The notes: generated by a model from the sequence alone, not told the origin. Positions 1 through 64,000 are shown, counted from the first letter of the stretch. The stretch: DNA of 64,000 nucleotides from Candidatus Latescibacterota bacterium (GCA_965243025.1 CBDETY010000003.1:1-64000); one strand, 5' to 3'. A program made the numbers and translations.

Positions 1-136
1 ACCATGAGCGGGGATGACGGGATGGGGACGGGCTCGGGGGCACAGGCGCAACAGATGGCACCGGTTGGCTGGGCCCATGCGGAGGGTGTACGGGATGGAC
101 CCGCGGGGAATGGCTGGATTTCGATTGGGCAGGGCA

Positions 137-1855
137 CTACAGGAAAGGGCGCGGACCGACGGAGCCGGAGCAGCCGACCAGCACGTCGAGATCGACGCCG
201 CGGTCGGCCTGCAGCACGTGGTCGAGGTAAATGCCGACGTAGCCGCGGCCCGCCCGCGGCGGCGGCGGCTGCCAGCGCTGCCTGCGTCTTTCCAGTTCGG
301 CGGCGGACACGTCGAGGTCGAGTCTCCTGCCGGGAACGTCGAGCTCGATCATGTCGCCGTTCTCCACCAGCGCCAGCGGTCCTCCCACCGCGGCTTCGGG
401 AGCGACGTGCAGGACGATGGTGCCGAAAGCGGTCCCGCTCATGCGCCCGTCGGAGATGCAGACCATGTCGCGCACCCCCTTTTCGAGAAGCTTCCTCGGC
501 AGGCTGAACTTGCCGAACTCCGGCATGCCGGGGAAACCCTTCGGGCCGATCCCCTTCAGGACCAGGACGCAGTCCTGGTCGACGTCGAGATCGGGGTCGT
601 CGACGCGGGCCCGGTGATCCTCCAGGCTCTCGAAGACCACGGCGCGGCCGCGGTGGCGCATGCGCTCCGGCGAGGCGGCCGACGGCTTGATCACGGCGCC
701 GCCGGGACAGAGGTTGCCGCGCAGCACGGCGATGCCGGCCTCCTTCTGGAAGGGGGCGTCGATGGCGGCGATCACCTCCCGGCTGTAGCACTCTGCGTCC
801 GCGGCGTTCTCCCCGAGGCTCGCCCCCGACACGGTCGGGCAGTCGGCGTGGAGCTGACCGGACAGCTCCCGCAGCACCGCCGGGAGCCCTCCGGCGTAGT
901 AGAAGTCCTCCATCAGGTGATCCCCCGACGGCATCAGGTTGACCAGCAACGGCATGCGGCTGCCGAGCCTGTCGAAGTCGTCGAGCTCCAGCGGCAGTCC
1001 CAGGCGGCCGGCGATCGCCAGCAGGTGGACGACGAAGTTCGTCGACCCCCCGATGGCGGCGTTCACCCTGATGGCGTTCTCCAGCGACTTCCGCGACACG
1101 ATGTCAGACAGCCGCACCTCCTCCCGCACCAGCTCGACGATGCGGTTGCCGGCGCGGTGGGCGAGGTTCTTGCGGCGCGCGTCCGAGGCGGGAATGGCCG
1201 CCCCGGCCGGCAGGGTCAGTCCCAGGGTCTCGGCCATGCAGGCCATGGTCGAGGCGGTTCCCATGGTCATGCAGTGGCCGTCGCTGCGGGTCATGCAGCC
1301 CTCGGCCTCGCGGAACTCCTCCTCGCTGAGGGTGCCGGCGCGGAACTCGGTGTGGAAGCGGTGGACGTCGGTTCCGGAGCCGATGTCGCGGCCCCGGTAC
1401 TTTCCCGTAAGCATCGGACCCCCGGTGACCACCATGGTCGGCAGATCGACGCTGCAGGCCCCCATCAGCGCTCCCGGGGTGGTCTTGTCGCACCCGGTGA
1501 GCAGCAGGACGCCGTCGATCGGGTTGGCGCGGATCGACTCCTCGACGTCCATGCTCAGCAGGTTGCGGTAGAGCATCGTCGTCGGCCGCATCAGGGTCTC
1601 CCCCAGCGACATCACCGGGAACTCCAGGGGGAAGCCGCCCGCCTCGTAGACGCCGCGCTTCGCCGACTCGGCGAGGATGCGCAGGTGGGCGTTGCAGGGA
1701 TTGAGGTCCGACCAGGTGTTGCAGATGCCGATGACGGGTTTGCCGTCGAACATCTGCTGCGGGTGGCCGCGGCCCTTGAGCCAGCTGCGGCTGACGAAAC
1801 CATGATGGGTGACCGGGGCGAACCAGTCGGCGCTTCTCAGTCGGGCATGTTCCAT
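137..1855 (-). CDS. IlvD/Edd-family dihydroxy-acid (sugar-acid) dehydratase
   Basis: Motifs PCNAH, GCDKTTP, GHCMTMGTASTM, GGSTN, GPKGFPGMPE, SDGRMSGT, HVAPEA. Start trimmed to ATG MEHARL. Confidence 0.93.
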   Translation of the reverse strand: MEHARLRSADWFAPVTHHGFVSRSWLKGRGHPQQMFDGKPVIGICNTWSDLNPCNAHLRILAESAKRGVYEAGGFPLEFPVMSLGETLMRPTTMLYRNLLSMDVEESIRANPIDGVLLLTGCDKTTPGALMGACSVDLPTMVVTGGPMLTGKYRGRDIGSGTDVHRFHTEFRAGTLSEEEFREAEGCMTRSDGHCMTMGTASTMACMAETLGLTLPAGAAIPASDARRKNLAHRAGNRIVELVREEVRLSDIVSRKSLENAIRVNAAIGGSTNFVVHLLAIAGRLGLPLELDDFDRLGSRMPLLVNLMPSGDHLMEDFYYAGGLPAVLRELSGQLHADCPTVSGASLGENAADAECYSREVIAAIDAPFQKEAGIAVLRGNLCPGGAVIKPSAASPERMRHRGRAVVFESLEDHRARVDDPDLDVDQDCVLVLKGIGPKGFPGMPEFGKFSLPRKLLEKGVRDMVCISDGRMSGTAFGTIVLHVAPEAAVGGPLALVENGDMIELDVPGRRLDLDVSAAELERRRQRWQPPPPRAGRGYVGIYLDHVLQADRGVDLDVLVGCSGSVGPRPFL

Positions 1856-2051
1856 ATGAAAGCGGCAGTTTTCTGCAGGAGGAGGCGTTCGGCATTTCCT
1901 TCCGAGCAGGCGGAAAGGAAATCCATCCGCCGGGGGCCGGCAATCTTGACTTCCCCCGTACCCCTGCCTTAGTGATATGGCGATTCGTTGCGGAGAGGTG
2001 GCGGCCGGAAGGGAAACCGGTCGCGGTTTCCGCGGACCCGGGAAAGGGAAA

Positions 2052-2699
2052 ATGAGAAAGGCACTGATCGTTTCCGGAGGTTGGGAGGGCCACCAGCCCC
2101 GGCAGTGTACGGAGATCTGGGCGCCGATCCTCGAGGAGGAGGGGTTCGAGGTCACCGTTTCGGAGTCGCTGTCCGTCTACCTCGACGCGGAGTTCATGCG
2201 GGAGTTGAGCCTGATCGTTCCGATCTGGACGATGGGCCGGATCGAGTCCGACGAGGAGAAGGGCCTCCTCGACGCCATTCACGGCGGCGCCGGGGTCGCC
2301 GGCTGGCACGGCGGCATGGCCGACGCCTTCCGGAACAACTGCACCTACCAGTTCATGGTCGGCGGCCAGTTCATCGCCCATCCCGACGGAATCATCGACT
2401 ACCAGGTCGACATATGCCGCCCCCAGGACCCGGTCGTCAGCGGCCTGGGCAGCTTCTCGATGCACTCGGAGCAGTACTACATGCACGTCGACCCGGGGAA
2501 CGAGGTGCTGGCGACCACGACGGTCGGACCGCGAAAAAGCGCTCCCTGGGTGGAAGGCACTCTCATGCCGGTGGTCTGGAAGCGCCGCTGGGGAGAGGGC
2601 AGGGTTTTCTATTCGTCGCTGGGACACGTTGCCGCCGACTTCGACGTGCCCGAGGCCAGGGAGATTCAGCGCCGGGGCAGCCTGTGGGCGGCGCGCTGA
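2052..2699 (+). CDS. ThuA-domain (trehalose utilisation-like) protein
   Basis: [42 protein letters not shown] follows purine-rich GGAAAGGGAA. Confidence 0.88.
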
Positions 2700-2868
2700 C
2701 TCCGGCCCTCACGAGGTTCACCGAAGTCCACGCACTGCGAGGGCAACGCGGGTGGAGGACAGCTCCGCCGGTATGGCGGTGCGCCTGTATCGACCGGTAT
2801 GGCACCGGCCGCCGCCCGCCGGCGAGGCTGTTTCGAATGGCGCAGGAGATCCGGGAGAATGAGAGGAC

Positions 2869-3609
2869 ATGCAGGGTAACGGGCGGAAAAAAAGGGTTCT
2901 GATCACGGGGGCGGCCGGCCGCATCGGCCAGGTTCTGGGGGACGGCCTGCGGGACCGTTACCGCCTGCGCCTGATGTATCACCGCACGGTGCTGCAGGCG
3001 GCCCCCGGGGATGAGGTCTGCCGGGGGAAGATCACCGACCTCGGCTTCGTCGAATCCGCGGTGGCAGGCATGGACGCCATCGTCCACCTCGCCGGAAACC
3101 CCAACGTGCCGGCGACCTGGGAGGAGGTGCTCGAGGCCAACATCGAGGGGACCTACTGCCTCTACGAGGCCGCCCGCCGCCAGGGGGTGAAGCGGGTGGT
3201 GTTCGCCAGCACCAACCACGTCACCGGATTCTACGAGCAGGAGGGTGTGTACACGAAGCCGGAGATGCCGGCGCGCCCCGACAGCTACTACGGGGTAAGC
3301 AAGGCGTTCGGCGAAGACCTGGGGCAGTACTACGTCGACGAGTTCGGCCTCGAGGTGATCAGCCTGCGCATCGGCTCGTTCCAGCCGGACAAATCGGTTG
3401 TCGAGCGCGAGGGGGACCGCATTCTGTCGACCTGGTTGAGCCACCGGGACTGCGTGCAGCTGGTGTGGCGGAGCATCGAGGCCGATGTCGGCTCCGGGAT
3501 CTACTACGGCATCTCCGGCAACACCCGGGCCTACTGGGACATCTCCAACGCCCGCTCGGAGCTCGGGTACGAGCCGGAGGACGACGCCGAGCGGCTGGCC
3601 GGGGGTTGA
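2869..3609 (+). CDS. NAD-dependent epimerase/dehydratase (uronate dehydrogenase-like SDR)
   Basis: TGAAGRIG, ASTNHVTG, YGVSK catalytic motif, LRIGS, STWLSHRD. RBS GAGAGGA. Confidence 0.85.
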   Translation: MQGNGRKKRVLITGAAGRIGQVLGDGLRDRYRLRLMYHRTVLQAAPGDEVCRGKITDLGFVESAVAGMDAIVHLAGNPNVPATWEEVLEANIEGTYCLYEAARRQGVKRVVFASTNHVTGFYEQEGVYTKPEMPARPDSYYGVSKAFGEDLGQYYVDEFGLEVISLRIGSFQPDKSVVEREGDRILSTWLSHRDCVQLVWRSIEADVGSGIYYGISGNTRAYWDISNARSELGYEPEDDAERLAGG

Positions 3610-3667
3610 AGAGCTCTCCGCCCCGGTTCCCCGACTGCCCGCCTTCCGGGCCAGGCCCGGACAGCCA

Positions 3668-3823
3668 TCATTTCCCGTTCTTCGGGCGCCGCCGCCAACG
3701 GCCGGCGTCGATAATGAAGACCAGGGTGCGCACCACGTCCCGCAGGATGAAGCAGCCGACTAGCAGGGTGACGATCGCGATCAATCGCCGGTCGAGCAGT
3801 ATGTCGAGGATCTCCTGGATCAC
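3668..3823 (-). CDS. Small 51-aa single-TM membrane protein (not in ORF track)
   Basis: Hand-translated MIQEILDILLDRRLIAIVTLLVGCFILRDVVRTLVFIIDAGRWRRRPKNGK. GAGG before GTG, GC3-rich codons, basic tail. Confidence 0.6.
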   Translation of the reverse strand: MIQEILDILLDRRLIAIVTLLVGCFILRDVVRTLVFIIDAGRWRRRPKNGK

Positions 3824-3987
3824 GTCGGCCTCGGCGGGGAGGAGGTCGGCTGGTCTCTGCAGGTCTCACTGATATACGCAGCGGAAACCCGGGCTGGCAA
3901 GCAGGCCGCCGGTCCCGGGGACAGCTTTGACACCTCGGCGCGCCGCGGGATATCTTGCCGGCCCCTCTTCCACCGGAGAAAGACGGA

Positions 3988-4716
3988 ATGTCGAAACCAG
4001 GACTGAGCAGAGAGGACCTCGCGCTGCTGCGCAAGTACGATACCCCGACCATCTGCAACGCCATCGAGCTGTTCCAGGTCAGGCCCCGCGACGCCGGCTA
4101 CACCGACTCGCGCATCCAGGCCTGCTATCCCGAGATGCCTCCCATGGTCGGGTACGCCAGCACCGTGACCATGCGCGCCTCGGCCCCGGCGCGGGGGGAC
4201 GTCTACTCCACCATGGACAGGCAGGTGGCCTCGTTCCCGGAGGTACCCAGCCCCCCCGTGGTCGTTTTCCAGGATCTCGACAGCCCCTCGGTGGCGGCGA
4301 CCTTCGGCGAGGTGATGTGCTCGGTCTACCAGACCTTCGGCGCCGTCGGCCTGGTCACCAGCGGCACCGGCCGCGACCTCGACCAGGTGCGCGCCCTCGG
4401 CTTTCCGGCGTTCACCAACGGCGCCATCGCCTCCCACGGGTACAACCACATGGTAGATCTCGGACGCACCGTACACGTCGGCGGGATCGCCATCTTCCCG
4501 GGGGATCTCCTGCACGGGGACTGCAACGGGGTAGCCGTCATACCCGGCGATATCGCCAGCGACGTCGCCCATATCTGCGAGGAGTTCGTCGCCGCCGAGC
4601 AGGTCATCCTCGACTACCTGGAGACGGAAAATCCGACCCCGGAAGGCCTGGGGGAAGCCCGAGCCGAGTCCACCCGACTGATAGCCGCCCTCGGGGAGCG
4701 CGTCCGCAGCGGGTAG
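3988..4716 (+). CDS. RraA/HMG aldolase-family protein
   Basis: DTPTICNA, GYA-T, FGEVM, GTGRDLD, PGDLLHGDCNGVAVIP. RBS GGAG. Confidence 0.88.
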   Translation: MSKPGLSREDLALLRKYDTPTICNAIELFQVRPRDAGYTDSRIQACYPEMPPMVGYASTVTMRASAPARGDVYSTMDRQVASFPEVPSPPVVVFQDLDSPSVAATFGEVMCSVYQTFGAVGLVTSGTGRDLDQVRALGFPAFTNGAIASHGYNHMVDLGRTVHVGGIAIFPGDLLHGDCNGVAVIPGDIASDVAHICEEFVAAEQVILDYLETENPTPEGLGEARAESTRLIAALGERVRSG

Positions 4717-4781
4717 CCCTTCTCTCCCGGCGCCGGGGGCCCGCCCGGTCCTGAAGAACGGTTAGTCCAGGGCGGCGGCGA

Positions 4782-4973
4782 TCAATCCCCGCCGCGCTGC
4801 CAGGCCTCGCAGGCCACGACCGGAAGCCGGGGGTATTTCGGGAACCGGGCGTCGCGCTCGGCGACCCGGCAGAGAAAGAAGCGTGCGTTCCGGGCCGACG
4901 CGACGACGCGGCAATGACGGCAATTCCCGCAGAGTCCCGGATCGACCGGCGGAGTTTTTTCACGTCCAGTCAT
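4782..4973 (-). CDS. Small Cys-rich hypothetical protein (63 aa)
   Basis: GLCGNCRHC...FFLC...RFPKYPRLPVVAC. It is the C-terminal part of track ORF 4782..5981 and lies downstream of the SirB1-like gene. Confidence 0.65.
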   Translation of the reverse strand: MTGREKTPPVDPGLCGNCRHCRVVASARNARFFLCRVAERDARFPKYPRLPVVACEAWQRGGD

Positions 4974-5029
4974 TGGCGTCGGCCCGGCCGGATGACCGCC
5001 GTCAGCGCCCCCGAGCCCGGGCAAGCCAG

Positions 5030-5887
5030 TCAGTTCAACACCGCGAGCCGCGACTGCAGCAGGCCGATGTCTTTGGCGATCCTCCCGGCGTCTTCCGCTC
5101 CGGGTTCTCTTCGCAGGTACTCGTCCAGACAGGAGAGGGCGCGGTGAAAGGCTCCGAGCCGGCAGTAGAGATACCCGAGGTCGCGCAGATCCGAGGCCGT
5201 CTCCGGCTGCAGCCAGGTGATCCTCTCGCCGGCCCTGACGGCGCGCTCGAAATCCCCCAGGCCGGCGTGAATCAGCTTGAGGTTGCGCAGCATGCGGGCG
5301 AATATCTGCGCCGGAACCGCTTCGGACAGGAGACCGTCGTCGAGCACCGCACCCTTCCCCATCATTCGCTCCAGCATCCTTTCGAGAGCCGCCCGGCCGA
5401 TGACGCGGCCACCGCTGAAGGGGTCGACGAAAACCGCGTCGGGAACAGCGCCGCACCTTACGAGGAAGTGTCCGGGAAAGTTGATCCCGGCCAGGGGAAG
5501 GCCCAGCTCGCGGCCCACCGCGATATAGAGGATGGACAGGGTGATCGGGATTCCCAGGCGGCGGTCGAGAACGTCGTTGAGGTAGCTGTTGCGCGGGTCG
5601 TCGTAGCGGTCGGCGTTGCCGCGGAATCCCTGCTCGACGGCGAGGAAACGGCTCAGCTCGGTAACGGCTTGACGCGGTCCGAGGCCTTTCACGCGAGGCT
5701 CGACCTCCGAGGCGAGGCCGCGGATGCGCTGCAGGCAGGAGTCGATGTCGAGGTCGGGGTAGGCGTCGCGGGCGATCAGCAGGGCCCCGCGAGCGAGATC
5801 GATGCCGCCCTCCGGCTGCCGGACCAGGTGGTACAGCGGGTCTGCGGCGGGTGGCCGGTAGAAGTTGCCGGGGCTGCCAGATTCCAC
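5030..5887 (-). CDS. SirB1/YchA-like transglutaminase-fold plus TPR protein
   Basis: GFRGN..YDDPRNSYLNDVLDRRLGIPITLS, GINFPGHFL, RMLRNLK, RDLG. GTG start after GGAG. Confidence 0.9.
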   Translation of the reverse strand: MESGSPGNFYRPPAADPLYHLVRQPEGGIDLARGALLIARDAYPDLDIDSCLQRIRGLASEVEPRVKGLGPRQAVTELSRFLAVEQGFRGNADRYDDPRNSYLNDVLDRRLGIPITLSILYIAVGRELGLPLAGINFPGHFLVRCGAVPDAVFVDPFSGGRVIGRAALERMLERMMGKGAVLDDGLLSEAVPAQIFARMLRNLKLIHAGLGDFERAVRAGERITWLQPETASDLRDLGYLYCRLGAFHRALSCLDEYLRREPGAEDAGRIAKDIGLLQSRLAVLN

Positions 5888-6242
5888 GGGGTATGCACTT
5901 TCTCCAGGGACCGGCGATGGATCGCTGCGAATCGGCGGCGTGACGAGGCGGGATCTCCGCTGCCGTTTCCCGAGCCGCCATTTATAATATGGCTGGTCGG
6001 TCCCTCGAAAACAGGGAGCCCTTCGCCGATGCTCCGTCCCGGAGGCTTCGTCCAGGGTGGGCACCGGCCGGTCGCGCCTCACCCTCCGGTCGGGTCCGAT
6101 GCCGCAAGTCAGTCCGGGAGCTCGCTGAATTATGGGAATCCGGTTTCAGGACCGCCAGAACCGGTGCTGGAAAAAAGGGATGCCCCCATTTCGAGGACCT
6201 TGAAGGCTGCCCCCCGGCAAGGAAGCAGGGGATTTCCGTGAC

Positions 6243-7154
6243 ATGACACCAGCGATCGCCCTTCACAACGTCAGCAAACGATTCGGCGACAAGGCCGCGG
6301 TGGAGGACCTCTCTCTCGAAGTCCCGCCGGGGTGCATCTACGGGTTCCTGGGCCCCAACGGGGCCGGCAAGACGACGACCCTGCGGATGATCGTCGGGAT
6401 CTTCTACCCGGACCGGGGCAGCCTCCGCGTTCTCGGGGAGCGCGATCCGGCCGCGGTCAGGGAGCGCATCGGCTACCTGCCGGAAGAGCGCGGAATCTAC
6501 GACAGGATGCGCCTCGACGACCTGATGACCTACTACGGCCGGCTGAAGGGAATGGGTGCCCGTGACGCCCGCGAGGTCTCCGGCCGCCTGCTTTCCGAAT
6601 ACGGTCTGGGCGACTGGCGGGAGAAGAAGTGCAACACCCTCTCGAAGGGGATGGCCCAGAAGGTGCAGATCCTCGCCACCACAATGCACGGGCCGGACCT
6701 CGTCATCCTCGACGAGCCGTTTTCCGGTCTCGACCCCGTCAACCGGGACGTGATGCGGGACCTGATACTGCAGCTGAAGCGGGAGGGCAAGAGCGTGCTG
6801 TTCTCCACCCACATCATGGAGCAGGCCGAGCAGATCTGCGATTACGTGGTGCTCATCGACCGCGGCTGCAAGGTCCTCGACGGCAGCCTGTCGTCGGTCC
6901 GCGCGGCCGGAGGCCAGTCGATCCGTCTCGACTACGACGGCAGCGGAAACGCGCTGCACCGGCTGCCCGGGGTCGAGCGGGTCAACGACTCGGGCAAGCA
7001 GGCGGAGTTGTTCCTCGCAGGAGACGGAGATTCCCAGGAGATCCTCCGGGCCCTGGTTGAAAACGGCATCAGGGTGCGGCGGTTCGACCTGACCGAGCTC
7101 TCCCTGCACGAGATCTTCCTCCGCGCCGTCGGGGGGGAGGGAGAAACCCCATGA
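6243..7154 (+). CDS. ABC-2 exporter ATP-binding protein (NatA-like)
   Basis: GPNGAGKTT, LSKGM, ILDEPFSGLDP, STH. Confidence 0.93.
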   Translation: MTPAIALHNVSKRFGDKAAVEDLSLEVPPGCIYGFLGPNGAGKTTTLRMIVGIFYPDRGSLRVLGERDPAAVRERIGYLPEERGIYDRMRLDDLMTYYGRLKGMGARDAREVSGRLLSEYGLGDWREKKCNTLSKGMAQKVQILATTMHGPDLVILDEPFSGLDPVNRDVMRDLILQLKREGKSVLFSTHIMEQAEQICDYVVLIDRGCKVLDGSLSSVRAAGGQSIRLDYDGSGNALHRLPGVERVNDSGKQAELFLAGDGDSQEILRALVENGIRVRRFDLTELSLHEIFLRAVGGEGETP

Positions 7155-8713
7155 ACAAAGCCTTTCTGGTCGCCTGGAACGAATACCTCGGGACGGTCCG
7201 CACCAAGGCCTTCTGGCTCGGCCTGCTGGCGATCCCGGTCCTGATCGGCCTCGCGGCGGTGGTGCCGAGGTTGCTGAGCGAGGCCAAGGACGTCCGCACC
7301 TACGCGGTGGTCGACGAATCGGGGTTCCTGTTGCGGGAGATCGACGCCCTCGTATACGAGAGGGACCTGACCGACCTGATCGCCGCCGCCGCAGCCTGGA
7401 AGCGGGAAGGGAAGGGGCGCGAGTTCGGGAGGCTGCCCGAGGTCGTTCGCGAGCTGACCCTGGCCTGGATGGAGATCGACGAACAGGAGAGGGCGGCCTT
7501 CGTTCAGGCGCTGGCCGGCAGGACGGAAAGCCAGGTGCCCGAAGGGCGGGCGCGGAGCTTCGCCGACCCGGCGCGAAGCGGCGAGCTGTACGACTGGTGG
7601 CGGTCGGTCCCGGCCGACGAGCTCGAGGCGCTCGACCTCCATCTGTCTCATTCCCGCTTCACCCGCCTCGACAGCGCCGGCGGGGACCTGTCCGCTCTCA
7701 ACCGCCGCGTCGACAGCGGCGAGCTGTTCGCCTACCTGACCATCGGCCCCGACCCGGTCGGCGGCTCGCAGGGGTGCAAGTACGTCTCCAACAACCTCAC
7801 CGACCGCGAGCTGCAGGAGTGGTTCGCCGCCAGGGCCAACACCGTCATCCGCGCGCGCCGCATCGCCGCGGCCGAGGTCGAGCCCGGGACCGCGGCCTGG
7901 ATCGGGGAGCGGCTGGAGTTCGAGGAGCGCAAGGTCGACTCGGGGGGCGGGGAAGCGGAGGTGGAGGGCGCGGACAAGGCGCGGCAATGGGCTCCGGTCG
8001 GGTTCACCTACCTCCTGTGGATCGCGATTTTCACCAGCGCCCAGATGCTGCTCACCAGCACCATCGAAGAGAAATCGGCGCGCATCATCGAAGTGCTGCT
8101 CTCCTCGGTCTCCCCGGTTCAGCTCATGGCGGGGAAAATCGCCGGAGCCGCCGGAGCCGGCCTGACCATGGTCGCATCCTGGGTATTCTTCATCGTTCTC
8201 GCAGGGGTTCTGTTTTCGGCGGCGGGCGGCTCCCCGGCGGTGATCGAGACCCTGCTCGAACTGGCGTCCGCTCCGTTCTTCCTGCTCGCCTTCTTCCTCT
8301 ACTTCGCGATGGGGTACCTCCTCTACGCGACCTTCCTCGTCGGCATCGGCTCGGTCTGCAACAACCTGAAGGAGGCGCAGAACCTGCTGCTTCCGGTGAT
8401 GATACCGATGATGATGGTGTTCTTCCTGTTGGTGCCGGTCAGCCAGGACCCCAACGGCACGCTCGCCCGCGTCGTTTCGTACGTTCCGCCCTTCACCCCC
8501 TTCGTGATGATGAACCGCGCCGCCGGTCCGCCCCCGGCTTGGGAGTACCTGACGACCACGGCGGTGCTGGCAGGGGGGATCTTCCTCGCCCTGCTGGCCG
8601 CCGCCAGGCTGTTCCGGATCGGCATCCTGATGACGGGCAAGCCGCCGGGAATCGGCGAACTGGCGCGCTGGCTGAGGGCCGGACCCGGGGAGGTGCCGGA
8701 GTCGAAGACGTGA
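7151..8713 (+). CDS. ABC-2 exporter permease (NatB-like)
   Basis: N-terminal TM, large external loop, EEKSARIIEVLLSS, multiple C-terminal TMs. ATGA overlap with the ATPase. Confidence 0.9.
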   Translation: MNKAFLVAWNEYLGTVRTKAFWLGLLAIPVLIGLAAVVPRLLSEAKDVRTYAVVDESGFLLREIDALVYERDLTDLIAAAAAWKREGKGREFGRLPEVVRELTLAWMEIDEQERAAFVQALAGRTESQVPEGRARSFADPARSGELYDWWRSVPADELEALDLHLSHSRFTRLDSAGGDLSALNRRVDSGELFAYLTIGPDPVGGSQGCKYVSNNLTDRELQEWFAARANTVIRARRIAAAEVEPGTAAWIGERLEFEERKVDSGGGEAEVEGADKARQWAPVGFTYLLWIAIFTSAQMLLTSTIEEKSARIIEVLLSSVSPVQLMAGKIAGAAGAGLTMVASWVFFIVLAGVLFSAAGGSPAVIETLLELASAPFFLLAFFLYFAMGYLLYATFLVGIGSVCNNLKEAQNLLLPVMIPMMMVFFLLVPVSQDPNGTLARVVSYVPPFTPFVMMNRAAGPPPAWEYLTTTAVLAGGIFLALLAAARLFRIGILMTGKPPGIGELARWLRAGPGEVPESKT

Positions 8714-8719
8714 GGGCTG

Positions 8720-9412
8720 CTAGAGATTCAGCCCGAGCTGGGGATCCGGGTCGTCTACCGGCTGCACGCATTCCGCAACGTCGACGCCGGCGCGGTTGAC
8801 GAGCGGGGACACCGGGTGCAGTCCGAGCTCACCGGGATAGGGGCGCAGCAGCGCAAGCAGGGCGGGAATATCGGCGGTTCCGGGGTCGAGCCAGATTTCC
8901 GCGGCCTCCGGGGTCAGAATCGCCGGCATGCGGTTGTGCAGCCCGGCGACGGCGGCGTTCGGCTCGGTGGTGACGATGGCGCAGGTGCGCAGAACCTCGC
9001 CGTCCGGCGCGGTCCATTTTTCCGACAGGCCGGCCAGGGCCAAGGGTTGCCGGTCCGCGAGCTGGATGTAGTGGGGGACCTTGCCGGAGCCGCTGCGCTT
9101 CCACTCGAAGTAGCCGCTGGCCGGTACGATGCAGCGGCGCCTGCGGAAGGCGTTCCTGAAGGCGGAGGTGTCGGGAAGCGATTCGGCGCGGGCGTTGATC
9201 AGGCGGTTGCCGATGGCCGCCGTCTTCGCCCAGAAGGGGACGAGACCCCACCTGAACCCGAGCAGCTGGCGCTGCTGCCGCTGGACCACCACCGCGACCG
9301 GCTGCGACGGGGCGATGTTGTAGCGCGGGGGCAGCTCGAGGAGAGTCTGCTCGACCGCGAACCGTTCAGCGAGCTCCGCCGCCGGGTGGTGAAGGGTGAA
9401 ACGGCCGCACAT
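8720..9412 (-). CDS. SOS response-associated peptidase (SRAP, YedK/HMCES-like)
   Basis: MCGRF N-terminus, RYNIAPSQ, WGLVPFW, INARAE, YFEW, HNRMP. Confidence 0.93.
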   Translation of the reverse strand: MCGRFTLHHPAAELAERFAVEQTLLELPPRYNIAPSQPVAVVVQRQQRQLLGFRWGLVPFWAKTAAIGNRLINARAESLPDTSAFRNAFRRRRCIVPASGYFEWKRSGSGKVPHYIQLADRQPLALAGLSEKWTAPDGEVLRTCAIVTTEPNAAVAGLHNRMPAILTPEAAEIWLDPGTADIPALLALLRPYPGELGLHPVSPLVNRAGVDVAECVQPVDDPDPQLGLNL

Positions 9413-9641
9413 GGGTTGCTGTTTCGAGTAACGGCCCGCTGACCGGATTGCCCTGAGGCGAAGCAGGCCCCAGCCCGCCTGGTGCCTGGCCGGGCGGGCA
9501 ATTGCGCGAGAACCGGGCGCGATTGCATCCCGGCTCGCGTTGCCTCGGCTGGCCGTTCCGACTCCACACGGCTGGCCCGGGGACCTTGGAAACCGGGCGC
9601 ATCGGCGCCCCCGTTTCTGCGGGCCGGTAAGGGTAACAACC

Positions 9642-10682
9642 ATGAGCAGCGATATCCAGGAGCTTGTCGACCCCCTGAGGCGCCTGCACGAGCGCCTGCG
9701 CGACAGGGTCGTCGCCGCCTGCGAGGAAGCGGCGGTCCACCCGGGGAGGGAAGGCCTGGCGCAGGTGCACCGCGAGGGGGCGGAGGACACGATCTACGCC
9801 ATCGACCGCCTCGTCGAGGAAGAGCTGCTCGCGGGGATGGAAGAGCTCGCGGAGGAGACGGGCCCGCTGGTGCTGATCGGGGAAGGGCTGCCGGGCGGGA
9901 GCCTCCTCCTGCCGCCGGGGGCATCGCCGCAGGAGTCGCGCTGGCGCGTGATCGTCGATCCGATTGACGGCTCCCGCGGCCTGATGCATCAGAAGCGGAG
10001 CGCCTGGATACTGACCGGCGCGGCTCCGGACCGGGGACCCGCCACGACCCTGGCCGACCTCGAGATCGCCGTGCAGACCGAGATTCCGCTGGTCAAGCAG
10101 CACCTCAGCGACGCCGTCTGGGCGCGGAAGGGAGGAGGCGTCCGGGCGGAGCGGTACAACCGGCTGAACGGCGAGCGAACGCCTCTGATGCTTGCCCCCT
10201 CGGCGGCGGCCTCCCCGCGCCACGGCTTCGCCACCGTGGTCCGTTTCTTTCCGGGGGGCCGCCAGCTCCTGGGCGCAATCGACGACGAGCTGTTCGAGGC
10301 TGCTCTCGGGACCCCTTTCGACGGCCGCGCCTCCTGCTTCGAGGATCAGTACATCTCCTCCGGCGGACAGCTCTACGAGCTGATGGCCGGCCGCGACCGC
10401 CTGGTCATCGACGTCCGCCCCATGGCCCTGCGCAGGCTGTCGGCAGGCAGGTACGGCGAACCGTGCGCCCACCCGTACGACCTGTGCACCGAGCTGGCGG
10501 CCCGCGAGGCCGGCGTCGTCGTCACCGCCGTCGACGGCGGGCAGCTGCGAGCCCCGCTCGACGTCAGGACCCAGGTGAGCTGGGTCGCGTACGCCAACAC
10601 CCGTTTGGCGAAGGTGATCCAGCCGCTGTTGCAGGAGGCGCTGCGAAAACGCGGCCTGTTGGAGCCGCAGGAGCAGCCGTGA
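9642..10682 (+). CDS. Inositol monophosphatase/FIG superfamily protein
   Basis: VIVDPIDGSRG and HPYD motifs. Confidence 0.8.
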   Translation: MSSDIQELVDPLRRLHERLRDRVVAACEEAAVHPGREGLAQVHREGAEDTIYAIDRLVEEELLAGMEELAEETGPLVLIGEGLPGGSLLLPPGASPQESRWRVIVDPIDGSRGLMHQKRSAWILTGAAPDRGPATTLADLEIAVQTEIPLVKQHLSDAVWARKGGGVRAERYNRLNGERTPLMLAPSAAASPRHGFATVVRFFPGGRQLLGAIDDELFEAALGTPFDGRASCFEDQYISSGGQLYELMAGRDRLVIDVRPMALRRLSAGRYGEPCAHPYDLCTELAAREAGVVVTAVDGGQLRAPLDVRTQVSWVAYANTRLAKVIQPLLQEALRKRGLLEPQEQP

Positions 10683-11132
10683 CCTCTTGTTGAGGATTCG
10701 ACCCGGTATTCTCGATACCGGGCGCTCCTGCCCACGCACCTGGTTTTCGGCAGAATGCCCGAACCTCGCGGGCTTCGATCCCGGCTTGGGATCGCTCTCT
10801 TCCGGTTTGCTGAGACCGTCCCCAAGAGCTACTTTCCGCCGCGAAAAACCGGTGGAATCACGGAAGTGTACCGCCCGGACCGGTAGCTGACATGCCCGAG
10901 AGACAGGGCAGACGGGCGGGCGGCATATGCCGCCGGGAGCAGCATTTTACTCGTTGAACTTCCTCCCCGTCCGCCTGTCCCGCGATCCGATTCCAGTGCC
11001 CCCGGAGGAACTGTTTCCCGTGGCAGGCAGGGTCAGGACCCGGCGGGACGGTGCGGCGAAACAGGAGGGCGAGTTCACGTTGGACGGGATGGCATGCTGG
11101 AAGCAGGACAACGGAACCGGCCGCAGAGGAAG

Positions 11133-13634
11133 ATGACGCTGTCGCCTGCACTGGCCGTTCTCAGGGCGACCCACGGCGACCGCATTCCGGATGGCCGGCT
11201 GGGAGCCGAGACGGTGCCGCCGGCCGTCCTCTCCCTGCCGATCGAGATCGCCATCGAGGAGCTGGTCAAGCACGCCAAGGAGTGCCCGAACCTCGACTGC
11301 GGGCACGTGCCTCCTCCCCTGGGGTATCGCCGGGGAATGCGTCCGGACAGGTTCCGGACCGCCAGGCAGGAGGTAAACAGACTGTTGTGGAAGTATCCCG
11401 ATCACGACCTGGTCGATTTCATCCGTTCCAACATACGCCGGGAGAACAAGGAGCTGGTCGACCAGATCTCGACGGGGAGCCTGCTGGAAAGTGAGACGCT
11501 GTCGGGGTTGCTTCAGGACAGGAGGGACGGCCTGCGCCGCCTGGCCGCCGTCCTCTGGGCGTCGGAGTTCGATGGTCCGGACGCCGAAGAGCTTTTCCGT
11601 TTGCTCGTGCCACTTGCCGATGCCGAATTCGCGTCCGGTTTGTCGCTGGAAAACGCTCGCGTCGAAGAGGAGAAGAAGCTGCGGAGGGAGCTCCGCAAGA
11701 CCAGCAGGGCCTACAGGGAGACCAGGCGGAACTCGGAGCGGTCGGAGAAGAGTCTGCAGCGGAGGGAGCGGGACCTCGAGAAGCTGAGGGGGGAGTACCA
11801 GGAGGAGAAGAAGGAGCACCGGAAAGCGGTCGAGGATCTCGAACGGATCCGCGAGCAGATGCGGCAGTCCGATGCCGCCCGCACCAGTCTCGAAAGGGAC
11901 CTCGACAAGGCGGAGAAGATCAGGGAGGACGTTCAGCGGGAGCACCGCCGGCTGGACCGGGAAAAGAGGGAGCTGGCCGCGGAACGGAGCGAACTGGCGA
12001 GGCAGCTCCAGACCAAGGAGCTGCGGGTGAAGGAGCTGGAATCCGAACTCGGAGACCTCCCTCGCGACGACGAGGCTGTCCAGCAGTTCCTGCGGGAAGA
12101 GGAGGAGCGCATCAAGCGGGACCGCCTGATCCTCTCCGGCTCGCCGAAGGTGCAGGCGGACGAGGAGTGGCGGCTGCACCGCAAGCTGAAGTCGGCGTTT
12201 CTCGAGGCCTATCCCAGGTTCCGCGCCGCCGCCCCGAAGAAGAAGCTCCCCCGCAAGAGCTCCCTGCGGTTCCACGCGCTCGGGGGATCCGCGGAGATCG
12301 GCAGAAGCTGCTACCTCCTCGAGCTTGGAGAACACCGGATTCTCGTGGACTGCGGCATCAAGCCGGGAGGGTTCTCCGGATTCCACCCCCCCATCGACGG
12401 GCTCGAACGCATCGACGCCCTCATCGTGACGCACGCGCACACCGATCACGTCGGCTGGATCCCCGCGCTCGTCAACCGCTTTGGCGAGCCGGCCATCTAC
12501 TGCACCCACGGAACCAGAGCGCTGTTGCCGGCAATGCTGGAGGACTGCCACACCCGCTACACGCGCCAGCTGGCGACCCGCAGCGAGCAGGCGAAACATA
12601 TCGCCAACGCCGAGGAGGTCGTCGCCGGTTACGGGAGGGACGACGTGCTCCGGGTTCCCCAGCTCGCCGTCGCCTGCGAATTCGGCAGCGAGCAGGCGCT
12701 GCCGTTCCCCGGCATCTCGTTCCGGTTTTTCCCGGCAGGCCATATTCTCGGCGCCGCCAGCTTCCTCATCGAGGAGGAGACCGGGCGCCGGGTTTTCTTT
12801 TCGGGGGATTTCTCCTCCTTTCCACAACTGACCGTACCGGCAGCGAGCTGGCCGGAGGATCTCGGGGAGGTCGATCTCCTCGTCCTGGAATCGACGTACG
12901 GGAACTCGAAACACCAGGAGCCGGAGACGACCCGGGCCGAGCTTGTCGACTTCATCAGGGATACGACCGAGAACCGCAAGGGGTCGGTGATCCTTCCCTC
13001 GTTCGCGCTGGGGCGCGCCCAGGAGTTGCTGAAGCTGATTCTGAAGGGGAAGGAGGAGGGGGATCTCCGGGACGACGTTCCGGTTTTCGTCGACGGAATG
13101 ATCAAGTCGATCAACCCGATCTACCAGGAACATGCCGACTTCGACCTGCCGCTGGACGCCGTCCTCGAGGTACGGGGCGAAGCGGACCGGGACGAGACCG
13201 CTCGCGAAGCGCAGAAGGTGCCGTCGATCATAGTCACCACGTCGGGCATGCTCACGGGGGGGCCGGTGGTCGAGTACGCCCGCCACCTGCTTCCGGACGC
13301 CCGACACCGGATCCTCCTGACCGGTTATCAGGACGAAGGCGCGCCAAGCAGGGCGCTTCTCGACATCTCCGGGGCCGGAGGTCCGCGGGTTGTCCGACTG
13401 CCGGGAGAGGGAGGGGAGATCAGGTTCAAGGCAGCGATGCCGGCCAAGCAGTTCGGGCTTTCCGCCCACGCCGACCGGCCCGGGCTGCTCGAGTACGCCT
13501 CCAGGCTCAAGCCGAAGCAGATCGCCCTGGTACACGGGGCCCCCTGGCAGCAGCAGGACCTGAGCAAGGGGTTGGCGCTCAATCATCCGGGTGCCGTGAT
13601 CTCCTGCGGACCCGACCAGGTCGAGGTGGGGTGA
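11133..13634 (+). CDS. Coiled-coil plus MBL-fold/beta-CASP nuclease (CPSF73/Ysh1-like) fusion
   Basis: GGSAEIGRSC, THAHTDH, AGHILGA, SGDF, ESTYG, PSFALGRAQE, TSGML, TGYQ, SAHAD, VHG, preceded by a long E/R/K-rich helix. Alternative start 11094. Confidence 0.85.
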   Translation: MTLSPALAVLRATHGDRIPDGRLGAETVPPAVLSLPIEIAIEELVKHAKECPNLDCGHVPPPLGYRRGMRPDRFRTARQEVNRLLWKYPDHDLVDFIRSNIRRENKELVDQISTGSLLESETLSGLLQDRRDGLRRLAAVLWASEFDGPDAEELFRLLVPLADAEFASGLSLENARVEEEKKLRRELRKTSRAYRETRRNSERSEKSLQRRERDLEKLRGEYQEEKKEHRKAVEDLERIREQMRQSDAARTSLERDLDKAEKIREDVQREHRRLDREKRELAAERSELARQLQTKELRVKELESELGDLPRDDEAVQQFLREEEERIKRDRLILSGSPKVQADEEWRLHRKLKSAFLEAYPRFRAAAPKKKLPRKSSLRFHALGGSAEIGRSCYLLELGEHRILVDCGIKPGGFSGFHPPIDGLERIDALIVTHAHTDHVGWIPALVNRFGEPAIYCTHGTRALLPAMLEDCHTRYTRQLATRSEQAKHIANAEEVVAGYGRDDVLRVPQLAVACEFGSEQALPFPGISFRFFPAGHILGAASFLIEEETGRRVFFSGDFSSFPQLTVPAASWPEDLGEVDLLVLESTYGNSKHQEPETTRAELVDFIRDTTENRKGSVILPSFALGRAQELLKLILKGKEEGDLRDDVPVFVDGMIKSINPIYQEHADFDLPLDAVLEVRGEADRDETAREAQKVPSIIVTTSGMLTGGPVVEYARHLLPDARHRILLTGYQDEGAPSRALLDISGAGGPRVVRLPGEGGEIRFKAAMPAKQFGLSAHADRPGLLEYASRLKPKQIALVHGAPWQQQDLSKGLALNHPGAVISCGPDQVEVG

Positions 13635-13786
13635 AGGTCCTGGGGAGGCGGGGTCCCGGCACCTGCGCGCCCCGGATCACTGCGGGGGCTTCACCCCTTT
13701 CCCGGTGAGGGCGACGGGCTTCCCTCCGGCCCTCGGCTGACAGCATGACCCGTACCCCTGCCGATCGCACCACCCAAGCCTCAACG

Positions 13787-14899
13787 ATGAAAGAAACCGG
13801 GTCGCTGCCGCTGACGACAGTCCTGCGCGGCCTGCCTGCATCGGTGCCGTTCGTAGGTCCCGAGGCGCTCGAGCGGCTCAACGGCCGCCCGATCGAGGTC
13901 CGCGTCGGGGCCAACGAGTCCGCCTTCGGCATATCGCCGAGGGCTCGCGAGGCGATGCTCGCCGCGGTCGGGGAACTCTGCCTCTACAGCGACCCGGAGA
14001 ACTTCGATCTCGCCGCAGCGCTCGCCGTCCACCACGGAATCGACCCGGGTGAGATCTGCATAAGCGCCGGGGTCGACGACCTGCTCGGACTGATGGTGCG
14101 CATTCTCGTCGAGGCCGGGGCTCCCGTGGTCACTTCGCGCGGCTCCTACCCAACCTTCGACTACCACGTTCGCGGTTTCGGCGGCCGCCTGGAACAGGTG
14201 CCCTACGCCGGCGACCGCGTCGACCTGCAGGGGTTGCTCGAAAGGGTCGCCGAGACCGGAGCCCACCTCGTGTACGTCGCCAACCCGGACAATCCGATGG
14301 GCACCTGGCACTCCGGGGCGGAGATCCGGGCTTTCGTCGACGCCCTGCCGCAACGGTGCATCGCCATCGTCGACGAGGCCTACAACGACTTCGCCCCTGC
14401 CGGAACCGCCCTGCCGGGGGAGCCGGCCGACAGCCGGGCGGTGCGCATGCGGACCTTCTCCAAGGCGCACGGCATGGCCGGCGCCCGGGTCGGTTACGCC
14501 ATCGCCCCGGCGGACCTCGTCGCCGCCCTGGAAAAGGTGCGCAACCACTTCGGGGTCAACCGCGTCGCCCAGGCCGGAGCCCTGGCCTCGCTGGGAGATC
14601 CCGGTTTCGTCGCCAGGGTGGCAGGCCAGGTGGTCGCCGGGCGCCGCGAGTACGAACGGCTGGCCGCCGAGCTCGGGCTGGCCGCGGTGCCGTCGGCGGC
14701 GAACTTCGTGTGCTTCGACGTCGGCGCTCCCGGGGAGGCGCGCCGGGTGCTGGAGGAGCTGCTGCGGCGCGGGGTCTTCGTGCGCATGCCGTCCAGGCCG
14801 CCCCAGAGCCGCTGCATCCGCGTCACCGTCGGCACCGGTCCGCAGCGGGCCGCCTTTGCCCGTGCCCTGCGGGAGATCCTGGAGGAACCGCGGCGATGA
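13787..14899 (+). CDS. Class I/II PLP aminotransferase (HisC-like)
   Basis: GANES, NPDNPMG, DEAY, RTFSKAHGMAGARVGY, CIRVTVG. Alternative start 13745. Confidence 0.88.
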   Translation: MKETGSLPLTTVLRGLPASVPFVGPEALERLNGRPIEVRVGANESAFGISPRAREAMLAAVGELCLYSDPENFDLAAALAVHHGIDPGEICISAGVDDLLGLMVRILVEAGAPVVTSRGSYPTFDYHVRGFGGRLEQVPYAGDRVDLQGLLERVAETGAHLVYVANPDNPMGTWHSGAEIRAFVDALPQRCIAIVDEAYNDFAPAGTALPGEPADSRAVRMRTFSKAHGMAGARVGYAIAPADLVAALEKVRNHFGVNRVAQAGALASLGDPGFVARVAGQVVAGRREYERLAAELGLAAVPSAANFVCFDVGAPGEARRVLEELLRRGVFVRMPSRPPQSRCIRVTVGTGPQRAAFARALREILEEPRR

Positions 14900-15789
14900 G
14901 GGTGCTGGTCTCCGGGTCGACAGGCCTGATCGGGTCGCAGCTCGTCCCCATGCTGGCGAACCGCGGCCACACCGTGGTCCGGCTGGTGCGCCGGGCTCCG
15001 GCGGCAGGGGAGGAGGAGGTGAGGTGGGACCCCGCAACCGGGGTGCTCGACGGGCAGGACCTGCAGGGAATCGACGCCGCCGTCCACCTGGCGGGAGAAT
15101 CGATCACGCGGCGCTGGACCCCGGCCCGCAAGCGGCGTCTTCGCGACAGCCGCATCGACGGCACCCGCCTTCTGTGCGAGACCCTTGCCCGCCTCGACCC
15201 GCTTCCGAAGGTTCTCGTCAGCATGTCCGCTGTCGGCTACTACGGAGACCGCGGCGGCGAAGAGCTGACCGAGGAGAGCCCCCCGGGCAGCGGCTTCCTC
15301 GCCGAAGTCGGCAGCGACTGGGAGGCGGCCACCGGGGCGGCCGCCGGCTGCGGGATCCGGGTTGTTCTCACCCGCCTCGGGGTGGTGCTGACGCCCCGCG
15401 GCGGGGCACTGGCGAGGATGCTGCCGGCCTTCAGGCTCGGCCTCGGAGGCCGCCTCGGCAGCGGCGATCAGTTCATCAGCTGGATCAGTCTCGAAGATGC
15501 CCTGAGGGGGATCTTCTTTGCCCTGGAGACAGGCTCGATCTCCGGGCCGGTCAACCTCGCGGCCCCCGCTCCGGTCACGAACCGCGCCTTCACCGCGGCA
15601 CTGGCGCGGGCCCTGCGCCGCCCGGCGCTGTTTCCAGTCCCGGCCGTCCTGCTCGAGCTGGTTCTCGGCGAGATGGCGCGGGAGCTGCTGCTCGCCAGCA
15701 CGAGGGCGCGGCCCCGCGCCCTCCTCGAGTCCGGGTTCACCTTCCGGCATACCGACATCGACGACACCTTCGCCGCCCTGCTGCGGTAG
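14896..15789 (+). CDS. TIGR01777/YfcH-like SDR oxidoreductase
   Basis: SGSTGLIG, HLAGE, SAVGYYG, GLGGRLGSGDQFISWI. ATGA overlap with the upstream gene. Confidence 0.9.
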   Translation: MRVLVSGSTGLIGSQLVPMLANRGHTVVRLVRRAPAAGEEEVRWDPATGVLDGQDLQGIDAAVHLAGESITRRWTPARKRRLRDSRIDGTRLLCETLARLDPLPKVLVSMSAVGYYGDRGGEELTEESPPGSGFLAEVGSDWEAATGAAAGCGIRVVLTRLGVVLTPRGGALARMLPAFRLGLGGRLGSGDQFISWISLEDALRGIFFALETGSISGPVNLAAPAPVTNRAFTAALARALRRPALFPVPAVLLELVLGEMARELLLASTRARPRALLESGFTFRHTDIDDTFAALLR

Positions 15790-15795
15790 GAGGCT

Positions 15796-16191
15796 TCAGA
15801 CCGGGGGCAGACGCCAGGGAAAGAACAGGGTGCCGAGCAGCAGCAGGATGGTAATGGCGAAGGCCGCCAGGATCGACTGCAACTGGAGGCGCCCCGCTTT
15901 GCGGCGGAGCCCCTCTGCCAGCTCCTGGTCGTGGATCGGCTCGGTTCCTCCCGGGGTAGCGCGTGCACCACGCGCCGCCAGCAGCACTCAGGTCGACCCG
16001 CGGGCCTGCAACAGGCAGTTGATCCCCAGCACGAGCGGCAGGAAGACGGCGACGCGCAGCGGCAGGGGGCTGTCGGTCACGGTGACCAGGGCGGTGAAGC
16101 CGAGGGCGAAACAGCAGAGCAGACTTCCGATGAAGATGCGGAAGCGCCTGCCGTCCTCCCCGATGTTGCTCAGGTCCGGGCTGCCGGTCAC
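15796..16191 (-). CDS. Putative membrane selenoprotein (in-frame UGA at 15988-15990)
   Basis: Two abutting same-frame ORFs joined by one TGA (LQARGST-U-VLLAARG). Hydrophobic helices lie on both sides, a SECIS-like hairpin follows, and the GTG start is 7 nt after the upstream stop. Confidence 0.72.
15959..15975 (-). promoter_or_regulatory. Candidate bacterial SECIS hairpin
   Basis: Minus strand: UGA-N12-GCGCGU-GGUGC-ACGCGC. G-led loop about 19 nt after UGA. Confidence 0.62.
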
Positions 16192-16198
16192 GAGTTGG

Positions 16199-17149
16199 TC
16201 AGTCCGAACTGATGCCGTGGCGGATCCAGTCGCGGATTGCCGCTGCGGTCTCCCCGGGATATTCGAGATGCGGGACGTGCCCGCAGTCGTCGAAGACATG
16301 CAGCTTCGCGGCCGGCAGATCCGCTTCGAAGCGGAGGGCGTTGAGGGCAGGCACGATGCGGTCCTGACGTCCCCAGACGATCAGGGCCGGCAGCGGCATC
16401 CCGGGGTACCTGTCGGTAAAGGTGTCGATGTCGGGCGGGGTCAGGTTGCGCACCGTCATCCGGTAAGAGAAGGGCGTGCCCGGCATGGCGAAGTATTCGA
16501 CCGCCCGGTCGACAAGCCGCTCCGGTATCCTGCGGGGGTCGAAGAAGATGCGGGAATAGGTCGAGCCCGCGAACCGGCGCGCCAGGCCGCTGGCCACCGC
16601 CAGCCGCTGCAAGGTGGGGTTCAGCAGAAGGGCCCCCGGTTTTCCAGCGAGGAGCGGGACGAACCCCGGTAGCCGCTGCGGGTATCCGACGGCGGAGATC
16701 AGCACCAGTCCGCGCAGGTCCAGACCCACCGCCCAGGGGCGCTCCTGCGGATCGGAGCAGGCGAGCCGCAGGGCGATGGCCCCGCCGAGGGAGTTGCCGA
16801 CGAGGATGAGGCGGTCGAGCTCGAGGACGCGGATGAACTCTCCGACGTAGGCCGCCAGCCGGTCGAGGCAGTAGCGCTCGTGCTCGGGCAGGGACCGGAA
16901 GCGAGGTCTGCTGCTCTCCCCGAAGCCGACCAGGTCGAGGGCGACCGTCCGGAAGCGCTCCCCGAGAAAGGGCTGCATCAGCTCCCAGGTCCCCTTGTGG
17001 TCGAAGAGGCCGTGCAGCAGCAGCAGCGTGCAGTCGGCGGACAGGTTGCCGTTGTCGGCGCAGGCCACCTCGACGGGAAAACCGTCGTCGCGGCCGACGA
17101 CGACCCTGTAGGTGCTCGCGAATGGGAGGGAAGGGGCGGGCGCTTCCAC
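16199..17149 (-). CDS. Alpha/beta hydrolase
   Basis: LLHG, DLVGFGES, GNSLGG nucleophile elbow, WGRQD, GHVPHLE. Confidence 0.9.
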   Translation of the reverse strand: MEAPAPSLPFASTYRVVVGRDDGFPVEVACADNGNLSADCTLLLLHGLFDHKGTWELMQPFLGERFRTVALDLVGFGESSRPRFRSLPEHERYCLDRLAAYVGEFIRVLELDRLILVGNSLGGAIALRLACSDPQERPWAVGLDLRGLVLISAVGYPQRLPGFVPLLAGKPGALLLNPTLQRLAVASGLARRFAGSTYSRIFFDPRRIPERLVDRAVEYFAMPGTPFSYRMTVRNLTPPDIDTFTDRYPGMPLPALIVWGRQDRIVPALNALRFEADLPAAKLHVFDDCGHVPHLEYPGETAAAIRDWIRHGISSD

Positions 17150-17151
17150 CG

Positions 17152-18054
17152 CTACCCGGCGCCGGCCAGAACGGCGTCGATCGCCCCGAGCTCGTCGCCG
17201 CTGAAACGGACGCCGACGGCGCCGAGGTGGTCGTCGAGCTGACCGGGGTTCTTGGCGCCGACCAGGACCGTGCTGATCGCCGGCAGCCGCAGGATCCAGG
17301 CGATCGCCAGCTGCACCAGCGACAGCCCCTTGTCCGCCGCGAGCTCCGCAAGGCGGTCGGCGACCGCCACGGTGCGCGCGAACTGCTCCCCCTGGAAGTG
17401 TGCCCGCTCCGAGCGGTAATCGTCGTCGGCGAAGCGGTGCCCCGGCCGGTACCTGCCGGTCAGCAAGCCCTGTCCCAGCGGGCTGTACGCGAGGATGCCG
17501 ATGCCGTGCCCGGCGCAGAACGGGATGTCCTCCGCCTCGATGCCGCGGTCGAGCAGGTTGTAGCCGGGCTGGACCGACTGGAAGGGGGCGGTCTCCATGG
17601 CCCGGGCCATCTGCGCGGCGTTGTAGTTGGAGACGCCGATGTAGCGGGTCTTCCCCTCCTGGCGCAGCCGCTCCATCGCCTCCATGCTGGCCTCCACCGG
17701 GTATTCCGGGTTCCAGCCGTGGATCTGGTAGAGGTCGACATGGTCGACGGCGAGCTGCCGCAGGCTGTTCTCGATGGCGGCGCGGATCGCCCGGGGCGAG
17801 AAGTCGCCGCTCACCTTGGTCGCCAGGAAGCAGCGCTCGCGGTAGCCGCCGGCAAGGGCGCGTCCGACGATGCGCTCGCTGGCGCGGTAGCCCTGTGCCG
17901 TGTCGACCATGGTGATGCCGCGGTCGATGGCGGCGCGCACGGTGGCGACGGCCACCTCTTCGTCGACCGCGCCCATGGCCCCGCCGAAGGGCCAGGCCCC
18001 GAGGGCGATCGCGGGAACCTGCGGGCCGTTTCTTCCCAGCTGTCGATACTCCAT
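17152..18054 (-). CDS. Aldo/keto reductase
   Basis: DTAQGY, ATK, DLYQIH, IGVSNY, YSPLGQGLLTG. AGGAG RBS. Confidence 0.93.
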   Translation of the reverse strand: MEYRQLGRNGPQVPAIALGAWPFGGAMGAVDEEVAVATVRAAIDRGITMVDTAQGYRASERIVGRALAGGYRERCFLATKVSGDFSPRAIRAAIENSLRQLAVDHVDLYQIHGWNPEYPVEASMEAMERLRQEGKTRYIGVSNYNAAQMARAMETAPFQSVQPGYNLLDRGIEAEDIPFCAGHGIGILAYSPLGQGLLTGRYRPGHRFADDDYRSERAHFQGEQFARTVAVADRLAELAADKGLSLVQLAIAWILRLPAISTVLVGAKNPGQLDDHLGAVGVRFSGDELGAIDAVLAGAG

Positions 18055-18065
18055 GTGCACAGCTC

Positions 18066-18791
18066 CTACATCAGGTTCAGCCAGTCGCCGAGGAGGAACC
18101 TCGCGCGGCCGATCAGCAGCGACAGCCGCGCCATGATCGTGTACCCGAAGGAAGCGCCGAAGGAGATCATCAGCACCCAGACCCCCAGCTTCGAGACCAT
18201 GCCGACGGCGCCGCGGTGCTCGACGGAAAAGAAAAAGTAGACCAGCACTGAAACGACGCCGACAAGGATGATGAACAGGTCTAGGCCCGCCCAGGACAGG
18301 GTGATCGGCTGCAGGGTCGGTTCCACCTGTTTCAGGATGAAGGTCGAGATGTAGGCGGGGATCGTGAAGCCGGCCCCGAGGCCGACGAAGAACCCGAAGG
18401 CGATGCGGCTGGTCCAGCCGATGCGGGTGCTGAACCGGGTGAGCATCAGGATCCCGAGGACGGTGGGGAAAAGAACGAGCCAGGCGTTCTCCTTCCAGGC
18501 GCCGGCGTCCCCGAGCCGGGTGAGCTTGTCGATCACCTCGCCGTAGATGGTCGGGTACCAGGTCTGGCCGAACACGTAGGCCGCGGCGACGCCGACGAAG
18601 ATGTGCTCGGCGAGCTTGAACAGGGGGTTGTCGCGGTAGAGGAAGCTGTAGAGGGCCAGGGTAAGGCCGGCGGCGACGATAATCCCGAAGCCGGTCCAGT
18701 CGGGGCTGAGCTTGCCGGCGGCGAACAGGTAGGCGTTGGCCAGAGCGAAGAACAGCAGGACGGCGAGGAAGAGGATGGAATCGCGGTTCAT
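18066..18791 (-). CDS. Multi-pass membrane protein of GlmL-like operon
   Basis: About 7 hydrophobic helices; YSFLYRDNPLFKLAEHIFVG, FGASFGYTIMAR. ATGA-coupled to the upstream gene. Confidence 0.8.
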   Translation of the reverse strand: MNRDSILFLAVLLFFALANAYLFAAGKLSPDWTGFGIIVAAGLTLALYSFLYRDNPLFKLAEHIFVGVAAAYVFGQTWYPTIYGEVIDKLTRLGDAGAWKENAWLVLFPTVLGILMLTRFSTRIGWTSRIAFGFFVGLGAGFTIPAYISTFILKQVEPTLQPITLSWAGLDLFIILVGVVSVLVYFFFSVEHRGAVGMVSKLGVWVLMISFGASFGYTIMARLSLLIGRARFLLGDWLNLM

Positions 18792-19627
18792 TCCGGCCGT
18801 CTCCGCTGCCGGTGGCGAGCCGCGAAATAGGCGGCGTTCCCGACGAGGATGAAGAGGACGATGATCAGGTGGGTGACCGACTGGGCGCTCATTCCAGCGG
18901 ACGCTCCGCCGGGGTGGTCGATCAGCGCTTCGTATTCCGCGGCGCCGACCAGGCCCCCGATGAGGCCGCGCATCTGCCCCGACTGCAGGAACGGGTAGAG
19001 ATCCGGAGCCATCACCGCGGTGCAGCCGGCGGCGAAGGCGAGGTTGTGCCTTTCCTGACCGAACGGCAGCCACCAGAACTCGATGGAATCGCCGGCCGCC
19101 AGGTCGATCACCAGGTCGAAGTCCGAGAGACCGGCGACGGCCGCGGTCAGCGGCACCTCGGCGGTGGCGGTGCCCCAGTTGTCCTTCGGAAAGGCGTCGG
19201 CGAAGTCCTGGCCCATGTTGATGATGACGCTGTAGGTGCCTGGTTTGTACCCCATGAAGGCGTAATCATCGCCGTAGGTCTTTCCGAACTCCGCCGCGGT
19301 CTCCTCGAGCGCCAGCTGGGCGAGACCGGGGGCTTCCGGCCACAGGCAGACGGCGACGACGCCGACGTCTCTGCTGAAGAGGTGACGCAGCAGCGCCTTG
19401 GCCATCGGCTGCATTTCCGGTTCGGTGCTTGCTCCGTAGGCGAAGGAGAGCAGGACGAGGGCGCGGTCCTCCTTGCCCGCCACTTTCTCGATCTCGTCGA
19501 ATACCGCCCTGACCTGTTTCTTCGGCTCGACGGGAAACTTCAGATTCGACAGCAGGGGTATGGCGACCCCGAGAAAGACGGCGACGAAGATGATGCGCCG
19601 GTCGATGCCGAGAAGCCGGTCGATCAT
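18788..19627 (-). CDS. Membrane-anchored protein of GlmL-like operon
   Basis: N- and C-terminal TMs around an alpha/beta domain; PFLQSGQMRGLIGGLVGAAEYE. Stop/start overlaps. Confidence 0.8.
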   Translation of the reverse strand: MIDRLLGIDRRIIFVAVFLGVAIPLLSNLKFPVEPKKQVRAVFDEIEKVAGKEDRALVLLSFAYGASTEPEMQPMAKALLRHLFSRDVGVVAVCLWPEAPGLAQLALEETAAEFGKTYGDDYAFMGYKPGTYSVIINMGQDFADAFPKDNWGTATAEVPLTAAVAGLSDFDLVIDLAAGDSIEFWWLPFGQERHNLAFAAGCTAVMAPDLYPFLQSGQMRGLIGGLVGAAEYEALIDHPGGASAGMSAQSVTHLIIVLFILVGNAAYFAARHRQRRRPE

Positions 19628-20280
19628 TCCTCACCCCCTCCGACGTAGGAGCGCTCGATTCCGAAGATGATGCGCAGCGAGGTGGCGATGGCCCCGAGGC
19701 TCACCCCCAGAAGGATTCCGCGCTTTGCGGCGAGGTTGGGCACCGACATCAGCCAGTCCGCAAGGGCGGGAAGCGCACCGGAGATCATTTCCCCGATCGG
19801 GACGCGGCCGATCATGACGACGACGGCGGCCACGAGCAGGATGGCGGCGTCGGCGCTGCGGGCGCGGAAGGTGCGGTACGCAGCCGAGGCAATGAAGAAG
19901 GCCAGCATCGAGAACATCGTCGACGTACAGGGGACGTGGACGTTCTGGAACATCCACTGGTAGGCCCCCTCGGCGGCCTGCGGGGCGAACGGTCCGGCGC
20001 CGTCGTTGTGGAGGACGAAGAGGAACATGACGCCGAAGCTCGCCAGGGCGACGGCGTTGTACCCCCATCCGGCGACCCGCAGCCGGATGCGGCTCCAGTG
20101 CAGGTTGAGCAGGCTGAAGAGCCCGAGGAAGTAGGCGAAGGCGAAGGCGATGCGCAGCCACAGGGCAAGCTCGCGCTCGACCTCCTGCGAGGCGGGGTGG
20201 GGGATATAGTAGATCGCCACGGCGACGACGCCGAAGGCGAAGGCGGCCAGTACCGGAAGAGTGCGGCTCAGAAACAGCAT
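19624..20280 (-). CDS. Multi-pass membrane protein of GlmL-like operon
   Basis: STMFSMLAFFIASAAYRTFRAR, AAKRGILLG, LRIIFGIERSY. GGAG RBS. Confidence 0.8.
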   Translation of the reverse strand: MLFLSRTLPVLAAFAFGVVAVAIYYIPHPASQEVERELALWLRIAFAFAYFLGLFSLLNLHWSRIRLRVAGWGYNAVALASFGVMFLFVLHNDGAGPFAPQAAEGAYQWMFQNVHVPCTSTMFSMLAFFIASAAYRTFRARSADAAILLVAAVVVMIGRVPIGEMISGALPALADWLMSVPNLAAKRGILLGVSLGAIATSLRIIFGIERSYVGGGEE

Positions 20281-20289
20281 TTCTCCAGC

Positions 20290-21492
20290 CTAAAGCGCGG
20301 TGAAAAGTTGCGTGAGCCAGGGTTTTCCCCAGGCGGCCAGCAGGGAGCCGGCAACCAGGACGAACAGCAGCAGCCCCTTGCCGATGTCCTGCCCCTTGAG
20401 ACTGCCGAGCAGCCGGGGCTCGCGCGACAAGTAGGCGCTGGCGGCGTACAGCTCCTCGCCGAGGAGGGTGTAGTCGCAGGTGGTGACGAAGAACGGAAGC
20501 TGGGTGAAGGCGTCGGTGCCGGCGATCTGGATCGCCCCGGTGGAGGCCCCGGTCTCGGCCAGCAGCAGGGACTCGGCGTAGAAATACCCCATCATGATGT
20601 GGGCCGCCGGCTTCTCTCGCACCATGATCCCCTCGACCGCGGCGGCGTAGCTGAACTGGTCGGTGGCGGCGATGAAGATGTTGTCGGGGTTGAAGGCGTC
20701 GGGCCGCCCTGCCTCGATGTACGCCTCCTTCACCGTCTCCTGGCTTACCGACATGACCACCGGGTTGGAATTGGTCACTTTCAGCAGGGTGTCGTACTCG
20801 GCGGTGCGGCGGGCGACGCGGCCGAGGATGTTGACGGCGGCGATGGTGGAAATGGCGTCCATCTCGCGAAGGCCGTGGATGTAGAGCACCGATTTGCCCA
20901 TCTCGGTGGCGCGGCCCAGTGCCTCGTCGAGCGCCTCGAGGCCGGCGATGCGGCGCACGAAGAGCTCCTTTCTCTTCGCCATCGAGATGGAGATCAGGAT
21001 CGCCGCCGACAGCACCACCCCGAGGAGGAGGTTGTTGAGCTTGTTCCAGTTGAACAGCTGCGCCGTCGCCGTCGCCTCGACCGCCTTGCCGCGTCCCTCC
21101 CCCGCGGCGGTCTGCACCCCCACCCGGAGGAAGTAGGGGGTGCCGTTTTCCAGGGCCACGGACTCCCCCCCGGCTTCGTACTTCTCGACGTGGGCGAACT
21201 GGTGCCGGGCGGTCTCGGGACCGAACCCGAAGACCGCGGGATTCTCCGACTGCAGGCCGGCGCCGGCGGCAACCGAGGCGGCCAGGTGAAACGGTCCGTT
21301 TGCGAGCTCGGCTACGTAGATGTTGTAGACGGCGTCCCGGGGGGCGGCCTCGTCGAGCGGCCAGGTCACGGTGATGCTGCCGCCGCCGTCGTTCGGGGTG
21401 TCGAAGGCCTCGAAGCCCGGAGGGGCCGCGGCCTGCCCACCGACCAGGCAGGGAAACAGGAACAGCAGCAGCAGCGGGAAGGAGGGTTTCAT
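20290..21492 (-). CDS. Signal peptide plus FnIII-like plus DUF6754-like membrane protein
   Basis: Signal peptide, DTPNDGGGSITVTW beta domain, TM, RRIAGLEALDEALGRATEMGK, GYFYAESLLLAE, QLPFFVTTCDYTLLGEELYAASAYL. Family name recalled, not searched. Confidence 0.75.
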   Translation of the reverse strand: MKPSFPLLLLFLFPCLVGGQAAAPPGFEAFDTPNDGGGSITVTWPLDEAAPRDAVYNIYVAELANGPFHLAASVAAGAGLQSENPAVFGFGPETARHQFAHVEKYEAGGESVALENGTPYFLRVGVQTAAGEGRGKAVEATATAQLFNWNKLNNLLLGVVLSAAILISISMAKRKELFVRRIAGLEALDEALGRATEMGKSVLYIHGLREMDAISTIAAVNILGRVARRTAEYDTLLKVTNSNPVVMSVSQETVKEAYIEAGRPDAFNPDNIFIAATDQFSYAAAVEGIMVREKPAAHIMMGYFYAESLLLAETGASTGAIQIAGTDAFTQLPFFVTTCDYTLLGEELYAASAYLSREPRLLGSLKGQDIGKGLLLFVLVAGSLLAAWGKPWLTQLFTAL

Positions 21493-21692
21493 TCGATTCA
21501 ATGACGTGCGCCCTTCAGCCGGCTGAAGCCCGGCTGCACAGAGCTTTGCCGGCGCCGGCGGGATTCGGCGGCGCCTTGCACCCGGGTCGAGACCGGACCC
21601 CGGGCGCGAGGAGCAGTTTCCACGCCCCGTGCATCCGGGTTGAACCGGCCCTCGAACCGGGCGCTGTCCGATCTGGCAAATCTCCACCATCC

Positions 21693-22820
21693 TCACCGCT
21701 CGATCAGCTCTACGTTGGCGCGGGGTACCACCGCCCGGGTCCCGTCTTCGAACTCGACCTCCAGCACCCGCACCCGGGCCCCGCTTTCGACCGTGCGAAG
21801 CTCCGGAATCAGGGCGCGCACCCTGGCGACGCGCCCGAAATGGGGCGCGCGGATGACGCGCAGGGCGTCCCCCTCGGCCATACCCCCCGGATTCTCTTTC
21901 GCCGCGGTCGTCTCCGCAGTGTCCGGGCCGGGCGAAGGGATGATTATCTCGGGACGCTGGACCCCGGCGCGGATCTGGGTCGCACCCGAAATCGAGGCCT
22001 GCATGCCCTCGCACGAGCGCAGGATGTCGAAGGTATTGCGAGCCATGGCTATCTCACCGAACCCCTCGGTGACGATCAGGGTGGTGCCGATGTCCTCGGC
22101 CCCGGTTATGGCGACGCCGAGGTCGTAGCCGAGAAGCTCCTTGAGATCGCGGTCGTGGATGCCGCCGGCGATCACCCCTGCGGCCCCGGCCCCGGCGGCC
22201 CTCTGCAGCGCCTCGATGCCGGCGATTCCCCCGGCGACCAGCACTGCGCCGCCGCATCTCCCGTCGATCTGCCCTTCGCTCAGCGGTTCGTCGTGAGCCT
22301 GCGACAGGACCCGAAGCGGCCCCCAGCGCTCTCCGCCGATCCCGAAAATCCCCTGCACGTAGGCCCCTTCCGTCTCGACGACGACCCCCTCCCCCGGCAG
22401 CTCCTCGACGACCACGCCGTCGACGAAGGCGGGAATCTCGACGCGCGACGGCGGCTTGCGCAAGAGCACCTGGCCGGTCACCGGGGAGATGCTCTCGACG
22501 ATACCGTCGGTCTCTGCCGGGACAACGGTCTTGAACCACTTGATCCAGGGCCGCGTCTCGGCGAGCGGCTCTCCCTGACGCACCTGATCCCCCTCCGCTT
22601 TAAGCATGAAGCGGGCCAGATCGGCGGCGGGCACCCCGAGGCGATTGACGAGGTTCTGGGTCACCGCGTCTCCCGGCAGCTCGGTGCGGGCCACGACCTC
22701 GTCGCGGGCGACGCGGTCGCCGGCGCGAGCCGCGAGCTCGCCGGACAGCGGCAGCCGCCTCGTTTTGCGCAGCGTCGTGTGGCCGCTGACGCGCAGGCCG
22801 GGGGTGTAGGCGTGGGCCAT
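21693..22820 (-). CDS. Conserved hypothetical soluble protein (partner of GlmL-like ATPase)
   Basis: MAHAYTPGL start overlapping the upstream stop by 1 nt (TGATG); VQGIFGIGGE, TEGFG, GATQIRAGVQRPEIII, KOW-like C-terminus VPRANVE. Confidence 0.8.
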   Translation of the reverse strand: MAHAYTPGLRVSGHTTLRKTRRLPLSGELAARAGDRVARDEVVARTELPGDAVTQNLVNRLGVPAADLARFMLKAEGDQVRQGEPLAETRPWIKWFKTVVPAETDGIVESISPVTGQVLLRKPPSRVEIPAFVDGVVVEELPGEGVVVETEGAYVQGIFGIGGERWGPLRVLSQAHDEPLSEGQIDGRCGGAVLVAGGIAGIEALQRAAGAGAAGVIAGGIHDRDLKELLGYDLGVAITGAEDIGTTLIVTEGFGEIAMARNTFDILRSCEGMQASISGATQIRAGVQRPEIIIPSPGPDTAETTAAKENPGGMAEGDALRVIRAPHFGRVARVRALIPELRTVESGARVRVLEVEFEDGTRAVVPRANVELIER

Positions 22821-24652
22821 CAGCCCGGCTCCGTTGTGCCGGGGTAGGATCCGAGCGCCTCGTTCCAGGCCCGCACCTGTTCGCGGCGCCCGGCCGCCGA
22901 TGGAGCGAACTCGATCGGCCGCCCGCGCCCGTCGAGGAGGAGGCCGGCGGCCCCTCCGCGAACCCGCGAACTTGCAGCCCTGCCGATTCCCGCCCCGGCG
23001 TCCCAGCCGCGGGCGGGTTCGAGGGAGAGGTCGGCCTCCTCTTCTGCGGCGAGGTCGATGCGCACCAGCTCCCCGACATGCAGGCGGCCGGACACCGGTC
23101 CGGACGCTGCGCCTGTGAGGGTGAAGTCGCAGCAGGCCTCCCCCGGTTTGCCGCTGCCTGCCGGGGCCGCGCAGGTGCCCAGATCGATCAGGCAGTCGCG
23201 CTCGAAGACGTCGGAGGCGGCCTGTTCGTCCAACCCCGCCAGGGCGCCGAGGTGGGGCATCATGAAAATGCTGTCCACGGCGAGGCGGGTGATCCCCGCC
23301 GGTTCGAAGGCGTCGATCAGCATCGCCGCGGCCTGCACGCGGCGCGGGGCGTGGGAGAGCACTCCGCCGCTGCCGACGAGAAGGTCGAGGGCCGTCATGT
23401 CGATCAGGGATTCCCCGGTCGCCGACTGCTCGAAGACGTCGGACAGGGTGCGTTCCGACTGCACCCCCTTGAGGCCGACGGCGAGGGCGCGGTGCTGGAC
23501 GAAGGCGAGGCGCAGGGCCTCGCGCGCCAGGGCGTGCTCGAGCTGCAGCTCCTCGAGTTGCTGCGGTATGGTGGTCGGCCGGATCATCTTGTTCTTGATG
23601 CGGTCGCGCAGGTCTGTCTCCTCGATGTCGAACGGTATCCAGCGCATGGCGTTCTCCAGACCGGCCTCGTTGAGGACGTTGGAGATGCTGTAGGACATGC
23701 CGAGGTTGGCGCTGACCGAGCGGTTGAAGACCGGCTCCTCCCGGTCCGCGCCGCCGCCGGAGGGGGGGCGGAAGACGCTGAAGACGTCGGTGGTGGCGCC
23801 GCCGATGTCGACGCCGATGACGTCGATGCCCCGGAGGCGGGCGATCGTCTGAATGATCCTGCCGACCGCGGCCGGGGTCGGAACGATCGGCGCTCCTGTC
23901 CAGGTCATCAGCTTGCGGTACCCCGGGGCCTGCGCCATCACGTGCTCGAGGAAGAGGTCGTGGATCACCTGCCGGGCGGGACCGAGGTTCTCCCTCTCGA
24001 GCACCGGCCGCAGGTTCTCGGTAACGGTGAGGGCGGTCTTTTCGGCGAGGGTGTTTTCGATCTCGCCGCGGGCGTCGCGGTTCCCCGCGTAGATGAGGGG
24101 CAGCCGGAAGCCGCTGCCGAACCTCGGCTTCGGATCGGCCGCGGCGATGAACTCGGCGAGCTCGACGACGTGCGAGACGGTGCCGCCGTCGGTGCCGCCG
24201 GACAGCAGGAACATGTCGGGCCGCAGCCGGCGGATGCGCTCGATCTTCTCGTGGGGAAGCCGCCGGTCGTTGGCGGCGAGCACGTCCATGACGATGGCCC
24301 CGGCTCCCAGGGCGCAGCGCTGCGCGCTTTCCCCCGTCATCGAGGCGACCACCCCGGCCACCATCATCTGCAGGCCGCCCCCGGCGCTGCTCGTCGAAAT
24401 GTAGATGTCGACGCCGCGGTCCCCTTCCGCCGGAGTCAGGATCCGCTCCCCGTCGAGGATCGTCCGCCCCGACAGCTCCTCCACCTCGGCGATGGCGTTG
24501 AGCGCGCCGCGCGTCACGTCCTCGAAAGGAGCCTCGACAGTGGTCGGGGCCTCGCCGCGGAAGGTCTGCCGGCATACCCCGTCCGGCTGGCGCTCGATGA
24601 GGATCGCTTTCGTCGTGGTGCTGCCGCAGTCGGTGGCGATGAATACGTCCAT
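22820..24652 (-). CDS. GlmL (glutamate mutase L)-like ASKHA ATPase
   Basis: DCGSTTTK, SSAGGGL, LSGGTDGG, YAGN, PTPAAV, DIGGATTDVFS, GSGGVLSHAP. Confidence 0.87.
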   Translation of the reverse strand: MDVFIATDCGSTTTKAILIERQPDGVCRQTFRGEAPTTVEAPFEDVTRGALNAIAEVEELSGRTILDGERILTPAEGDRGVDIYISTSSAGGGLQMMVAGVVASMTGESAQRCALGAGAIVMDVLAANDRRLPHEKIERIRRLRPDMFLLSGGTDGGTVSHVVELAEFIAAADPKPRFGSGFRLPLIYAGNRDARGEIENTLAEKTALTVTENLRPVLERENLGPARQVIHDLFLEHVMAQAPGYRKLMTWTGAPIVPTPAAVGRIIQTIARLRGIDVIGVDIGGATTDVFSVFRPPSGGGADREEPVFNRSVSANLGMSYSISNVLNEAGLENAMRWIPFDIEETDLRDRIKNKMIRPTTIPQQLEELQLEHALAREALRLAFVQHRALAVGLKGVQSERTLSDVFEQSATGESLIDMTALDLLVGSGGVLSHAPRRVQAAAMLIDAFEPAGITRLAVDSIFMMPHLGALAGLDEQAASDVFERDCLIDLGTCAAPAGSGKPGEACCDFTLTGAASGPVSGRLHVGELVRIDLAAEEEADLSLEPARGWDAGAGIGRAASSRVRGGAAGLLLDGRGRPIEFAPSAAGRREQVRAWNEALGSYPGTTEPG

Positions 24653-24670
24653 TGCAGTTCCGGTCCGACG

Positions 24671-25042
24671 CTACTTGCTTTCCGCGCCGGTTGCCCGGTT
24701 GCCGCCCGGGCCGCCGCCGCGGGAGATGGCCACTACCAGGGCGTCGACGGCGCCGCGCTTCGCCAGCAGCCGGGTAAACCTTTTCAGCTCCCCGGGATTG
24801 AAGATCAGCGAGATGAAGGGGCTGAGGAAGACGAGCAGCTGGCTGCCGACGAAGTTGAACGGCCGCCCCACTTCGAGGAGCATGACGGCCGGCGCCGCCA
24901 GTCCGCGGCGGACGAGGAAGTCGGCGACGCGGTCGATCAGCTCCTGCTCCGACTCGTCGATGGCGCGGTCGGCAGCCGGTTCGACGGCGAAGGCGTGCGA
25001 GCACCAGGCCCGCAGCCGCTCAACCCGGGACATGAGGTCCAA
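24671..25042 (-). CDS. Conserved hypothetical protein
   Basis: RRGLAAPAVMLLEVGRPFNFVGSQ; operonic spacing. Alternative ATG at 25033. Confidence 0.7.
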   Translation of the reverse strand: MDLMSRVERLRAWCSHAFAVEPAADRAIDESEQELIDRVADFLVRRGLAAPAVMLLEVGRPFNFVGSQLLVFLSPFISLIFNPGELKRFTRLLAKRGAVDALVVAISRGGGPGGNRATGAESK

Positions 25043-25451
25043 CCAGATCCTCGAGTTTCTTCACCCCGACCCCCGAGGCCGGAAGGAAGAGGCCCCGGTA
25101 GCTGTCGAGACGGCTGGGGCGGGGGAACGGGCTGAGAAACAGCCCGTCCTCGCGGACCTCCACCCGCCGTATTTCCTCCCAGGCTCGCAGCCGCCGCCGG
25201 AACAGGTGGCTCACGGCGACCCCGGAGGCGCCGATCTCGTAGCTCGTCGGCAGGAGAAACCGCGACATCGATCCGCTGAGAACCGCCAGGGCGATGACGC
25301 CGTACAGGAGCCCCTCGAAAGCGGCCGCGGCGAGGGCGGAGAAAGCGAGGATCGCCGCCACCAGGGCCGCGGATTTCGGCCACGGCTCTTCAACCAGAGG
25401 GTGGCAGACCCAGGAACAGCGGGCCGCGCCGGCCCGGGTTTCGCCCTTCAT
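25020..25451 (-). CDS. Two-TM hypothetical protein with possible PH-like domain
   Basis: Two hydrophobic helices, then FLLPTSYEI...W..IRRVE...LSPF...SRLDSYRGL. Confidence 0.65.
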   Translation of the reverse strand: MKGETRAGAARCSWVCHPLVEEPWPKSAALVAAILAFSALAAAAFEGLLYGVIALAVLSGSMSRFLLPTSYEIGASGVAVSHLFRRRLRAWEEIRRVEVREDGLFLSPFPRPSRLDSYRGLFLPASGVGVKKLEDLVGPHVPG

Positions 25452-25798
25452 CGGATAATCGGGTGACACGAATGGTTATGGGCAGTAAGGCTCGGGAGCT
25501 TGGGAAACAGGGAGGCAGCCGGGAGGGCAAGAGTAACTCCGGCGATGCCGGCCGGCAACTGCCCGGGAGGTTGGCAAACATCGAGGGGCGCCCCCCGGTA
25601 CTGGAGAAACCCCTGATGGATAAATCTCCTGATCAAAATGGATTTTTTTCGATGTACACTTTTTTTTGACCAGAGGGTCAATCGATCCGTTGATTTCATC
25701 GATATTCGTTGACATCTGGAATCAGCCCTGCGCAATTCCCCCAAAGATGCATGTTGCGGCTCATGTGAAAAGGTTCATCGGCCAACCCAACCACCCTG

Positions 25799-25848
25799 AA
25801 ACCGTCAGGAGATCACAAATGAAAAACCGTCAGGAGATCACAAATGAA
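25799..25848 (+). repeat. Perfect 2 x 25-bp tandem repeat containing RBS and ATG
   Basis: aaaccgtcaggagatcacaaatgaa occurs twice, head to tail. Confidence 0.92.
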
Positions 25849-26038
25849 ATGGATATGACGTCTTATTCGACTAATTGATTTCAGATACCCGGTAATTCCA
25901 CCCCTTTCCAGCGCTGTATCCGGTTGACATCGATCCGGGTTCGGATCTACGAAAACCGCTGCGGCGCATTCTGCTTGAGTACGGCTCCGAAGAGAGAGTT
26001 GACTGAATGAGCTTGCCTTTCCGAAAAGGAGAACCCTC

Positions 26039-27754
26039 GTGATGAAACCCGGAACCTTTCCAAACCTGGCATCGATGATTCCTGTTGCAGGCCTCCTCCT
26101 GCTGGCCCCCCTGGCGCAGGCACAGGCCCAATGCGTACTCCCTGAAGGCGCGACCCCTCCTGAGGAACCCGAGGTGACGGCGCAACAGGTGGAAGAGGGC
26201 AGCGCGGCCCTGATGGACTTCGCACTGGGCGCAAGAGACCAGTTCAAGCTCATGTCCGAGGTGGGTGGGGCGACAGCCTACCACTTTGGATGCCTCATCC
26301 GGCAGGAGGGGGGTCCCTGGCGTTCCGGTTCCACCTACCTCGTGCAACTGACACTCGACGGCAGGGTCTTCGTTCACGCCAAGGAAATGGCGTTGTCGGG
26401 CAGACTCCTCGATCGCAGGATTCTTGCGGGGATCCTCGTTTCGCTGGGCGTCTCCCGGGAGGATCTGGCCGACCCGGCTTCCGTTCTGAACACCTTGCTG
26501 GAAGAGCCGCATGCCCCGTTTGATCTGACACTGCTCGGTGCCTCCGGCTATGCCACCGCCTACGCCAGGGCTCATCGACCGGACCCGCTGATCCTGCTTG
26601 CCGGGTTCGATCTCGACGCGTCTCACGTGGTGGAGGAAGAGATCGATTACGGCGACCCGGCCATCACGGCCGGGGAGGTGGTCGACCGCGAGAGCCTGGA
26701 GGCCTTCGTCACGCAGGCGGGAGGTTACTTCATCGAAGGTTTGAGGACCGGCGGCCGAGCCGCCGTCTCGAGAGTCAAGGTTGCCATGCGGGACCCGAAC
26801 GGGCCCTGGAGACACGGCTCCGTGTACCTCTACGTCCTGGATCTCGCCAGCAACCTCATCCTGTTTCACGGCGTGAATCCGGACAGGTACGAGCTGCGGC
26901 CCCTGGTGGCGACTGTCCGGGATGTCGTTACCGGAGAGCTCATTCTGCCGCAGGTCATCGAAGCGGCGAAGAGCAGCCCGGAAGGCGGCTTCGTGGAGTA
27001 TTTCTTCGACGATCCCACCGACGACACCGACAGCGCCGATGTCCCCAAGGTGGGTTACGCCCGCCAGTTCAGAGGTGAACGATTCAACGTCATCATCGGG
27101 TCGGGCTTTTATGGAAGCGCACCCGAGGAACCCGAAGTTGTTGCCGATGGTCCCGGCACCGAAGTGGAGGTCACGGTCCTGGGCGAGGCCGTCGAGGGGT
27201 TGACGGTGGAGTTTTCCCGCGCCATTGCCGGCCGTTCCCGCGATTTCGCCTGGAACGCGACCACCGATGCTTCCGGCCAGGCGTCCCTGATTATTTCGGG
27301 GAGGCAGGTGAGCGGGTTCTATCAGGCCAGAGCCCGCAACATTGACGGCGAGGTCGTCGGTCAGTGGCACAGCATTCCCCTCAACCGCAACAGACGCCAG
27401 GTCCTGGAACTGACGCTGGGCGGCGGCATGAGGGTTGTACGCGTCGAATCACTGGCGGCGGCCAAGGCAGTGGCGGCGGCAGGCGGGCTGGGACCCAATG
27501 CGCCCAACCCCTTCAACAGCGAAACGCAGATCGCCTACCGCCTGTCCAGCCCCGGCGCGGTGCAGCTGGTGGTCTACAATGTGCTGGGCCAGCCGGTGCG
27601 CACCCTGGTGAATGAGTTCCAGGCCGCCGGCACCTACCAGGTCCAGTGGGATGCCCGCGACCAGCAGGGCGCCTCGCTGTCGTCGGGGATCTACATCACC
27701 CGTCTCAGCTATCCCGGAGGGGTGCAGACGCGCCGGCTGCTCTACCTCAAATAG
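26039..27754 (+). CDS. Secreted protein with tandem Cache-like domains and FlgD-like C-terminal domain
   Basis: Signal peptide, GPWRxGSxY repeated twice, GGFVEYFFDDP...KVGYA, NAPNPFN...YNVLGQPVRTLV...WDARD...SGIY. AAGGAG RBS. Confidence 0.8.
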   Translation: MMKPGTFPNLASMIPVAGLLLLAPLAQAQAQCVLPEGATPPEEPEVTAQQVEEGSAALMDFALGARDQFKLMSEVGGATAYHFGCLIRQEGGPWRSGSTYLVQLTLDGRVFVHAKEMALSGRLLDRRILAGILVSLGVSREDLADPASVLNTLLEEPHAPFDLTLLGASGYATAYARAHRPDPLILLAGFDLDASHVVEEEIDYGDPAITAGEVVDRESLEAFVTQAGGYFIEGLRTGGRAAVSRVKVAMRDPNGPWRHGSVYLYVLDLASNLILFHGVNPDRYELRPLVATVRDVVTGELILPQVIEAAKSSPEGGFVEYFFDDPTDDTDSADVPKVGYARQFRGERFNVIIGSGFYGSAPEEPEVVADGPGTEVEVTVLGEAVEGLTVEFSRAIAGRSRDFAWNATTDASGQASLIISGRQVSGFYQARARNIDGEVVGQWHSIPLNRNRRQVLELTLGGGMRVVRVESLAAAKAVAAAGGLGPNAPNPFNSETQIAYRLSSPGAVQLVVYNVLGQPVRTLVNEFQAAGTYQVQWDARDQQGASLSSGIYITRLSYPGGVQTRRLLYLK

Positions 27755-28048
27755 CGCCGAACGGGAAACGGGATGAACAGCCGCGAGCAGGAGTGACTTC
27801 GGTCATGGCGGCCGGCACGGCACTACCCTTTTCCGGAGATTCCTTTCTCTTCGTCGGTGTTGCTACTGGCAACGCTCGCTTTGACTTGGGTTGGAGGCCT
27901 GGTCGATTTGCTGACTTTCCTGTTCGCTTCCGTGTCCCGGGCTCCGAAGAATGGGCTTCTTCATGGCTTTCCCGGTGGGGCCATGCGGTACCCGACCTCG
28001 CGCTCGGTCAGGATGCAGGGCGGCGTCACTACATCCCCGCAACCCCGG

Positions 28049-29104
28049 TCAACTCCAGGCTTCCCCGAGCAGGCGGATCCAGTTGCCGTGCATGATTGCG
28101 GCGATGTCGCCTGAGGTGTACCCGCGCTTCTCCAGCAGGGCGGGGATGCGCTGCAGATCGGCGATCGTGTCGATGTCGGCGGGGCTCTGCTCCTTGCCGT
28201 AGCCGCCGTCGAGGTCGGTGCCGATGGCGGCGTGGCGGGCGCTGCCCGCAACCTGGCAGACGTGGTCGATGTGGTCGACCACCGTGTCCAGGGTGATGCC
28301 GGTGTTGTCGGCCGCCTCGCGGTCCCAGAGGGGGGACAGCATCCAGGCGTCGAAGGCGGCGCCGATGATCCCGCCGCGCTCGACCAGCGCCTCGATCTGC
28401 CGGTCGTCGAGCTGGCGGTCGTGGTCGCACAGGGCGCGGCAGCAGTTGTGGGTGGCGATGACGCGCCCGCCGAAGACCTCCAGGGCTTCACGGAACGCCT
28501 GTTCGGCCAGGTGGCTGACGTCGAGGATCATGCCGGCCCGCTCCAGCTCCTTCAGCATCGGCGCTCCCCTCGGGGTCAGGCCTCCGGGTGCCTGGGTGCC
28601 GTGGGAGTAGGAGCTGATCCCGTAGTGGCAGAGGCTGACGATGCGCAGACCCTCGTCCCACCACTCCGCCACCTGCTCCTCGTCGACGATGCCGTCGGCC
28701 CCCTCCATCGAGAGCACGTAACCGAGCGGCGTCGAGGCGCTGTCCTGCTCCCAATTCCGCAGGTGGGCGTCGAGGCCGGCGGCGTCGCGGATCTGCCTGA
28801 GAACCCCCTTCGCCTCCATAAGGCGGTAGTAGGCGACCTCGCCGCGGCACTTGGCGCAGGCGATGTCCTGGGTGCGCACCCCGGGGAAGCGCTTGCCCAC
28901 CGAGGCCAGACGGCAGCCGCAGGTCGCCACGAACAGGCCGATTTCGCCGCGGCGCAGCTCGTCGAAGCAGACGACGTTGAGGCCGCGGCCCTTGCCGCCC
29001 ATCCCGGCCTCGGACTCCCGGATCGCGGCAATCGGCTGCAGCAGGTCGCGGTCCCACTCCAGGGCGTTGTGGGCGATATCGAGGTGTGAATCGACGATCA
29101 GCAT
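28049..29104 (-). CDS. Membrane dipeptidase (peptidase M19)
   Basis: DSHLD, SMEGAD, DVSHL, ATHN, HIDH, IGTDLDG. Confidence 0.9.
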   Translation of the reverse strand: MLIVDSHLDIAHNALEWDRDLLQPIAAIRESEAGMGGKGRGLNVVCFDELRRGEIGLFVATCGCRLASVGKRFPGVRTQDIACAKCRGEVAYYRLMEAKGVLRQIRDAAGLDAHLRNWEQDSASTPLGYVLSMEGADGIVDEEQVAEWWDEGLRIVSLCHYGISSYSHGTQAPGGLTPRGAPMLKELERAGMILDVSHLAEQAFREALEVFGGRVIATHNCCRALCDHDRQLDDRQIEALVERGGIIGAAFDAWMLSPLWDREAADNTGITLDTVVDHIDHVCQVAGSARHAAIGTDLDGGYGKEQSPADIDTIADLQRIPALLEKRGYTSGDIAAIMHGNWIRLLGEAWS

Positions 29105-29302
29105 GGGGTTCACTCCGGCAGGTCGGGTTGTATGTGGTCAGGGACACAGGAGCTGGCGCAGGAAGGGCACGGTTTCAGGAAATCGCTCCGGCGGTGCCAG
29201 GCGTGGATTCGGCAACGGGCGGCCGGACATGGCCGCGGCCAGCCTGAAGTTCCGGCGCAAGCGGGGGGAGCCGGCGGTTCCGAACCGCTCAATCGAATTC
29301 CC

Positions 29303-30256
29303 TCAACCGCACAGCTCGGCGAGCAGCTCTTTCCAGCTGCCCCGCTCCCGCTCCGGATCGACCAGCCCTGCCCGCTCGGAGCAGTGCCGGCGCAGCCGGC
29401 GCAGGAACAGGTCCTCCTCCTCGCAGCGCAGCATCAGGTCGGCGAGGGCGCGGGTGTCACCGACCGGGAAGTACCCGGGGTACTCCTCGCCGAGGAGGCC
29501 GACCGATCCGTCGATGCGGCTGGAAAGCACGGGAACCCCGCAGGCGAGGGCCTCGCAGACGACGTGGGCGCCTCCCTCCATTTTCGAGGTCAGCACGAGA
29601 GCGCGGCTGCGGGCGATCTCGCGCACCGCCCGCCACCGCGGCAGCTCCCCGAGCCAGCGGTAGCGCCGGTTTTCACGCTGCTCCCGCTGCGCCCTGACCG
29701 CCATGTCGTCGCTGAGCGCGGCACCGGAATGGCGCACCCGGACGCGCGACCGGGGCGGCAGCAGGCGGCTGGCCTCGGCGGCGCGGAACGGATCCTTGAC
29801 CGGGCGCAGGTGGCCGACCACCGAGAGGTTGAAGGTGCGCGCCCGCGAGGGGGGTTCGCGGCGCGGGGGAACGATCGACTGGTAGATGACGCGGGCGCGG
29901 CCGCGAAACCGTTCGGGCAGGGAGGCCGCGCCGAGGGCCTGCAGCACGACGAAGCGGTCGGCCAGCTCGAGGGATCCCTGCGCCTCGGGGTCGACGTGGA
30001 TGTCCTCGTAGAGATCGGTGCCGGTAAGGGCGAGGACGACCGGCCGTTCCGGGTGGGCGGCGGCGAAGCGCGCCAGCGAAGCCGCCGAACGCCGCGCGTG
30101 CAGGGCCACCAGCAGGTCGGGTTGCTGGCGCCGGAACTCCCCGGCCACGGCGACGGTGTGTCCGAGCTCCCGCAGGATGCGCCGCCAGCGCATCGCCGTG
30201 ACCCGGTTCCCCTTGCGCGAGCCGGGGGGCGCCGGGGTTACGATCAGGATCTTCAC
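29303..30256 (-). CDS. senB: Selenosugar synthase SenB (GT4-fold glycosyltransferase)
   Basis: GNRVTAMRW, ALHARRS, LTGTDLY, GHLRPVKDP, SKMEGGAHV. Adjacent to senA and selD. Alternative start 30319. Confidence 0.9.
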   Translation of the reverse strand: MKILIVTPAPPGSRKGNRVTAMRWRRILRELGHTVAVAGEFRRQQPDLLVALHARRSAASLARFAAAHPERPVVLALTGTDLYEDIHVDPEAQGSLELADRFVVLQALGAASLPERFRGRARVIYQSIVPPRREPPSRARTFNLSVVGHLRPVKDPFRAAEASRLLPPRSRVRVRHSGAALSDDMAVRAQREQRENRRYRWLGELPRWRAVREIARSRALVLTSKMEGGAHVVCEALACGVPVLSSRIDGSVGLLGEEYPGYFPVGDTRALADLMLRCEEEDLFLRRLRRHCSERAGLVDPERERGSWKELLAELCG

Positions 30257-30386
30257 GGGGCTCGCCGCACCCGGCGGGGGTGCCGGGGTCCGGAGAACCC
30301 GGGTATCGCTCGTCGCCACTCCAGGCAGCGGCTCTCCCGATCTCCGGAACCTGCCCCGGCGAAACGCCCGGCCCCCCCGCCCGCGG

Positions 30387-31694
30387 TCACAGCGCGCACG
30401 TGCGGAACCCGGTGAGGACGTCGCGGCGGTCCTGGGTCTGGAAGTTGCGGTAGTTGCTGCGGATCAGCCGCGAGCGCGTCGCCCAGCAGCCGCCGCGCAT
30501 CACCTTGCGGGTCCCGAACCACGGCTCGGAGTAATCCTTGTAGGGATCCGGGGTGAATCCCGGGAAGGGCTGGAAATCCGAGCTCGTCCACTCCCAGACG
30601 TTGCCGATCATCTGGCGGCAGCCGTGGGCGCTGTCCCCGGCGGGAAAGGCGCCGACGTCGACGGTCCCCATGCCGCGCCAGTCGAGGTTGGCGAGGTCCG
30701 GTGCGGGCGGGGCGTCGCCCCAGGGAAAACGGCGTTTTGCCGACCCGGGATCGAGGCCCCCCGGGGCCGGGCAGGTCGCCGCCGCGGCCTCCCACTCCGC
30801 TTCGGTCGGCAGGCGCCTGCCCGCCCAGCGGCAGTACGCGTCCGCCTCGAACCAGTTGACGTGGATGACCGCCTTGTGCGGCTCGAGCGGCACCAGGGAA
30901 TCGAAGTGCCGGCGCTCCCATCCGCCGCCGCCCCGGCGGAAGTAGCAGTGTCCGGCCGCGTCGTTCCGCAGCCGCCACTCCCAGCCTTCGCCGCACCAGT
31001 GCTCCCGCTGTTCGTAGCCGCCGTCGTCGATGAAGGCGGCGTACTCCCCCTGGGTGACGCAGGCGCGGGCGATGCGGAAGGGCTCCAGCTCCACCGCGAA
31101 CGCCCACTTCTCGTTGTCGAACACGAACGGCTCCTCCGGCGTCGACCCGAGCAGGAAGGCGCCGCCCGGGACCTCGACGTCTCCCGGCAGGGGGCCGCCC
31201 CCGGGGACTGCGGCCCCGTCCAGGCCGGAGATCTTCGGCGGCGGGTAGCCGTGGGTCTGGCGCGTGTACGTGAACGCCTCGGTGTGCATGTCCTCGTGCA
31301 GGGTGCTGTACAGGGCGTGGTACAGCAGCTCTTCGGAAGGCTCGGAGGCGAGGTGCCGCAGCAGCCGGTCGCGGACCTCGCGCATGTACTCCAGGGTCTC
31401 GTCGCGCGATGGCAGCGGCAGGCCCCAGCGCGTGTCGTGGGCGATCTCCATCGAGTCGTAGAGGGCGTCCTCGTCGGGGCGGACCGGGGGCTCGCCGCAG
31501 GCGTGCCGGAGCGCCCACACCGACTGGAACCAGGCGTGGTGGCCCATCTCCCAGAGGCCGGGGTTGACGATGGAGAGCTCCGGTCCCATAAGCTGCTCGT
31601 CGCTGAGGTCGCCGACGAGCTCGAAGGTGCGCTCCCTGGCGTCTCTCACCCATCCTGCCAGCTCTTCCGCCGATACCAGTTGTCGGACCGACAT
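30387..31694 (-). CDS. senA: Selenoneine synthase SenA (EgtB-like DinB plus FGE-sulfatase fold)
   Basis: NPGLWEMGH, HEDMHTEAFTYTRQ iron motif, FVFDNEKWA, RLPTEAEWE, GNVWEW, YRNF, GFRTC. Context with senB and selD. Confidence 0.9.
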   Translation of the reverse strand: MSVRQLVSAEELAGWVRDARERTFELVGDLSDEQLMGPELSIVNPGLWEMGHHAWFQSVWALRHACGEPPVRPDEDALYDSMEIAHDTRWGLPLPSRDETLEYMREVRDRLLRHLASEPSEELLYHALYSTLHEDMHTEAFTYTRQTHGYPPPKISGLDGAAVPGGGPLPGDVEVPGGAFLLGSTPEEPFVFDNEKWAFAVELEPFRIARACVTQGEYAAFIDDGGYEQREHWCGEGWEWRLRNDAAGHCYFRRGGGGWERRHFDSLVPLEPHKAVIHVNWFEADAYCRWAGRRLPTEAEWEAAAATCPAPGGLDPGSAKRRFPWGDAPPAPDLANLDWRGMGTVDVGAFPAGDSAHGCRQMIGNVWEWTSSDFQPFPGFTPDPYKDYSEPWFGTRKVMRGGCWATRSRLIRSNYRNFQTQDRRDVLTGFRTCAL

Positions 31695-31858
31695 GCTTGT
31701 TTCCCTGTTGCTTTTCCTGTTGCGGCTAAGGAGAATCCTGCTGCCCCTGAGTGTAGTCAGTCCCCGGTTCGGGGCAACCGCGTTGCCTCGGGGCCGCGGC
31801 CTGAATAAGTTGTCGCCCCCACCGAAAGCCCCAACCATCCGCGAACCGACGAATACCG

Positions 31859-32911
31859 ATGGCCCTGTCGAAAGACAAAACCCTGACCAGCCTCGCCAAG
31901 ACCTGCGGGTGAGCGGCCAAGGCGAGCCCGGTCGGGCTCGAGAAGCTGTTGGCCCGCCTGCCGCGCAAGTCGGACCCCAACCTCCTGGTCGGGTTCGAGA
32001 CCAGCGACGACGCCGGCGTCTACCGGCTCGGGGAGGACACGGCGATGGTCGTCACCGCGGACTTCATCACGCCGCCGGTAGACGACCCGTTCACCTTCGG
32101 CCAGATCGGCGCCGCCAACTCCCTGAGCGACGTGTACGCGATGGGGGGGCGGCCGGTCGCCTGCCTCAACCTGATCGGGTTCCCTTCGGACGATCTCGGC
32201 CCCGAGGTGCTGCACGGTATCGTCGAAGGGGCGCTGAGCAAGATCACCGAGGCCGGGGCGGTGCTGGCCGGCGGCCACACCACCAACGACGACGAGCCGA
32301 AGTTCGGCCTCTCGGTCACCGGGCTGGTGCACCCGGACAGGTACTGGCGCAACGCCGGGGCCCTTGCCGGGGACGCCCTGATACTGACCAAGCCGATCGG
32401 CAGCGGCGTGATCTTCAACGCCAACCTGAAAGGCATGCTTCCCCGCCAAGCCCTGGAGGAGACCCTCGCCGTGCTGACCGACCTGAACAGGACGGCGGCC
32501 GAGACCCTGGCCCGGTTCGACGTGCACGCGGCGACCGACATCACCGGCTTCGGGCTCGCCGGCCACGCCCTGGAGATGGCCCGGGGATCCGGGGTGACCC
32601 TCGAAATCGACGTCGACTCGCTGCCGACCCTGCCGCGGGCCCTGGAGATGTACGAGCGCGGCGTCACCACCGGGGCGAACGCGGAAAACCGCGAGCAGGT
32701 CGGGGAGGCGGCCCTGTACGAGAAGGAGCTTCCGGGAAAGCAGGGGGAGATCCTGGTCGACCCGCAGACGAGCGGGGGCCTGTTCGCCGCGGTTCCCCAA
32801 GCCCAGGCCGCCGCGGCGGTCGACGCCCTGCACGAGGCCGGCGTCGAGGCGGCCTGCATCGCCGGCCGCGCCGTCGACCTTTCGCCGCCGCACTACCTGA
32901 AGTTCCGGTAG
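31859..32911 (+). CDS. selD: Selenide, water dikinase SelD/SenC; selenoprotein (Sec at codon 18)
   Basis: MALSKDKTLTSLAKTCG-TGA(31910-31912)-AAK is in frame with track ORF 31949..32911. DDAGVY, DFITP, SDVYAMGG, GGHT, TDITGFG, DPQTSGGL. Confidence 0.93.
31923..31940 (+). promoter_or_regulatory. SECIS-like hairpin of selD
   Basis: UGA-N10-CGAGCCC-GGUC-GGGCUCG, a perfect 7-bp stem with a G-led loop. Confidence 0.8.
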
Positions 32912-32995
32912 CAAGCTCGGGCCGAACGCATTTTACATTCATCCTTCAATTCTTCATCCACCGCGGTTCGCTTCACCAGAAACAGGAGGACCAAA

Positions 32996-33856
32996 GTGCA
33001 ACTTCGCAGGATCTGCCTTGCCCTGACCCTTGCCCTTGCCACCCAGGCATCGGCCGCGGACCAGTTCCGCTTCACCGCGATTCCCGATCAGAACACCGCC
33101 CGTCTCAAGGAGCGCTTCGACCGCGTCGCCGTGTACCTCTCGGGAAAGCTGGGTATCGACGTCCAGTACATACCGGTCAAGTCGTACGCGGCGTCGGTGA
33201 ACGCCTTCAAGAACGACGAGGTGCAGCTCGCCTGGTTCGGCGGCCTGTCCGGCGTCAAGGCGCGGCGCGCCGTGCCCGGATCCCAGGCGATCGCCCAGGG
33301 GGAAGAGGACCTTCAGTTCGTCACCTACTTCATAGCCAACGCCAGCACCGGCATCGAGCCGTCCGACGAATTCCCCGCGGCCATCGCCGGCCGCACCTTC
33401 ACCTTCGGTTCCAAGGGGTCGACGTCGGGCCGCCTGATGCCGGAGTTCTTCATCAGGCAGCATTTCGAGAAATCGCCTGACGAAGTCTTCAAGCGCGTCG
33501 GCTTCAGCGGCGACCACTCCAAGACCCTCGCCCTCGTGCAGTCGGGCAGCTACGAGGCCGGGGCCCTCAACTTCAAGGTGTTCGACAAGGAGAAGGCCGC
33601 GGGCAACGTCGACTCGACCAAGGTCAGCATCATCTGGCGCACCCCGACCTACCCCGACTACAACTGGTCGATCCGCGGCGACGTCGAGGAGAAATACGGG
33701 GAGGGGTTCACAGCCAAGGTCAAAGACGCGCTGCTCGCCCTCGACGACCGCGAGATTCTCGACCAGTTCCCGCGCACCCGCTTCATCGCCGCGGACAACT
33801 CGATGTACGCCTCCATACTCGAGACCGGGACCGCCATCGGCATCTTCGAGGAATGA
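32996..33856 (+). CDS. PhnD-like (putative selenate) ABC substrate-binding protein
   Basis: Signal peptide, FTAIPD, AWFGGLSGV, GSTSGRLMP, GFSGDHSKT, TPTYPDYNW. Follows selD; AGGAGG RBS. Confidence 0.85.
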   Translation: MQLRRICLALTLALATQASAADQFRFTAIPDQNTARLKERFDRVAVYLSGKLGIDVQYIPVKSYAASVNAFKNDEVQLAWFGGLSGVKARRAVPGSQAIAQGEEDLQFVTYFIANASTGIEPSDEFPAAIAGRTFTFGSKGSTSGRLMPEFFIRQHFEKSPDEVFKRVGFSGDHSKTLALVQSGSYEAGALNFKVFDKEKAAGNVDSTKVSIIWRTPTYPDYNWSIRGDVEEKYGEGFTAKVKDALLALDDREILDQFPRTRFIAADNSMYASILETGTAIGIFEE

Positions 33857-33887
33857 TCCCGGTGATGCCGCAGTCGCGCAGGGAACC

Positions 33888-34568
33888 GTGTACGACCTCG
33901 AAGACCTGAGCGTTGCGTACGGGGAGACGCCGGTCCTGGCCGGCCTCTCCCTGCGCATCGGCGCCGGGGAGAAGGTCGTCGTCATCGGCCCCAGCGGTGT
34001 CGGCAAGACCACCCTGCTGAAAAAGCTGTACGAACTGCGCCAGGAGCAGTGCGCGTTCGTCCACCAGGACTACGCGCTGGTGCCGCAGCTGTCGGCCTTC
34101 CACAACGTCTACATCGGCCGCCTCGACCAGCGCCCGACCGCGGCCAACCTGCTGAATCTCATCCGGCCGCGGCGCCAGGAGATCGGGGAGATCCGTCCGA
34201 TCTTCGCCGCCCTCGGCATGGAGGAGAAGATGTTCGACCGGGTCGGCAACCTCTCGGGAGGGCAGCAGCAGCGGGTCGCGGTCGGCCGCGCCGTGTACCG
34301 CGGCTGCGACATCATCCTCGGGGACGAGCCGGTCTCCGCCATCGACCCGCTGCAGGCCGGGACCGTGCTGCAGCTGATCCGGAAAAGCGCCGCCACCGTC
34401 GTCCTCGCCATGCACGACGTCAAGCTGGCGCTCGCCCACTTCCCGCGCATCGTCGGACTGCGGGAAGGGAGCATCGCCTTCGACCTGCCGGCCGCCGAAG
34501 TCGACGACGGGATCCTCGCCGACCTCTACCGCGGCGAGGCGAGCGAAGGGGCCGAAGCGCTTCCCTGA
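33888..34568 (+). CDS. PhnC-like ABC ATP-binding protein
   Basis: GPSGVGKTT, LSGGQQQRV, DEPVSAID. Confidence 0.9.
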   Translation: MYDLEDLSVAYGETPVLAGLSLRIGAGEKVVVIGPSGVGKTTLLKKLYELRQEQCAFVHQDYALVPQLSAFHNVYIGRLDQRPTAANLLNLIRPRRQEIGEIRPIFAALGMEEKMFDRVGNLSGGQQQRVAVGRAVYRGCDIILGDEPVSAIDPLQAGTVLQLIRKSAATVVLAMHDVKLALAHFPRIVGLREGSIAFDLPAAEVDDGILADLYRGEASEGAEALP

Positions 34569-34586
34569 AACTGGCGTTCACCCCCG

Positions 34587-36104
34587 ATGCTGCGAACGAG
34601 CCTCCAGTTTGTCGGCGTCGCCCTGGTCTGCCTGGCCCTGGCCGACCTGGAGGTCACCACCCTCGACCCCTGGGGGGAGCTGCGGCGCATCGGCTTCGGC
34701 TTCCTCACTCCGGACCTGCCGGTCCTCTACACCTTCCGGGAGGCCCTGCTCAACACCGTCACCTTCGCCTTCTGCGGCATCACCCTCGGTCTGGCGCTCG
34801 GCAGCGTCCTGGCCCTCTTCTTCCAGGTCACCGCGGTCAGGCTGTTCTGCGCCTTCATCCGCGCGATCCACGAGATCTTCTGGGCCTTCCTGTTCCTGCC
34901 TGTCGTCGGCCTCAACCCGATGTGCGGAGTGCTGGCCATCGGCATCCCCTACGCCGGCATTTTCGCCAAGGTGTTCGCCGAGATCATGCAGGAGGCGGAC
35001 CAGACCCCGCTGAAGGGCCTGCCCCTGCACACCCCGAGGCTGAGCAGGTTCTTCTACGGGGTGCTGCCGGTGATCTACGCCGACGTCAAACACTACACCT
35101 CGTACCGGTTCGAGTGCGCCCTGCGCTCGAGCGCCATCCTCGGGTTCATCGGCCTGCCGACCCTGGGGTTCCACCTCGAGACCGCTTTCCGGGAAGGGCT
35201 CTACAGCGAGGCCCCGGCCCTCCTCTACGCCTTCTACCTGCTGATCGCCTCGCTGCGCTACTGGCTCAAGCCCAGGGTCGCGGTCGCCTGCGCGGCGGCC
35301 TCGTTCGCCCTGATTTCCACCGAGATCCACCTCTCCTGGCAGAACATCGCCCGCTTCGCCACCTGGGAGATCCTGCCCTGGCCGATGCGGCGCGAGGGGT
35401 TTCTCGAGGGCACAGGCGAGATCTCCTTCCCGGCGGGGAAGGTGTGGGACTGGGCCCTGGCCATCCTGTCGCAGGAAGCCCTGCCCGGGGTCTGGAACAC
35501 GGTGCTGCTGACGCAGGTGGTGCTGGTCGGGACCGGGCTGTTCACCCTGGTCTTTTTCGGCGCCGTCTGCCGCCACTTCGTCAGGACCCGGGTTTCGCGC
35601 GGGCTCGCCAACTACTTCCTCATCGTCATGCGGACGACGCCGGAGTACATCCTCGCCTACGTCTTCCTGCAGCTCTGGGGCCCGTCGATGCTGCCGGCCG
35701 TCCTCGCCATCACCCTGCACAACGGCGCCATCCTGTCGCACCTGACCGGCCAGAACGCCAACCTCGTGAAGCTCGAGATCGACGCGGCGAAGAAGCGGGC
35801 GAACCGCTACCTGTTCGAGGTCCTGCCGCGCGTGTACGGGCAGTTCATGGCCTTCCTGTTCTACCGCTGGGAGGTGATGATGCGGGAGTCGGCGATCCTC
35901 GGGATCCTCGGGATCTCCACCCTCGGGTTCTTCATCGACAGCGCCATCGCCGACGACAAGCTCGACAAGGCGGTGTTCCTGATCCTGGTGACGGCGGTGC
36001 TGAACATCGGCATCGACACCATCTCGCAGAAGATCAGGAAACGGCTGCGGGTGAACACAGGGGCGGTGTTCACCTACCAGCGGCAGGCGGGCGCCGGGGG
36101 CTGA
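34587..36104 (+). CDS. Fused double PhnE-like ABC permease
   Basis: Two repeats: YRFECALRSSAILGFIGLPTLG and YRWEVMMRESAILGILGISTLG. Confidence 0.88.
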   Translation: MLRTSLQFVGVALVCLALADLEVTTLDPWGELRRIGFGFLTPDLPVLYTFREALLNTVTFAFCGITLGLALGSVLALFFQVTAVRLFCAFIRAIHEIFWAFLFLPVVGLNPMCGVLAIGIPYAGIFAKVFAEIMQEADQTPLKGLPLHTPRLSRFFYGVLPVIYADVKHYTSYRFECALRSSAILGFIGLPTLGFHLETAFREGLYSEAPALLYAFYLLIASLRYWLKPRVAVACAAASFALISTEIHLSWQNIARFATWEILPWPMRREGFLEGTGEISFPAGKVWDWALAILSQEALPGVWNTVLLTQVVLVGTGLFTLVFFGAVCRHFVRTRVSRGLANYFLIVMRTTPEYILAYVFLQLWGPSMLPAVLAITLHNGAILSHLTGQNANLVKLEIDAAKKRANRYLFEVLPRVYGQFMAFLFYRWEVMMRESAILGILGISTLGFFIDSAIADDKLDKAVFLILVTAVLNIGIDTISQKIRKRLRVNTGAVFTYQRQAGAGG

Positions 36105-36297
36105 GGCGGGACCCGGGGATCCGGATCCCGAGGGGGGACTGTCGCCTCCCGGACTTCCTTCCGGATCGCCCGCAGGCGGGGCGGCACCACCCGGAAGTTT
36201 CCGGCCGGGTCGCCGGCCAGAGTCAGGATTCCTGCCGGTCGCAGAAGTCCCGATGCGGGAGCGGCCCGGAAGAAGGGCGCAGCCCCCGGCGTCTCTC

Positions 36298-38736
36298 CTA
36301 TTTCAGCAGCATCATCTTCCGCATCGACACGAAGCCGGCGGTGGAAAGGCGGTAGATGTAGACGCCGCTGGCCGCCTCGCGTCCCTGTTCGTCCCTGCCG
36401 TCCCAGGTGAACGCGTGCCGGCCGGGGCCGAGGCCTTCCCAGGTCAGCACCTGCACCCTGCGCCCGGACAGGTCGAAGATCTCCAGGTGCAGCGGCCGGC
36501 CCCCCTGGCGGTCGAAGATGTCGAAGCGGATGGTGGTCCCGGCATTGAACGGGTTGGGCGCGTTCTGATGCAGAACCGCGGCGGCGGGCAGCGCCGGGGC
36601 CCGCAGGCGATAGGCCTGTTCTTCCGCCACGACGATCATGTCCCGCTGGAGGGAGGCGAACTGCTTCAGCTCGGCGGAAGGTGACCCCACCGCGTCATAC
36701 TCGAGGACCGGATCCCCCGGGGTGTACTCCGAGTCGATCCAGACGCCCCCGCGCAGGTAGAACTGCCGGCCGAACCAGGATGCGCTCGCGAGCTGTTCCT
36801 CGACGGCGGTGGTGAAACCATCGCCGACCGCTTCGTCCGAAACCCCCTGGGGCAGGGCCAGCGGCTGTTCCACCCTCGACAGCTCGGTGCCGTCGTTGCG
36901 AACCACCCGGTCCACGGCGACGAAGGAGGTGTAGGCGGTGAGCAGGTTGTAGGTCAGCCCCAGCTCCATGATGTGGCTTTGCACCCGCAACTCGTCTTCG
37001 TACCCCAGCCCCGCGTAGTCCCCGAGGGTGGCGATGAGCCGGCGGGCCCAGAGATAACGGAGCGCGGCGTTGGACGGGTCGGAGGCAACCTGCGAGACGT
37101 CGATTTCATAGCTGTACTCCCCCTGTCCCGTATGCCCACGCAGGGACAGGGTGCCCTGCCGTTCCCCCTGCCATTTCCCGTAGACCAGGACGGGCCGCTG
37201 CGCCAGCAGGTCGGGGATGACGACCGGCTCCACTTCGTAGATGTCGAACCCCTCGGCCGCGAGGGTCGCCCCGGAAAGGACCGGTGTGCGGATGTACTCG
37301 CGGAACCGGGCGGCCGTCTCTTCCGCCTCCTCCTGGTGAGTGACCACGAACGGCTCGCCGAACCCGACGCGCGCGATCCCCTCGATAAGGTGGCGGTTGA
37401 CGCTCGATCCTATGCCGAAGGCGAAGACGTTCGCTTCTCCGAGGTTGTCCCTGATCAGGTCGAACACCTCCGCTTCCGCGGAGATGTAGCCGTCGGTGGC
37501 GATCACGATCGAGCGGGAGGTCGTAGCGCTCGTTCCCGGCAGCCGCATGGCGCGCTCGAGGGCCGCCCCGAGCCGGGTGCCGCCCCCTCCCTCCCTTGCG
37601 TCGATGAACTCGAGGGCAAGCTCTATGTTCTCGCTCGAGGCGGGAAGGGATGTATCCGACATCAGGTTGGAAACCCCGGCGAACAGCATCACGTTGAAGT
37701 GGTCGGTCCGACGGAGCGGCTCGATCAGGTCCCGCAGCAGGGCCTTCGACACATCGAGCGGATAGCCCCTCATAGACCCGGATACGTCGACGACGAAGAT
37801 GTACTCCCGCGGGGGTATCTCCTCCTCGGCGACGCGTTCGGGCGGCTGCCCCATGAACAGGAAGAAGTTTTCGTCCAGGAAGCTGTCGCCCTCCGCCTCG
37901 TAGAGCAGCAGGCCGGTTTCGATCCGGTTCCCCGCCAGGCTGTAGCGCAGGATGTAATCCCGGTTGCCGCCGGACTCGTCCGAATCGAGCAGTCTGACCT
38001 GCGCCCTGCCGGCTTCCGGAAAGGAGACGTCGACTTCGTGGGAAATGGAGTACACGGATTGAACAGGCACCCCGGTGTTCAGCTCGACGTCGATGTCAAA
38101 ACTATAGGTGGCCGGCTCCCCTTCACGGGTGTACGGCGTCGCGACGAACAGATCCCTTGGATCGGCCTCCGCCAGGGGGGTCTCGGAGTACCGCGGTCCG
38201 ACCACGGTCGGATAGACGAATTCGTACGCCCCTTCGGTCGGCACGAGAGTTTCGGTATAGCTGAGCTCGACGAAGATGCGGTCTCCCGGCAGGATGTTGC
38301 CCACCGTCATCTGGAAGACGTTGGGCCTCTGCTGCTCGAGGAGCGAGGCGGTGCGGCCCTCTTCGATGGCCTCCTCGTACTCCTGCCGCGCCTGCTCCCG
38401 CTCCCGTATCTCCGCGGTGATGACGCGGTCGCCGATGGTCATCTCCATTCCGTAGACCGCAGCCTGGGTCGAGGCGGGAAAAATGTAGGTGGCTTCGAGG
38501 GGCCGTTCCCCCTCGTTGGCGTACTCCTGGCGGATCCGGACGTCGGCGATGACCCCGGCGATCGACACGGCGGCGTAAACCGACTTCAGGGGCAGCTGGT
38601 CGAGGTCGGGATCGTCGGTTTCGACGAAGAAGAACGGGGAGAGGGTTTCCTGCGGCGGCTCCAGGAATTCGTGATCTCCACGACCTGGGGCCGGAAGGAG
38701 CAGGAGGGTCAGAAGACAGGCGATGGAAGCGGCCAT
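36298..38736 (-). CDS. Secreted VIT-vWA protein with FlgD-like C-terminal domain
   Basis: Signal peptide, VIT (PLEATYIFP), MIDAS DVSGSM, TDG, YTSFVAVD, QNAPNPFN...WDGRD...ASGVY. GGAGG RBS. Confidence 0.88.
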   Translation of the reverse strand: MAASIACLLTLLLLPAPGRGDHEFLEPPQETLSPFFFVETDDPDLDQLPLKSVYAAVSIAGVIADVRIRQEYANEGERPLEATYIFPASTQAAVYGMEMTIGDRVITAEIREREQARQEYEEAIEEGRTASLLEQQRPNVFQMTVGNILPGDRIFVELSYTETLVPTEGAYEFVYPTVVGPRYSETPLAEADPRDLFVATPYTREGEPATYSFDIDVELNTGVPVQSVYSISHEVDVSFPEAGRAQVRLLDSDESGGNRDYILRYSLAGNRIETGLLLYEAEGDSFLDENFFLFMGQPPERVAEEEIPPREYIFVVDVSGSMRGYPLDVSKALLRDLIEPLRRTDHFNVMLFAGVSNLMSDTSLPASSENIELALEFIDAREGGGGTRLGAALERAMRLPGTSATTSRSIVIATDGYISAEAEVFDLIRDNLGEANVFAFGIGSSVNRHLIEGIARVGFGEPFVVTHQEEAEETAARFREYIRTPVLSGATLAAEGFDIYEVEPVVIPDLLAQRPVLVYGKWQGERQGTLSLRGHTGQGEYSYEIDVSQVASDPSNAALRYLWARRLIATLGDYAGLGYEDELRVQSHIMELGLTYNLLTAYTSFVAVDRVVRNDGTELSRVEQPLALPQGVSDEAVGDGFTTAVEEQLASASWFGRQFYLRGGVWIDSEYTPGDPVLEYDAVGSPSAELKQFASLQRDMIVVAEEQAYRLRAPALPAAAVLHQNAPNPFNAGTTIRFDIFDRQGGRPLHLEIFDLSGRRVQVLTWEGLGPGRHAFTWDGRDEQGREAASGVYIYRLSTAGFVSMRKMMLLK

Positions 38737-38831
38737 GGCTCACCTCCGGGATCCGGGGGGAAAAACCGGGCAGACTCTTTCGGTGAGTGTAATCGTCTGT
38801 GGACCGGATGTCGATGCCGCCGGCGGGCAGG

Positions 38832-40022
38832 TCAGACCGCGACCAGGTGCCGGCGGTTGGCGAGGATGTCCTTCACCGCGGCGATCAGGCGGTCCACCTC
38901 GTCGCAGGTGTTGAAGAAGTGGACGCTTGCGCGCAGGTAGCTGACCCCGTGAATCTGCGGGCAGCTGTTCTCGATCTTCTCGTCCCAGAGGCACTGGCTC
39001 AGCTTCATCATGTCGATGCCGTCGATGACGAACGTCGACATGAAACAGGAGGTTTCCGAACCCATCGGCACGGTGAGGCTCAGCCCTTCGATCTCCAGCA
39101 GCCGCTCCTTCAGGTAGCGGCTCAGGCGGTAGCAGTAGGACTGGACCTTGTCCGGCCATCCGATCTCGCGCATGAAGTCGATGGTCGTGCCCAGGGCGGC
39201 GAAATGGGTCTGGTCGCGGGTGCCTGCGAGGTCGTACCTGCGCGCCGTCGGGGCCGGCCGGTCGTCGCCGATGAAAAGCGGGCGCAGCACGTTCTGGAAC
39301 TGCTCGGAGACGTAGATCATGCCCGTCCCCTTGGGGCCGAGAAGCCATTTGTGGCAGCTGCCGATGTAGAAGTCGCTGTCGATGTCGGACAGGTCGATGT
39401 CTATCTGGCCGAGCGAATGGGCGCCGTCGATCGCGGTGATGGCGCCGTGCTCGTGCGCCAGGCTGCAGATCTCGCGGGCGGGAACCATCAGCCCGGTGAA
39501 GTAGTAGACGTGGCAGAAGGTGACGACGCGGGTGCGCTCGTTCATCGCCGCGGCGAAAGCGGCGGCGACCTCTTCCTTGGTTTCGGCGCGGTTCGGCAGC
39601 TCGATGGCGCGGACCGTCAGGCCGTCCCGCCTGGCCACGTACCGCCACAGCGCCTCCATCGCCGGGTACTCGTGGTTGCTCATCAGGATCTCGCCGCCCG
39701 CCTCCAGGCTCAGTCCCTGGGCGACGGTGTTCATCCCCATGGTGGTGTTGAGGACGAGGGCGATCCGGTCCGGCGTCGTTCCGGTGAAGGAGGCCAGCTT
39801 CTCCCGCGTCTCTTCGTTCAGCGGCCCGAGTGTATGGCCCATGTGCGCGCCGACGTCGGTGTTGAGCAGCGCGTTAAGCTCGGCGATGCGGTCGACGACG
39901 ACCCGGGCGCACGGCCCGAAGATGCCGCCGTTCAGGTAGGCGATGTCCGGCTGCAGCAGGAACTGCTCCCGCACCCGGGCCCAGTGGTTGATTTCTTCCC
40001 TGGAAATGCCGTGATCTGCCAT
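38832..40022 (-). CDS. Class V PLP enzyme (isopenicillin N epimerase / C-S lyase-like)
   Basis: YLNGG, NTT, HEY, DGAHSLG, SCHKWLLGPKGTG, GTRD, RASVHFFN. Confidence 0.87.
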   Translation of the reverse strand: MADHGISREEINHWARVREQFLLQPDIAYLNGGIFGPCARVVVDRIAELNALLNTDVGAHMGHTLGPLNEETREKLASFTGTTPDRIALVLNTTMGMNTVAQGLSLEAGGEILMSNHEYPAMEALWRYVARRDGLTVRAIELPNRAETKEEVAAAFAAAMNERTRVVTFCHVYYFTGLMVPAREICSLAHEHGAITAIDGAHSLGQIDIDLSDIDSDFYIGSCHKWLLGPKGTGMIYVSEQFQNVLRPLFIGDDRPAPTARRYDLAGTRDQTHFAALGTTIDFMREIGWPDKVQSYCYRLSRYLKERLLEIEGLSLTVPMGSETSCFMSTFVIDGIDMMKLSQCLWDEKIENSCPQIHGVSYLRASVHFFNTCDEVDRLIAAVKDILANRRHLVAV

Positions 40023-40152
40023 TTTTGGGTCTCCCCCTTGTTGAGGCCGGAAAGGTAACTGCTTGACCGCCTCGGTTGAAGTGTCGAGGCGGGTGGACCT
40101 CGCCGGCGAAGGTATGCCGGATCGCACCCAAGCCCCTGCTTGCGGCGAGACG

Positions 40153-40548
40153 TCACACCCGCGGCATGGGCTCGTACAGGGAGATGTCGTCCATCGGGTA
40201 GTGGCCGCGGTTGCAGGTGACGAGGACCAGACCCCTCACCTGCGCGGTGGCGGCGATGAGGGCATCGGCCCGGCCGAGGGTCACCCCACGGCGGCGGAAG
40301 TCGCGCCAGTACCCGGCCGCGGCCAGGGCGATGCGGCTGTCCGCCGGAATCTGGTCCAGTGTATCGAGGAACCGGCGGGTCGGCTCCTCCTCCTGGAGGC
40401 GGGCGCCCGCCCAGACCTCGAACGCGGACAGCGCCGAGCAACCCAGGGGCTGCTCGTCCTCGATGGTCCGCAGCAGGGCTTCGGTGGGCTCGTGGCCCCG
40501 CAGGTGCCAGATGATGACGTCGGTGTCGAGAAGGTAGCGAAGCGCCAT
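40153..40548 (-). CDS. vapC: VapC PIN-domain toxin
   Basis: LLDTDVII, E, DALIAATA, LVTCN..HY. Confidence 0.92.
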   Translation of the reverse strand: MALRYLLDTDVIIWHLRGHEPTEALLRTIEDEQPLGCSALSAFEVWAGARLQEEEPTRRFLDTLDQIPADSRIALAAAGYWRDFRRRGVTLGRADALIAATAQVRGLVLVTCNRGHYPMDDISLYEPMPRV

Positions 40549-40824
40549 TCAACCCGACTCCGGCGTTCCGGGTCTACGCCAGCCCTCGTCGTCCCGAAGG
40601 GAATCGATGTGATCCCACACGTCCGCGTGGGTCCGCAGGTGAGGGTAATCGTCGTCGCGCCAGGCCCCGAAGGTCCGTTCCCTTTCGGTTCGGAAGGCCA
40701 GTTGCATCAGGCGGTTCTCGATGGCCTCGGCGATGAACTCGCTTCGTTTCCGCTCAGGAACGCTGGCGCGCAGCTTGGCCGCGGTCTCCTCCGGAAGGAC
40801 GATGGTGGTGCGTACTTTGGTCAT
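40549..40824 (-). CDS. Antitoxin (RHH/VapB-like)
   Basis: RTTIVLPE...RSEFIAEAIE...FGAW; abuts vapC. Confidence 0.85.
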   Translation of the reverse strand: MTKVRTTIVLPEETAAKLRASVPERKRSEFIAEAIENRLMQLAFRTERERTFGAWRDDDYPHLRTHADVWDHIDSLRDDEGWRRPGTPESG

Positions 40825-40837
40825 TTTATGTGGCCTG

Positions 40838-40888
40838 TTTGTATGATATATGAGGTTGAATTTGTATGACTTGTTATATGCATAAACA
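40838..40888. promoter_or_regulatory. Putative TA promoter/operator
   Basis: AT-rich patch with tttgtatga twice (40838, 40861) and the palindrome tatgcata (40877-40884), just upstream of the antitoxin. Confidence 0.5.
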
Positions 40889-41085
40889 TGCAGCGGAAGC
40901 TTGAGGAGTCAAGCCGGCCTCGCTGACGGGGGAGCAGCGGCATGGTTCGCAAGGATGCCTTCCGTGGGCTGCGGCCGCGCTTGAAGGACCGGACAAGCTC
41001 TGCTGGTCCGCTGCGAAAAAACGCGTCTGCCCGGCCGAGGGTCACCCCCCCGGCGAAGGATGGACGCTTCGGCTGGCGGTCCCGC

Positions 41086-42096
41086 TCAGGGGCGGAAGAG
41101 GTTGACGCTGAAGCGCCGCCTGGAGTCGAACCACTGGCGCTCGAGGATCATCCCCGCTGCGGCTGCGAGCGCCTCGATCTCCGCCGTTGAATACTTGTAG
41201 GAGTTCTCGGTGTGGATGGTCTCGCCGTCGGCGAACCCGATTTCGAGGTCCAGCCCCTCTATGGCGACGGTCTGGGCCCCGGCGCTCTCGAGGTGCATCT
41301 CGACGCGCCCGGGCTGCGCGTCCCAGACTGCGCGGTGGCGGAACCGCTCGAGGTCGAACCGCCCCCCGAGGTCGCGGTTGATGCGCTCCAGGATGTTCCT
41401 GTTGAAGCGTGCCGTCACCCCCTCGCGGTCGTCGTAGGCGGCTTCGAGCACGGCCCCGTCCTTGCGCAGGTCGATCCCGGCGAGAAAGCGGTCTCCCGGG
41501 GACATGGCGGCGCGCACCCCGGCGATGAAGTCGGCGGCTTCCGCCCGCTCGAAGTTGCCGACGTTCGAACCCAGCCACAGGATCAGCCGCGGTTCCCCGG
41601 GGTGCTGCCGGAGGAATTCCAGCCCGTCCCCGTACTCCCCGGCGACGGCGAGAATTTCCAGGTTCTCGAACTCCCCGGTCAGCGCGGCCGAGCTTTCCTC
41701 CAGGGCGGACCGCGAGATGTCGACGGGAATGAAACGCAGGCTTCCCTGGCGCTCGATCAGGGCCCTGATCAGCAGCCGCGTCTTGACCGCCGAGCCGCTG
41801 CCGAGCTCGACGAGAGTGACGCCGCCGGCGAAAAGGGCGGCGATCTCAGCGGCCCGCTCCGCCAGGATGGCGTGCTCCGCCCGGGTCAGGTAGTACTCGG
41901 GGAGGCGGCAGATCTCCTCGAACAGCTTCGAGCCGGCCTCGTCGTAGAAGTAGCGGCAGGACAGCCGCTTCGGTGAGGCGGTCAGGCCGGCCCTGACGTC
42001 GCCGGCGAAATCGTCGGAGTGGACGCGGCCGTCCGCGGCCAGAAGAATGACCGGACCGGCGGCGGTGGAGGCGGGCTGGACGGCAAAGCGTGCGAT
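41086..42096 (-). CDS. egtD: L-histidine N-alpha-methyltransferase EgtD (start uncertain)
   Basis: YFYDEAGSKLFEEICRLPEYYLTRAE, ELGSGSAVKT, GSNVGN, AYDDREGVTARFN, IHTENSYKY. Confidence 0.88.
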   Translation of the reverse strand: MARFAVQPASTAAGPVILLAADGRVHSDDFAGDVRAGLTASPKRLSCRYFYDEAGSKLFEEICRLPEYYLTRAEHAILAERAAEIAALFAGGVTLVELGSGSAVKTRLLIRALIERQGSLRFIPVDISRSALEESSAALTGEFENLEILAVAGEYGDGLEFLRQHPGEPRLILWLGSNVGNFERAEAADFIAGVRAAMSPGDRFLAGIDLRKDGAVLEAAYDDREGVTARFNRNILERINRDLGGRFDLERFRHRAVWDAQPGRVEMHLESAGAQTVAIEGLDLEIGFADGETIHTENSYKYSTAEIEALAAAAGMILERQWFDSRRRFSVNLFRP

Positions 42097-42112
42097 CGCT
42101 CGGGCTCCCGGG

Positions 42113-43633
42113 TTACTCCACCGGCTCGAGCCGCAGGCCTTTCGGCACCAGCACCCGCTCGGAAAGCTCGAACAGCCCCTGCACCGCCAGGGCGAGGAGC
42201 GCCGCGGGAATCGCACCCTCCATGATCAGCCGGTTGTCGGCGAGCCGCAGGCCGGTCATGATCGGCTGCCCGTAGCCGCCGGCGCCGATGAAGGCCCCGA
42301 TGGTGGCGAAGCCGACGTTGATGACCGCCGAGGTCTTGATGCCGGCCAGGATCGAGCGCGAAGCGAGGGGGAGCTCGATGCGCCGCAGCCGCACCCGCGG
42401 CGGCAGGCCGAGGGCGGCGGCCGACTCCATAAGCGGCCCCGGTATGTCGCGGAGGCCGGTGCAGGTGTTGCGCACGATCGGCAGCAGGCTGTAGAGGAAG
42501 AGGGCGGCGATGGCCGGGGGTTCGCCGATGCCGAACGGCTGGATCATGAACACCAGCAGGGCGAGGGCCGGCAGCGTCTGGATGACCCCCGTCATCCCGA
42601 GGATGACCTGCCCGAGCCGCGCCCACTTTGCCGCGAGGATCCCCAGCGGCAGGGAGACGGCGATGGCCGCGGCCAGCGAGATCCCGGTCAGGGCGAGGTG
42701 CTCACGCGTGCGCCGCAGCAGGCGGTCCCACAAGGTGGTCTCGACGACCTCGCTTTCGACCTTCAGGGCCCCGGCGAGGAAGTCGGCGGCGACCTGCGCC
42801 TCGGGCACGAGGTCGAGCTTGGCGCGGCCGTTCAGACCCGACATGGTCCTGTCGTCGATGAGCCCCTCGAGCCGGAGGATCGACTGCACCGCCTCCGGGG
42901 CCCTGGCGGCGATGTCGGAGCGGTAGAGGACGACGGCGTTGTAGGCCGGGAAGTGGCCCAGGTCGTCGGCCAGCGTCCGCAGGTTGTAGAACTCGATCTC
43001 GGCATCGGTCGAGTACAGGTCGGTGACGTCGATGTCCCCGGACTCGAGCCCGCGGTAGGCGAGGTCGTGCTGCAGCCCCTGCACGTCGCGGTGCGGCAGG
43101 CCGTAGCGGTCGCGCAGGCTGGGCCAGCCGTCGCCGCGGTCGAGGAACTCGTTGCTGAAGCCGAAGCGCAGGCCGGGCTGCTTCTTCAGGTCGGATATGG
43201 TCCGCATCCCGAGGCTGTCGGCGAGCGCCTCCGGCATCCCCATGGCGTAGGTGTTGTTGAAGCCGATCGGGCGGCTCATCGACAGGCCGTGCTCGGCGAG
43301 GGCGGCGGGGATCGCCTCCTCGCCGCCGAGGTTGCGGCCGGACAGGATCTCCTGGCTGATCGTCCCCGTGTACTCGGGGTAGGCGTCGAGGTCGCCGCGC
43401 AGCAGGGCCTCCCACAGGACCCGGGTGCCGCCAAGCTCGCGCTGATGGTCGACCTCGGCCCCGGAAGCCGCGGCGAGCTGCGCCGCCATCTCGCCGAGAA
43501 TGACGTTCTCGGTGAACGCCTTGGAGCCGACGCGGATCTGCGGAGCCTCGGCGCCGTCTCCCGGACCCGCGGTCCCCGCCAGGAGCAGGGAGGCAACTGC
43601 GGCCATGGCGGCGTTCTGGCCGAAAGGGCTCAT
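42113..43633 (-). CDS. Fused OpuAC-type substrate-binding plus permease (betaine/ergothioneine-type ABC)
   Basis: VGSKAFTE, YPEYTGT, GFNNTYA, YSTD, FPAY, then permease QTLPALAL, YSLLPIVRNT, IGAGGYG. Confidence 0.9.
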   Translation of the reverse strand: MSPFGQNAAMAAVASLLLAGTAGPGDGAEAPQIRVGSKAFTENVILGEMAAQLAAASGAEVDHQRELGGTRVLWEALLRGDLDAYPEYTGTISQEILSGRNLGGEEAIPAALAEHGLSMSRPIGFNNTYAMGMPEALADSLGMRTISDLKKQPGLRFGFSNEFLDRGDGWPSLRDRYGLPHRDVQGLQHDLAYRGLESGDIDVTDLYSTDAEIEFYNLRTLADDLGHFPAYNAVVLYRSDIAARAPEAVQSILRLEGLIDDRTMSGLNGRAKLDLVPEAQVAADFLAGALKVESEVVETTLWDRLLRRTREHLALTGISLAAAIAVSLPLGILAAKWARLGQVILGMTGVIQTLPALALLVFMIQPFGIGEPPAIAALFLYSLLPIVRNTCTGLRDIPGPLMESAAALGLPPRVRLRRIELPLASRSILAGIKTSAVINVGFATIGAFIGAGGYGQPIMTGLRLADNRLIMEGAIPAALLALAVQGLFELSERVLVPKGLRLEPVE

Positions 43634-44379
43634 GACTCCCCTCCGAGAACCTCCAGCGGCGTCCGCTGCGCGTTGATGAACCGGGACACGAACGGATCGG
43701 CCGGCGATTCGACCAGGTCCTGCAGCGACCCCTGCTGCACGATCTCCCCCTCCCGCAGGAGCACGAGACGGTCGCCGAGGAATCCGGCCTCGCCGATGTC
43801 GTGGGTGACGGCGACCACGGTTTTGCGCAGGGCCCTGAAGATGTCGCGCAGGTCTCCCTGCAGCTCGGAGCGGACAATGGGATCGAGGGCGCCCAGCGGC
43901 TCGTCGAGGAGCAGCACTTCCGGATCGAGCATCAGCGCCCGCATCAGGCTGACCCGCTGCTTCTGGCCGCCGGAAAGCTGCGCCGGGAAGCGGTCGAGCC
44001 CGTCGAAGGGAAAGCGGGTCAGCTCGGCCAGCTCGCCCAGGCGTGCCTCGACGCGGCCCTCGTCCCAGCCGAGGTGGCGCGCCAGCAGGGCGGCGTTGTC
44101 GCGCGCGCTCAGGTGCGGGAACAGGCCCCCGTCCTGGATCACGTACCCCATGTGGCGGCGCAGCTCGAGCACATCGGCGTCTTCGACCGCCCTGCCGTCG
44201 AAGGAGACGGTCCCCGTGTCCGGGGGGATCAGGCAGATCATCAGGCGCAGCAGCGTCGACTTGCCGCAGCCGCTCGGGCCGATCAGCACCGTGGTGACCC
44301 CGGCCTCGACGGTCAGGTCGGTCGGGCGCAGGGCGAGGGTGGCGCCGAACGACTTCGAGACGCCGGTCAGCTGCAGCAT
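43630..44379 (-). CDS. Osmoprotectant-type ABC ATP-binding protein
   Basis: GPSGCGKST, GYVIQDGGLFPH, LSGGQ, LLDEP. ATGA overlap. Confidence 0.92.
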   Translation of the reverse strand: MLQLTGVSKSFGATLALRPTDLTVEAGVTTVLIGPSGCGKSTLLRLMICLIPPDTGTVSFDGRAVEDADVLELRRHMGYVIQDGGLFPHLSARDNAALLARHLGWDEGRVEARLGELAELTRFPFDGLDRFPAQLSGGQKQRVSLMRALMLDPEVLLLDEPLGALDPIVRSELQGDLRDIFRALRKTVVAVTHDIGEAGFLGDRLVLLREGEIVQQGSLQDLVESPADPFVSRFINAQRTPLEVLGGES

Positions 44380-44626
44380 GCTTTTCTGTCCGCTTTCAAC
44401 TGGAAATCAGACGGGGCCGGGGCCTGATCCTGCCGTCGCTGATCACGGGCTGGGTCGGAGGTTTGATTTTGTTTCGGGAAAGGGACACGTCCCGCACGGG
44501 CCGGATGGGGCGGCGGGAACGCGAACCGGAGGCTCCTGCCGGGGGGCGCCTAGAATAGCCACGGCCCCGGGGACCGGCAACTTTCGGCGCGGTCCCAGGC
44601 GGGAGTTCCGCGGCCTGGCCGGAAAA

Positions 44627-44804
44627 AGCCGGGTGCGGGGAAGGACCGTCGGCCGGGCTGCTCGGTACAGGACAGGAACCCGCTCCCGGGGCAATAACCG
44701 GGGACCGTGAAAGCCTGCCTCGCCAGCGGCCCGCAACTTGCTGCTGTGGGAGTCACAGAATGCCGCCGCAACAGCCGGGTGCGGGGCAGGACCGCTGTCC
44801 GGGC
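44627..44804. repeat. Imperfect 32-bp direct repeat pair
   Basis: 44627-44658 versus 44773-44804, 28/32 identical. Confidence 0.75.
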
Positions 44805-44859
44805 GAAACCGGTGCGCGGGAAACAACCGCCCCGTCAGCCGCCGCCCTGTTGAAAACGG

Positions 44860-45633
44860 TCAGAGCAGCCGGCGCAGCCGGACCATGCGCAGCACCCAGA
44901 AGGCCCCCAGGGCCGCGAACAGGTGCTTCAGGGTATGGCCGCTGACGAAACCCACCGCTTCGTACACCGCCAGATCCAACAGCTCGGCCGCTTTCGCCAG
45001 CACGTAGAACAGGGCCGCCAGGTAGAAGTCGGACCCGCGCGTGTACGGCGACGGCAGCAGGCGGACCATGAGGGGTACGAACAGGAGCGGGTAGCCCTGG
45101 GCGACGATGTAGTAGCGCAGGTCTCCGGCTCCGGCGCGCTCGGTGAAATACCAGTAGAGAACGCTGAAGATGCCGAAGGCGATCAGCGGCAGCAGGGAGA
45201 CGATGCCGGCGCGCCGGTCGAGGCGCTCGGCGAGGACCGCGGAGAGAAAGGCCATGAAGGCGATGCTGATCGGCAGGCGGTCCCAAAGCAGGGTTTCGTT
45301 GGAGGGGTCGAGGTGATACCAGGAGGAGCCCAGGCCCACCAAGGCCACCGAGAGAAAGAGGACCTGGTACGCCAGCGAGTCGGCGGGGCGCAGGAACGCC
45401 TGCTGCTGCGGGTCTCCGGAAAGGCGGAACACCGCGCCGAATCCCCACAGACCCACCAGCAGGAAGGGGAGGTTGGAGATGACGTTGAGGCAGTGCGGGA
45501 TTCCGAGCAGGGTGCGCTGGTCTGCGAACCCGTGGTAGGCGGGGTCCTGCGGGATCGGCGCCTGCAGGAAGACCGCGGCCCAGAAGGCGACCGTCAGGCA
45601 GGCGAGCAGCCGCAGGCGGTGGTCGCGCTTCAT
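44860..45633 (-). CDS. Alkaline ceramidase-like (CREST) membrane protein
   Basis: QDPAYHGFAD, NVISNLPF, GSSWYH, WDRLP, SGHTLKHL. Confidence 0.85.
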   Translation of the reverse strand: MKRDHRLRLLACLTVAFWAAVFLQAPIPQDPAYHGFADQRTLLGIPHCLNVISNLPFLLVGLWGFGAVFRLSGDPQQQAFLRPADSLAYQVLFLSVALVGLGSSWYHLDPSNETLLWDRLPISIAFMAFLSAVLAERLDRRAGIVSLLPLIAFGIFSVLYWYFTERAGAGDLRYYIVAQGYPLLFVPLMVRLLPSPYTRGSDFYLAALFYVLAKAAELLDLAVYEAVGFVSGHTLKHLFAALGAFWVLRMVRLRRLL

Positions 45634-45645
45634 CTGGCGGCGCGG

Positions 45646-46074
45646 TCAGCCGGAGGATGAGGGGGAGTCGGAGCCCTGCCGCGCCCCGTAGGGGACCTCG
45701 CAGGCCTCCTCGGCGCACTCGACCCGGCCGAACCGGTGGCGGTTGCGGGCGACGAGGCCGTACCCCGCGCGGAACAGCTGCCTGATTACCGGCAGGCGGT
45801 AGACCCAGGTGAGCAGGTGCCAGGGCGGGAGCCGGCGGTAGATCTCGTACACCGCGTCCGCCCCGACGTCGACCCGGCCGCCGTCGTGGATCAGGCGCAG
45901 CCCGGTGTTGAAGTCGGAACTCGCGAGGACGGGAAACCGCTCCTCGATGCCGGCGGTCTGGCGCGGCAGGTACTCGAAGCGGCCGTTGCGGTCGAAGCGG
46001 CGGATGCGGCCCAGGCTCCAGAGGCAGAACCGGCATTCGCCGTCGTACACGATTGCGGGGCGGGGGTCGCTCAT
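45646..46074 (-). CDS. DUF393/DCC thiol-disulfide oxidoreductase-like protein
   Basis: YDGECRFC motif, YGLVARNRH. Confidence 0.85.
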   Translation of the reverse strand: MSDPRPAIVYDGECRFCLWSLGRIRRFDRNGRFEYLPRQTAGIEERFPVLASSDFNTGLRLIHDGGRVDVGADAVYEIYRRLPPWHLLTWVYRLPVIRQLFRAGYGLVARNRHRFGRVECAEEACEVPYGARQGSDSPSSSG

Positions 46075-46300
46075 GCCTTCAAGATAGCGAGCCTGAAATC
46101 CGGCGCAAACCGCCCGGCGCACCGGGGCGTCGCTCCATCTCACACTGCCGCAACGGGTTGAGCTGTCCCGATTCATTGTCTGGAACTGCGGTCAGGCGAA
46201 AGCGGGGCAGGCGTCCGCGTCCTGTTGTTGAACCACTGCCGGGCAGTCGCCGGATTGCCCATTGCCCTGAAGGTTTCGCCTGTCGCCGGCCGCGGCCTCT

Positions 46301-47758
46301 TCAGCCAGGGGGCGCCGTGAACCGCAGGCTGTACAGGTCGGCGTCGCTGAGTGCGAAACGCAGGCGCACCGGTATGCCGGCCAGGGCGCTGACGTCGGCG
46401 GCGCCCTTCCAGGTGACCGTGCGCTCCAGGAAGTCGCCGTAGATCTCGTCGCAGTCGCGCAGGGCGTACTCCTTCAGCGCCCTGCCGCCGCCGTCCTGGA
46501 TCTCGACGCGGACCGAGCCGGCCGCGGAGGTGGCCGCGTTCAGGCTCAGGGCGGCGCCTGCGAAAGTGAAGGGCCGCGTGATCAGCTCGCCCCCCTTCAG
46601 CGGGGCGTTGGCGGACACGAACCCGTCCAGGCGCAGGGTGAAGCGCCGCAGCCGGCAGGCGTCGCCGCGGTAGTAGCCCTCGGTGGTGAAGATCGACAGC
46701 TCCCTGGGCGCCGTCGGCAGGTCGCTGGCCGTCTCCAGGATGCCCCAGGCCGTCATGTTGTTGCGGTTCTCCCAGCGCTCCGGCTGCAGCCCGGGCCGCA
46801 CGAAAGCCTCGCTCCAGCGCTTGAAGCGCAGGCCGTCGCGGCTGGTCATGTACACGGCGTCGGAGACGCCGCGGGCGGTGTTGCCGGGCAGACCGCGGTC
46901 AGGCACGAAGCGCTTGGGGAAGCCCATGCAGATGTGCGGGGCCCGGTGGTAGGGGGTCACGGCATTCGTGTAGAGGTGCTCGACAGGGGCGTCGCCGAAG
47001 TCGAGCCACCGCGGTTTCGTCCAGCGGCGGAAGTCCTTCGAGGTGCAGGTCATGATGTTGCGCACGCGCACGCCGTCCGGGTAGATGGAGTCGCGGTGGT
47101 AGTCGACGTAGCAGCCGCGCAGAGGGTCGTAGAAGGCGAGGTTCAGCGAGTCGAAGGCGCCCACGGTGATCACCGGCTTCTCCGACAGCAGGCTCCAGTG
47201 CACGCCGTCCGGCGACTTGAAGGCGTACAGGGCCTGCTCGCCGGCGGTGCGGGCGCGGGCGCTGCCCAGGGCCTTGTAATCCTCGCCTTCCCGGCAGTCG
47301 GGGTTGCGGTCGCGGAAGGGCGCGAAGTTGTGCGCCCCGATGCCGTCCCAGACGATGTTGTTGCGCGTCGTACCCTGGAAGTTGACCAGACCCAGCTCCG
47401 GCCGGTGCCACTCGATGCCGTCGCGGCTTTCGGCGCAGCACACGACCGGCCGGTAGTGGTTGCCTGAGGGGTCGTAGTGGGAGCCGCGGTAGTAGGCGCG
47501 GAACAGCCTGCCGTCCCGGAACACCGTGTGGTAGGCGCTGGTGTTGCCCTCCCAGGGCACGTCGTGGTCGATCGCCACGTTCCGCGGCACCGGTTTGTTC
47601 AGGCGGAGCTCGACGCCGGACAGCCGCTCGATCAGGTAGTCGTCGACGAACAGCTCGCGCCTGTCCCCCAGCTCGATGACGCCGGCCGGGGCGGTCTTCA
47701 CCCGGGCCCTTCCGGCCGTTCTCTTCGTTGTTGCCTTCTCTGCCTTCCTCCTGGCCAT
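46301..47758 (-). CDS. Hypothetical beta-propeller glycosidase-like protein
   Basis: RELFVDDYLIE, PWEG, Asp-box-like repeats SRDGIEW, SPDGVHW, SKDFRRW, SRDGLRF; LRLDGFVS. Confidence 0.75.
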   Translation of the reverse strand: MARRKAEKATTKRTAGRARVKTAPAGVIELGDRRELFVDDYLIERLSGVELRLNKPVPRNVAIDHDVPWEGNTSAYHTVFRDGRLFRAYYRGSHYDPSGNHYRPVVCCAESRDGIEWHRPELGLVNFQGTTRNNIVWDGIGAHNFAPFRDRNPDCREGEDYKALGSARARTAGEQALYAFKSPDGVHWSLLSEKPVITVGAFDSLNLAFYDPLRGCYVDYHRDSIYPDGVRVRNIMTCTSKDFRRWTKPRWLDFGDAPVEHLYTNAVTPYHRAPHICMGFPKRFVPDRGLPGNTARGVSDAVYMTSRDGLRFKRWSEAFVRPGLQPERWENRNNMTAWGILETASDLPTAPRELSIFTTEGYYRGDACRLRRFTLRLDGFVSANAPLKGGELITRPFTFAGAALSLNAATSAAGSVRVEIQDGGGRALKEYALRDCDEIYGDFLERTVTWKGAADVSALAGIPVRLRFALSDADLYSLRFTAPPG

Positions 47759-48090
47759 CTCAGGTTTTCCTCTGGATTTTGATTCCACCCCGCCGGGCAA
47801 TTGTTCCGGCGGCATCTCCGCCGCCAAACGATAGCCGAATGACTCTGCGGGAAACAGGCGGCCGCAGCGCAGGACTGCTGACAGGTTCGCTGGTGGTCTT
47901 GATTGTATCCGTGGTCAGTTGTAGATGGGTACCCGCCCTTACCACTGAGCTGTAGCGTTTCGGACAGCCACGCTTCAGTGCCGCTCTGCCTCACAAAGGC
48001 GACGAGGAAAAGCAGAACCGATGACCATCACGTCACCCGAATTCAGTTACCCCAGTGCCCGGTCGGAGCCGCCGGAGTGAAAGCATACAG

Positions 48091-48876
48091 GTGAGAGACG
48101 ACTCCAGAGGTTATCCCGAGGCCGTACCCGTCCGGCAGGGGTACGCCCGCTGGTCCGGGACTTACGATACCCAGGACAATCCCATGATCGTCCTGGAGGA
48201 GCCCCTGGTGCGGTCCCTCCTGGGGGACGTCCGGGAGCTCACGGTCGCCGACATCGGCTGCGGCACGGGACGCCACACCCTCTACCTGGCGGAAGCGGGG
48301 GCAAGGGTAACCGCGGTCGACTTCGCTCCGGAAATGATGGCGCGTGCCATCGGAAAGGCGGAGGGCGGCAACGTGCGGTTCGTTACCCACGATTTGACCG
48401 AACCCTTCCCGTTCGACAGGGACAGCTTCGATCGCGTCCTCTGCTGCCTCGTTCTCGAGCACATCTCCGACCTGGACCCGGTGATCGCAGAGATGGGGGG
48501 GATCTGCCGGCCGGGAGGGTTCATCGTCATCTCGGAACTCCACCCGGCCATGCGTCTCCGCCGCCTGCAGGCCCGCTTCACCGATACCGGGACGGGCCGG
48601 AAGGTCAACGTCGAGAGCTATCCCCACCTGATCGCGGACTATGTCAATGCAGCCGTGAAAGCCGGGCTGCGTATCGACCGCATCGAGGAGCATCCTGCCG
48701 ACGAATCCCTGCTCGAGAGGTCCCCGAGGGCGAAGGAGTACTGGACCGGGTTCCGGGAGGATTTCGATCTTGGCTGGCCGATGCTGTTGCTGATGAAGTT
48801 GGGGAAACCTCCAACCCGCCCCGAACAAGGCACCGGCGTTGCCCACAACCCAGGGGCCGGGAGCCACCAGGGATAA
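48091..48876 (+). CDS. Class I SAM methyltransferase
   Basis: DIGCGTGRH, VDFAPEM, SFDRV, PGG. Confidence 0.88.
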   Translation: MRDDSRGYPEAVPVRQGYARWSGTYDTQDNPMIVLEEPLVRSLLGDVRELTVADIGCGTGRHTLYLAEAGARVTAVDFAPEMMARAIGKAEGGNVRFVTHDLTEPFPFDRDSFDRVLCCLVLEHISDLDPVIAEMGGICRPGGFIVISELHPAMRLRRLQARFTDTGTGRKVNVESYPHLIADYVNAAVKAGLRIDRIEEHPADESLLERSPRAKEYWTGFREDFDLGWPMLLLMKLGKPPTRPEQGTGVAHNPGAGSHQG

Positions 48877-48892
48877 ACGCAGGATACAGTCC

Positions 48893-50152
48893 ATGGCAAA
48901 AAAACGCGGCAGACAGAATCCAATCCGGGTCGGCGTGGTCGGCGTCGGCCGCGGCAGGTCCTTCATGCAGGCGGCCTCGGCGACCGGTATGGAGCTGGTC
49001 GCCATCTGCGACACCTGGGAGGAGCGCCTCCTTGCGGAGGGAAAGGCGCTCGACGTGCAGACATACCTCGACTACGACGAGTTCCTCGGCTGCGACATGG
49101 ACGCGGTGGTGCTGGCCAACTACTTCCACCAGCACGCCCCGTTCGCCGTCAGGGCGCTCGACTCCGGCAGGCACGTGATGAGCGAGACCGCCGCCTGCCA
49201 CACCCTGGGGGAAGGCGTCGCCCTGGCGCGGGCGGTGGAGAAAAGCGGCAGGACCTACATGTTCGCCGAGAACTACCCCTACATGGTCTTCAACCAGGAG
49301 ATGAAGCGGCTCTACCGGAAGGGCCGCGTCGGCGAGTTCAAGTACGGCGAGGGGGAGTACGTCCACCCGGACCCCCCCGAGGTGAAGCTGGCGCGCAGCT
49401 GCGGGCGCGACCACTGGCGCAACTGGATCCCCGCCACCTACTACTGCACCCACTCCATCGCCCCGGTCATGTACATCACCGACACCCGGCCGGTGAAGGT
49501 GAACGGCTTCGTCATCCCCTTCGATTTCGCCGACCGCACCCAGACGCTGCACATGAACCGGGGGGACACTGCCGCGGTGATCATCTGCCGCATGGACAAC
49601 GACGCGGTGATGAAGTCGCTGCACGGCGGGCTGCGCGGCCACGGCAACTACGTCCGCATCCACGGCAACAGGGGGGTGATGGAAAACTGCCGCCACGGCG
49701 ACCGGCAGCGGCTGCGCGTCTGGTACGAGCCGTGGGAAAAGCGCAGGAGCGATCCGGTCGAAACCGTGTACAGGCCCGACTTCCCCGCGCACCATGCCAG
49801 GGCTGCCCGCACCGGACACGGCGGCGGCGACTTTTTCACCACCTGGCACTTCGCCGAGGCGATCCGCAGCGGCGAGCCGCCCTACCTCGACGTGTACCGC
49901 GGCATCGACATGAGCATCGCCGGGATCCAGGCCTGGCGTTCGGCGCTGAACGACTCGGCGCCGATGGAGGTGCCGGACTTCCGCCGCGAGTCGGTGCGCA
50001 GGAAGTACGCCGGGGACGACTGGTCGCCGGACCCGGAGCGCAAAAAGAGGGGTCAGCCGCCCAGCAGTGTTCTTGGCGCAATCGAACCGGACGCGGAAGC
50101 CGGGAAGCTCGCCCGCAAGGTCTGGAGGGAACAGGGCTACCTGGGCGATTGA
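48893..50152 (+). CDS. Gfo/Idh/MocA oxidoreductase
   Basis: VGVVGVGRG, HVMSET, AENY, GEYVH, YCTHS, HGGGD. Confidence 0.9.
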   Translation: MAKKRGRQNPIRVGVVGVGRGRSFMQAASATGMELVAICDTWEERLLAEGKALDVQTYLDYDEFLGCDMDAVVLANYFHQHAPFAVRALDSGRHVMSETAACHTLGEGVALARAVEKSGRTYMFAENYPYMVFNQEMKRLYRKGRVGEFKYGEGEYVHPDPPEVKLARSCGRDHWRNWIPATYYCTHSIAPVMYITDTRPVKVNGFVIPFDFADRTQTLHMNRGDTAAVIICRMDNDAVMKSLHGGLRGHGNYVRIHGNRGVMENCRHGDRQRLRVWYEPWEKRRSDPVETVYRPDFPAHHARAARTGHGGGDFFTTWHFAEAIRSGEPPYLDVYRGIDMSIAGIQAWRSALNDSAPMEVPDFRRESVRRKYAGDDWSPDPERKKRGQPPSSVLGAIEPDAEAGKLARKVWREQGYLGD

Positions 50153-50176
50153 GCGGTCCACCCTGATGCGCAAGGG

Positions 50177-50926
50177 ATGAAGTCAATGCACGGAATTGAT
50201 ACACCGGCTGATACCGGCGGGAGGGAATGGTTCGAGCTTCTCCACGACAGCCTGTGGCTTCGCCCGGATGAAGGAGGAGAAGAGGAAGCCGAGTCCCTGG
50301 GGCGGCTGTTGCGTATCCGCAAGGGGCAGCGGGTGCTCGATGCTCCGTGCGGCGCGGGGCGGGTCGCCTTCCACCTGGCGAAACGCGGGGCAAGTGTAGT
50401 CGGCATCGACCTGCGGAAATCCTTCATTGACCGGGCAAGGCGGCGGTTCCGAAGGCAGGGCGTGAAGGCCGACCTCAGGTGCATGGACCTGCGCGCCATC
50501 GAGTTCGAGAGCGAGTTCCACGCGGTCTGCAACTGGTTCAACAGCTTCGGGTATTTTTCGGACCGGGAGAACGCCGACGTGGCGATGCGGTTTTCCCGCG
50601 CCTTGCGTCCCGGAGGGCGGCTCCTGATCGAGCAGCTGAACCGCGAGCGAATCCTCAGGAACTTCCGTCCGCAAGCGGTCCGGGACGGGGCGCTGTTCAG
50701 ATCGAGGTGGCGCGGCGGGGAGCGTCTGATCGCGCGGTGTGTGGTCGAGGGGATCGCCGCGGAAGAGAGCAGGTCCTCGCAACGGCTCTACACCCCTTCG
50801 CAGATGCGCAACCTGCTTTCCTCCGCCGGCCTTGAAGTGGAGGCTGTCCACGGTTCGCGGGAAGGGGAGCCGTACGGGAGAGGCAGCCCCCGGATGGTCG
50901 TCGTCGCCCGCAAAACCGCAGTGTGA
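50177..50926 (+). CDS. Class I SAM methyltransferase
   Basis: VLDAPCGAGR, FNSFGYF, LRPGGR. Confidence 0.88.
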   Translation: MKSMHGIDTPADTGGREWFELLHDSLWLRPDEGGEEEAESLGRLLRIRKGQRVLDAPCGAGRVAFHLAKRGASVVGIDLRKSFIDRARRRFRRQGVKADLRCMDLRAIEFESEFHAVCNWFNSFGYFSDRENADVAMRFSRALRPGGRLLIEQLNRERILRNFRPQAVRDGALFRSRWRGGERLIARCVVEGIAAEESRSSQRLYTPSQMRNLLSSAGLEVEAVHGSREGEPYGRGSPRMVVVARKTAV

Positions 50927-51000
50927 GCGAACGTCGCTGCCGAAGCCGGCACCGGGCACGACGTCGGATCGTTTTCGGCCGCGCAAGCAAGGAATGGCTC

Positions 51001-51447
51001 ATGGATGAACGGACATTCGATCTGACCCAGCCTGCGAGCCGCCCGGTCCAGGTGCTCTGGATCGTCATGGGGATTTGCTGGATCATGAGCGGTCTTTTCA
51101 GCCTGCGGGGGGACGACTTCGTCGGGGTTCTTCAGATTGCATTCGGTTTGTTCGCTCTCCCCGCGGGTTTTCTGATGCACCGTTTGAACCGATACGCCAT
51201 TGAGTTCAAGGATGAGAGCCTGGAAACTCGCACAGGGTTGTTCAGACATCGGAAAACCCCATGGGAAGCGATCTCGGAGATCCATGTCAGGTTCATGAAG
51301 GTCGAGCTCCATCTCGCCGGTGGGAAAACCGAGGAAATCCAGTTCGGTGCCATGAGCTACAGCGCCAACCAGGTCATCAAGCCCCGGATCATCTCCCGGC
51401 TGAAGGCGTTCGCCGAGGCCAGGGGGATTCCAGTCAAGGAGGGATAG
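51001..51447 (+). CDS. Two-TM hypothetical protein (bPH-like)
   Basis: AAGGA RBS, two hydrophobic helices, then PWEAISEI beta domain. Confidence 0.7.
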   Translation: MDERTFDLTQPASRPVQVLWIVMGICWIMSGLFSLRGDDFVGVLQIAFGLFALPAGFLMHRLNRYAIEFKDESLETRTGLFRHRKTPWEAISEIHVRFMKVELHLAGGKTEEIQFGAMSYSANQVIKPRIISRLKAFAEARGIPVKEG

Positions 51448-51664
51448 ACTGGTGACCGCAGCTTCCCGGAAAACCCCGTTCGCGGTCATGGGGTTTCTCG
51501 CCCTGGCCTGGCCGTCCGCCGGGGAGGATCCCGGCCCGGAGAACGACTACCGCCGCGACAGCATCCGCGGCGGCACTATAATGATGTCACTGAACGCGCC
51601 CGCTGAAAGGATGCCGCCATGGATTTGATTGACAAGCGGATGCCCCCCGGACTGGAGGCAGGGT

Positions 51665-52411
51665 TTGGAAACTGACTGGTGGAAGAGCTTCTTCTCGGGG
51701 AACTGGCTCGACGTGCAGAGGAACCACCGTTCGGACCGCACCCTGAAGGAGGTGGAGTTCCTGCAGCGGAATCTCGGTTTGACCGCGGGGTGCCGGGTCC
51801 TCGACGCGCCGTGCGGCAACGGCAGGCTGGCGGTTCCGCTGGCCGAGCGGGGCTGCCGCGTTACCGGCGTCGATATAACCGCGGCCCTTCTTCAGGAGGC
51901 GCAATCCGTTTCGCAGGAAAGGAACCTCGGCCTCGAGCTTGTCGAGACCGACATGAGGGACCTGCCCTGGACGGAGAGGTTCGACGCGGCGTTCTGTTTC
52001 TGGGGGAGTTTCGGGTACTTCGACGACGAGGGTAACAGAGATTTTCTCGGGGCGGTGCATCGAGCCCTCAAGCCCGGTTCGAGGTTTGCCCTCGATCTGT
52101 CCAACCTCGCCGAAACGATGCTCCCGAAGCTGCAGCCGCGCAGCTGGAGCAAGGTGGGTGAAACGCTCGTCCTGGAGGAAAGGACGTACAGGCACGAGGA
52201 AAGCCGGATCGACTGTGAATGGACCCTGGTTGCAAACGGCGTTTCGGAAACGAAGACGTCCTCGATGCGGGTCTACGGGTACCGGGAGCTGACCTCCCTG
52301 TTTTCCGAAGTGGGCTTCGAGGTGTGCGGGGCGTTCGCGTCACTGGACGACGATCCCTTCGAGCTGGGGAGACGCGGGTTTTTCACCGTCGAAAAAAGAA
52401 GCCCCGAGTGA
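51665..52411 (+). CDS. Class I SAM methyltransferase (paralog of 50177)
   Basis: VLDAPCGNGR, WGSFGYF, RVYGYREL. TTG start after GGAGG. Confidence 0.88.
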   Translation: METDWWKSFFSGNWLDVQRNHRSDRTLKEVEFLQRNLGLTAGCRVLDAPCGNGRLAVPLAERGCRVTGVDITAALLQEAQSVSQERNLGLELVETDMRDLPWTERFDAAFCFWGSFGYFDDEGNRDFLGAVHRALKPGSRFALDLSNLAETMLPKLQPRSWSKVGETLVLEERTYRHEESRIDCEWTLVANGVSETKTSSMRVYGYRELTSLFSEVGFEVCGAFASLDDDPFELGRRGFFTVEKRSPE

Positions 52412-52557
52412 ACGGGCCCGACCTTGAAGAACTCGCAGCCGGCGTCACCCGGGCAGAAGCCATCGCGCGCGGGAAGGTGAAGGCCGGGTACACGCAACGG
52501 ATCCGGCAGACGGCGGGTTGAACCCGGGCCGGACAGACAGCTGAGAAAGGCAGGACC

Positions 52558-53619
52558 ATGACCGACAGGAACCGCATCGAGTGCCTCTTCCTCTCGCAGG
52601 AGGACCTCCTCGAGGCCGGATGCCTCGACATGCGGCTGGCCACAAGCGCCGCGGAAGACGCCATGCTCGCGTTCCGCAGGGACGAGATCCTCTTCCCGGA
52701 AAAGATCGTCCAGATCTTCGACGACGAGACCCAGGAGCGGATCAACTGCCTGCCGGCCACCCTGCTGCCGGAGAAGGTGTGCGGGGCCAAGTGGGTGTCT
52801 GTGTTCCCCCCCAATCCCGAGAAGTACGGGGTGCAGAACCTGTCGGCGGTGATCATCCTTTCGGAGATCGAGCGCGGCTTCCCCATAGCCTTCATGGACG
52901 GCACCCTCTGCTCCAACGTCCGCGTCGGGGCGATGGGAGCCCTCGCCGCCAGGCATCTGGCGCGGCCCGACTCGAAAAGCATCGCCTTCATCGGGGCCGG
53001 CGAGCAGGCCAAGATGCACCTGATCGGCATGAAGACGGTCGTTCCCGGGCTCGAGGAGTGCCGGGTTTCCGCGAAGTACGCCGCCGAGGAGCAGCAGTTC
53101 ATCGAGGAGATGCAGCCTCTGTTCGGGGACATGCGGTTTGCCGCGGCGGGCACGGACGGGCGGCAGGCCATGGAGGGGGCGGACATCCTCGTCACCGCCA
53201 CCAGCGCCCAGGCCCCCCTCCTCAAGGCGGCGTGGATGAAGCCGGGCAGCTTCTACAGCCATATCGGCGGCTGGGAGGACGAGTACGCGGTGGCGAAGCA
53301 GTGCGAAAAGATCGTCTGCGACGACTGGGAGACCGTGAAGCACCGGACGCAGACGCTGAGCCGCATGTACAAGGACGGCGAGCTGAAGGACGGGGACGTC
53401 CACGCCAACCTGGTCGAGATCATCGCCGGCGAGAAGAGCGGCAGGGAGACCCCGGAGGAGCGGGCCTACTTCAACGCCGTCGGCCTCGCCTACGTCGACG
53501 TGGCGATCGCCCACGCCATGTACCTGCGCGCCAGGGAAGCGGGTGCGGGTCGCATGTCGAGCATCCAGGAGACCATGATCTTCCAGCACGAGAAGCTGGC
53601 CGACTGGATCCGGATGTAG
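52558..53619 (+). CDS. Ornithine cyclodeaminase/mu-crystallin family protein
   Basis: RINCLPA, GAKWVS, IGAGEQA, TATS, GLAYVD. Confidence 0.9.
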   Translation: MTDRNRIECLFLSQEDLLEAGCLDMRLATSAAEDAMLAFRRDEILFPEKIVQIFDDETQERINCLPATLLPEKVCGAKWVSVFPPNPEKYGVQNLSAVIILSEIERGFPIAFMDGTLCSNVRVGAMGALAARHLARPDSKSIAFIGAGEQAKMHLIGMKTVVPGLEECRVSAKYAAEEQQFIEEMQPLFGDMRFAAAGTDGRQAMEGADILVTATSAQAPLLKAAWMKPGSFYSHIGGWEDEYAVAKQCEKIVCDDWETVKHRTQTLSRMYKDGELKDGDVHANLVEIIAGEKSGRETPEERAYFNAVGLAYVDVAIAHAMYLRAREAGAGRMSSIQETMIFQHEKLADWIRM

Positions 53620-53687
53620 GTCACCGGACCGCAGGCATTCACTGATTGAAACACCGGCCGCACGGCCGCCCCCGAGGAGGAACACAC

Positions 53688-54752
53688 ATGGCTTCCAGGG
53701 TACTCGACAACCGCACCGTGAAACCGCTGCAGCCGGCGACGTCGCTGTGGAAGCAGTACGACCCGGCGGCGGCCCCCCGCGCCTTCAAAGCGGAGACCGC
53801 ATCCGCGGCGCGGCGGTGGCAGAGGACCACGCGCCGCGCCCTTTCCAGGCTGCTCCGCCTCGGGGAAGTGGACGGCCCCGCCCCGGCGCCCCGCAGGATC
53901 GAGGTGGTGGACAAGGGGGATTTCCTGCGCGAGAAGATCCTCCTGGGCGTCGGTCCCCACGCGCAGATGCCGGTCTACCTCCTGGTGCCCAAGGGCGCCG
54001 AAGGACCCCTGCCATCGGTGGTGGCCTTCCACGGCCACGGGTACGGAGTCAAGGACATCGTCGGCCTGTGGGAGGACGGCGGCGAGCGGGACGTTCCCGA
54101 CGGGTACCACAAGGACTTCGGCGTCGCCCTGTGCCGCGCCGGCTTCGCCGTGGCCGCCCCGGAGATCTCCGGCTTCGGGGAGCGCCAGACCGATTTCTCC
54201 CACCTCGACCTCGGGCAGGGATCGCCGTCGACCTGCGCCCACATGGCCTTTCTCGCCTTCCATCTGGGAACCTCGGTGGTCGGCATCCGCGTGGGCGAGG
54301 CCCTCAGGCTCGTCGACTACCTCGAGACCCGCCCCGAGTTCGACACCGGCCGCCTCGGGGCCATGGGCATCTCCGGCGGCGGCATGCACACCTTCTTCTC
54401 CACCTGCATCGACGAGCGCATCCGCGCCTGCGTGGTCAGCGGCTATTACTCGAGCTTCCGCGACAGCGTCCTCGCCATGCACCACTGTCCCTGCAACTAC
54501 GTGCCGGGCCTGGCCGAGTTCGGCGAGATGCACGACCTGGCCGGCCTCATCGCGCCGCGGCCGATGCTGGTGGAAGCCGGCACCCACGACCCGATCTTCC
54601 CGGTCTCGGCGGCGCGCTCCGGCCTGGCGAAGGCGCGCCGGGTGTACGGGGTCTTCGGTGCCGGCGACCGGGTGAAGGCGGACATCTTCTCCGGGCGGCA
54701 CCAGATCAGCGGCGCCCGCGCCTACGACTTCCTCGGGGAGGTTCTCGCCTGA
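53688..54752 (+). CDS. Dienelactone hydrolase/acetylxylan esterase-like alpha/beta hydrolase
   Basis: HGHG, GISGGG, HCPCNYVPG, IAPRP, DPIFP. GAGGAGG RBS. Confidence 0.87.
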   Translation: MASRVLDNRTVKPLQPATSLWKQYDPAAAPRAFKAETASAARRWQRTTRRALSRLLRLGEVDGPAPAPRRIEVVDKGDFLREKILLGVGPHAQMPVYLLVPKGAEGPLPSVVAFHGHGYGVKDIVGLWEDGGERDVPDGYHKDFGVALCRAGFAVAAPEISGFGERQTDFSHLDLGQGSPSTCAHMAFLAFHLGTSVVGIRVGEALRLVDYLETRPEFDTGRLGAMGISGGGMHTFFSTCIDERIRACVVSGYYSSFRDSVLAMHHCPCNYVPGLAEFGEMHDLAGLIAPRPMLVEAGTHDPIFPVSAARSGLAKARRVYGVFGAGDRVKADIFSGRHQISGARAYDFLGEVLA

Positions 54753-54865
54753 GGTCCGGGCGAAGGGGTGGATCGGCAGGCCGCTGAATGTTCGGCGCTC
54801 CGGTGCGCTTCCGGGGCGGTGCCGGTCCTGTTCCAGCCGAACCTTCCCGCCCAGGTTGATGCCCG

Positions 54866-57800
54866 ATGAGATTCACCAGGCCGACCCTCTTTCTGCTGTT
54901 CTTCCTCTCCGGAGGGTGCGGGCTGATCTACCAGGTGGTCTGGGTGCGCATGCTCGGCTTCGTGCTGGGCAGCACCGTGCTCGCCGTGAGCACGGTGCTG
55001 ACCGCGTTCATGGCCGGCCTGGCCCTGGGAAGCTTCTGCTTCGGCCGCCTCGTCGATCGCCGCACCGACGCCCTCAGGATCTACGCGTACCTGGAAATCG
55101 GGATCGGGCTTTTCGGCCTCGCCATGCCGGCGCTGCTGCAGGGATTGAGTCCCGTCTGCATCGGGTTGACCCGCCTTCTGGGCGACTTCGAACCGGCGCT
55201 GTCGCTGGCGCGGTTCGGGGTGTGCCTCGCCCTGCTGGCAATCCCCACCACCCTGATGGGCGGCACCCTGCCTGTCCTCAGCAAGTTCCTGGTCGAACGC
55301 AGGGAAGCGCTGGGGAACGACGTGGGGACGCTCTACGCGCTGAACACGCTGGGAGCGGTGGCCGGCTGTTTTGCCGCCGGGTTCGTGCTGATTGGAACCG
55401 TCGGCGTCGTGGAGACGGTCTACATCGCCGCGGTCATAAACCTGCTCGTGGCCGCCGGAACCCTCCTGCTCGATGGCGCAATCAGGAGCGGCCGGGAGGC
55501 GCAGCCGGCAGCGCCGAAACCGGAGCGGCGTCCCCGGGCCTCGGGCATGGCGCTGTTGATCCTGTGCGCCTTCGGGGTTTCCGGTTTTGTCTCGCTGGGG
55601 TACGAAGTGATCTGGGCCCGGCTCCTGGTATTCTTCGTGGGCAACTCGACCTACGCCTTCAGCGCCATGCTGACCACCTTCCTGCTGGGGCTGGCCCTGG
55701 GCAGTTTCGTCGCCGGCAAGCTCGCGGACCGCCACGGCGACCCGGTCGGGGCGTTCGCGGTGATGGAGATCCTCATCGGCCTGTCCGCCCTGACGGGCAT
55801 GCTGGTGTTGAGGGGAACCCTGGAGGCGGAGGGTCTGTGGGTGATGCGGGAACAGGCGTCTTCGGGCTGGCTCGGAGACGTCGGGCGCATGTTCGAGGCG
55901 TCGTTTGCGGTGATGTTCGTCCCGACTTTGCTGATGGGGGCGACCTTTCCCCTCGCCGGCAAGGCCTACGTGCGTTCCGTGCGGGAAGTGGGACGGGATA
56001 TCGGCGCGGTCTACTCGGTGAATACCCTGGGGGCGATCCTGGGGGCCTTCGTCGCCGGTTTTTTCCTGCTGTCGTGGCTCGGGGTGCAGGGAGCGATCAT
56101 CTGCCTGGCCGCGATCAATGCCCTGGTGGGTCTGTTCCTCCTGCTGGTCCATCGCGCTTCGGCGAACGGACTGCGATTCATCGCGGCCCCGGCCCTGGCC
56201 GCCGCGGTCCTTGTCGCCGCGGTCTGGCTTCCCTCCCGTTTGGCGCTTCGCAGCGACTTCGAGGACAGTCGGGATACCGTGCTCTTCTACCGGGAAGACC
56301 GCGCCGGCACGGTCAAGGTCTTCCGCAAACCTGACGGCCATCTGCTCATCAGTGTGGACGGCAACACCATCGGCGATACCCGGGACGACCTCGACGCCAA
56401 GCAACGCCTGCTGGCTCACCTGCCGCTGCTGCTGGTTCCCGAGCCGGAATCGATTCTGGTGATCGGCCTGGGCAGCGGTATCACCGCCGGCGCCATGACC
56501 GCCTACGAGGAGGTGGAGCGCATCGACGCCGTCGAGATCGTGCCGGGAGTGGTGGAAGGAGCGCTGTACTTCGGGAAACACAACCGCCGGGCGCTCAAGC
56601 AGCCGCAGGTCGAGGTGGTGGTCGCCGACGGCATCAACTACCTGATGACTTCCGAGGGCAGGTACGACGTCATCTCTTCGGACGCCAAGCTCAACCCGGG
56701 CTACACGGGAAATGCCGTCTTCCTGTCGAGCGACTACTACCGCCTGTGCCTCGAACAGCTTACCGATGAAGGGATGATGGTGCAGTGGATTCCGCTGCAT
56801 CTGCCGCAGGACAGCTACCGCATGGTGCTGAGGACCTTCGCCGAGGTCTTTCCCTACGGGTCGGTCTGGTTCCTTCCCGGCAGGCACACCTTCCTGATCG
56901 GCACCCGGAAGCAGCTGGAGATCGACATGGACCGGCTCCTGGACCGCCTGCGGCGTCCCGGGGTTGGCGGGGACCTCGCCCGCTTCGGACTGGGGCATCC
57001 GTGGGCGCTGCTCAGCGGCTACAGGGGAGGGCTGGCGGATATCCGCCGGTTTGCCGGCAGCGGTCCGGTGAGCAGCTGGAACCACCCCTACATCGAGTTC
57101 CGGACGCCGCGGGGGCTGGGACGCGAGTCGGCAAGGAACCGGGCAGCCAACCTGCGCGCCCTGGCACAGGTGAGGGGAGACGTCCGCCGGTACTTGAGAG
57201 GGATGACCGGGCCTGACCCGGAAGCAACGCAGGCTTCCTGGCAACGGTATGCCCGGGGGACCGACCTGCTGCTGGCCGGCCTGGCGCAGGCGGAAGAGAG
57301 CGGTCTGCTGAGCTATGGGGAGGGTTTGTTCCGGCAGATGCTGCAAGCCCACCCGGAGGACAGGCGGGCGCAGTACTGGTTCGGCCGCGCCCGGGGGGAG
57401 CGCAGGGCCGTTCAGCACGCCACCGCGGAGGCCGGTGATGCCGGGGCCTGGATCCTGCGGGGCAACAGCTTCCTGGCAGAGGGGGCTTTCGCGGAAGCCC
57501 TGGAGGCTTTCGAACGGGCGGCGGCCCTGGAGCCTGAGAACGCCCAGGCCCACTACCACCTGGGCGTGGTCAGTGAATACAACGCCGAGGGCAGGCGCTA
57601 CGGCCCCGGGCTCGCTCTCGACCGGGCGGTCGCGTCGTACGAAAAGGCGATCTCACTCCGGGAGGGGTACGTGGAGGCCCACTACAACCTCGGTGTAGTC
57701 TGCCAGTACGACAGCGAGGGGAAACTCTACGGTCCGAACGCCCGGATCGAGAAGGCGCTGGCGAGCTTCGAACGGGTTACAGAGCTGGCGCCCGATCACG

Positions 57801-57949
57801 CCAGGGCCTGGAGCAACATGGGAGGGATCCATTTTCACAGGAAGCGTTACGCCGAAGCGCGAGCGGCGTGGGAGCAGGCGCTGGTTGCCGACCCGAATCT
57901 GCGCTCCGCGCAGATCAACCTCGGCTACCTTGACGACAGGGGTTTGTGA
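54866..57949 (+). CDS. Fused MFS-like membrane domain / spermidine synthase-like SAM domain / TPR
   Basis: Duplicated membrane repeats (LYALNTLGA, VYSVNTLGA), IGLGSGITA, VEIV, DVISSD, QWIP, C-terminal TPRs. Confidence 0.9.
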   Translation: MRFTRPTLFLLFFLSGGCGLIYQVVWVRMLGFVLGSTVLAVSTVLTAFMAGLALGSFCFGRLVDRRTDALRIYAYLEIGIGLFGLAMPALLQGLSPVCIGLTRLLGDFEPALSLARFGVCLALLAIPTTLMGGTLPVLSKFLVERREALGNDVGTLYALNTLGAVAGCFAAGFVLIGTVGVVETVYIAAVINLLVAAGTLLLDGAIRSGREAQPAAPKPERRPRASGMALLILCAFGVSGFVSLGYEVIWARLLVFFVGNSTYAFSAMLTTFLLGLALGSFVAGKLADRHGDPVGAFAVMEILIGLSALTGMLVLRGTLEAEGLWVMREQASSGWLGDVGRMFEASFAVMFVPTLLMGATFPLAGKAYVRSVREVGRDIGAVYSVNTLGAILGAFVAGFFLLSWLGVQGAIICLAAINALVGLFLLLVHRASANGLRFIAAPALAAAVLVAAVWLPSRLALRSDFEDSRDTVLFYREDRAGTVKVFRKPDGHLLISVDGNTIGDTRDDLDAKQRLLAHLPLLLVPEPESILVIGLGSGITAGAMTAYEEVERIDAVEIVPGVVEGALYFGKHNRRALKQPQVEVVVADGINYLMTSEGRYDVISSDAKLNPGYTGNAVFLSSDYYRLCLEQLTDEGMMVQWIPLHLPQDSYRMVLRTFAEVFPYGSVWFLPGRHTFLIGTRKQLEIDMDRLLDRLRRPGVGGDLARFGLGHPWALLSGYRGGLADIRRFAGSGPVSSWNHPYIEFRTPRGLGRESARNRAANLRALAQVRGDVRRYLRGMTGPDPEATQASWQRYARGTDLLLAGLAQAEESGLLSYGEGLFRQMLQAHPEDRRAQYWFGRARGERRAVQHATAEAGDAGAWILRGNSFLAEGAFAEALEAFERAAALEPENAQAHYHLGVVSEYNAEGRRYGPGLALDRAVASYEKAISLREGYVEAHYNLGVVCQYDSEGKLYGPNARIEKALASFERVTELAPDHARAWSNMGGIHFHRKRYAEARAAWEQALVADPNLRSAQINLGYLDDRGL

Positions 57950-58012
57950 GGAAGTTCCCGTCTGAAGAACAGCGGCAAGGCTGCGGCGAAACCTGCGGGC
58001 TCGGGCTGCTCC

Positions 58013-59461
58013 TCACGGATGGTTGGCCGCGGCAGCCGCCTGGGGACCGACCGGGGCATACCGGTACATCCCGTAATGGGACTGGTAGAGGTTGAAGTCC
58101 CCGGTCCCGGTGACTATCTCCCACATCCGGGTGGCCATCGCTTCGGCCAGGGGCCCGGACGAAGGATCTCCGGCCAGGTTGCGAAGCTCGTGCGGATCTG
58201 ACTCCAGGTCGTAGAGCTCGTCTTCGTCGAACCCGTTGAAGACGTACTTGCAGCGGTCCCGCCAGAGAATCCTCTGGGTATAGTTGAAGCGCACGCCGTG
58301 GCACTCGGCGAAGGCTTCCTGCTCCCAGCCGGCCTTACCGTTGAGGCGCGGCACCAGGGAGCGCCCCTGACAGGGGAAGTCCTTTCCCAGCAGCAGCTCG
58401 ACCAGCGTCGGGGCCAGGTCCATGGTACTCACGACGTCCGCGGTCGTCCGCCCTTGCGGGAGCCCCGGGCCTTTCATGATCAGGGGCACCCGGTAGACCT
58501 CTTCGAACGGGGGAATTCCCTTCAACAGCAGGCGGTGGGCGCCCATGTAGTCTCCGTGGTCGGACAGGTAGACGATGAGGGTATCTTCCTCCTCCCCCGT
58601 TTCCGCGAGCGCGGTCAGGAGCCGCCCCACCTGGTCGTCGATCATCGTACAGACGGCGTAGTAGCAGGCGGTCGCGCGAGCGAAGCTCTGCCAATCCATG
58701 TCGTGCCACACACTCTGGGTACGCCTGTAGATCCCCGGCCTGTCCGCGAGGTCGTCCGCGAAGCTGGCCGGTCTGGGGATGGAGGCCGGATCGTACCGCT
58801 CAAAAAAGGATCCGGGCGCGACGTAGGGATCGTGCGGCCCCGGTACGCTGACATACAACGCCCAGGGCCGATGCGGTTGGCTGGCTGCTTCCTTCAGGAA
58901 ATCGATGCCGCGCGAGAACAGGTAGTGCTCCATCGTCGCTTCCACCGGCTCGTCGGTGACGCCGTAAAGCAACAGGTCCCGATAGCCTTTGTGGCGCGCG
59001 TAGTGCGAGTCCGCCAGCTCCGGCCTGTCCTTCAAGCCCAGCCTCTGGCGATGTTCCAGATACCTGCGTTGATTCTCCGGTTCTCCCCGGACTTCATAGG
59101 TGTCGAAACCGAAGTTTTCCAGGAGGTTGGTACGCTCGACGTGCCACTTGCCGAAATAGCCCTGTCGATAACCCGCTTCTTTCAGCGAGCGCGTCCAGAT
59201 GGACAGCCCTTCCCTGAGGTTTGCCCTGGGCGGCTCGGCGGTGTGGGTGCAATCCACGACGCCATGGCTGTGAGGCAACAGCCCGGTCAGGATGCTGGCA
59301 CGGCTGGGAGAGCAGACCACGTTGGCCGAGTAGCACCGCTCGAAGCGAACCCCGGCCGCAGCAAGCGAATCCAGGTTGGGCGTCTGGCAGATCGACCCGG
59401 GGTGGACAGTGCCGGCCTGCTGCTGATCCGATATGAGGAAAACCAGGTTTGGTGAACGCAA
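58013..59461 (-). CDS. Formylglycine-type sulfatase
   Basis: CSPSRASILTG, GKWH, PHDP, SDHGD, ELYDL. TTG start after AAGGAG. Confidence 0.92.
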   Translation of the reverse strand: MRSPNLVFLISDQQQAGTVHPGSICQTPNLDSLAAAGVRFERCYSANVVCSPSRASILTGLLPHSHGVVDCTHTAEPPRANLREGLSIWTRSLKEAGYRQGYFGKWHVERTNLLENFGFDTYEVRGEPENQRRYLEHRQRLGLKDRPELADSHYARHKGYRDLLLYGVTDEPVEATMEHYLFSRGIDFLKEAASQPHRPWALYVSVPGPHDPYVAPGSFFERYDPASIPRPASFADDLADRPGIYRRTQSVWHDMDWQSFARATACYYAVCTMIDDQVGRLLTALAETGEEEDTLIVYLSDHGDYMGAHRLLLKGIPPFEEVYRVPLIMKGPGLPQGRTTADVVSTMDLAPTLVELLLGKDFPCQGRSLVPRLNGKAGWEQEAFAECHGVRFNYTQRILWRDRCKYVFNGFDEDELYDLESDPHELRNLAGDPSSGPLAEAMATRMWEIVTGTGDFNLYQSHYGMYRYAPVGPQAAAAANHP

Positions 59462-59579
59462 GGCTGCGCTCCTTCGCAATGGATGACAGCAAGATCGGGG
59501 GCGGCATCGCTGTCTGCAATCATTGCGGCCAGGCGGCAGGATGAACCACACTGGAACGGGTTCAGGAAAACATCCCGAA

Positions 59580-61079
59580 ATGGACGAACAACCGGGTCAG
59601 CTGAAGGACGTCGACGCCGCGACGGAAAGGTTCAGAGAATCGCGGAGAAGGCTCCATGCGGAAGATCCCCTTCTGCCCGCGTATCACTTCTCCCCGCCGG
59701 AAGGGTGGCTCAACGACCCCAACGGTCTCTGCTTCTGGCAGGGCAGGTACCACCTGTTCTATCAGTTCCGGCCCGAAGGGGAGTCGCGGGTGCATTGGGG
59801 GCACACGGTCAGCGACGACCTGATCCACTGGAGCGACCTGCCCCCAGCCATATCCCCCTCGATAGAAGACTGCTGCTTCAGCGGGACCACCTGTGTCGAA
59901 GACGGCCGGGTAACGGCGCTCTATTACGGCACGAAGCAGGGAAGCATGGTCGCCGCTTCGGAGGACCCGCTGCTGCTGAACTGGGAGAAGCACCCCGGCA
60001 ATCCGGTGATTCCCGCGGTCGACATCGACGAGACCGGGTACCGGGGCGGCGGCGGCGACCCGTGCATATGGAAGGAGGAGGGGGCGGGGTACTTTGCCCT
60101 GGTGGGAGGACGGGGGCGTGAATCAGCCGATCTGCCGTTCCACCTGACGGCGCGTCTGTTCTTCTCCCAGGACCTGGGCCGCTGGGTCTACCTGGGAAGA
60201 TTCTTCGACGACCAGATAAACACGACCCCGCACGATGACGGGGCCTGCCCCTATTTCTGTCCGATCGGCGACAAGCACCTGTTCTGCTACTTCAGCCACA
60301 AAAGCTCGTCGGGGTACTTCATCGGCGACTACGACCGGACCCTGAGGCGCTTCAAACCGCTCACCCACGGGCGATTCACGGGCGGCGAGGTTCTTCGCGG
60401 CAGTATTCACGCGCCGAGCGTAATGCCAACAAGTGACGGGGGGTGCTGCGCGATATTCAACGCCAAGGAATGCAGGGAGCGCGACGTGGGCCGCATACGA
60501 TCCATCATGACGCTGCCGCGCGAATTCACGCTTCGGGCGGACAACACCCTGGGCATCCAGCCGGCAGAAGCAGCGAAGACCTTGCGGCATTCTCCCAGGG
60601 ATACAGGGGCGTTCGGCCTTCCGGCAAACGAAGACGTCCCGTTGAACGAAGCCTGTGGGAATACCATTGAAATCGAAGCGGAGATAGATCCCCTGGCGGC
60701 CAGGATGGTGTGCGTGAACGTTCTTCAGTCGCCGGGCAGAGAGGAGTATACACCTGTGTGCTTCCACATCGACGCCGGAGGAAGAACGGAGAACCTCGCC
60801 AAGGTGCTCATCGATCCATCCCGGTCTTCGCTCAGGGACGACGTCAATGCGCGGATTCCCGAATCGATGGACGTGCAGCTGGAAAAGGACAGGATTATCG
60901 ACTGCCGGATTTTCGTGGACAGGAGCATCATCGAGGTCTTCGTCAACGGACTGCAGTGCGTCACCCTCAGGGTGCATCCGTCCCGCCCCGACAGCACCGG
61001 CATTTCCTTGAGAGCACAGGGAGGGGCGGCTCTCGTCAGGGAAATGACCGTTCACCAGATGCGCAGTATCTGGGAATAG
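59580..61079 (+). CDS. GH32-family glycosidase, atypical catalytic motifs
   Basis: WLNDPNG, YHLFYQ, HWGH, FSG, C-terminal IFVDRSIIEVF. RDP reads GDP and EC reads AC. Confidence 0.85.
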   Translation: MDEQPGQLKDVDAATERFRESRRRLHAEDPLLPAYHFSPPEGWLNDPNGLCFWQGRYHLFYQFRPEGESRVHWGHTVSDDLIHWSDLPPAISPSIEDCCFSGTTCVEDGRVTALYYGTKQGSMVAASEDPLLLNWEKHPGNPVIPAVDIDETGYRGGGGDPCIWKEEGAGYFALVGGRGRESADLPFHLTARLFFSQDLGRWVYLGRFFDDQINTTPHDDGACPYFCPIGDKHLFCYFSHKSSSGYFIGDYDRTLRRFKPLTHGRFTGGEVLRGSIHAPSVMPTSDGGCCAIFNAKECRERDVGRIRSIMTLPREFTLRADNTLGIQPAEAAKTLRHSPRDTGAFGLPANEDVPLNEACGNTIEIEAEIDPLAARMVCVNVLQSPGREEYTPVCFHIDAGGRTENLAKVLIDPSRSSLRDDVNARIPESMDVQLEKDRIIDCRIFVDRSIIEVFVNGLQCVTLRVHPSRPDSTGISLRAQGGAALVREMTVHQMRSIWE

Positions 61080-61142
61080 TCTGCGGCAGGAGTCCGCCGG
61101 GTGCGATGGTCGCTGGCCCGCGCCGGGTCCGCCCGATGTTCC

Positions 61143-61595
61143 TTACCGCCCCGAAATCGAGAAGGGAGCTTCGAGAGCCACGGTGACCGCTTTTTCCCCG
61201 TGGCCGATGACGAGCCTCTCGTACTCGCCGTACGGCATCCAGCGCTTCGAGCCGTTTGCCCACTCATGCTGCGGCTCCTCCTTCGGCCACGAAATCCCCA
61301 CCTTCTCGAGCGCCTTCTTCTGATCGAATGGCTCCATCCCTTTGAAGGAGTAGGTCACGTAGCAGGACAGACTGTCCCTGGTGATGACGACCACCCGGGT
61401 GCTGTCTCCGTCGATATCCTTCCATTGCAGGAGATTGGTGCGGTCGTCCTTGGCGCTCCAGTCGTCGGGCTTGCCGAAGGCCGCCTCCAGTTCCGCTTCG
61501 GTCTTGTCCAGGACTCTTTCGACGTCGAGGTACTCCGGCTCGCCGCAACCGGCCGCGGCGAGCATGCAAACAGCGATCCTGAAATACCTTGTCAC
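61143..61595 (-). CDS. Putative lipoprotein
   Basis: Lipobox-like LAAAGC after a short hydrophobic stretch; FGKPD. Confidence 0.65.
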   Translation of the reverse strand: MTRYFRIAVCMLAAAGCGEPEYLDVERVLDKTEAELEAAFGKPDDWSAKDDRTNLLQWKDIDGDSTRVVVITRDSLSCYVTYSFKGMEPFDQKKALEKVGISWPKEEPQHEWANGSKRWMPYGEYERLVIGHGEKAVTVALEAPFSISGR

Positions 61596-61735
61596 AGCGG
61601 TCTGTCTGTCTGGGAGAAGAGGGCGGGTGCGACTATGATTCAACCTTTCGCGAGGCTGCGGAACCGAATATAAAAGGTCTTCCATGCCTATCCAGGCGCC
61701 CACGCCGGCCAAGCCCCGTTGCCAGGGAGAGACGT

Positions 61736-63607
61736 TTGTTTGATCGAAGATACCTGCCCGAGGCGGACTGCGAGTTCGTCGTCATCTCCGACACCCACTA
61801 CATGCTCGACGTCGGCGATGCGCCGCTCGAGTTCGAGTCGCGCCGGAAGCAGACTGCCCGGGCAGGGGTGGCGCTCCGCCTGGCCGCGGCCCTGGACGTC
61901 GATCCCATCGTGCATCTCGGCGACCTGGTCCAGGAATACCCCGAGACGCCGGACTTCGACCGCGCCGTCGACGAGGCGCTCCGCCAGATTCGCGACGCCG
62001 GCCTGGCGCCCCACCACGTCGCCGGGAATCACGACGTGGGGGACAAGCCGGACCCGGCCATGCCGTTCCACCGCGTCACCGGCGAAACACTCGGCAAGTT
62101 CCACCGCCGGTGCGGTCCCTCCTGGAAACGGGTCGACCTCGGTCCGCACCGGATCCTGATCCTGAACTCCCAGATCCTGAACACCGACCTGCCCGAAGCC
62201 GCCCGGCAGCGCAGCTGGATCGCCGGGCAGCTGTCTGAACGAACCGGCGGGCGCACGTTCTTGTGCCTTCACCTACCCTTGTACCTGTTCGACGGGAAAG
62301 AGCAGGGCTTCGGTCACTACGACGTCATCGATGAGCCCGACCGGACCTGGCTCCTCGACCTTATCCGTAAAAGCGAGGTCGATACGGTCTTCGCCGGCCA
62401 CGTCCATTTCGCGTTCGCCGGCCGGATCGGTGCCGCCGACTACCGCGTCCTGCCGTCCCCCTCTTTCACGCGGCCCGGTTTCTCGCACCTGTTCTCGTCG
62501 GACGCGCCGCCCGAACAGGGACGGGACGACGCGCCCAAGTTCGGTTTCACCCTCGTTCGGACGGTCGGCGAACGAACCGACCTCCACGCGATTCGAACCG
62601 GCGGCGCCGAAGCCGTCGACGGGCGGTCCCGACTGCTGACGCGCACGAGCGCCGCCCTCCCCGACTCCCCCGTCGGCGTCACGCTGCGGGGGCCGGTCTC
62701 CCCGGCCGGCAAGGTCCCCGTCGCCTACCCGTCCCTGATCGAGCAGCCGGTCCGCAACGACTACCCCCTCCTGTCATGCCTGGAGATGGGGGTCCGCCAC
62801 GTCCGGGTTCCCCTCGAGGAGGCACTGGACCCGGGCCAGAAGACCGACATCCTCAGGTCGAAGGGCATTTCGGTCACGGCATACCACCTGTTCGCCGCGG
62901 CAGAAGACGTCGCCGGTGCCGTGTCCGCCCTCGCCGGCCGGTGCGACGCTCTCGAGGTCCAGTACCTTGCCCGGGATGCCGCCGCCTTCGAGGCGGCCGG
63001 GGAGATGGACCTGCCGCTGGTCTGCTGTCCCGTCACTGCCGGCGTCGTCGTCGCCGGCAAGGCGCATCCCCGCCAGCGCATCGGCTGGAGCCTCGACGGG
63101 GAAGCTCGGGACTGGCCCCGGGGCCGCACCCTCTGCCGCGTGGCGGCGGGGGATTCGCTCCTGGAATGGCGGGACCGCGCGGCGTCCGCTCCGCGGGGCG
63201 CCGACTTTGCGATCGACCTGCCCGGCGTCGACGACGGAGAAAACGCCCGGCGCGCCGCCCAGGCCCTCCTCGCCCTGTCGACCGTTCCCGGCGCGCGCCT
63301 GTTCATCGACCCGCTGACCGACTTCGACCGTACGAACGACGCCGCGCACGGCCTGATCGACACCCGGTGCAACCCGCGTCCCGCCATGACCGTCGTCCGC
63401 CTCCTCGGGACCATCCTGTTCTCCCGCGGAGAGCGCTGGTCCCTCGCGTCTGACGACCCGTGGACGATCGCGTCGGAACGACGGCGGCTGGTCCTGACGG
63501 ATGATGTGCCGGGGGCCGAGTGGTACTACGGGCTGACGTCGGGAACCGCGGGCAGGCGCGGACCGGAGCTGGCGGATGAACTGGTTCTGGGAGAGGTCCC
63601 GGCGTGA
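61736..63607 (+). CDS. Calcineurin-like metallophosphoesterase with unknown C-terminal domain
   Basis: SDTH, LGDLV, GNHD, HLP, AGHVH. TTG start after GGAG. Confidence 0.85.
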   Translation: MFDRRYLPEADCEFVVISDTHYMLDVGDAPLEFESRRKQTARAGVALRLAAALDVDPIVHLGDLVQEYPETPDFDRAVDEALRQIRDAGLAPHHVAGNHDVGDKPDPAMPFHRVTGETLGKFHRRCGPSWKRVDLGPHRILILNSQILNTDLPEAARQRSWIAGQLSERTGGRTFLCLHLPLYLFDGKEQGFGHYDVIDEPDRTWLLDLIRKSEVDTVFAGHVHFAFAGRIGAADYRVLPSPSFTRPGFSHLFSSDAPPEQGRDDAPKFGFTLVRTVGERTDLHAIRTGGAEAVDGRSRLLTRTSAALPDSPVGVTLRGPVSPAGKVPVAYPSLIEQPVRNDYPLLSCLEMGVRHVRVPLEEALDPGQKTDILRSKGISVTAYHLFAAAEDVAGAVSALAGRCDALEVQYLARDAAAFEAAGEMDLPLVCCPVTAGVVVAGKAHPRQRIGWSLDGEARDWPRGRTLCRVAAGDSLLEWRDRAASAPRGADFAIDLPGVDDGENARRAAQALLALSTVPGARLFIDPLTDFDRTNDAAHGLIDTRCNPRPAMTVVRLLGTILFSRGERWSLASDDPWTIASERRRLVLTDDVPGAEWYYGLTSGTAGRRGPELADELVLGEVPA

Positions 63608-63662
63608 AGAGGCGGCCGCCCGGCAGTCCCTTGCCGCGTTTGCTTCTCCCTGCGAGTCGACA

Positions 63663-64000
63663 ATGACGGCCTTGCTTTGCCTGGCGTTCTTCCTGTCGGG
63701 GGCCGCGGGTCTGATTTTCGAAATCCTCTTCTTCCGCATGGCCGGCCTGACCTTCGGCAGCAGCGTCTGGGCATCCTCCCTGGCCCTGTCCAGCTTCATG
63801 GGGGGGCTGGCGCTCGGAAACGCGCTCTCCATCCGTTTCGGGTATCGAATTCGACGCCCTGTCGTTTTCTACGCCCTGCTGGAAGTCGCCGCCGGCCTGG
63901 TGGGTTACGGGCTGGTCGTTCAGTTCCCGGGACTTCCCGAGACATTCGCTCCGGTTTTCAGACCGCTTCTCGGTGAATCAGCGGCCCTCAACCCGCTCCG
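63663..64000 (+). CDS. N-terminus of a second fused MFS/spermidine synthase-like protein (runs off window)
   Basis: Hand-translated MTALLCLAFFLSGAAGLIFEILFFRMAGLTFGSSVWASSLALSSFMGGLALG...FYALLE, homologous to the 54866 N-terminus. Confidence 0.8.
   Translation, partial: MTALLCLAFFLSGAAGLIFEILFFRMAGLTFGSSVWASSLALSSFMGGLALGNALSIRFGYRIRRPVVFYALLEVAAGLVGYGLVVQFPGLPETFAPVFRPLLGESAALNPL

Follow-up and report, generated by a model that had tools for sequence, protein, structure and literature searches.

E. coli fdhF is the prototype of the bacterial selenoproteins that depend on SelB and a SECIS element, and the minimal E. coli SECIS obeys an 11-nt spacing rule. Table 1 of PMC13188914 (May 2026) lists 119 selenoprotein families and subfamilies, nearly all of which are defined by Pfam, NCBIfam, CDD or PTHR models, and includes the CxU type of rhodanese as a selenoprotein. 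E. coli YgaP is a dimeric membrane sulfurtransferase in which a rhodanese domain is carried on a two-helix anchor (PMC4730233). Here we describe a gene in a 64,000-nucleotide stretch of DNA from a Candidatus Latescibacterota bacterium (the window), for which an original prediction had proposed a hidden membrane selenoprotein. With the bacterial SECIS selenoproteins, represented by E. coli fdhF and by the selD gene of the window itself, the locus shares an in-frame UGA in the position of a conserved Cys, a stem-loop 11–12 nt after that UGA with a G opening the apical loop, and the presence of selA, selB, selC and selD. It differs from them in that the hairpin of the window family is short (6–7 bp), lies wholly within the codons for AARGxR and varies in register by lineage, and in that its loop is the Gly codon GGN, compared with GGUC in selD. 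The recoding mechanism is the ordinary bacterial one, and what is new is the protein family. Based on comparison of sequences, we consider it highly likely that this is a genuine selenoprotein gene belonging to a widespread and uncatalogued family of membrane proteins.

As originally described, ORFs 15988–16299 and 15796–15987 on the minus strand share one frame and have a single TGA as their sole separation; reading through this TGA as U from the GTG start gives a protein of 131 residues, with U68 in the motif LQARGST-U-VLLAARG and a second TGA as its end (feature table). The two small ORFs very probably constitute one gene for a 131-residue inner-membrane protein in which the UGA would encode selenocysteine (Sec). 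The GTG lies 7 nt downstream of the stop codon of an alpha/beta-hydrolase gene (16199–16201), and two same-genus relatives have in-frame stops 2 and 6 codons upstream of the same GTG. Because of these in-frame stops and the upstream hydrolase stop, we take the GTG at 16191 as the start and reject as the gene a longer, ATG-initiated ORF. The GTG start is likely to be translationally coupled to the upstream hydrolase gene.

Feature table. Coordinates of the proposed selenoprotein gene, its elements and neighbours in the window, and of related fusion loci in other genomes.
Feature	Position	Strand	Remarks
Whole gene	15796..16191	-	131 codons plus stop, with UGA-68 proposed to be read as selenocysteine; three membrane helices predicted
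GTG start codon	16189..16191	-	Same GTG in two same-genus relatives
In-frame TGA, codon 68, proposed selenocysteine codon	15988..15990	-	Aligned column is TGA/Cys
SECIS-like hairpin	15959..15975	-	Nt 16–32 counted from the U of the UGA; 12-nt spacer
True stop TGA	15796..15798	-	Without hairpin context; relatives stop at the same place by TGA, TAG or TAA
Alpha/beta-fold hydrolase gene, upstream	16199..17149	-	PF00561, PF12697; directly upstream in 12/19 phylum loci
Aldo/keto reductase gene, further upstream	17152..18060	-	PF00248; beside the gene or the hydrolase in 5/19 loci
Fusion loci	L085:1616-2980 (+); L061, L066, L071, L083, L091, L109, L129, L131		Two in-frame TGAs each

The identity of residue 68 was assessed among relatives at increasing distance. 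A search with the single protein found one close relative, labelled Candidatus Latescibacterota, and a word-indexed protein search gave four matches, with 74-aa fragments that are 88–89% identical to the first half of the query. When the read-through protein was searched in six frames over 61 related genomes, matches were obtained in 20, one of which is spurious (L045). The codon aligned to U68 in the 19 true phylum relatives is TGA in seven (the window, two same-genus genomes, G016, G003, G026 and G015) and Cys in 12, never any other residue, and the alignment of these sequences has five invariant columns: N9, R18, C/U68, V69 and G75. The original prediction had considered that homologues might end at the TGA, and this is not what was found: the half downstream of the UGA is conserved, the third hydrophobic helix aligns in all 19 sequences, and two of the invariant positions, V69 and G75, lie in this half. 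Using the alignment as a query identified the gene in 28 of 168 genomes of the phylum, of which eight have TGA and 20 do not. We then ran a profile built from the 19 sequences against 1.84 billion protein cluster representatives; it matched 1840 clusters at E≤1e-3 (503 of these at E≤1e-10), nearly all about 120 aa long and with a Cys at the column in question. Among the best 150 of the 1840, the U68 column contains Cys in 143, Asp in two and Gly in two, and in two entries, P0121 (67 aa) and P0128 (74 aa), only the N-terminal part is present, up to the residue just before this column. In a few full-length members (P0013, P0047 and P0070 in alignment A2) the Cys that is conserved elsewhere is replaced by Ser, Gly or Asp; either some lineages can do without the residue, or these copies serve another role.

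Family members are about 120–135 aa long and share two motifs: NIGxxxRxxR, which precedes helix 1, and FQA+xxT[C/U]VxLAA+G, which follows directly on helix 2. The sole source name that we encountered for family entries is "hypothetical protein", and the look-alikes of the Cys homologue P0004 in the ESM Atlas were all "hypothetical protein" clusters without Pfam assignment. No Pfam model scored over its cut-off for the window protein, the 19 members or 10 representatives; no NCBIfam model matched the window protein at E≤1, and no NCBIfam selenoprotein model matched any of 40 representatives. Of the Pfam and NCBIfam models given in Table 1 of PMC13188914, none matched the family. The proposal that the protein belongs outside the classic selenoprotein families thus stands as far as the Pfam and NCBIfam models, including those of that table, are concerned. 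A family with well over a thousand sequence clusters has neither name nor model, and its Sec forms are invisible in databases, where they are stored as fragments of 67 to 74 residues. Recognising the family would add to the bacterial selenoproteome a membrane-embedded protein with a single Sec and neither a CxxU nor a UxxC motif.

The hairpin described in the original prediction, GCGCGU-GGUGC-ACGCGC, is present and begins 12 nt after the UGA; it can be drawn with a 6-bp stem and the loop GGUGC, or with a 7-bp stem, GCGCGUG/CACGCGC, and the loop GUG. Nucleotides 12–36 have a folding energy of -14.7 kcal/mol, and the 69-nt fold of the window has z = 0.15 relative to shuffles, which is unremarkable in G+C-rich DNA; it is only through comparison with other sequences that the feature, with its TGA/Cys column and its hairpin, exceeds chance. 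For the hairpin, the comparison was made between 83 Sec-form sequences, gapless over 42 nt from the UGA (alignment A3), and 24 Cys forms that share the residue pattern. Of the five core pairs, 16-30 to 20-26, all are present in 58 Sec forms and four in the remaining 25, giving at least four of five in 83/83, versus 12/24 for the Cys forms (no pair in one, one in three, two in two, three in six, four in nine and five in three). The Ala codon that takes part in pairing is GCG in 78/83 Sec forms versus 15/24 Cys forms (Fisher p = 3e-4, a value that overstates the difference because the sequences are related), whereas the unpaired neighbouring Ala codon, an internal control, is GCG in 33/83 versus 6/24 (p = 0.23). 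The variable codon (the x of the motif) ends in G in 77/83 Sec and 15/24 Cys forms, and the codon after it is CGC in 72/83 and 11/24, respectively. A register-independent measure, the local folding energy of nt 12–36, averages -10.5 kcal/mol for Sec forms versus -6.76 kcal/mol for Cys forms (p = 3.7e-7, again overstated by relatedness), with values of -8 kcal/mol or lower in 72/83 and 8/24. Pairing holds for 87.0% of the cells in the Sec alignment, and in 18 cells both sides have changed, a number reached in 0 of 500 shuffles. Slid registers pair nearly as well as this 87.0% (80.7% at -2 and 70.7% at +2), and the hairpin region is an alternating G/C run that is imposed partly by the residues AARGxR. 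Taken together, the codon and energy comparisons show that Sec forms keep the hairpin partly via synonymous codon choice, and that Cys forms do so much less.

The window hairpin is in the +2 register, which is used by 16 of the 83 Sec sequences. The register first drawn is that of the window's genus, and in most of the family the 3' arm is shifted by 2 nt; the two G of the invariant Gly codon are always in or at the hairpin loop. At the protein level, 79/83 Sec forms but only 13/24 Cys forms have Arg nine residues beyond U/C, and the LAARGxR motif is more uniform in Sec than in Cys forms. The RNA signal thus seems to constrain the protein sequence, and a SECIS hairpin written into the codons for AARGxR would be a clear case of such a constraint. 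The hairpin, by fixing the motif in Sec forms, may also account for part of the excess of Sec over Cys forms described below.

The original prediction called for confirmation of selA, selB and selC in the genome. We searched the window's own genome (6.8 Mb in three contigs), and all four components of the machinery exceed their curated cut-offs: selA (533.7 bits), selB (320.2 bits), tRNA-Sec (69.7 bits, located outside the window) and selD, which lies inside the window at 31883–32806 on the plus strand (TIGR00476, 361.8 bits). The selD gene has one in-frame TGA, at 31910–31912, and is itself a selenoprotein gene in this genome. Its hairpin, which had served as the comparison for the one studied here, is real: GAGCCC-GGUC-GGGCUC, 11 nt 3' of its UGA and with a GGUC loop. 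Within the window, ARAGORN found no tRNA, and no Rfam family reached its gathering score; since even the selD hairpin is unmatched, Rfam is uninformative for bacterial SECIS elements. All eight Sec-form genomes of the phylum have selA, as do all five that were sampled elsewhere, and it was also found in 20/20 Cys-form carriers of the phylum and 3/5 Cys-form genomes from other phyla; as Cys-form carriers have selA too, its co-occurrence is necessary but not discriminating. One Cys-form carrier with selA is L181, labelled Melghirimyces thermohalophilus DSM 45514. We propose that SelB and Sec-tRNA(Sec) would read UGA-68 as selenocysteine in the standard bacterial way, the codon standing at a nearly invariant Cys position and being followed by a 12-nt spacer and then by a conserved G+C hairpin whose loop starts with G.

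To gauge how far the Sec forms extend, a DNA pattern back-translated from QAxxxT-U-VxLAAxG with TGA at the U position was searched in one genome each for about 185,000 species. At least 118 stretches, each in a species genome, contain the pattern, compared with an estimate of about four expected by chance. Judged by a whole-length family model, 79 of the 80 TGA loci listed are true members, with E-values from 1.8e-17 to 1.3e-59 and matches to both halves; the remaining one, L073, is spurious. Phylum labels of the listed true TGA loci number at least 14, among them Gemmatimonadota, Rokuibacteriota/Methylomirabilota, Chloroflexota, Acidobacteriota and Binatota. When the TGA of the pattern is replaced by TGY, only 32 stretches match, of which 24 are true, and for the QAxxxT-[U/C]-VxLAAxG variant there are more Sec than Cys forms. 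A provisional tree of 114 rows, built quickly with FastTree and leaving out six loci missed by the loose pattern and two duplicates, would need at least 15 changes between Sec and Cys. Many phyla contain Sec forms, which gene callers routinely split into two, and recognising the family would correct the annotation in more than 100 species genomes.

An AlphaFold2 model based on 124 aligned sequences (pLDDT 95.3, pTM 0.85) contains helices at residues 12–38, 43–47, 50–65 and 69–73, a beta-hairpin at 76–85 and a helix at 89–123. The earlier placement of Sec at the membrane interface fits this prediction, in which U68 lies between helix 50–65 and the short helix 69–73. By the positive-inside rule, basic residues of membrane proteins face the cytoplasm. 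Such residues occur in the N-terminal flank of helix 1 and throughout the 66–100 loop, and because of them the N-terminus and U68 would be at the cytoplasmic face of the membrane, followed by the small beta-hairpin and the third helix. Foldseek with the predicted model gave no match in the PDB at E≤0.001, and the best VIA-align hits (Z up to 7.2) are generic helical bundles, within the range expected for unrelated helical models. A homodimer prediction on natural Cys homologues (A5) had a score of 0.00 and gave no verdict.

Comparison with the YgaP-like transmembrane domain (PF11127, DUF2892) reveals several likenesses. In each case a small helical membrane domain carries N-[IV]-G-x-x-x-R-x-x-R ahead of helix 1 and a single conserved Cys immediately after helix 2, and each is associated with rhodanese, which is fused in YgaP and in nine related loci of the window family. 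The window family differs by its third helix, its beta-hairpin and its motif, which is T-C/U-V-x-L-A-A-R-G and not C-P/G-x-x. The window protein scores 14.9 bits with PF11127, below the cut-off of 25.3, and the model matches none of the other 18 aligned members and 0/10 representatives at E≤1. An hhalign comparison of 166 family rows with a small profile of eight DUF2892 sequences from related genomes gave a probability of 3.5%, over 18 N-terminal columns only. Given the sub-threshold PF11127 score and the hhalign result, homology to DUF2892 is not established. Full-text literature searches found nothing that joins DUF2892 to a selenoprotein, and for YgaP with selenocysteine only irrelevant papers.

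The nine loci just mentioned, out of 79 verified listed Sec loci, encode the family domain followed, beyond its third helix, by a VTT/DedA domain (PF09335, 56.2 bits) and then by a rhodanese domain (PF00581, 47.1 bits), with the second in-frame TGA lying in the rhodanese, in LYCS-U-PNE. Among NCBIfam models, NF041203 ("rhodanese-related (seleno)protein") comes nearest to the fused rhodanese, with a score of 79 bits that is below its cut-off of 115. The likeness to the NF041203 type is thus confined to the C-terminal domain of L085-type proteins with its LYCS-U-PNE, at a sub-cut-off score, and concerns a fusion partner in other genomes, as distinct from the window gene itself. Despite their different phylum labels the nine fusion sequences are very similar, and so they count as roughly one event. 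A search for longer proteins with alignment A5 found no fused Cys forms, which is weak evidence against their existence. The full-text literature contained nothing that joins selenocysteine, DedA and rhodanese, noting that the supplementary tables of surveys might hold an unnamed candidate. Gene callers would split the fusion proteins into three pieces.

What might the protein do? The original prediction suggested redox or metal handling as possible roles; the one functional lead that emerged, the natural fusions to DedA and rhodanese, points to transfer of sulfur or selenium. The family alignments contain no second conserved Cys (a Cys three residues before the NIG motif is present in some lineages only), which makes a CxxC-like dithiol mechanism unlikely. 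Because of this, and because of the fusion to DedA and a selenocysteine-type rhodanese in one lineage, we favour a relay, in which the single selenolate or thiolate passes on sulfane sulfur or selenium, as persulfide or perselenide, with rhodanese-type partners; U68 at the cytoplasmic membrane face would take up the sulfur or selenium and hand it on. This assignment is tentative, with a probability of perhaps a third. The window neighbours, a hydrolase and an aldo/keto reductase, carry no sulfur or selenium information. The DedA-rhodanese fusion provides a testable link from a membrane selenoprotein to sulfur/selenium trafficking. The in vivo selenium donor of SelD is described as still unsettled in PMC13188914. 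In a broader and distinctly speculative version of the relay, which we regard as improbable in its entirety, selenocysteine, as opposed to cysteine, would be the usual and perhaps the ancestral state of the family in many lineages found in soil or groundwater or as symbionts, and a membrane-face relay with DedA-type domains and CxU rhodaneses would move selenium or sulfane sulfur, possibly feeding SelD.

The main rival to a sulfur/selenium relay is metal or metalloid handling: the protein would be a real selenoprotein whose selenolate serves as a ligand by which Hg, Cu, As, Se or Te is bound, sensed or transported, perhaps within a homo-oligomer. A single conserved Cys/Sec at the membrane face without a CxxC-type partner would suit such a ligand, as would the fact that DedA, the domain fused in nine loci, is a membrane-transporter family; in addition, the membrane selenoproteins in Table 1 of PMC13188914 include the metal-handling mercuric transport protein, cation ATPase and SO_0444. 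However, a census of the neighbours of 107 loci showed no recurrent metal-resistance genes beside the gene, and the fused partner includes a rhodanese, pointing to sulfur/selenium transfer. We consider a metal ligand a possible but on balance unlikely role.

It could also be that UGA-68 is a plain stop and that there are two separate genes, of 67 and 63 aa, the second of which restarts at the adjacent GTG. The codon after the TGA in the window is indeed GTG, a possible start, and gene callers give the halves separately, as in the 67- and 74-aa entries P0121, P0128, P0002 and P0003. In 25 of the 83 Sec forms, however, the TGA is followed by GTC, GTA or GTT, which cannot serve as starts, so that a restart at this position cannot be general. 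The original prediction had allowed for homologues in the form of two independent genes; instead, the Cys forms are uninterrupted single genes across the same junction. Moreover, in at least 79 species the break coincides exactly with the invariant Cys column, and synonymous choices preserve the hairpin, making a plain stop very improbable. A comparably slim chance applies to read-through of the UGA without selenocysteine, in which near-cognate decoding or a reassigned code would insert Cys, Trp or Gly. Low-level UGA read-through occurs in bacteria. Against this reading, TGA is the ordinary stop of the gene itself and of the upstream hydrolase neighbour, which excludes a reassigned code, a position-specific hairpin at SECIS spacing is conserved, and selA is present in 13/13 Sec-form genomes tested. 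A pseudogene, arising from a recent nonsense change of a Cys codon or from a sequencing error there, can practically be dismissed: TGA is one base from TGC or TGT, but this TGA recurs in both same-genus relatives, in eight genomes of the phylum and in the 79 verified listed loci of many phyla, the downstream half is conserved, and a contig from an independent sequencing run (X5) is identical over 15874–16038, with the UGA included.

A second contig, X20, comes from a sponge metatranscriptome library and corresponds to 15791–16073; it spans the UGA and both halves at about 96% identity, with 11 differences, which is not proof of transcription. Part of the hydrolase gene is uncovered in both X20 and X5. 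DNA nearly identical to 15600–17200 is present in assembled contigs of several studies, and the labels of partial holders include sponge, coral and marine metagenome, which is not proof of habitat.

With regard to genomic context, no partner is common across phyla in the 107-locus census: a hydrolase is present in 11 loci and a receiver-domain protein in 14, the latter perhaps by chance as this is a common family. In the window, the selenoprotein gene is probably the last in an operon with the aldo/keto reductase and the alpha/beta hydrolase. The order aldo/keto reductase, alpha/beta hydrolase, selenoprotein gene is conserved, and in several phylum loci the hydrolase stop and the next start are a few bases apart. 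Finally, a multi-helix membrane protein without a Pfam or NCBIfam match is encoded upstream of the reductase (18066–19073, minus strand), and it recurs beside the cluster in L029 and L032.

Follow-up and report, generated by a model that had tools for sequence, protein, structure and literature searches.

ASKHA (actin/Hsp70-fold) proteins such as FtsA, PilM and GspL are found at membrane machines, and at TIM23 the Hsp70 import motor of mitochondria uses ATP to translocate cargo. DUF6754 proteins (PF20539), annotated as 'fibronectin type III domain-containing protein', have been catalogued only, and no paper bearing that name was found in a literature search. The ASKHA family PF13941 (MutL) carries the database name 'glutamate mutase L', and its member GlmL is described as a chaperone (PMC4682846). 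The locus analysed here joins members of these two families in an eight-gene set which matches no described system, and for which the literature search found no paper.

The window, i.e., the whole 64,000-nt stretch of DNA that was analysed, carries on its minus strand eight co-oriented genes, g1 to g8, which span positions 18066-25469. The original prediction had listed eight co-oriented genes, and all eight are found with the protein types described, with two amendments: the earlier region end at 25451 lies in the same g1 frame but marks an internal ATG of an ORF that extends to 25469, and among the four membrane proteins proposed, all of which are confirmed, g7 is bitopic with a domain of ~220 aa and not polytopic. 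Read from the coordinates, g1 and g2 overlap, g2 and g3 are separated by 18 nt, g3 and g4 have 1 nt in common, spacers of 179 nt and 9 nt follow g4 and g5, respectively, and g6/g7 and g7/g8 overlap by 4 nt each.

Gene order was counted at 80 loci, with subsets set by flank length (at least 2.4 kb downstream, and at least 3.3 kb or at least 4.2 kb upstream). The genes g5-g6-g7-g8 follow one another in this order on the same strand in 65/67 loci having at least 2.4 kb downstream; the order g2-g3-g4-g5 is kept in 37/61 having at least 3.3 kb upstream, and that of all eight genes in 30/80, while the soluble part and the cassette are unlinked in 24/61 loci. The unit is composed of two separable modules, g2-g3-g4 and g5-g8, a subdivision that goes beyond the original prediction, whose suggestion of similar gene sets in other lineages is upheld by neighbourhood profiling, which reveals a conserved unit across many phyla; by record titles the loci belong to Latescibacterota, Gemmatimonadota, Planctomycetota, Handelsmanbacteria, Oligoflexia, Nitrospiria, Myxococcales, WOR-3, Stahlbacteria and Coatesbacteria. 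Among 8000 candidates scored, more than 7,900 DUF6754 clusters (90% identity) match at E <= 0.001, and the system is present in 126/151 genomes of the window's phylum and in 57/61 of the WOR-3-type phylum.

In the window's phylum, where as in all co-occurrence counts given here kinship inflates the numbers, 124 of the 151 genomes hold both DUF6754 and g4 and 23 hold neither, the discordant genomes being two with DUF6754 only and two with g4 only, all four of them at most 87% complete. Five close relatives without DUF6754 also lack g4 (0/5) and any PF13941 match above the cut-off (0/5). The WOR-3-type phylum (61 genomes) has both modules in 56 genomes, neither in three and each alone in one, G217 having cassettes without g4 and G193 the reverse. 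In WOR-3-type genomes g3 is located elsewhere in 5/5 (62-64% identity), with g2 upstream of it. Moreover, at least two DUF6754 matches occur in 53 of the 57 positive genomes of this phylum, most of which have one full-length g4, and on one complete chromosome a single g4 and a single (split) g3 accompany at least three full cassettes. Some phyla pair a single soluble module with several membrane cassettes.

The function predicted from these features is that of one two-module system in which a shared ATPase-partner module energises interchangeable membrane cassettes, a reading for which confidence is evenly balanced. The soluble module (g2, g3 and g4) would bind and hydrolyse ATP in the cytoplasm, dock on DUF6754, the constant cytoplasmic domain of an inner-membrane cassette of four subunits (g5-g8), and drive conformational work in this cassette. 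On its outer face the cassette would carry the g7 domain and a variable, exchangeable head (a single FnIII in this locus), both of which most probably determine what is moved or acted upon. The work itself may be substrate transport or export, or mechanical work on the envelope, and one soluble module could serve several cassettes. What was observed comprises the genes present and their conserved order, co-occurrence and copy ratios, together with the domain folds and the pattern of conservation. The two-module machine is favoured by the conserved order, the co-occurrence of linked as well as unlinked modules, the one-to-many ratio, the constant inside and variable outside, the g3-g4 fusions, the invariant ASKHA loops and the coupling-type folds of g4; against it, the extreme conservation seen in g3 would be compatible with an enzyme as well, g6 and g8 offer no clear hint of a substrate or ion path, and G217 and G193 hold one module only. 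The multi-subunit complex with an extracytoplasmic Ig-like part that had been proposed earlier stands in so far as the unit is conserved and its FnIII part is real, and none of the three outcomes named at the time as overturning it (gene order not kept in other genomes, strict pairing with a B12 mutase, or a match to a characterised transporter) was obtained.

The ATPase, g3 (22820-24652, minus strand, 610 aa), is a member of PF13941 (E 6.8e-126; 421 bits against a Pfam gathering cut-off of 27) and the only gene of this family detected by profile search in its genome. Both ASKHA phosphate loops reported earlier, DCGSTTTK and DIGGATTD, are present in the translation and show no variation in 30/30 aligned orthologues; the segments D8-K15, D282-D289 and S428-H434, which we take to be the phosphate-1, phosphate-2 and adenosine loops, are likewise invariant in 30/30 aligned sequences. 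The protein shares 63-92% identity with 29 orthologues of several phyla (63-78% across phyla), 285 of the 487 columns of the core alignment are at least 90% conserved, and the protein has a C-terminal extension of ~120 aa. It is conceivable, although unlikely, that g3-g4 constitutes a non-motor ASKHA scaffold or an Hsp70-like assembly or repair factor of a complex powered otherwise: ASKHA proteins such as FtsA and PilM act as scaffolds of membrane complexes, the nearest named relative of g3, GlmL, is the described chaperone mentioned above, and the co-occurrence and one-to-many data fit this explanation equally well, but invariant nucleotide-binding loops and such extraordinary core conservation exceed the usual needs of a scaffold, and the unit encodes no other energy source.

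The soluble partner g4 (21693-22820, minus strand, 375 aa, no TM segment) consists of an invariant N-terminal peptide followed by a barrel-sandwich hybrid domain (residues ~16-150), a swivelling beta/beta/alpha domain (~152-297) and a KOW/SH3-like domain (~311-375). Its AlphaFold2 model (pLDDT 85.3) was matched by VIA-align, with Foldseek in agreement, to PTS enzyme I (Z 9.7, rmsd 2.6, 106 residues aligned), rifampin phosphotransferase (Z 9.3), RraA (Z 9.0), NusG KOW (Z 8.0), and NqrA (Z 7.6-7.8) and RnfC (Z 7.7), the last two over ~60-64 residues. As modelled, these folds are typical of mobile or peripheral coupling domains. The family comprises 1033 representatives (50% clustering) at E <= 1e-30, and most of its long homologues (n=59) are g3-g4 fusions of ~1000 aa; the one g4-g5 'fusion' in the set, P0121, probably reflects read-through or an artefact of gene calling, because its signal peptide lies mid-protein and its end is cut off. 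A biotinyl/lipoyl carrier (PF00364) was considered for g4 and rejected, as the score is 17.7 bits against a cut-off of 22.1 and the fold resemblance reaches only Z ~7.2; within residues 16-150 no Lys occurs among the invariant or at least 90%-conserved columns. Assignment as a PEP-utilising mobile phospho-histidine domain was discarded as well, since the fold matches (Z 9.3-9.7) but the conserved acceptor His is missing: in the list of invariant residues the sole His is H3, outside the swivel domain, and there is none in 152-297.

A further idea is that g3-g4 is a cytoplasmic ATP-dependent kinase- or ligase-like enzyme acting on a compound imported by the cassette. Such an arrangement can be modelled on the hydantoinase/oxoprolinase relatives, and would amount to group translocation or metabolic channelling. 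This is rather unlikely; a weak Pfam match of g3 to Hydantoinase_A, the resemblance of the g4 swivel to PTS enzyme I and rifampin phosphotransferase and the very high conservation of g3 speak for it, but the lack of an invariant His in the swivel makes a phospho-His relay unlikely, the widely different cassette heads are hard to square with a single substrate, no metabolic gene is a constant neighbour (neighbours vary by lineage), and neither the window nor nine loci yielded a riboswitch.

Two small genes precede the ATPase. The product of g2 (24671-25042, minus strand, 123 aa) has one hydrophobic segment at residues 62-80, a conserved helix with the consensus LESxRPLNFLGSQxLxFLxPF, and P61, P75 and R96 are invariant in a 34-sequence alignment (A6); no Pfam or NCBIfam family matches it, and its start codon is uncertain, since homologues align from M4. 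The gene lies directly upstream of g3, also in unlinked WOR-3-type loci (L091, L092, L093 and L095), and adjoins g5 without g3 or g4 in two others (L053 and L070), so that g2 may possibly be an adaptor. The two-helix membrane protein g1 (25020-25469, minus strand, 149 aa, ORF and translation; helices at 33-51 and 54-72) gives a borderline match to the bacterial PH domain bPH_6 (PF10756; 21.9 bits, cut-off 22, E 1.8e-4) with only positions 5-38 of 73 covered. Its gene lines up with the remaining seven in 30/54 loci having at least 4.2 kb upstream, and the WOR-3-type loci examined did not yield it; g1 is a lineage-specific accessory gene, an add-on to the system.

In the cassette, g5 (20290-21513, minus strand, 407 aa) comprises a signal-peptide-like N-terminus, an FnIII head, a TM helix, DUF6754 and a C-terminal TM helix. 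The original description of this protein proved right in each element, the DUF6754 match being full-length (385.1 bits, E 1.6e-115, positions 2-256 of 257; gathering score 27) and the FnIII part being supported by a profile comparison with the titin Fn3 of the PDB (alignment A2, E 1.9e-11) and by structure matches of model residues 26-156 (VIA Z 9-10.3, rmsd 2.1-2.9, 89-101 residues aligned), even though Pfam fn3 itself gave no match for the window protein. In the model, the FnIII domain has a pLDDT of ~90 and the most conserved stretch, residues 285-352, one below 50; since the latter folded poorly alone, the predicted placement of DUF6754 inside the cell, with the head outside, relies on the positive-inside rule. 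Mean top-residue frequency across phyla is 0.36 in FnIII versus 0.70-0.83 in DUF6754, and six paralogues of one genome are 38% identical in the head and 65% in DUF6754. There are also 745 long DUF6754 forms with other heads; in 5/5 of those examined DUF6754 is C-terminal, and the heads that precede it include a BamB-like beta-propeller and a combination of FnIII with an RGI-lyase sheet. In g5, variability and a modular build are seen in the outer head, and the cytoplasmic DUF6754 is constant.

The remaining subunits are g6 (19624-20280, 218 aa) and g8 (18066-18791, 241 aa), both polytopic with ~6 TM (by hydropathy for g6), and g7 (18788-19627, 279 aa), with one TM helix at each end, all on the minus strand. 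Alignments of 41 sequences each contain 24 invariant residues in g6 (A5) and 28 in g8 (A3); the two proteins show no similarity to each other, neither has a PDB relative by profile or sequence, Pfam gave no match for the window g6 and no consistent one for g8, and few conserved charged residues lie mid-membrane, the invariant ones being mostly in loops, a pattern in which no substrate or ion path is clearly recognisable. Orthologues of g6 match TMD0_ABC weakly in 13/41 (best E 1.2e-5) and ABC2_membrane_3 in 2/41, the window protein matching neither; the former matches are probably due to composition, and Pfam and NCBIfam reveal no ABC ATPase within the eight-gene unit. The central domain of g7, placed outside by charge distribution, has E71, H82, D121 and D149 among its invariant residues (A4, 38 sequences), and neither a consistent Pfam family nor a PDB relative was found for it, its nearest Atlas clusters being unnamed. 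None of the membrane proteins matches a characterised transporter in Pfam, NCBIfam, PADLOC or PDB sequences, and all eight proteins gave no anti-phage defence family in PADLOC-DB 2.0 at E <= 0.01.

The same cassettes could be receptors whose variable sensor heads report to one shared cytoplasmic ATPase module, in the way that many chemoreceptors share one CheA. The variable outside and constant inside, the number of cassettes per soluble module and a long homologue with an N-terminal XRE-type HTH fused to g3-g4 (P0177) would suit signalling, which is nevertheless quite improbable, as the window unit and 58 of the 59 long forms lack an output domain (kinase, cyclase or DNA binding) and a sensor would not require two such strongly conserved six-helix subunits in each cassette. 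That the ATPase pair and the membrane cassette are unrelated neighbours with separate functions is very unlikely: the modules are unlinked in a number of loci, but they are present or absent together in both phyla sampled even where unlinked, close relatives have lost both at once, and g2 travels with either of them.

The database name of g3 was addressed with curated models and mutase searches. Over an aligned length of 450 residues, g3 shares 28% identity with the GlmL protein from E. coli O157:H7 Sakai, and it does not reach the thresholds of NF040745 (GlmL, methylaspartate mutase accessory protein, equivalog; 232 vs 475 bits), NF040744 (203 vs 600) and TIGR01319 (GlmL subfamily; 172.1 vs 204.05 bits, a WOR-3-type orthologue reaching 173.8), whereas the E. 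coli O157 GlmL used as positive control, whose gene is flanked by those of glutamate mutase S and E, passes two of them (NF040745, 510.7 bits; TIGR01319, 898.5 bits). As stated originally, the window contains no B12 mutase gene, and the whole 96.2%-complete genome yielded no match to PF06368 (glutamate-mutase E), PF01642 (methylmalonyl-CoA-mutase) or PF09043 (lysine-aminomutase), the last being a weak search whose control matched nowhere; this co-occurrence check agrees with the earlier view that the ATPase need not serve such a mutase. A GlmL-type reactivase of a coenzyme-B12-dependent mutase, suggested by PF13941 membership and the 28% identity, is close to refuted and g3 is rejected as a mutase helper, given the sub-cut-off scores, the lack of mutase matches, four B12-binding (PF02310) matches each more than 600 kb from the window, and constant partners that are g2, g4 and the cassette instead.

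If the ATPase drives the cassette, as the two-module machine supposes, the system would represent an unrecognised mechanism that couples ATP to work across the cytoplasmic membrane, and a major unknown of envelope biology in Gemmatimonadota, Latescibacterota, Planctomycetota, Nitrospirota, WOR-3 and others. More tentatively, and with some doubt, it may be a new class of primary ATP-driven membrane machine, in which an actin/Hsp70-fold ATPase and a swivel partner replace an ABC, P-type or AAA+ ATPase and act as shared energiser of exchangeable cassettes with four subunits each, cargo or target being set by the modular outer heads (FnIII, beta-propeller and others), in dozens of mostly uncultured bacterial phyla. 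The system is widespread in little-studied bacteria, including most sampled genomes of the two phyla, and its absence from the 14 well-known control genomes searched would explain the lack of study. Furthermore, ATPases of the g3 type are routinely mis-annotated as 'glutamate mutase L', which leads to misleading metabolic reconstructions of uncultured bacteria.

In comparison with known systems, g3 shares with GlmL/MutL and the ornithine-degradation protein Or-4 the Pfam family, the ASKHA fold and both phosphate loops, and differs from them in its ~120 extra C-terminal residues, its high identity across phyla, and the fact that it always accompanies g2 and g4 and usually a membrane cassette; g5 is a full-length DUF6754 protein. 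FtsA, PilM, GspL and Hsp70-TIM23 likewise place an actin/Hsp70-fold protein on the cytoplasmic or matrix face, as is proposed for g3, although no sequence or partner similarity to them was found and they have no counterpart of g4 or g5-g8. The N-terminal domain of g4 resembles NqrA and RnfC, peripheral cytoplasmic subunits of Na+-NQR and Rnf, at Z values which the tool calls common; like the present cassette, these complexes contain a pair of six-helix subunits together with a bitopic subunit bearing an outer domain, but the cassette is without a cofactor motif, and g6 and g8 were rejected as Rnf/Nqr six-helix subunits, with no Pfam match and hhalign probabilities below 1% (0.3% and 0.2%, respectively, against PF02508 of the same genome). 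Finally, PTS (enzyme I/HPr with many EII), ECF and TonB-ExbBD also use one energiser for many membrane units, and the g4 central domain has the swivel fold of PTS enzyme I. No sequence relation links these systems to the present one, whose energiser would be an ASKHA ATPase and not PEP-dependent, ABC or proton-driven, and the likeness would be one of working logic and not of membership: approximately one soluble module to at least two cassettes with variable outer parts.

Since the window is rich in G+C (0.63-0.72), spurious open reading frames are plentiful in it. The eight minus-strand frames at 18066-25469 that were named in the original prediction are real genes, homologues of each being found elsewhere at 28-94% identity. 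Hydropathy analysis predicts two helices for the product of g1 (25020-25469), one hydrophobic segment for that of g2 (24671-25042), no helices for the ATPase g3 (22820-24652; PF13941 in Pfam, E 6.8e-126) and its soluble partner g4 (21693-22820), a signal-peptide-like N-terminus and two helices for g5 (20290-21513; DUF6754 in Pfam, E 1.6e-115), approximately six helices each for g6 (19624-20280) and g8 (18066-18791), and one helix at either end of g7 (18788-19627). The junctions within the unit are tight, the sole sizeable gap being a 179-nt spacer between g4 and g5 (21514-21692), which coincides exactly with the boundary between a soluble module (g2-g3-g4) and a membrane cassette (g5-g8). Neither an Rfam match nor a promoter-like site was detected in this spacer, and a promoter and terminator scan was uninformative (no promoter-like sites; 8 terminator-like sites versus 4.8 +/- 2.2 expected); the spacer may all the same harbour an internal promoter. 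Likewise, the window yielded no riboswitch or other RNA clue, and nine loci gave rRNA and tRNA only. An aldo/keto reductase gene (17152-18060, minus strand) lies 5 nt downstream of g8 and is probably co-transcribed here; it was left out of the unit because it is seen after g8 only in the window and in a same-genus record, L011.

Eighty loci from named public genomes, anchored on g5, bear out the proposal that the eight genes form a conserved unit. Where the downstream flank was long enough, 65 of 67 loci showed g5-g6-g7-g8 in this order and on the same strand (the exceptions being L062 and L070). Among the 61 loci with a sufficiently long upstream flank, 37 had g2-g3-g4 immediately before g5, and the full eight-gene order was present in 30 of all 80. 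One locus, L043, comes from a record titled Gemmatimonas phototrophica, a cultivable carrier, and the system occurs in Planctomycetota and Nitrospirota as well. The 24 loci without g3 and g4 upstream belong mostly to WOR-3, Stahlbacteria and similar lineages. In WOR-3-type genomes with unlinked modules g3 is located elsewhere (5/5; 62-64% identity), with g2 directly upstream in four of these five loci and g4 downstream in one. Two further loci, L053 and L070, have g2 adjoining g5 without g3 or g4, and therefore g2 travels with either module.

Several other neighbours of the unit are each confined to a single lineage, namely a family-5 solute-binding protein, a class IV aminotransferase, a TonB-receptor-like protein, ribosomal protein S1 and DUF4388. 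In eight WOR-3/Stahlbacteria loci (L066, L067 and six others) a DUF4388 gene lies behind g8 (median distance 5.5 nt), and in seven loci of these lineages a gene for a six-domain ribosomal protein S1 precedes g5 (median 9 nt). Approximately 17-22 loci from Gemmatimonadota and Latescibacterota (for example L037, L047 and L027) share recurrent co-oriented neighbours, none of them present in the window: a 747-aa unknown protein, the class IV aminotransferase, the family-5 solute-binding protein upstream, and a CarboxypepD_reg and Plug (TonB-receptor-like) protein downstream. In the window itself, a divergent gene (26039-27754, plus strand) encodes a secreted protein of 571 aa that has Cache-type sensor domains and ends in a FlgD_ig-like domain, and its adjacency to the unit is not conserved in other loci. 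Further along, three adjacent genes at 29303-32911, encoding a group-1 glycosyltransferase (29303-30319, minus strand), an EgtB-type protein with DinB_2 and FGE-sulfatase domains (30387-31838, minus strand) and an AIR-synthase/SelD-like protein (31949-32911, plus strand), presumably resemble the senB/senA/senC cluster of selenoneine biosynthesis. They are flanked by genes for an M19 membrane dipeptidase and a phosphonate-type ABC transporter (28049-29113 and 32996-36104), whose binding protein was confirmed and whose ATPase and permease were assigned from reading translations only.

The two modules are also found together at the level of genomes. Among 151 genomes of the window's own phylum, including that of the window, DUF6754 and the g4 profile were each detected in 126, with both present in 124 and neither in 23; in this count five no-match genomes were taken as identical for the two genes, because their handles (G077-G081) occur in neither match list. 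The four discordant genomes (G070 and G073 with DUF6754 only, G156 and G074 with g4 only) are all 60-87% complete. Entire families are devoid of both genes (0/13 in f10, 0/2 in f6). In five close relatives the absence of DUF6754 goes together with the absence of g4 and of any PF13941 match above the cut-off; two of these genomes, assembled in 1 and 5 contigs, are 91-93% complete. In the WOR-3-type phylum that includes the complete chromosome G041, 56 of 61 genomes possess both modules, three neither and one each module alone. Since kin are not independent, these co-occurrence figures are descriptive counts rather than tests. The positive genomes of this phylum (1.4-3.3 Mb) number 57, of which 53 contain two to seven DUF6754 matches; most have a single full-length g4 match. 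On the G041 chromosome at least three complete cassettes were identified, in one of which g5 is present as a tandem pair, together with two that are partial or divergent. The g3 gene of this chromosome is divided between an N-terminal half (residues 4-327, behind g2) and a C-terminal half (residues 276-608) approximately 2 Mb apart (L103 and L104), and its g4 is single and isolated at a third site. Genomes of this phylum mostly combine one soluble module with several cassettes.

The Ig-like, FnIII-type part originally ascribed to g5 was recovered as a profile match to titin Fn3 among PDB sequences (E 1.9e-11), and residues 30-150 of the g5 model (pLDDT ~90) matched FnIII domains (VIA Z up to 10.3); this domain took up all listed matches in the fold search, none of which was informative on DUF6754. 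The FnIII head is variable among 47 g5 orthologues, its mean top-residue frequency being 0.36 and 6 of its 121 columns reaching 90% conservation, whereas DUF6754 reaches 0.70-0.83, with 77 of 195 such columns. The six g5 paralogues of G041 are 38% identical in the head and 65% in DUF6754, and the g7 paralogues of this chromosome share 38% identity in their middle domain. Longer DUF6754 forms comprise 745 proteins of 714-2035 residues, and in all five of those scanned DUF6754 is C-terminal, the additional 330-1200 residues being N-terminal and including a BamB-like beta-propeller, or FnIII with an RGI-lyase sheet. The architecture of g5 is constant on the predicted inner side and variable on the predicted outer side. 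PDB sequence and profile searches gave no meaningful match for g3, the DUF6754 part of g5, g6, g7 or g8, and an Atlas search returned only unnamed clusters for g7 and no usable named match for DUF6754. A relation between subunits was undetected by hhalign (probability 0.4% for g5 versus g7, 0.2% for g6 versus g8).

Of the soluble proteins, g3 is 63-92% identical to 29 orthologues, with conservation of at least 90% in 285 of 487 core columns and a looser C-terminal extension (26 of 123). Selenocysteine was considered for the in-frame stops in g3 homologues and rejected, as these are genuine stops that end the gene. The predicted structure of g4 (pLDDT 85.3) accounts for three of its four parts, an invariant N-terminal peptide being absent from the model: a barrel-sandwich hybrid domain (NqrA Z 7.8, RnfC Z 7.7, BCCP Z 7.2), a swivelling domain without an invariant His (PTS enzyme I Z 9.7, rifampin phosphotransferase Z 9.3, RraA Z 9.0) and a KOW/SH3-like domain (NusG Z 8.0). 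These matches name folds and not families, because the Z values lie within or just above the 'common' range of the tool. The 59 long g4 homologues are predominantly g3-g4 fusions of approximately 1000 residues, one of which (P0177) carries an extra XRE-type HTH. In three relatives from one genus of the window's family (G143, G122 and G119) the g4 match lies inside open frames of 909-996 residues, which suggests that such fusions may occur among close relatives too. Another protein, P0121, was examined as a g4-g5 fusion and rejected as probable read-through.

Taken together, these features (a very strongly conserved soluble module that binds ATP, a constant domain for docking, and several cassettes whose heads are exchangeable) are best fitted by a shared energiser, a reading to which we give about an even chance. 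The soluble module would drive work in the membrane cassettes, with DUF6754 as the constant cytoplasmic docking domain; this work may be transport/export or, equally, mechanical action on the envelope. A complex prediction for g4, g2 and residues 150-407 of g5 scored 0.00, which bears neither way on contact. Among the other explanations for the pattern, a scaffold or chaperone role of g3-g4, an enzyme combined with an importer, and signalling are each much less probable, at roughly the same level. As to expression, an RNA-library run (X1) gave contigs that match portions of g8, the junction of g5 and g6, g5, g4 and g3 at 90-99%, a weak hint that relatives may express genes of the unit, given that DNA can occur in such libraries and that stretches without cover carry no meaning.

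With respect to known systems, no described system matching the unit was found in Pfam, NCBIfam, PADLOC, PDB sequences or Rfam, nor was a relevant account of DUF6754, PF13941 or GlmL as an ASKHA protein found in the literature (supplementary tables being outside the search), and an Rnf/Nqr analogy for the cassette was rejected at sequence level. The closest comparison concerns GlmL, and the view that the ATPase stands apart from B12 mutases has held up. No matches to PF06368 or PF01642 were found in the window genome (96.2% complete, 3 contigs), nor to PF09043 in a weak search whose control matched nowhere; this genome has one PF13941 gene, and its four B12-binding domains are all far from the window. 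The positive control was glmL of E. coli O157:H7 Sakai, located between genes annotated as glutamate mutase S and E in a cluster described in PMC4682846. Its product scores 510.7 and 898.5 bits against the NCBIfam GlmL models and is 28% identical to g3, which falls below every cut-off (GlmL 232 versus 475 bits, Or-4 203 versus 600, GlmL family 172 versus 204); by this comparison g3 is no mutase helper.
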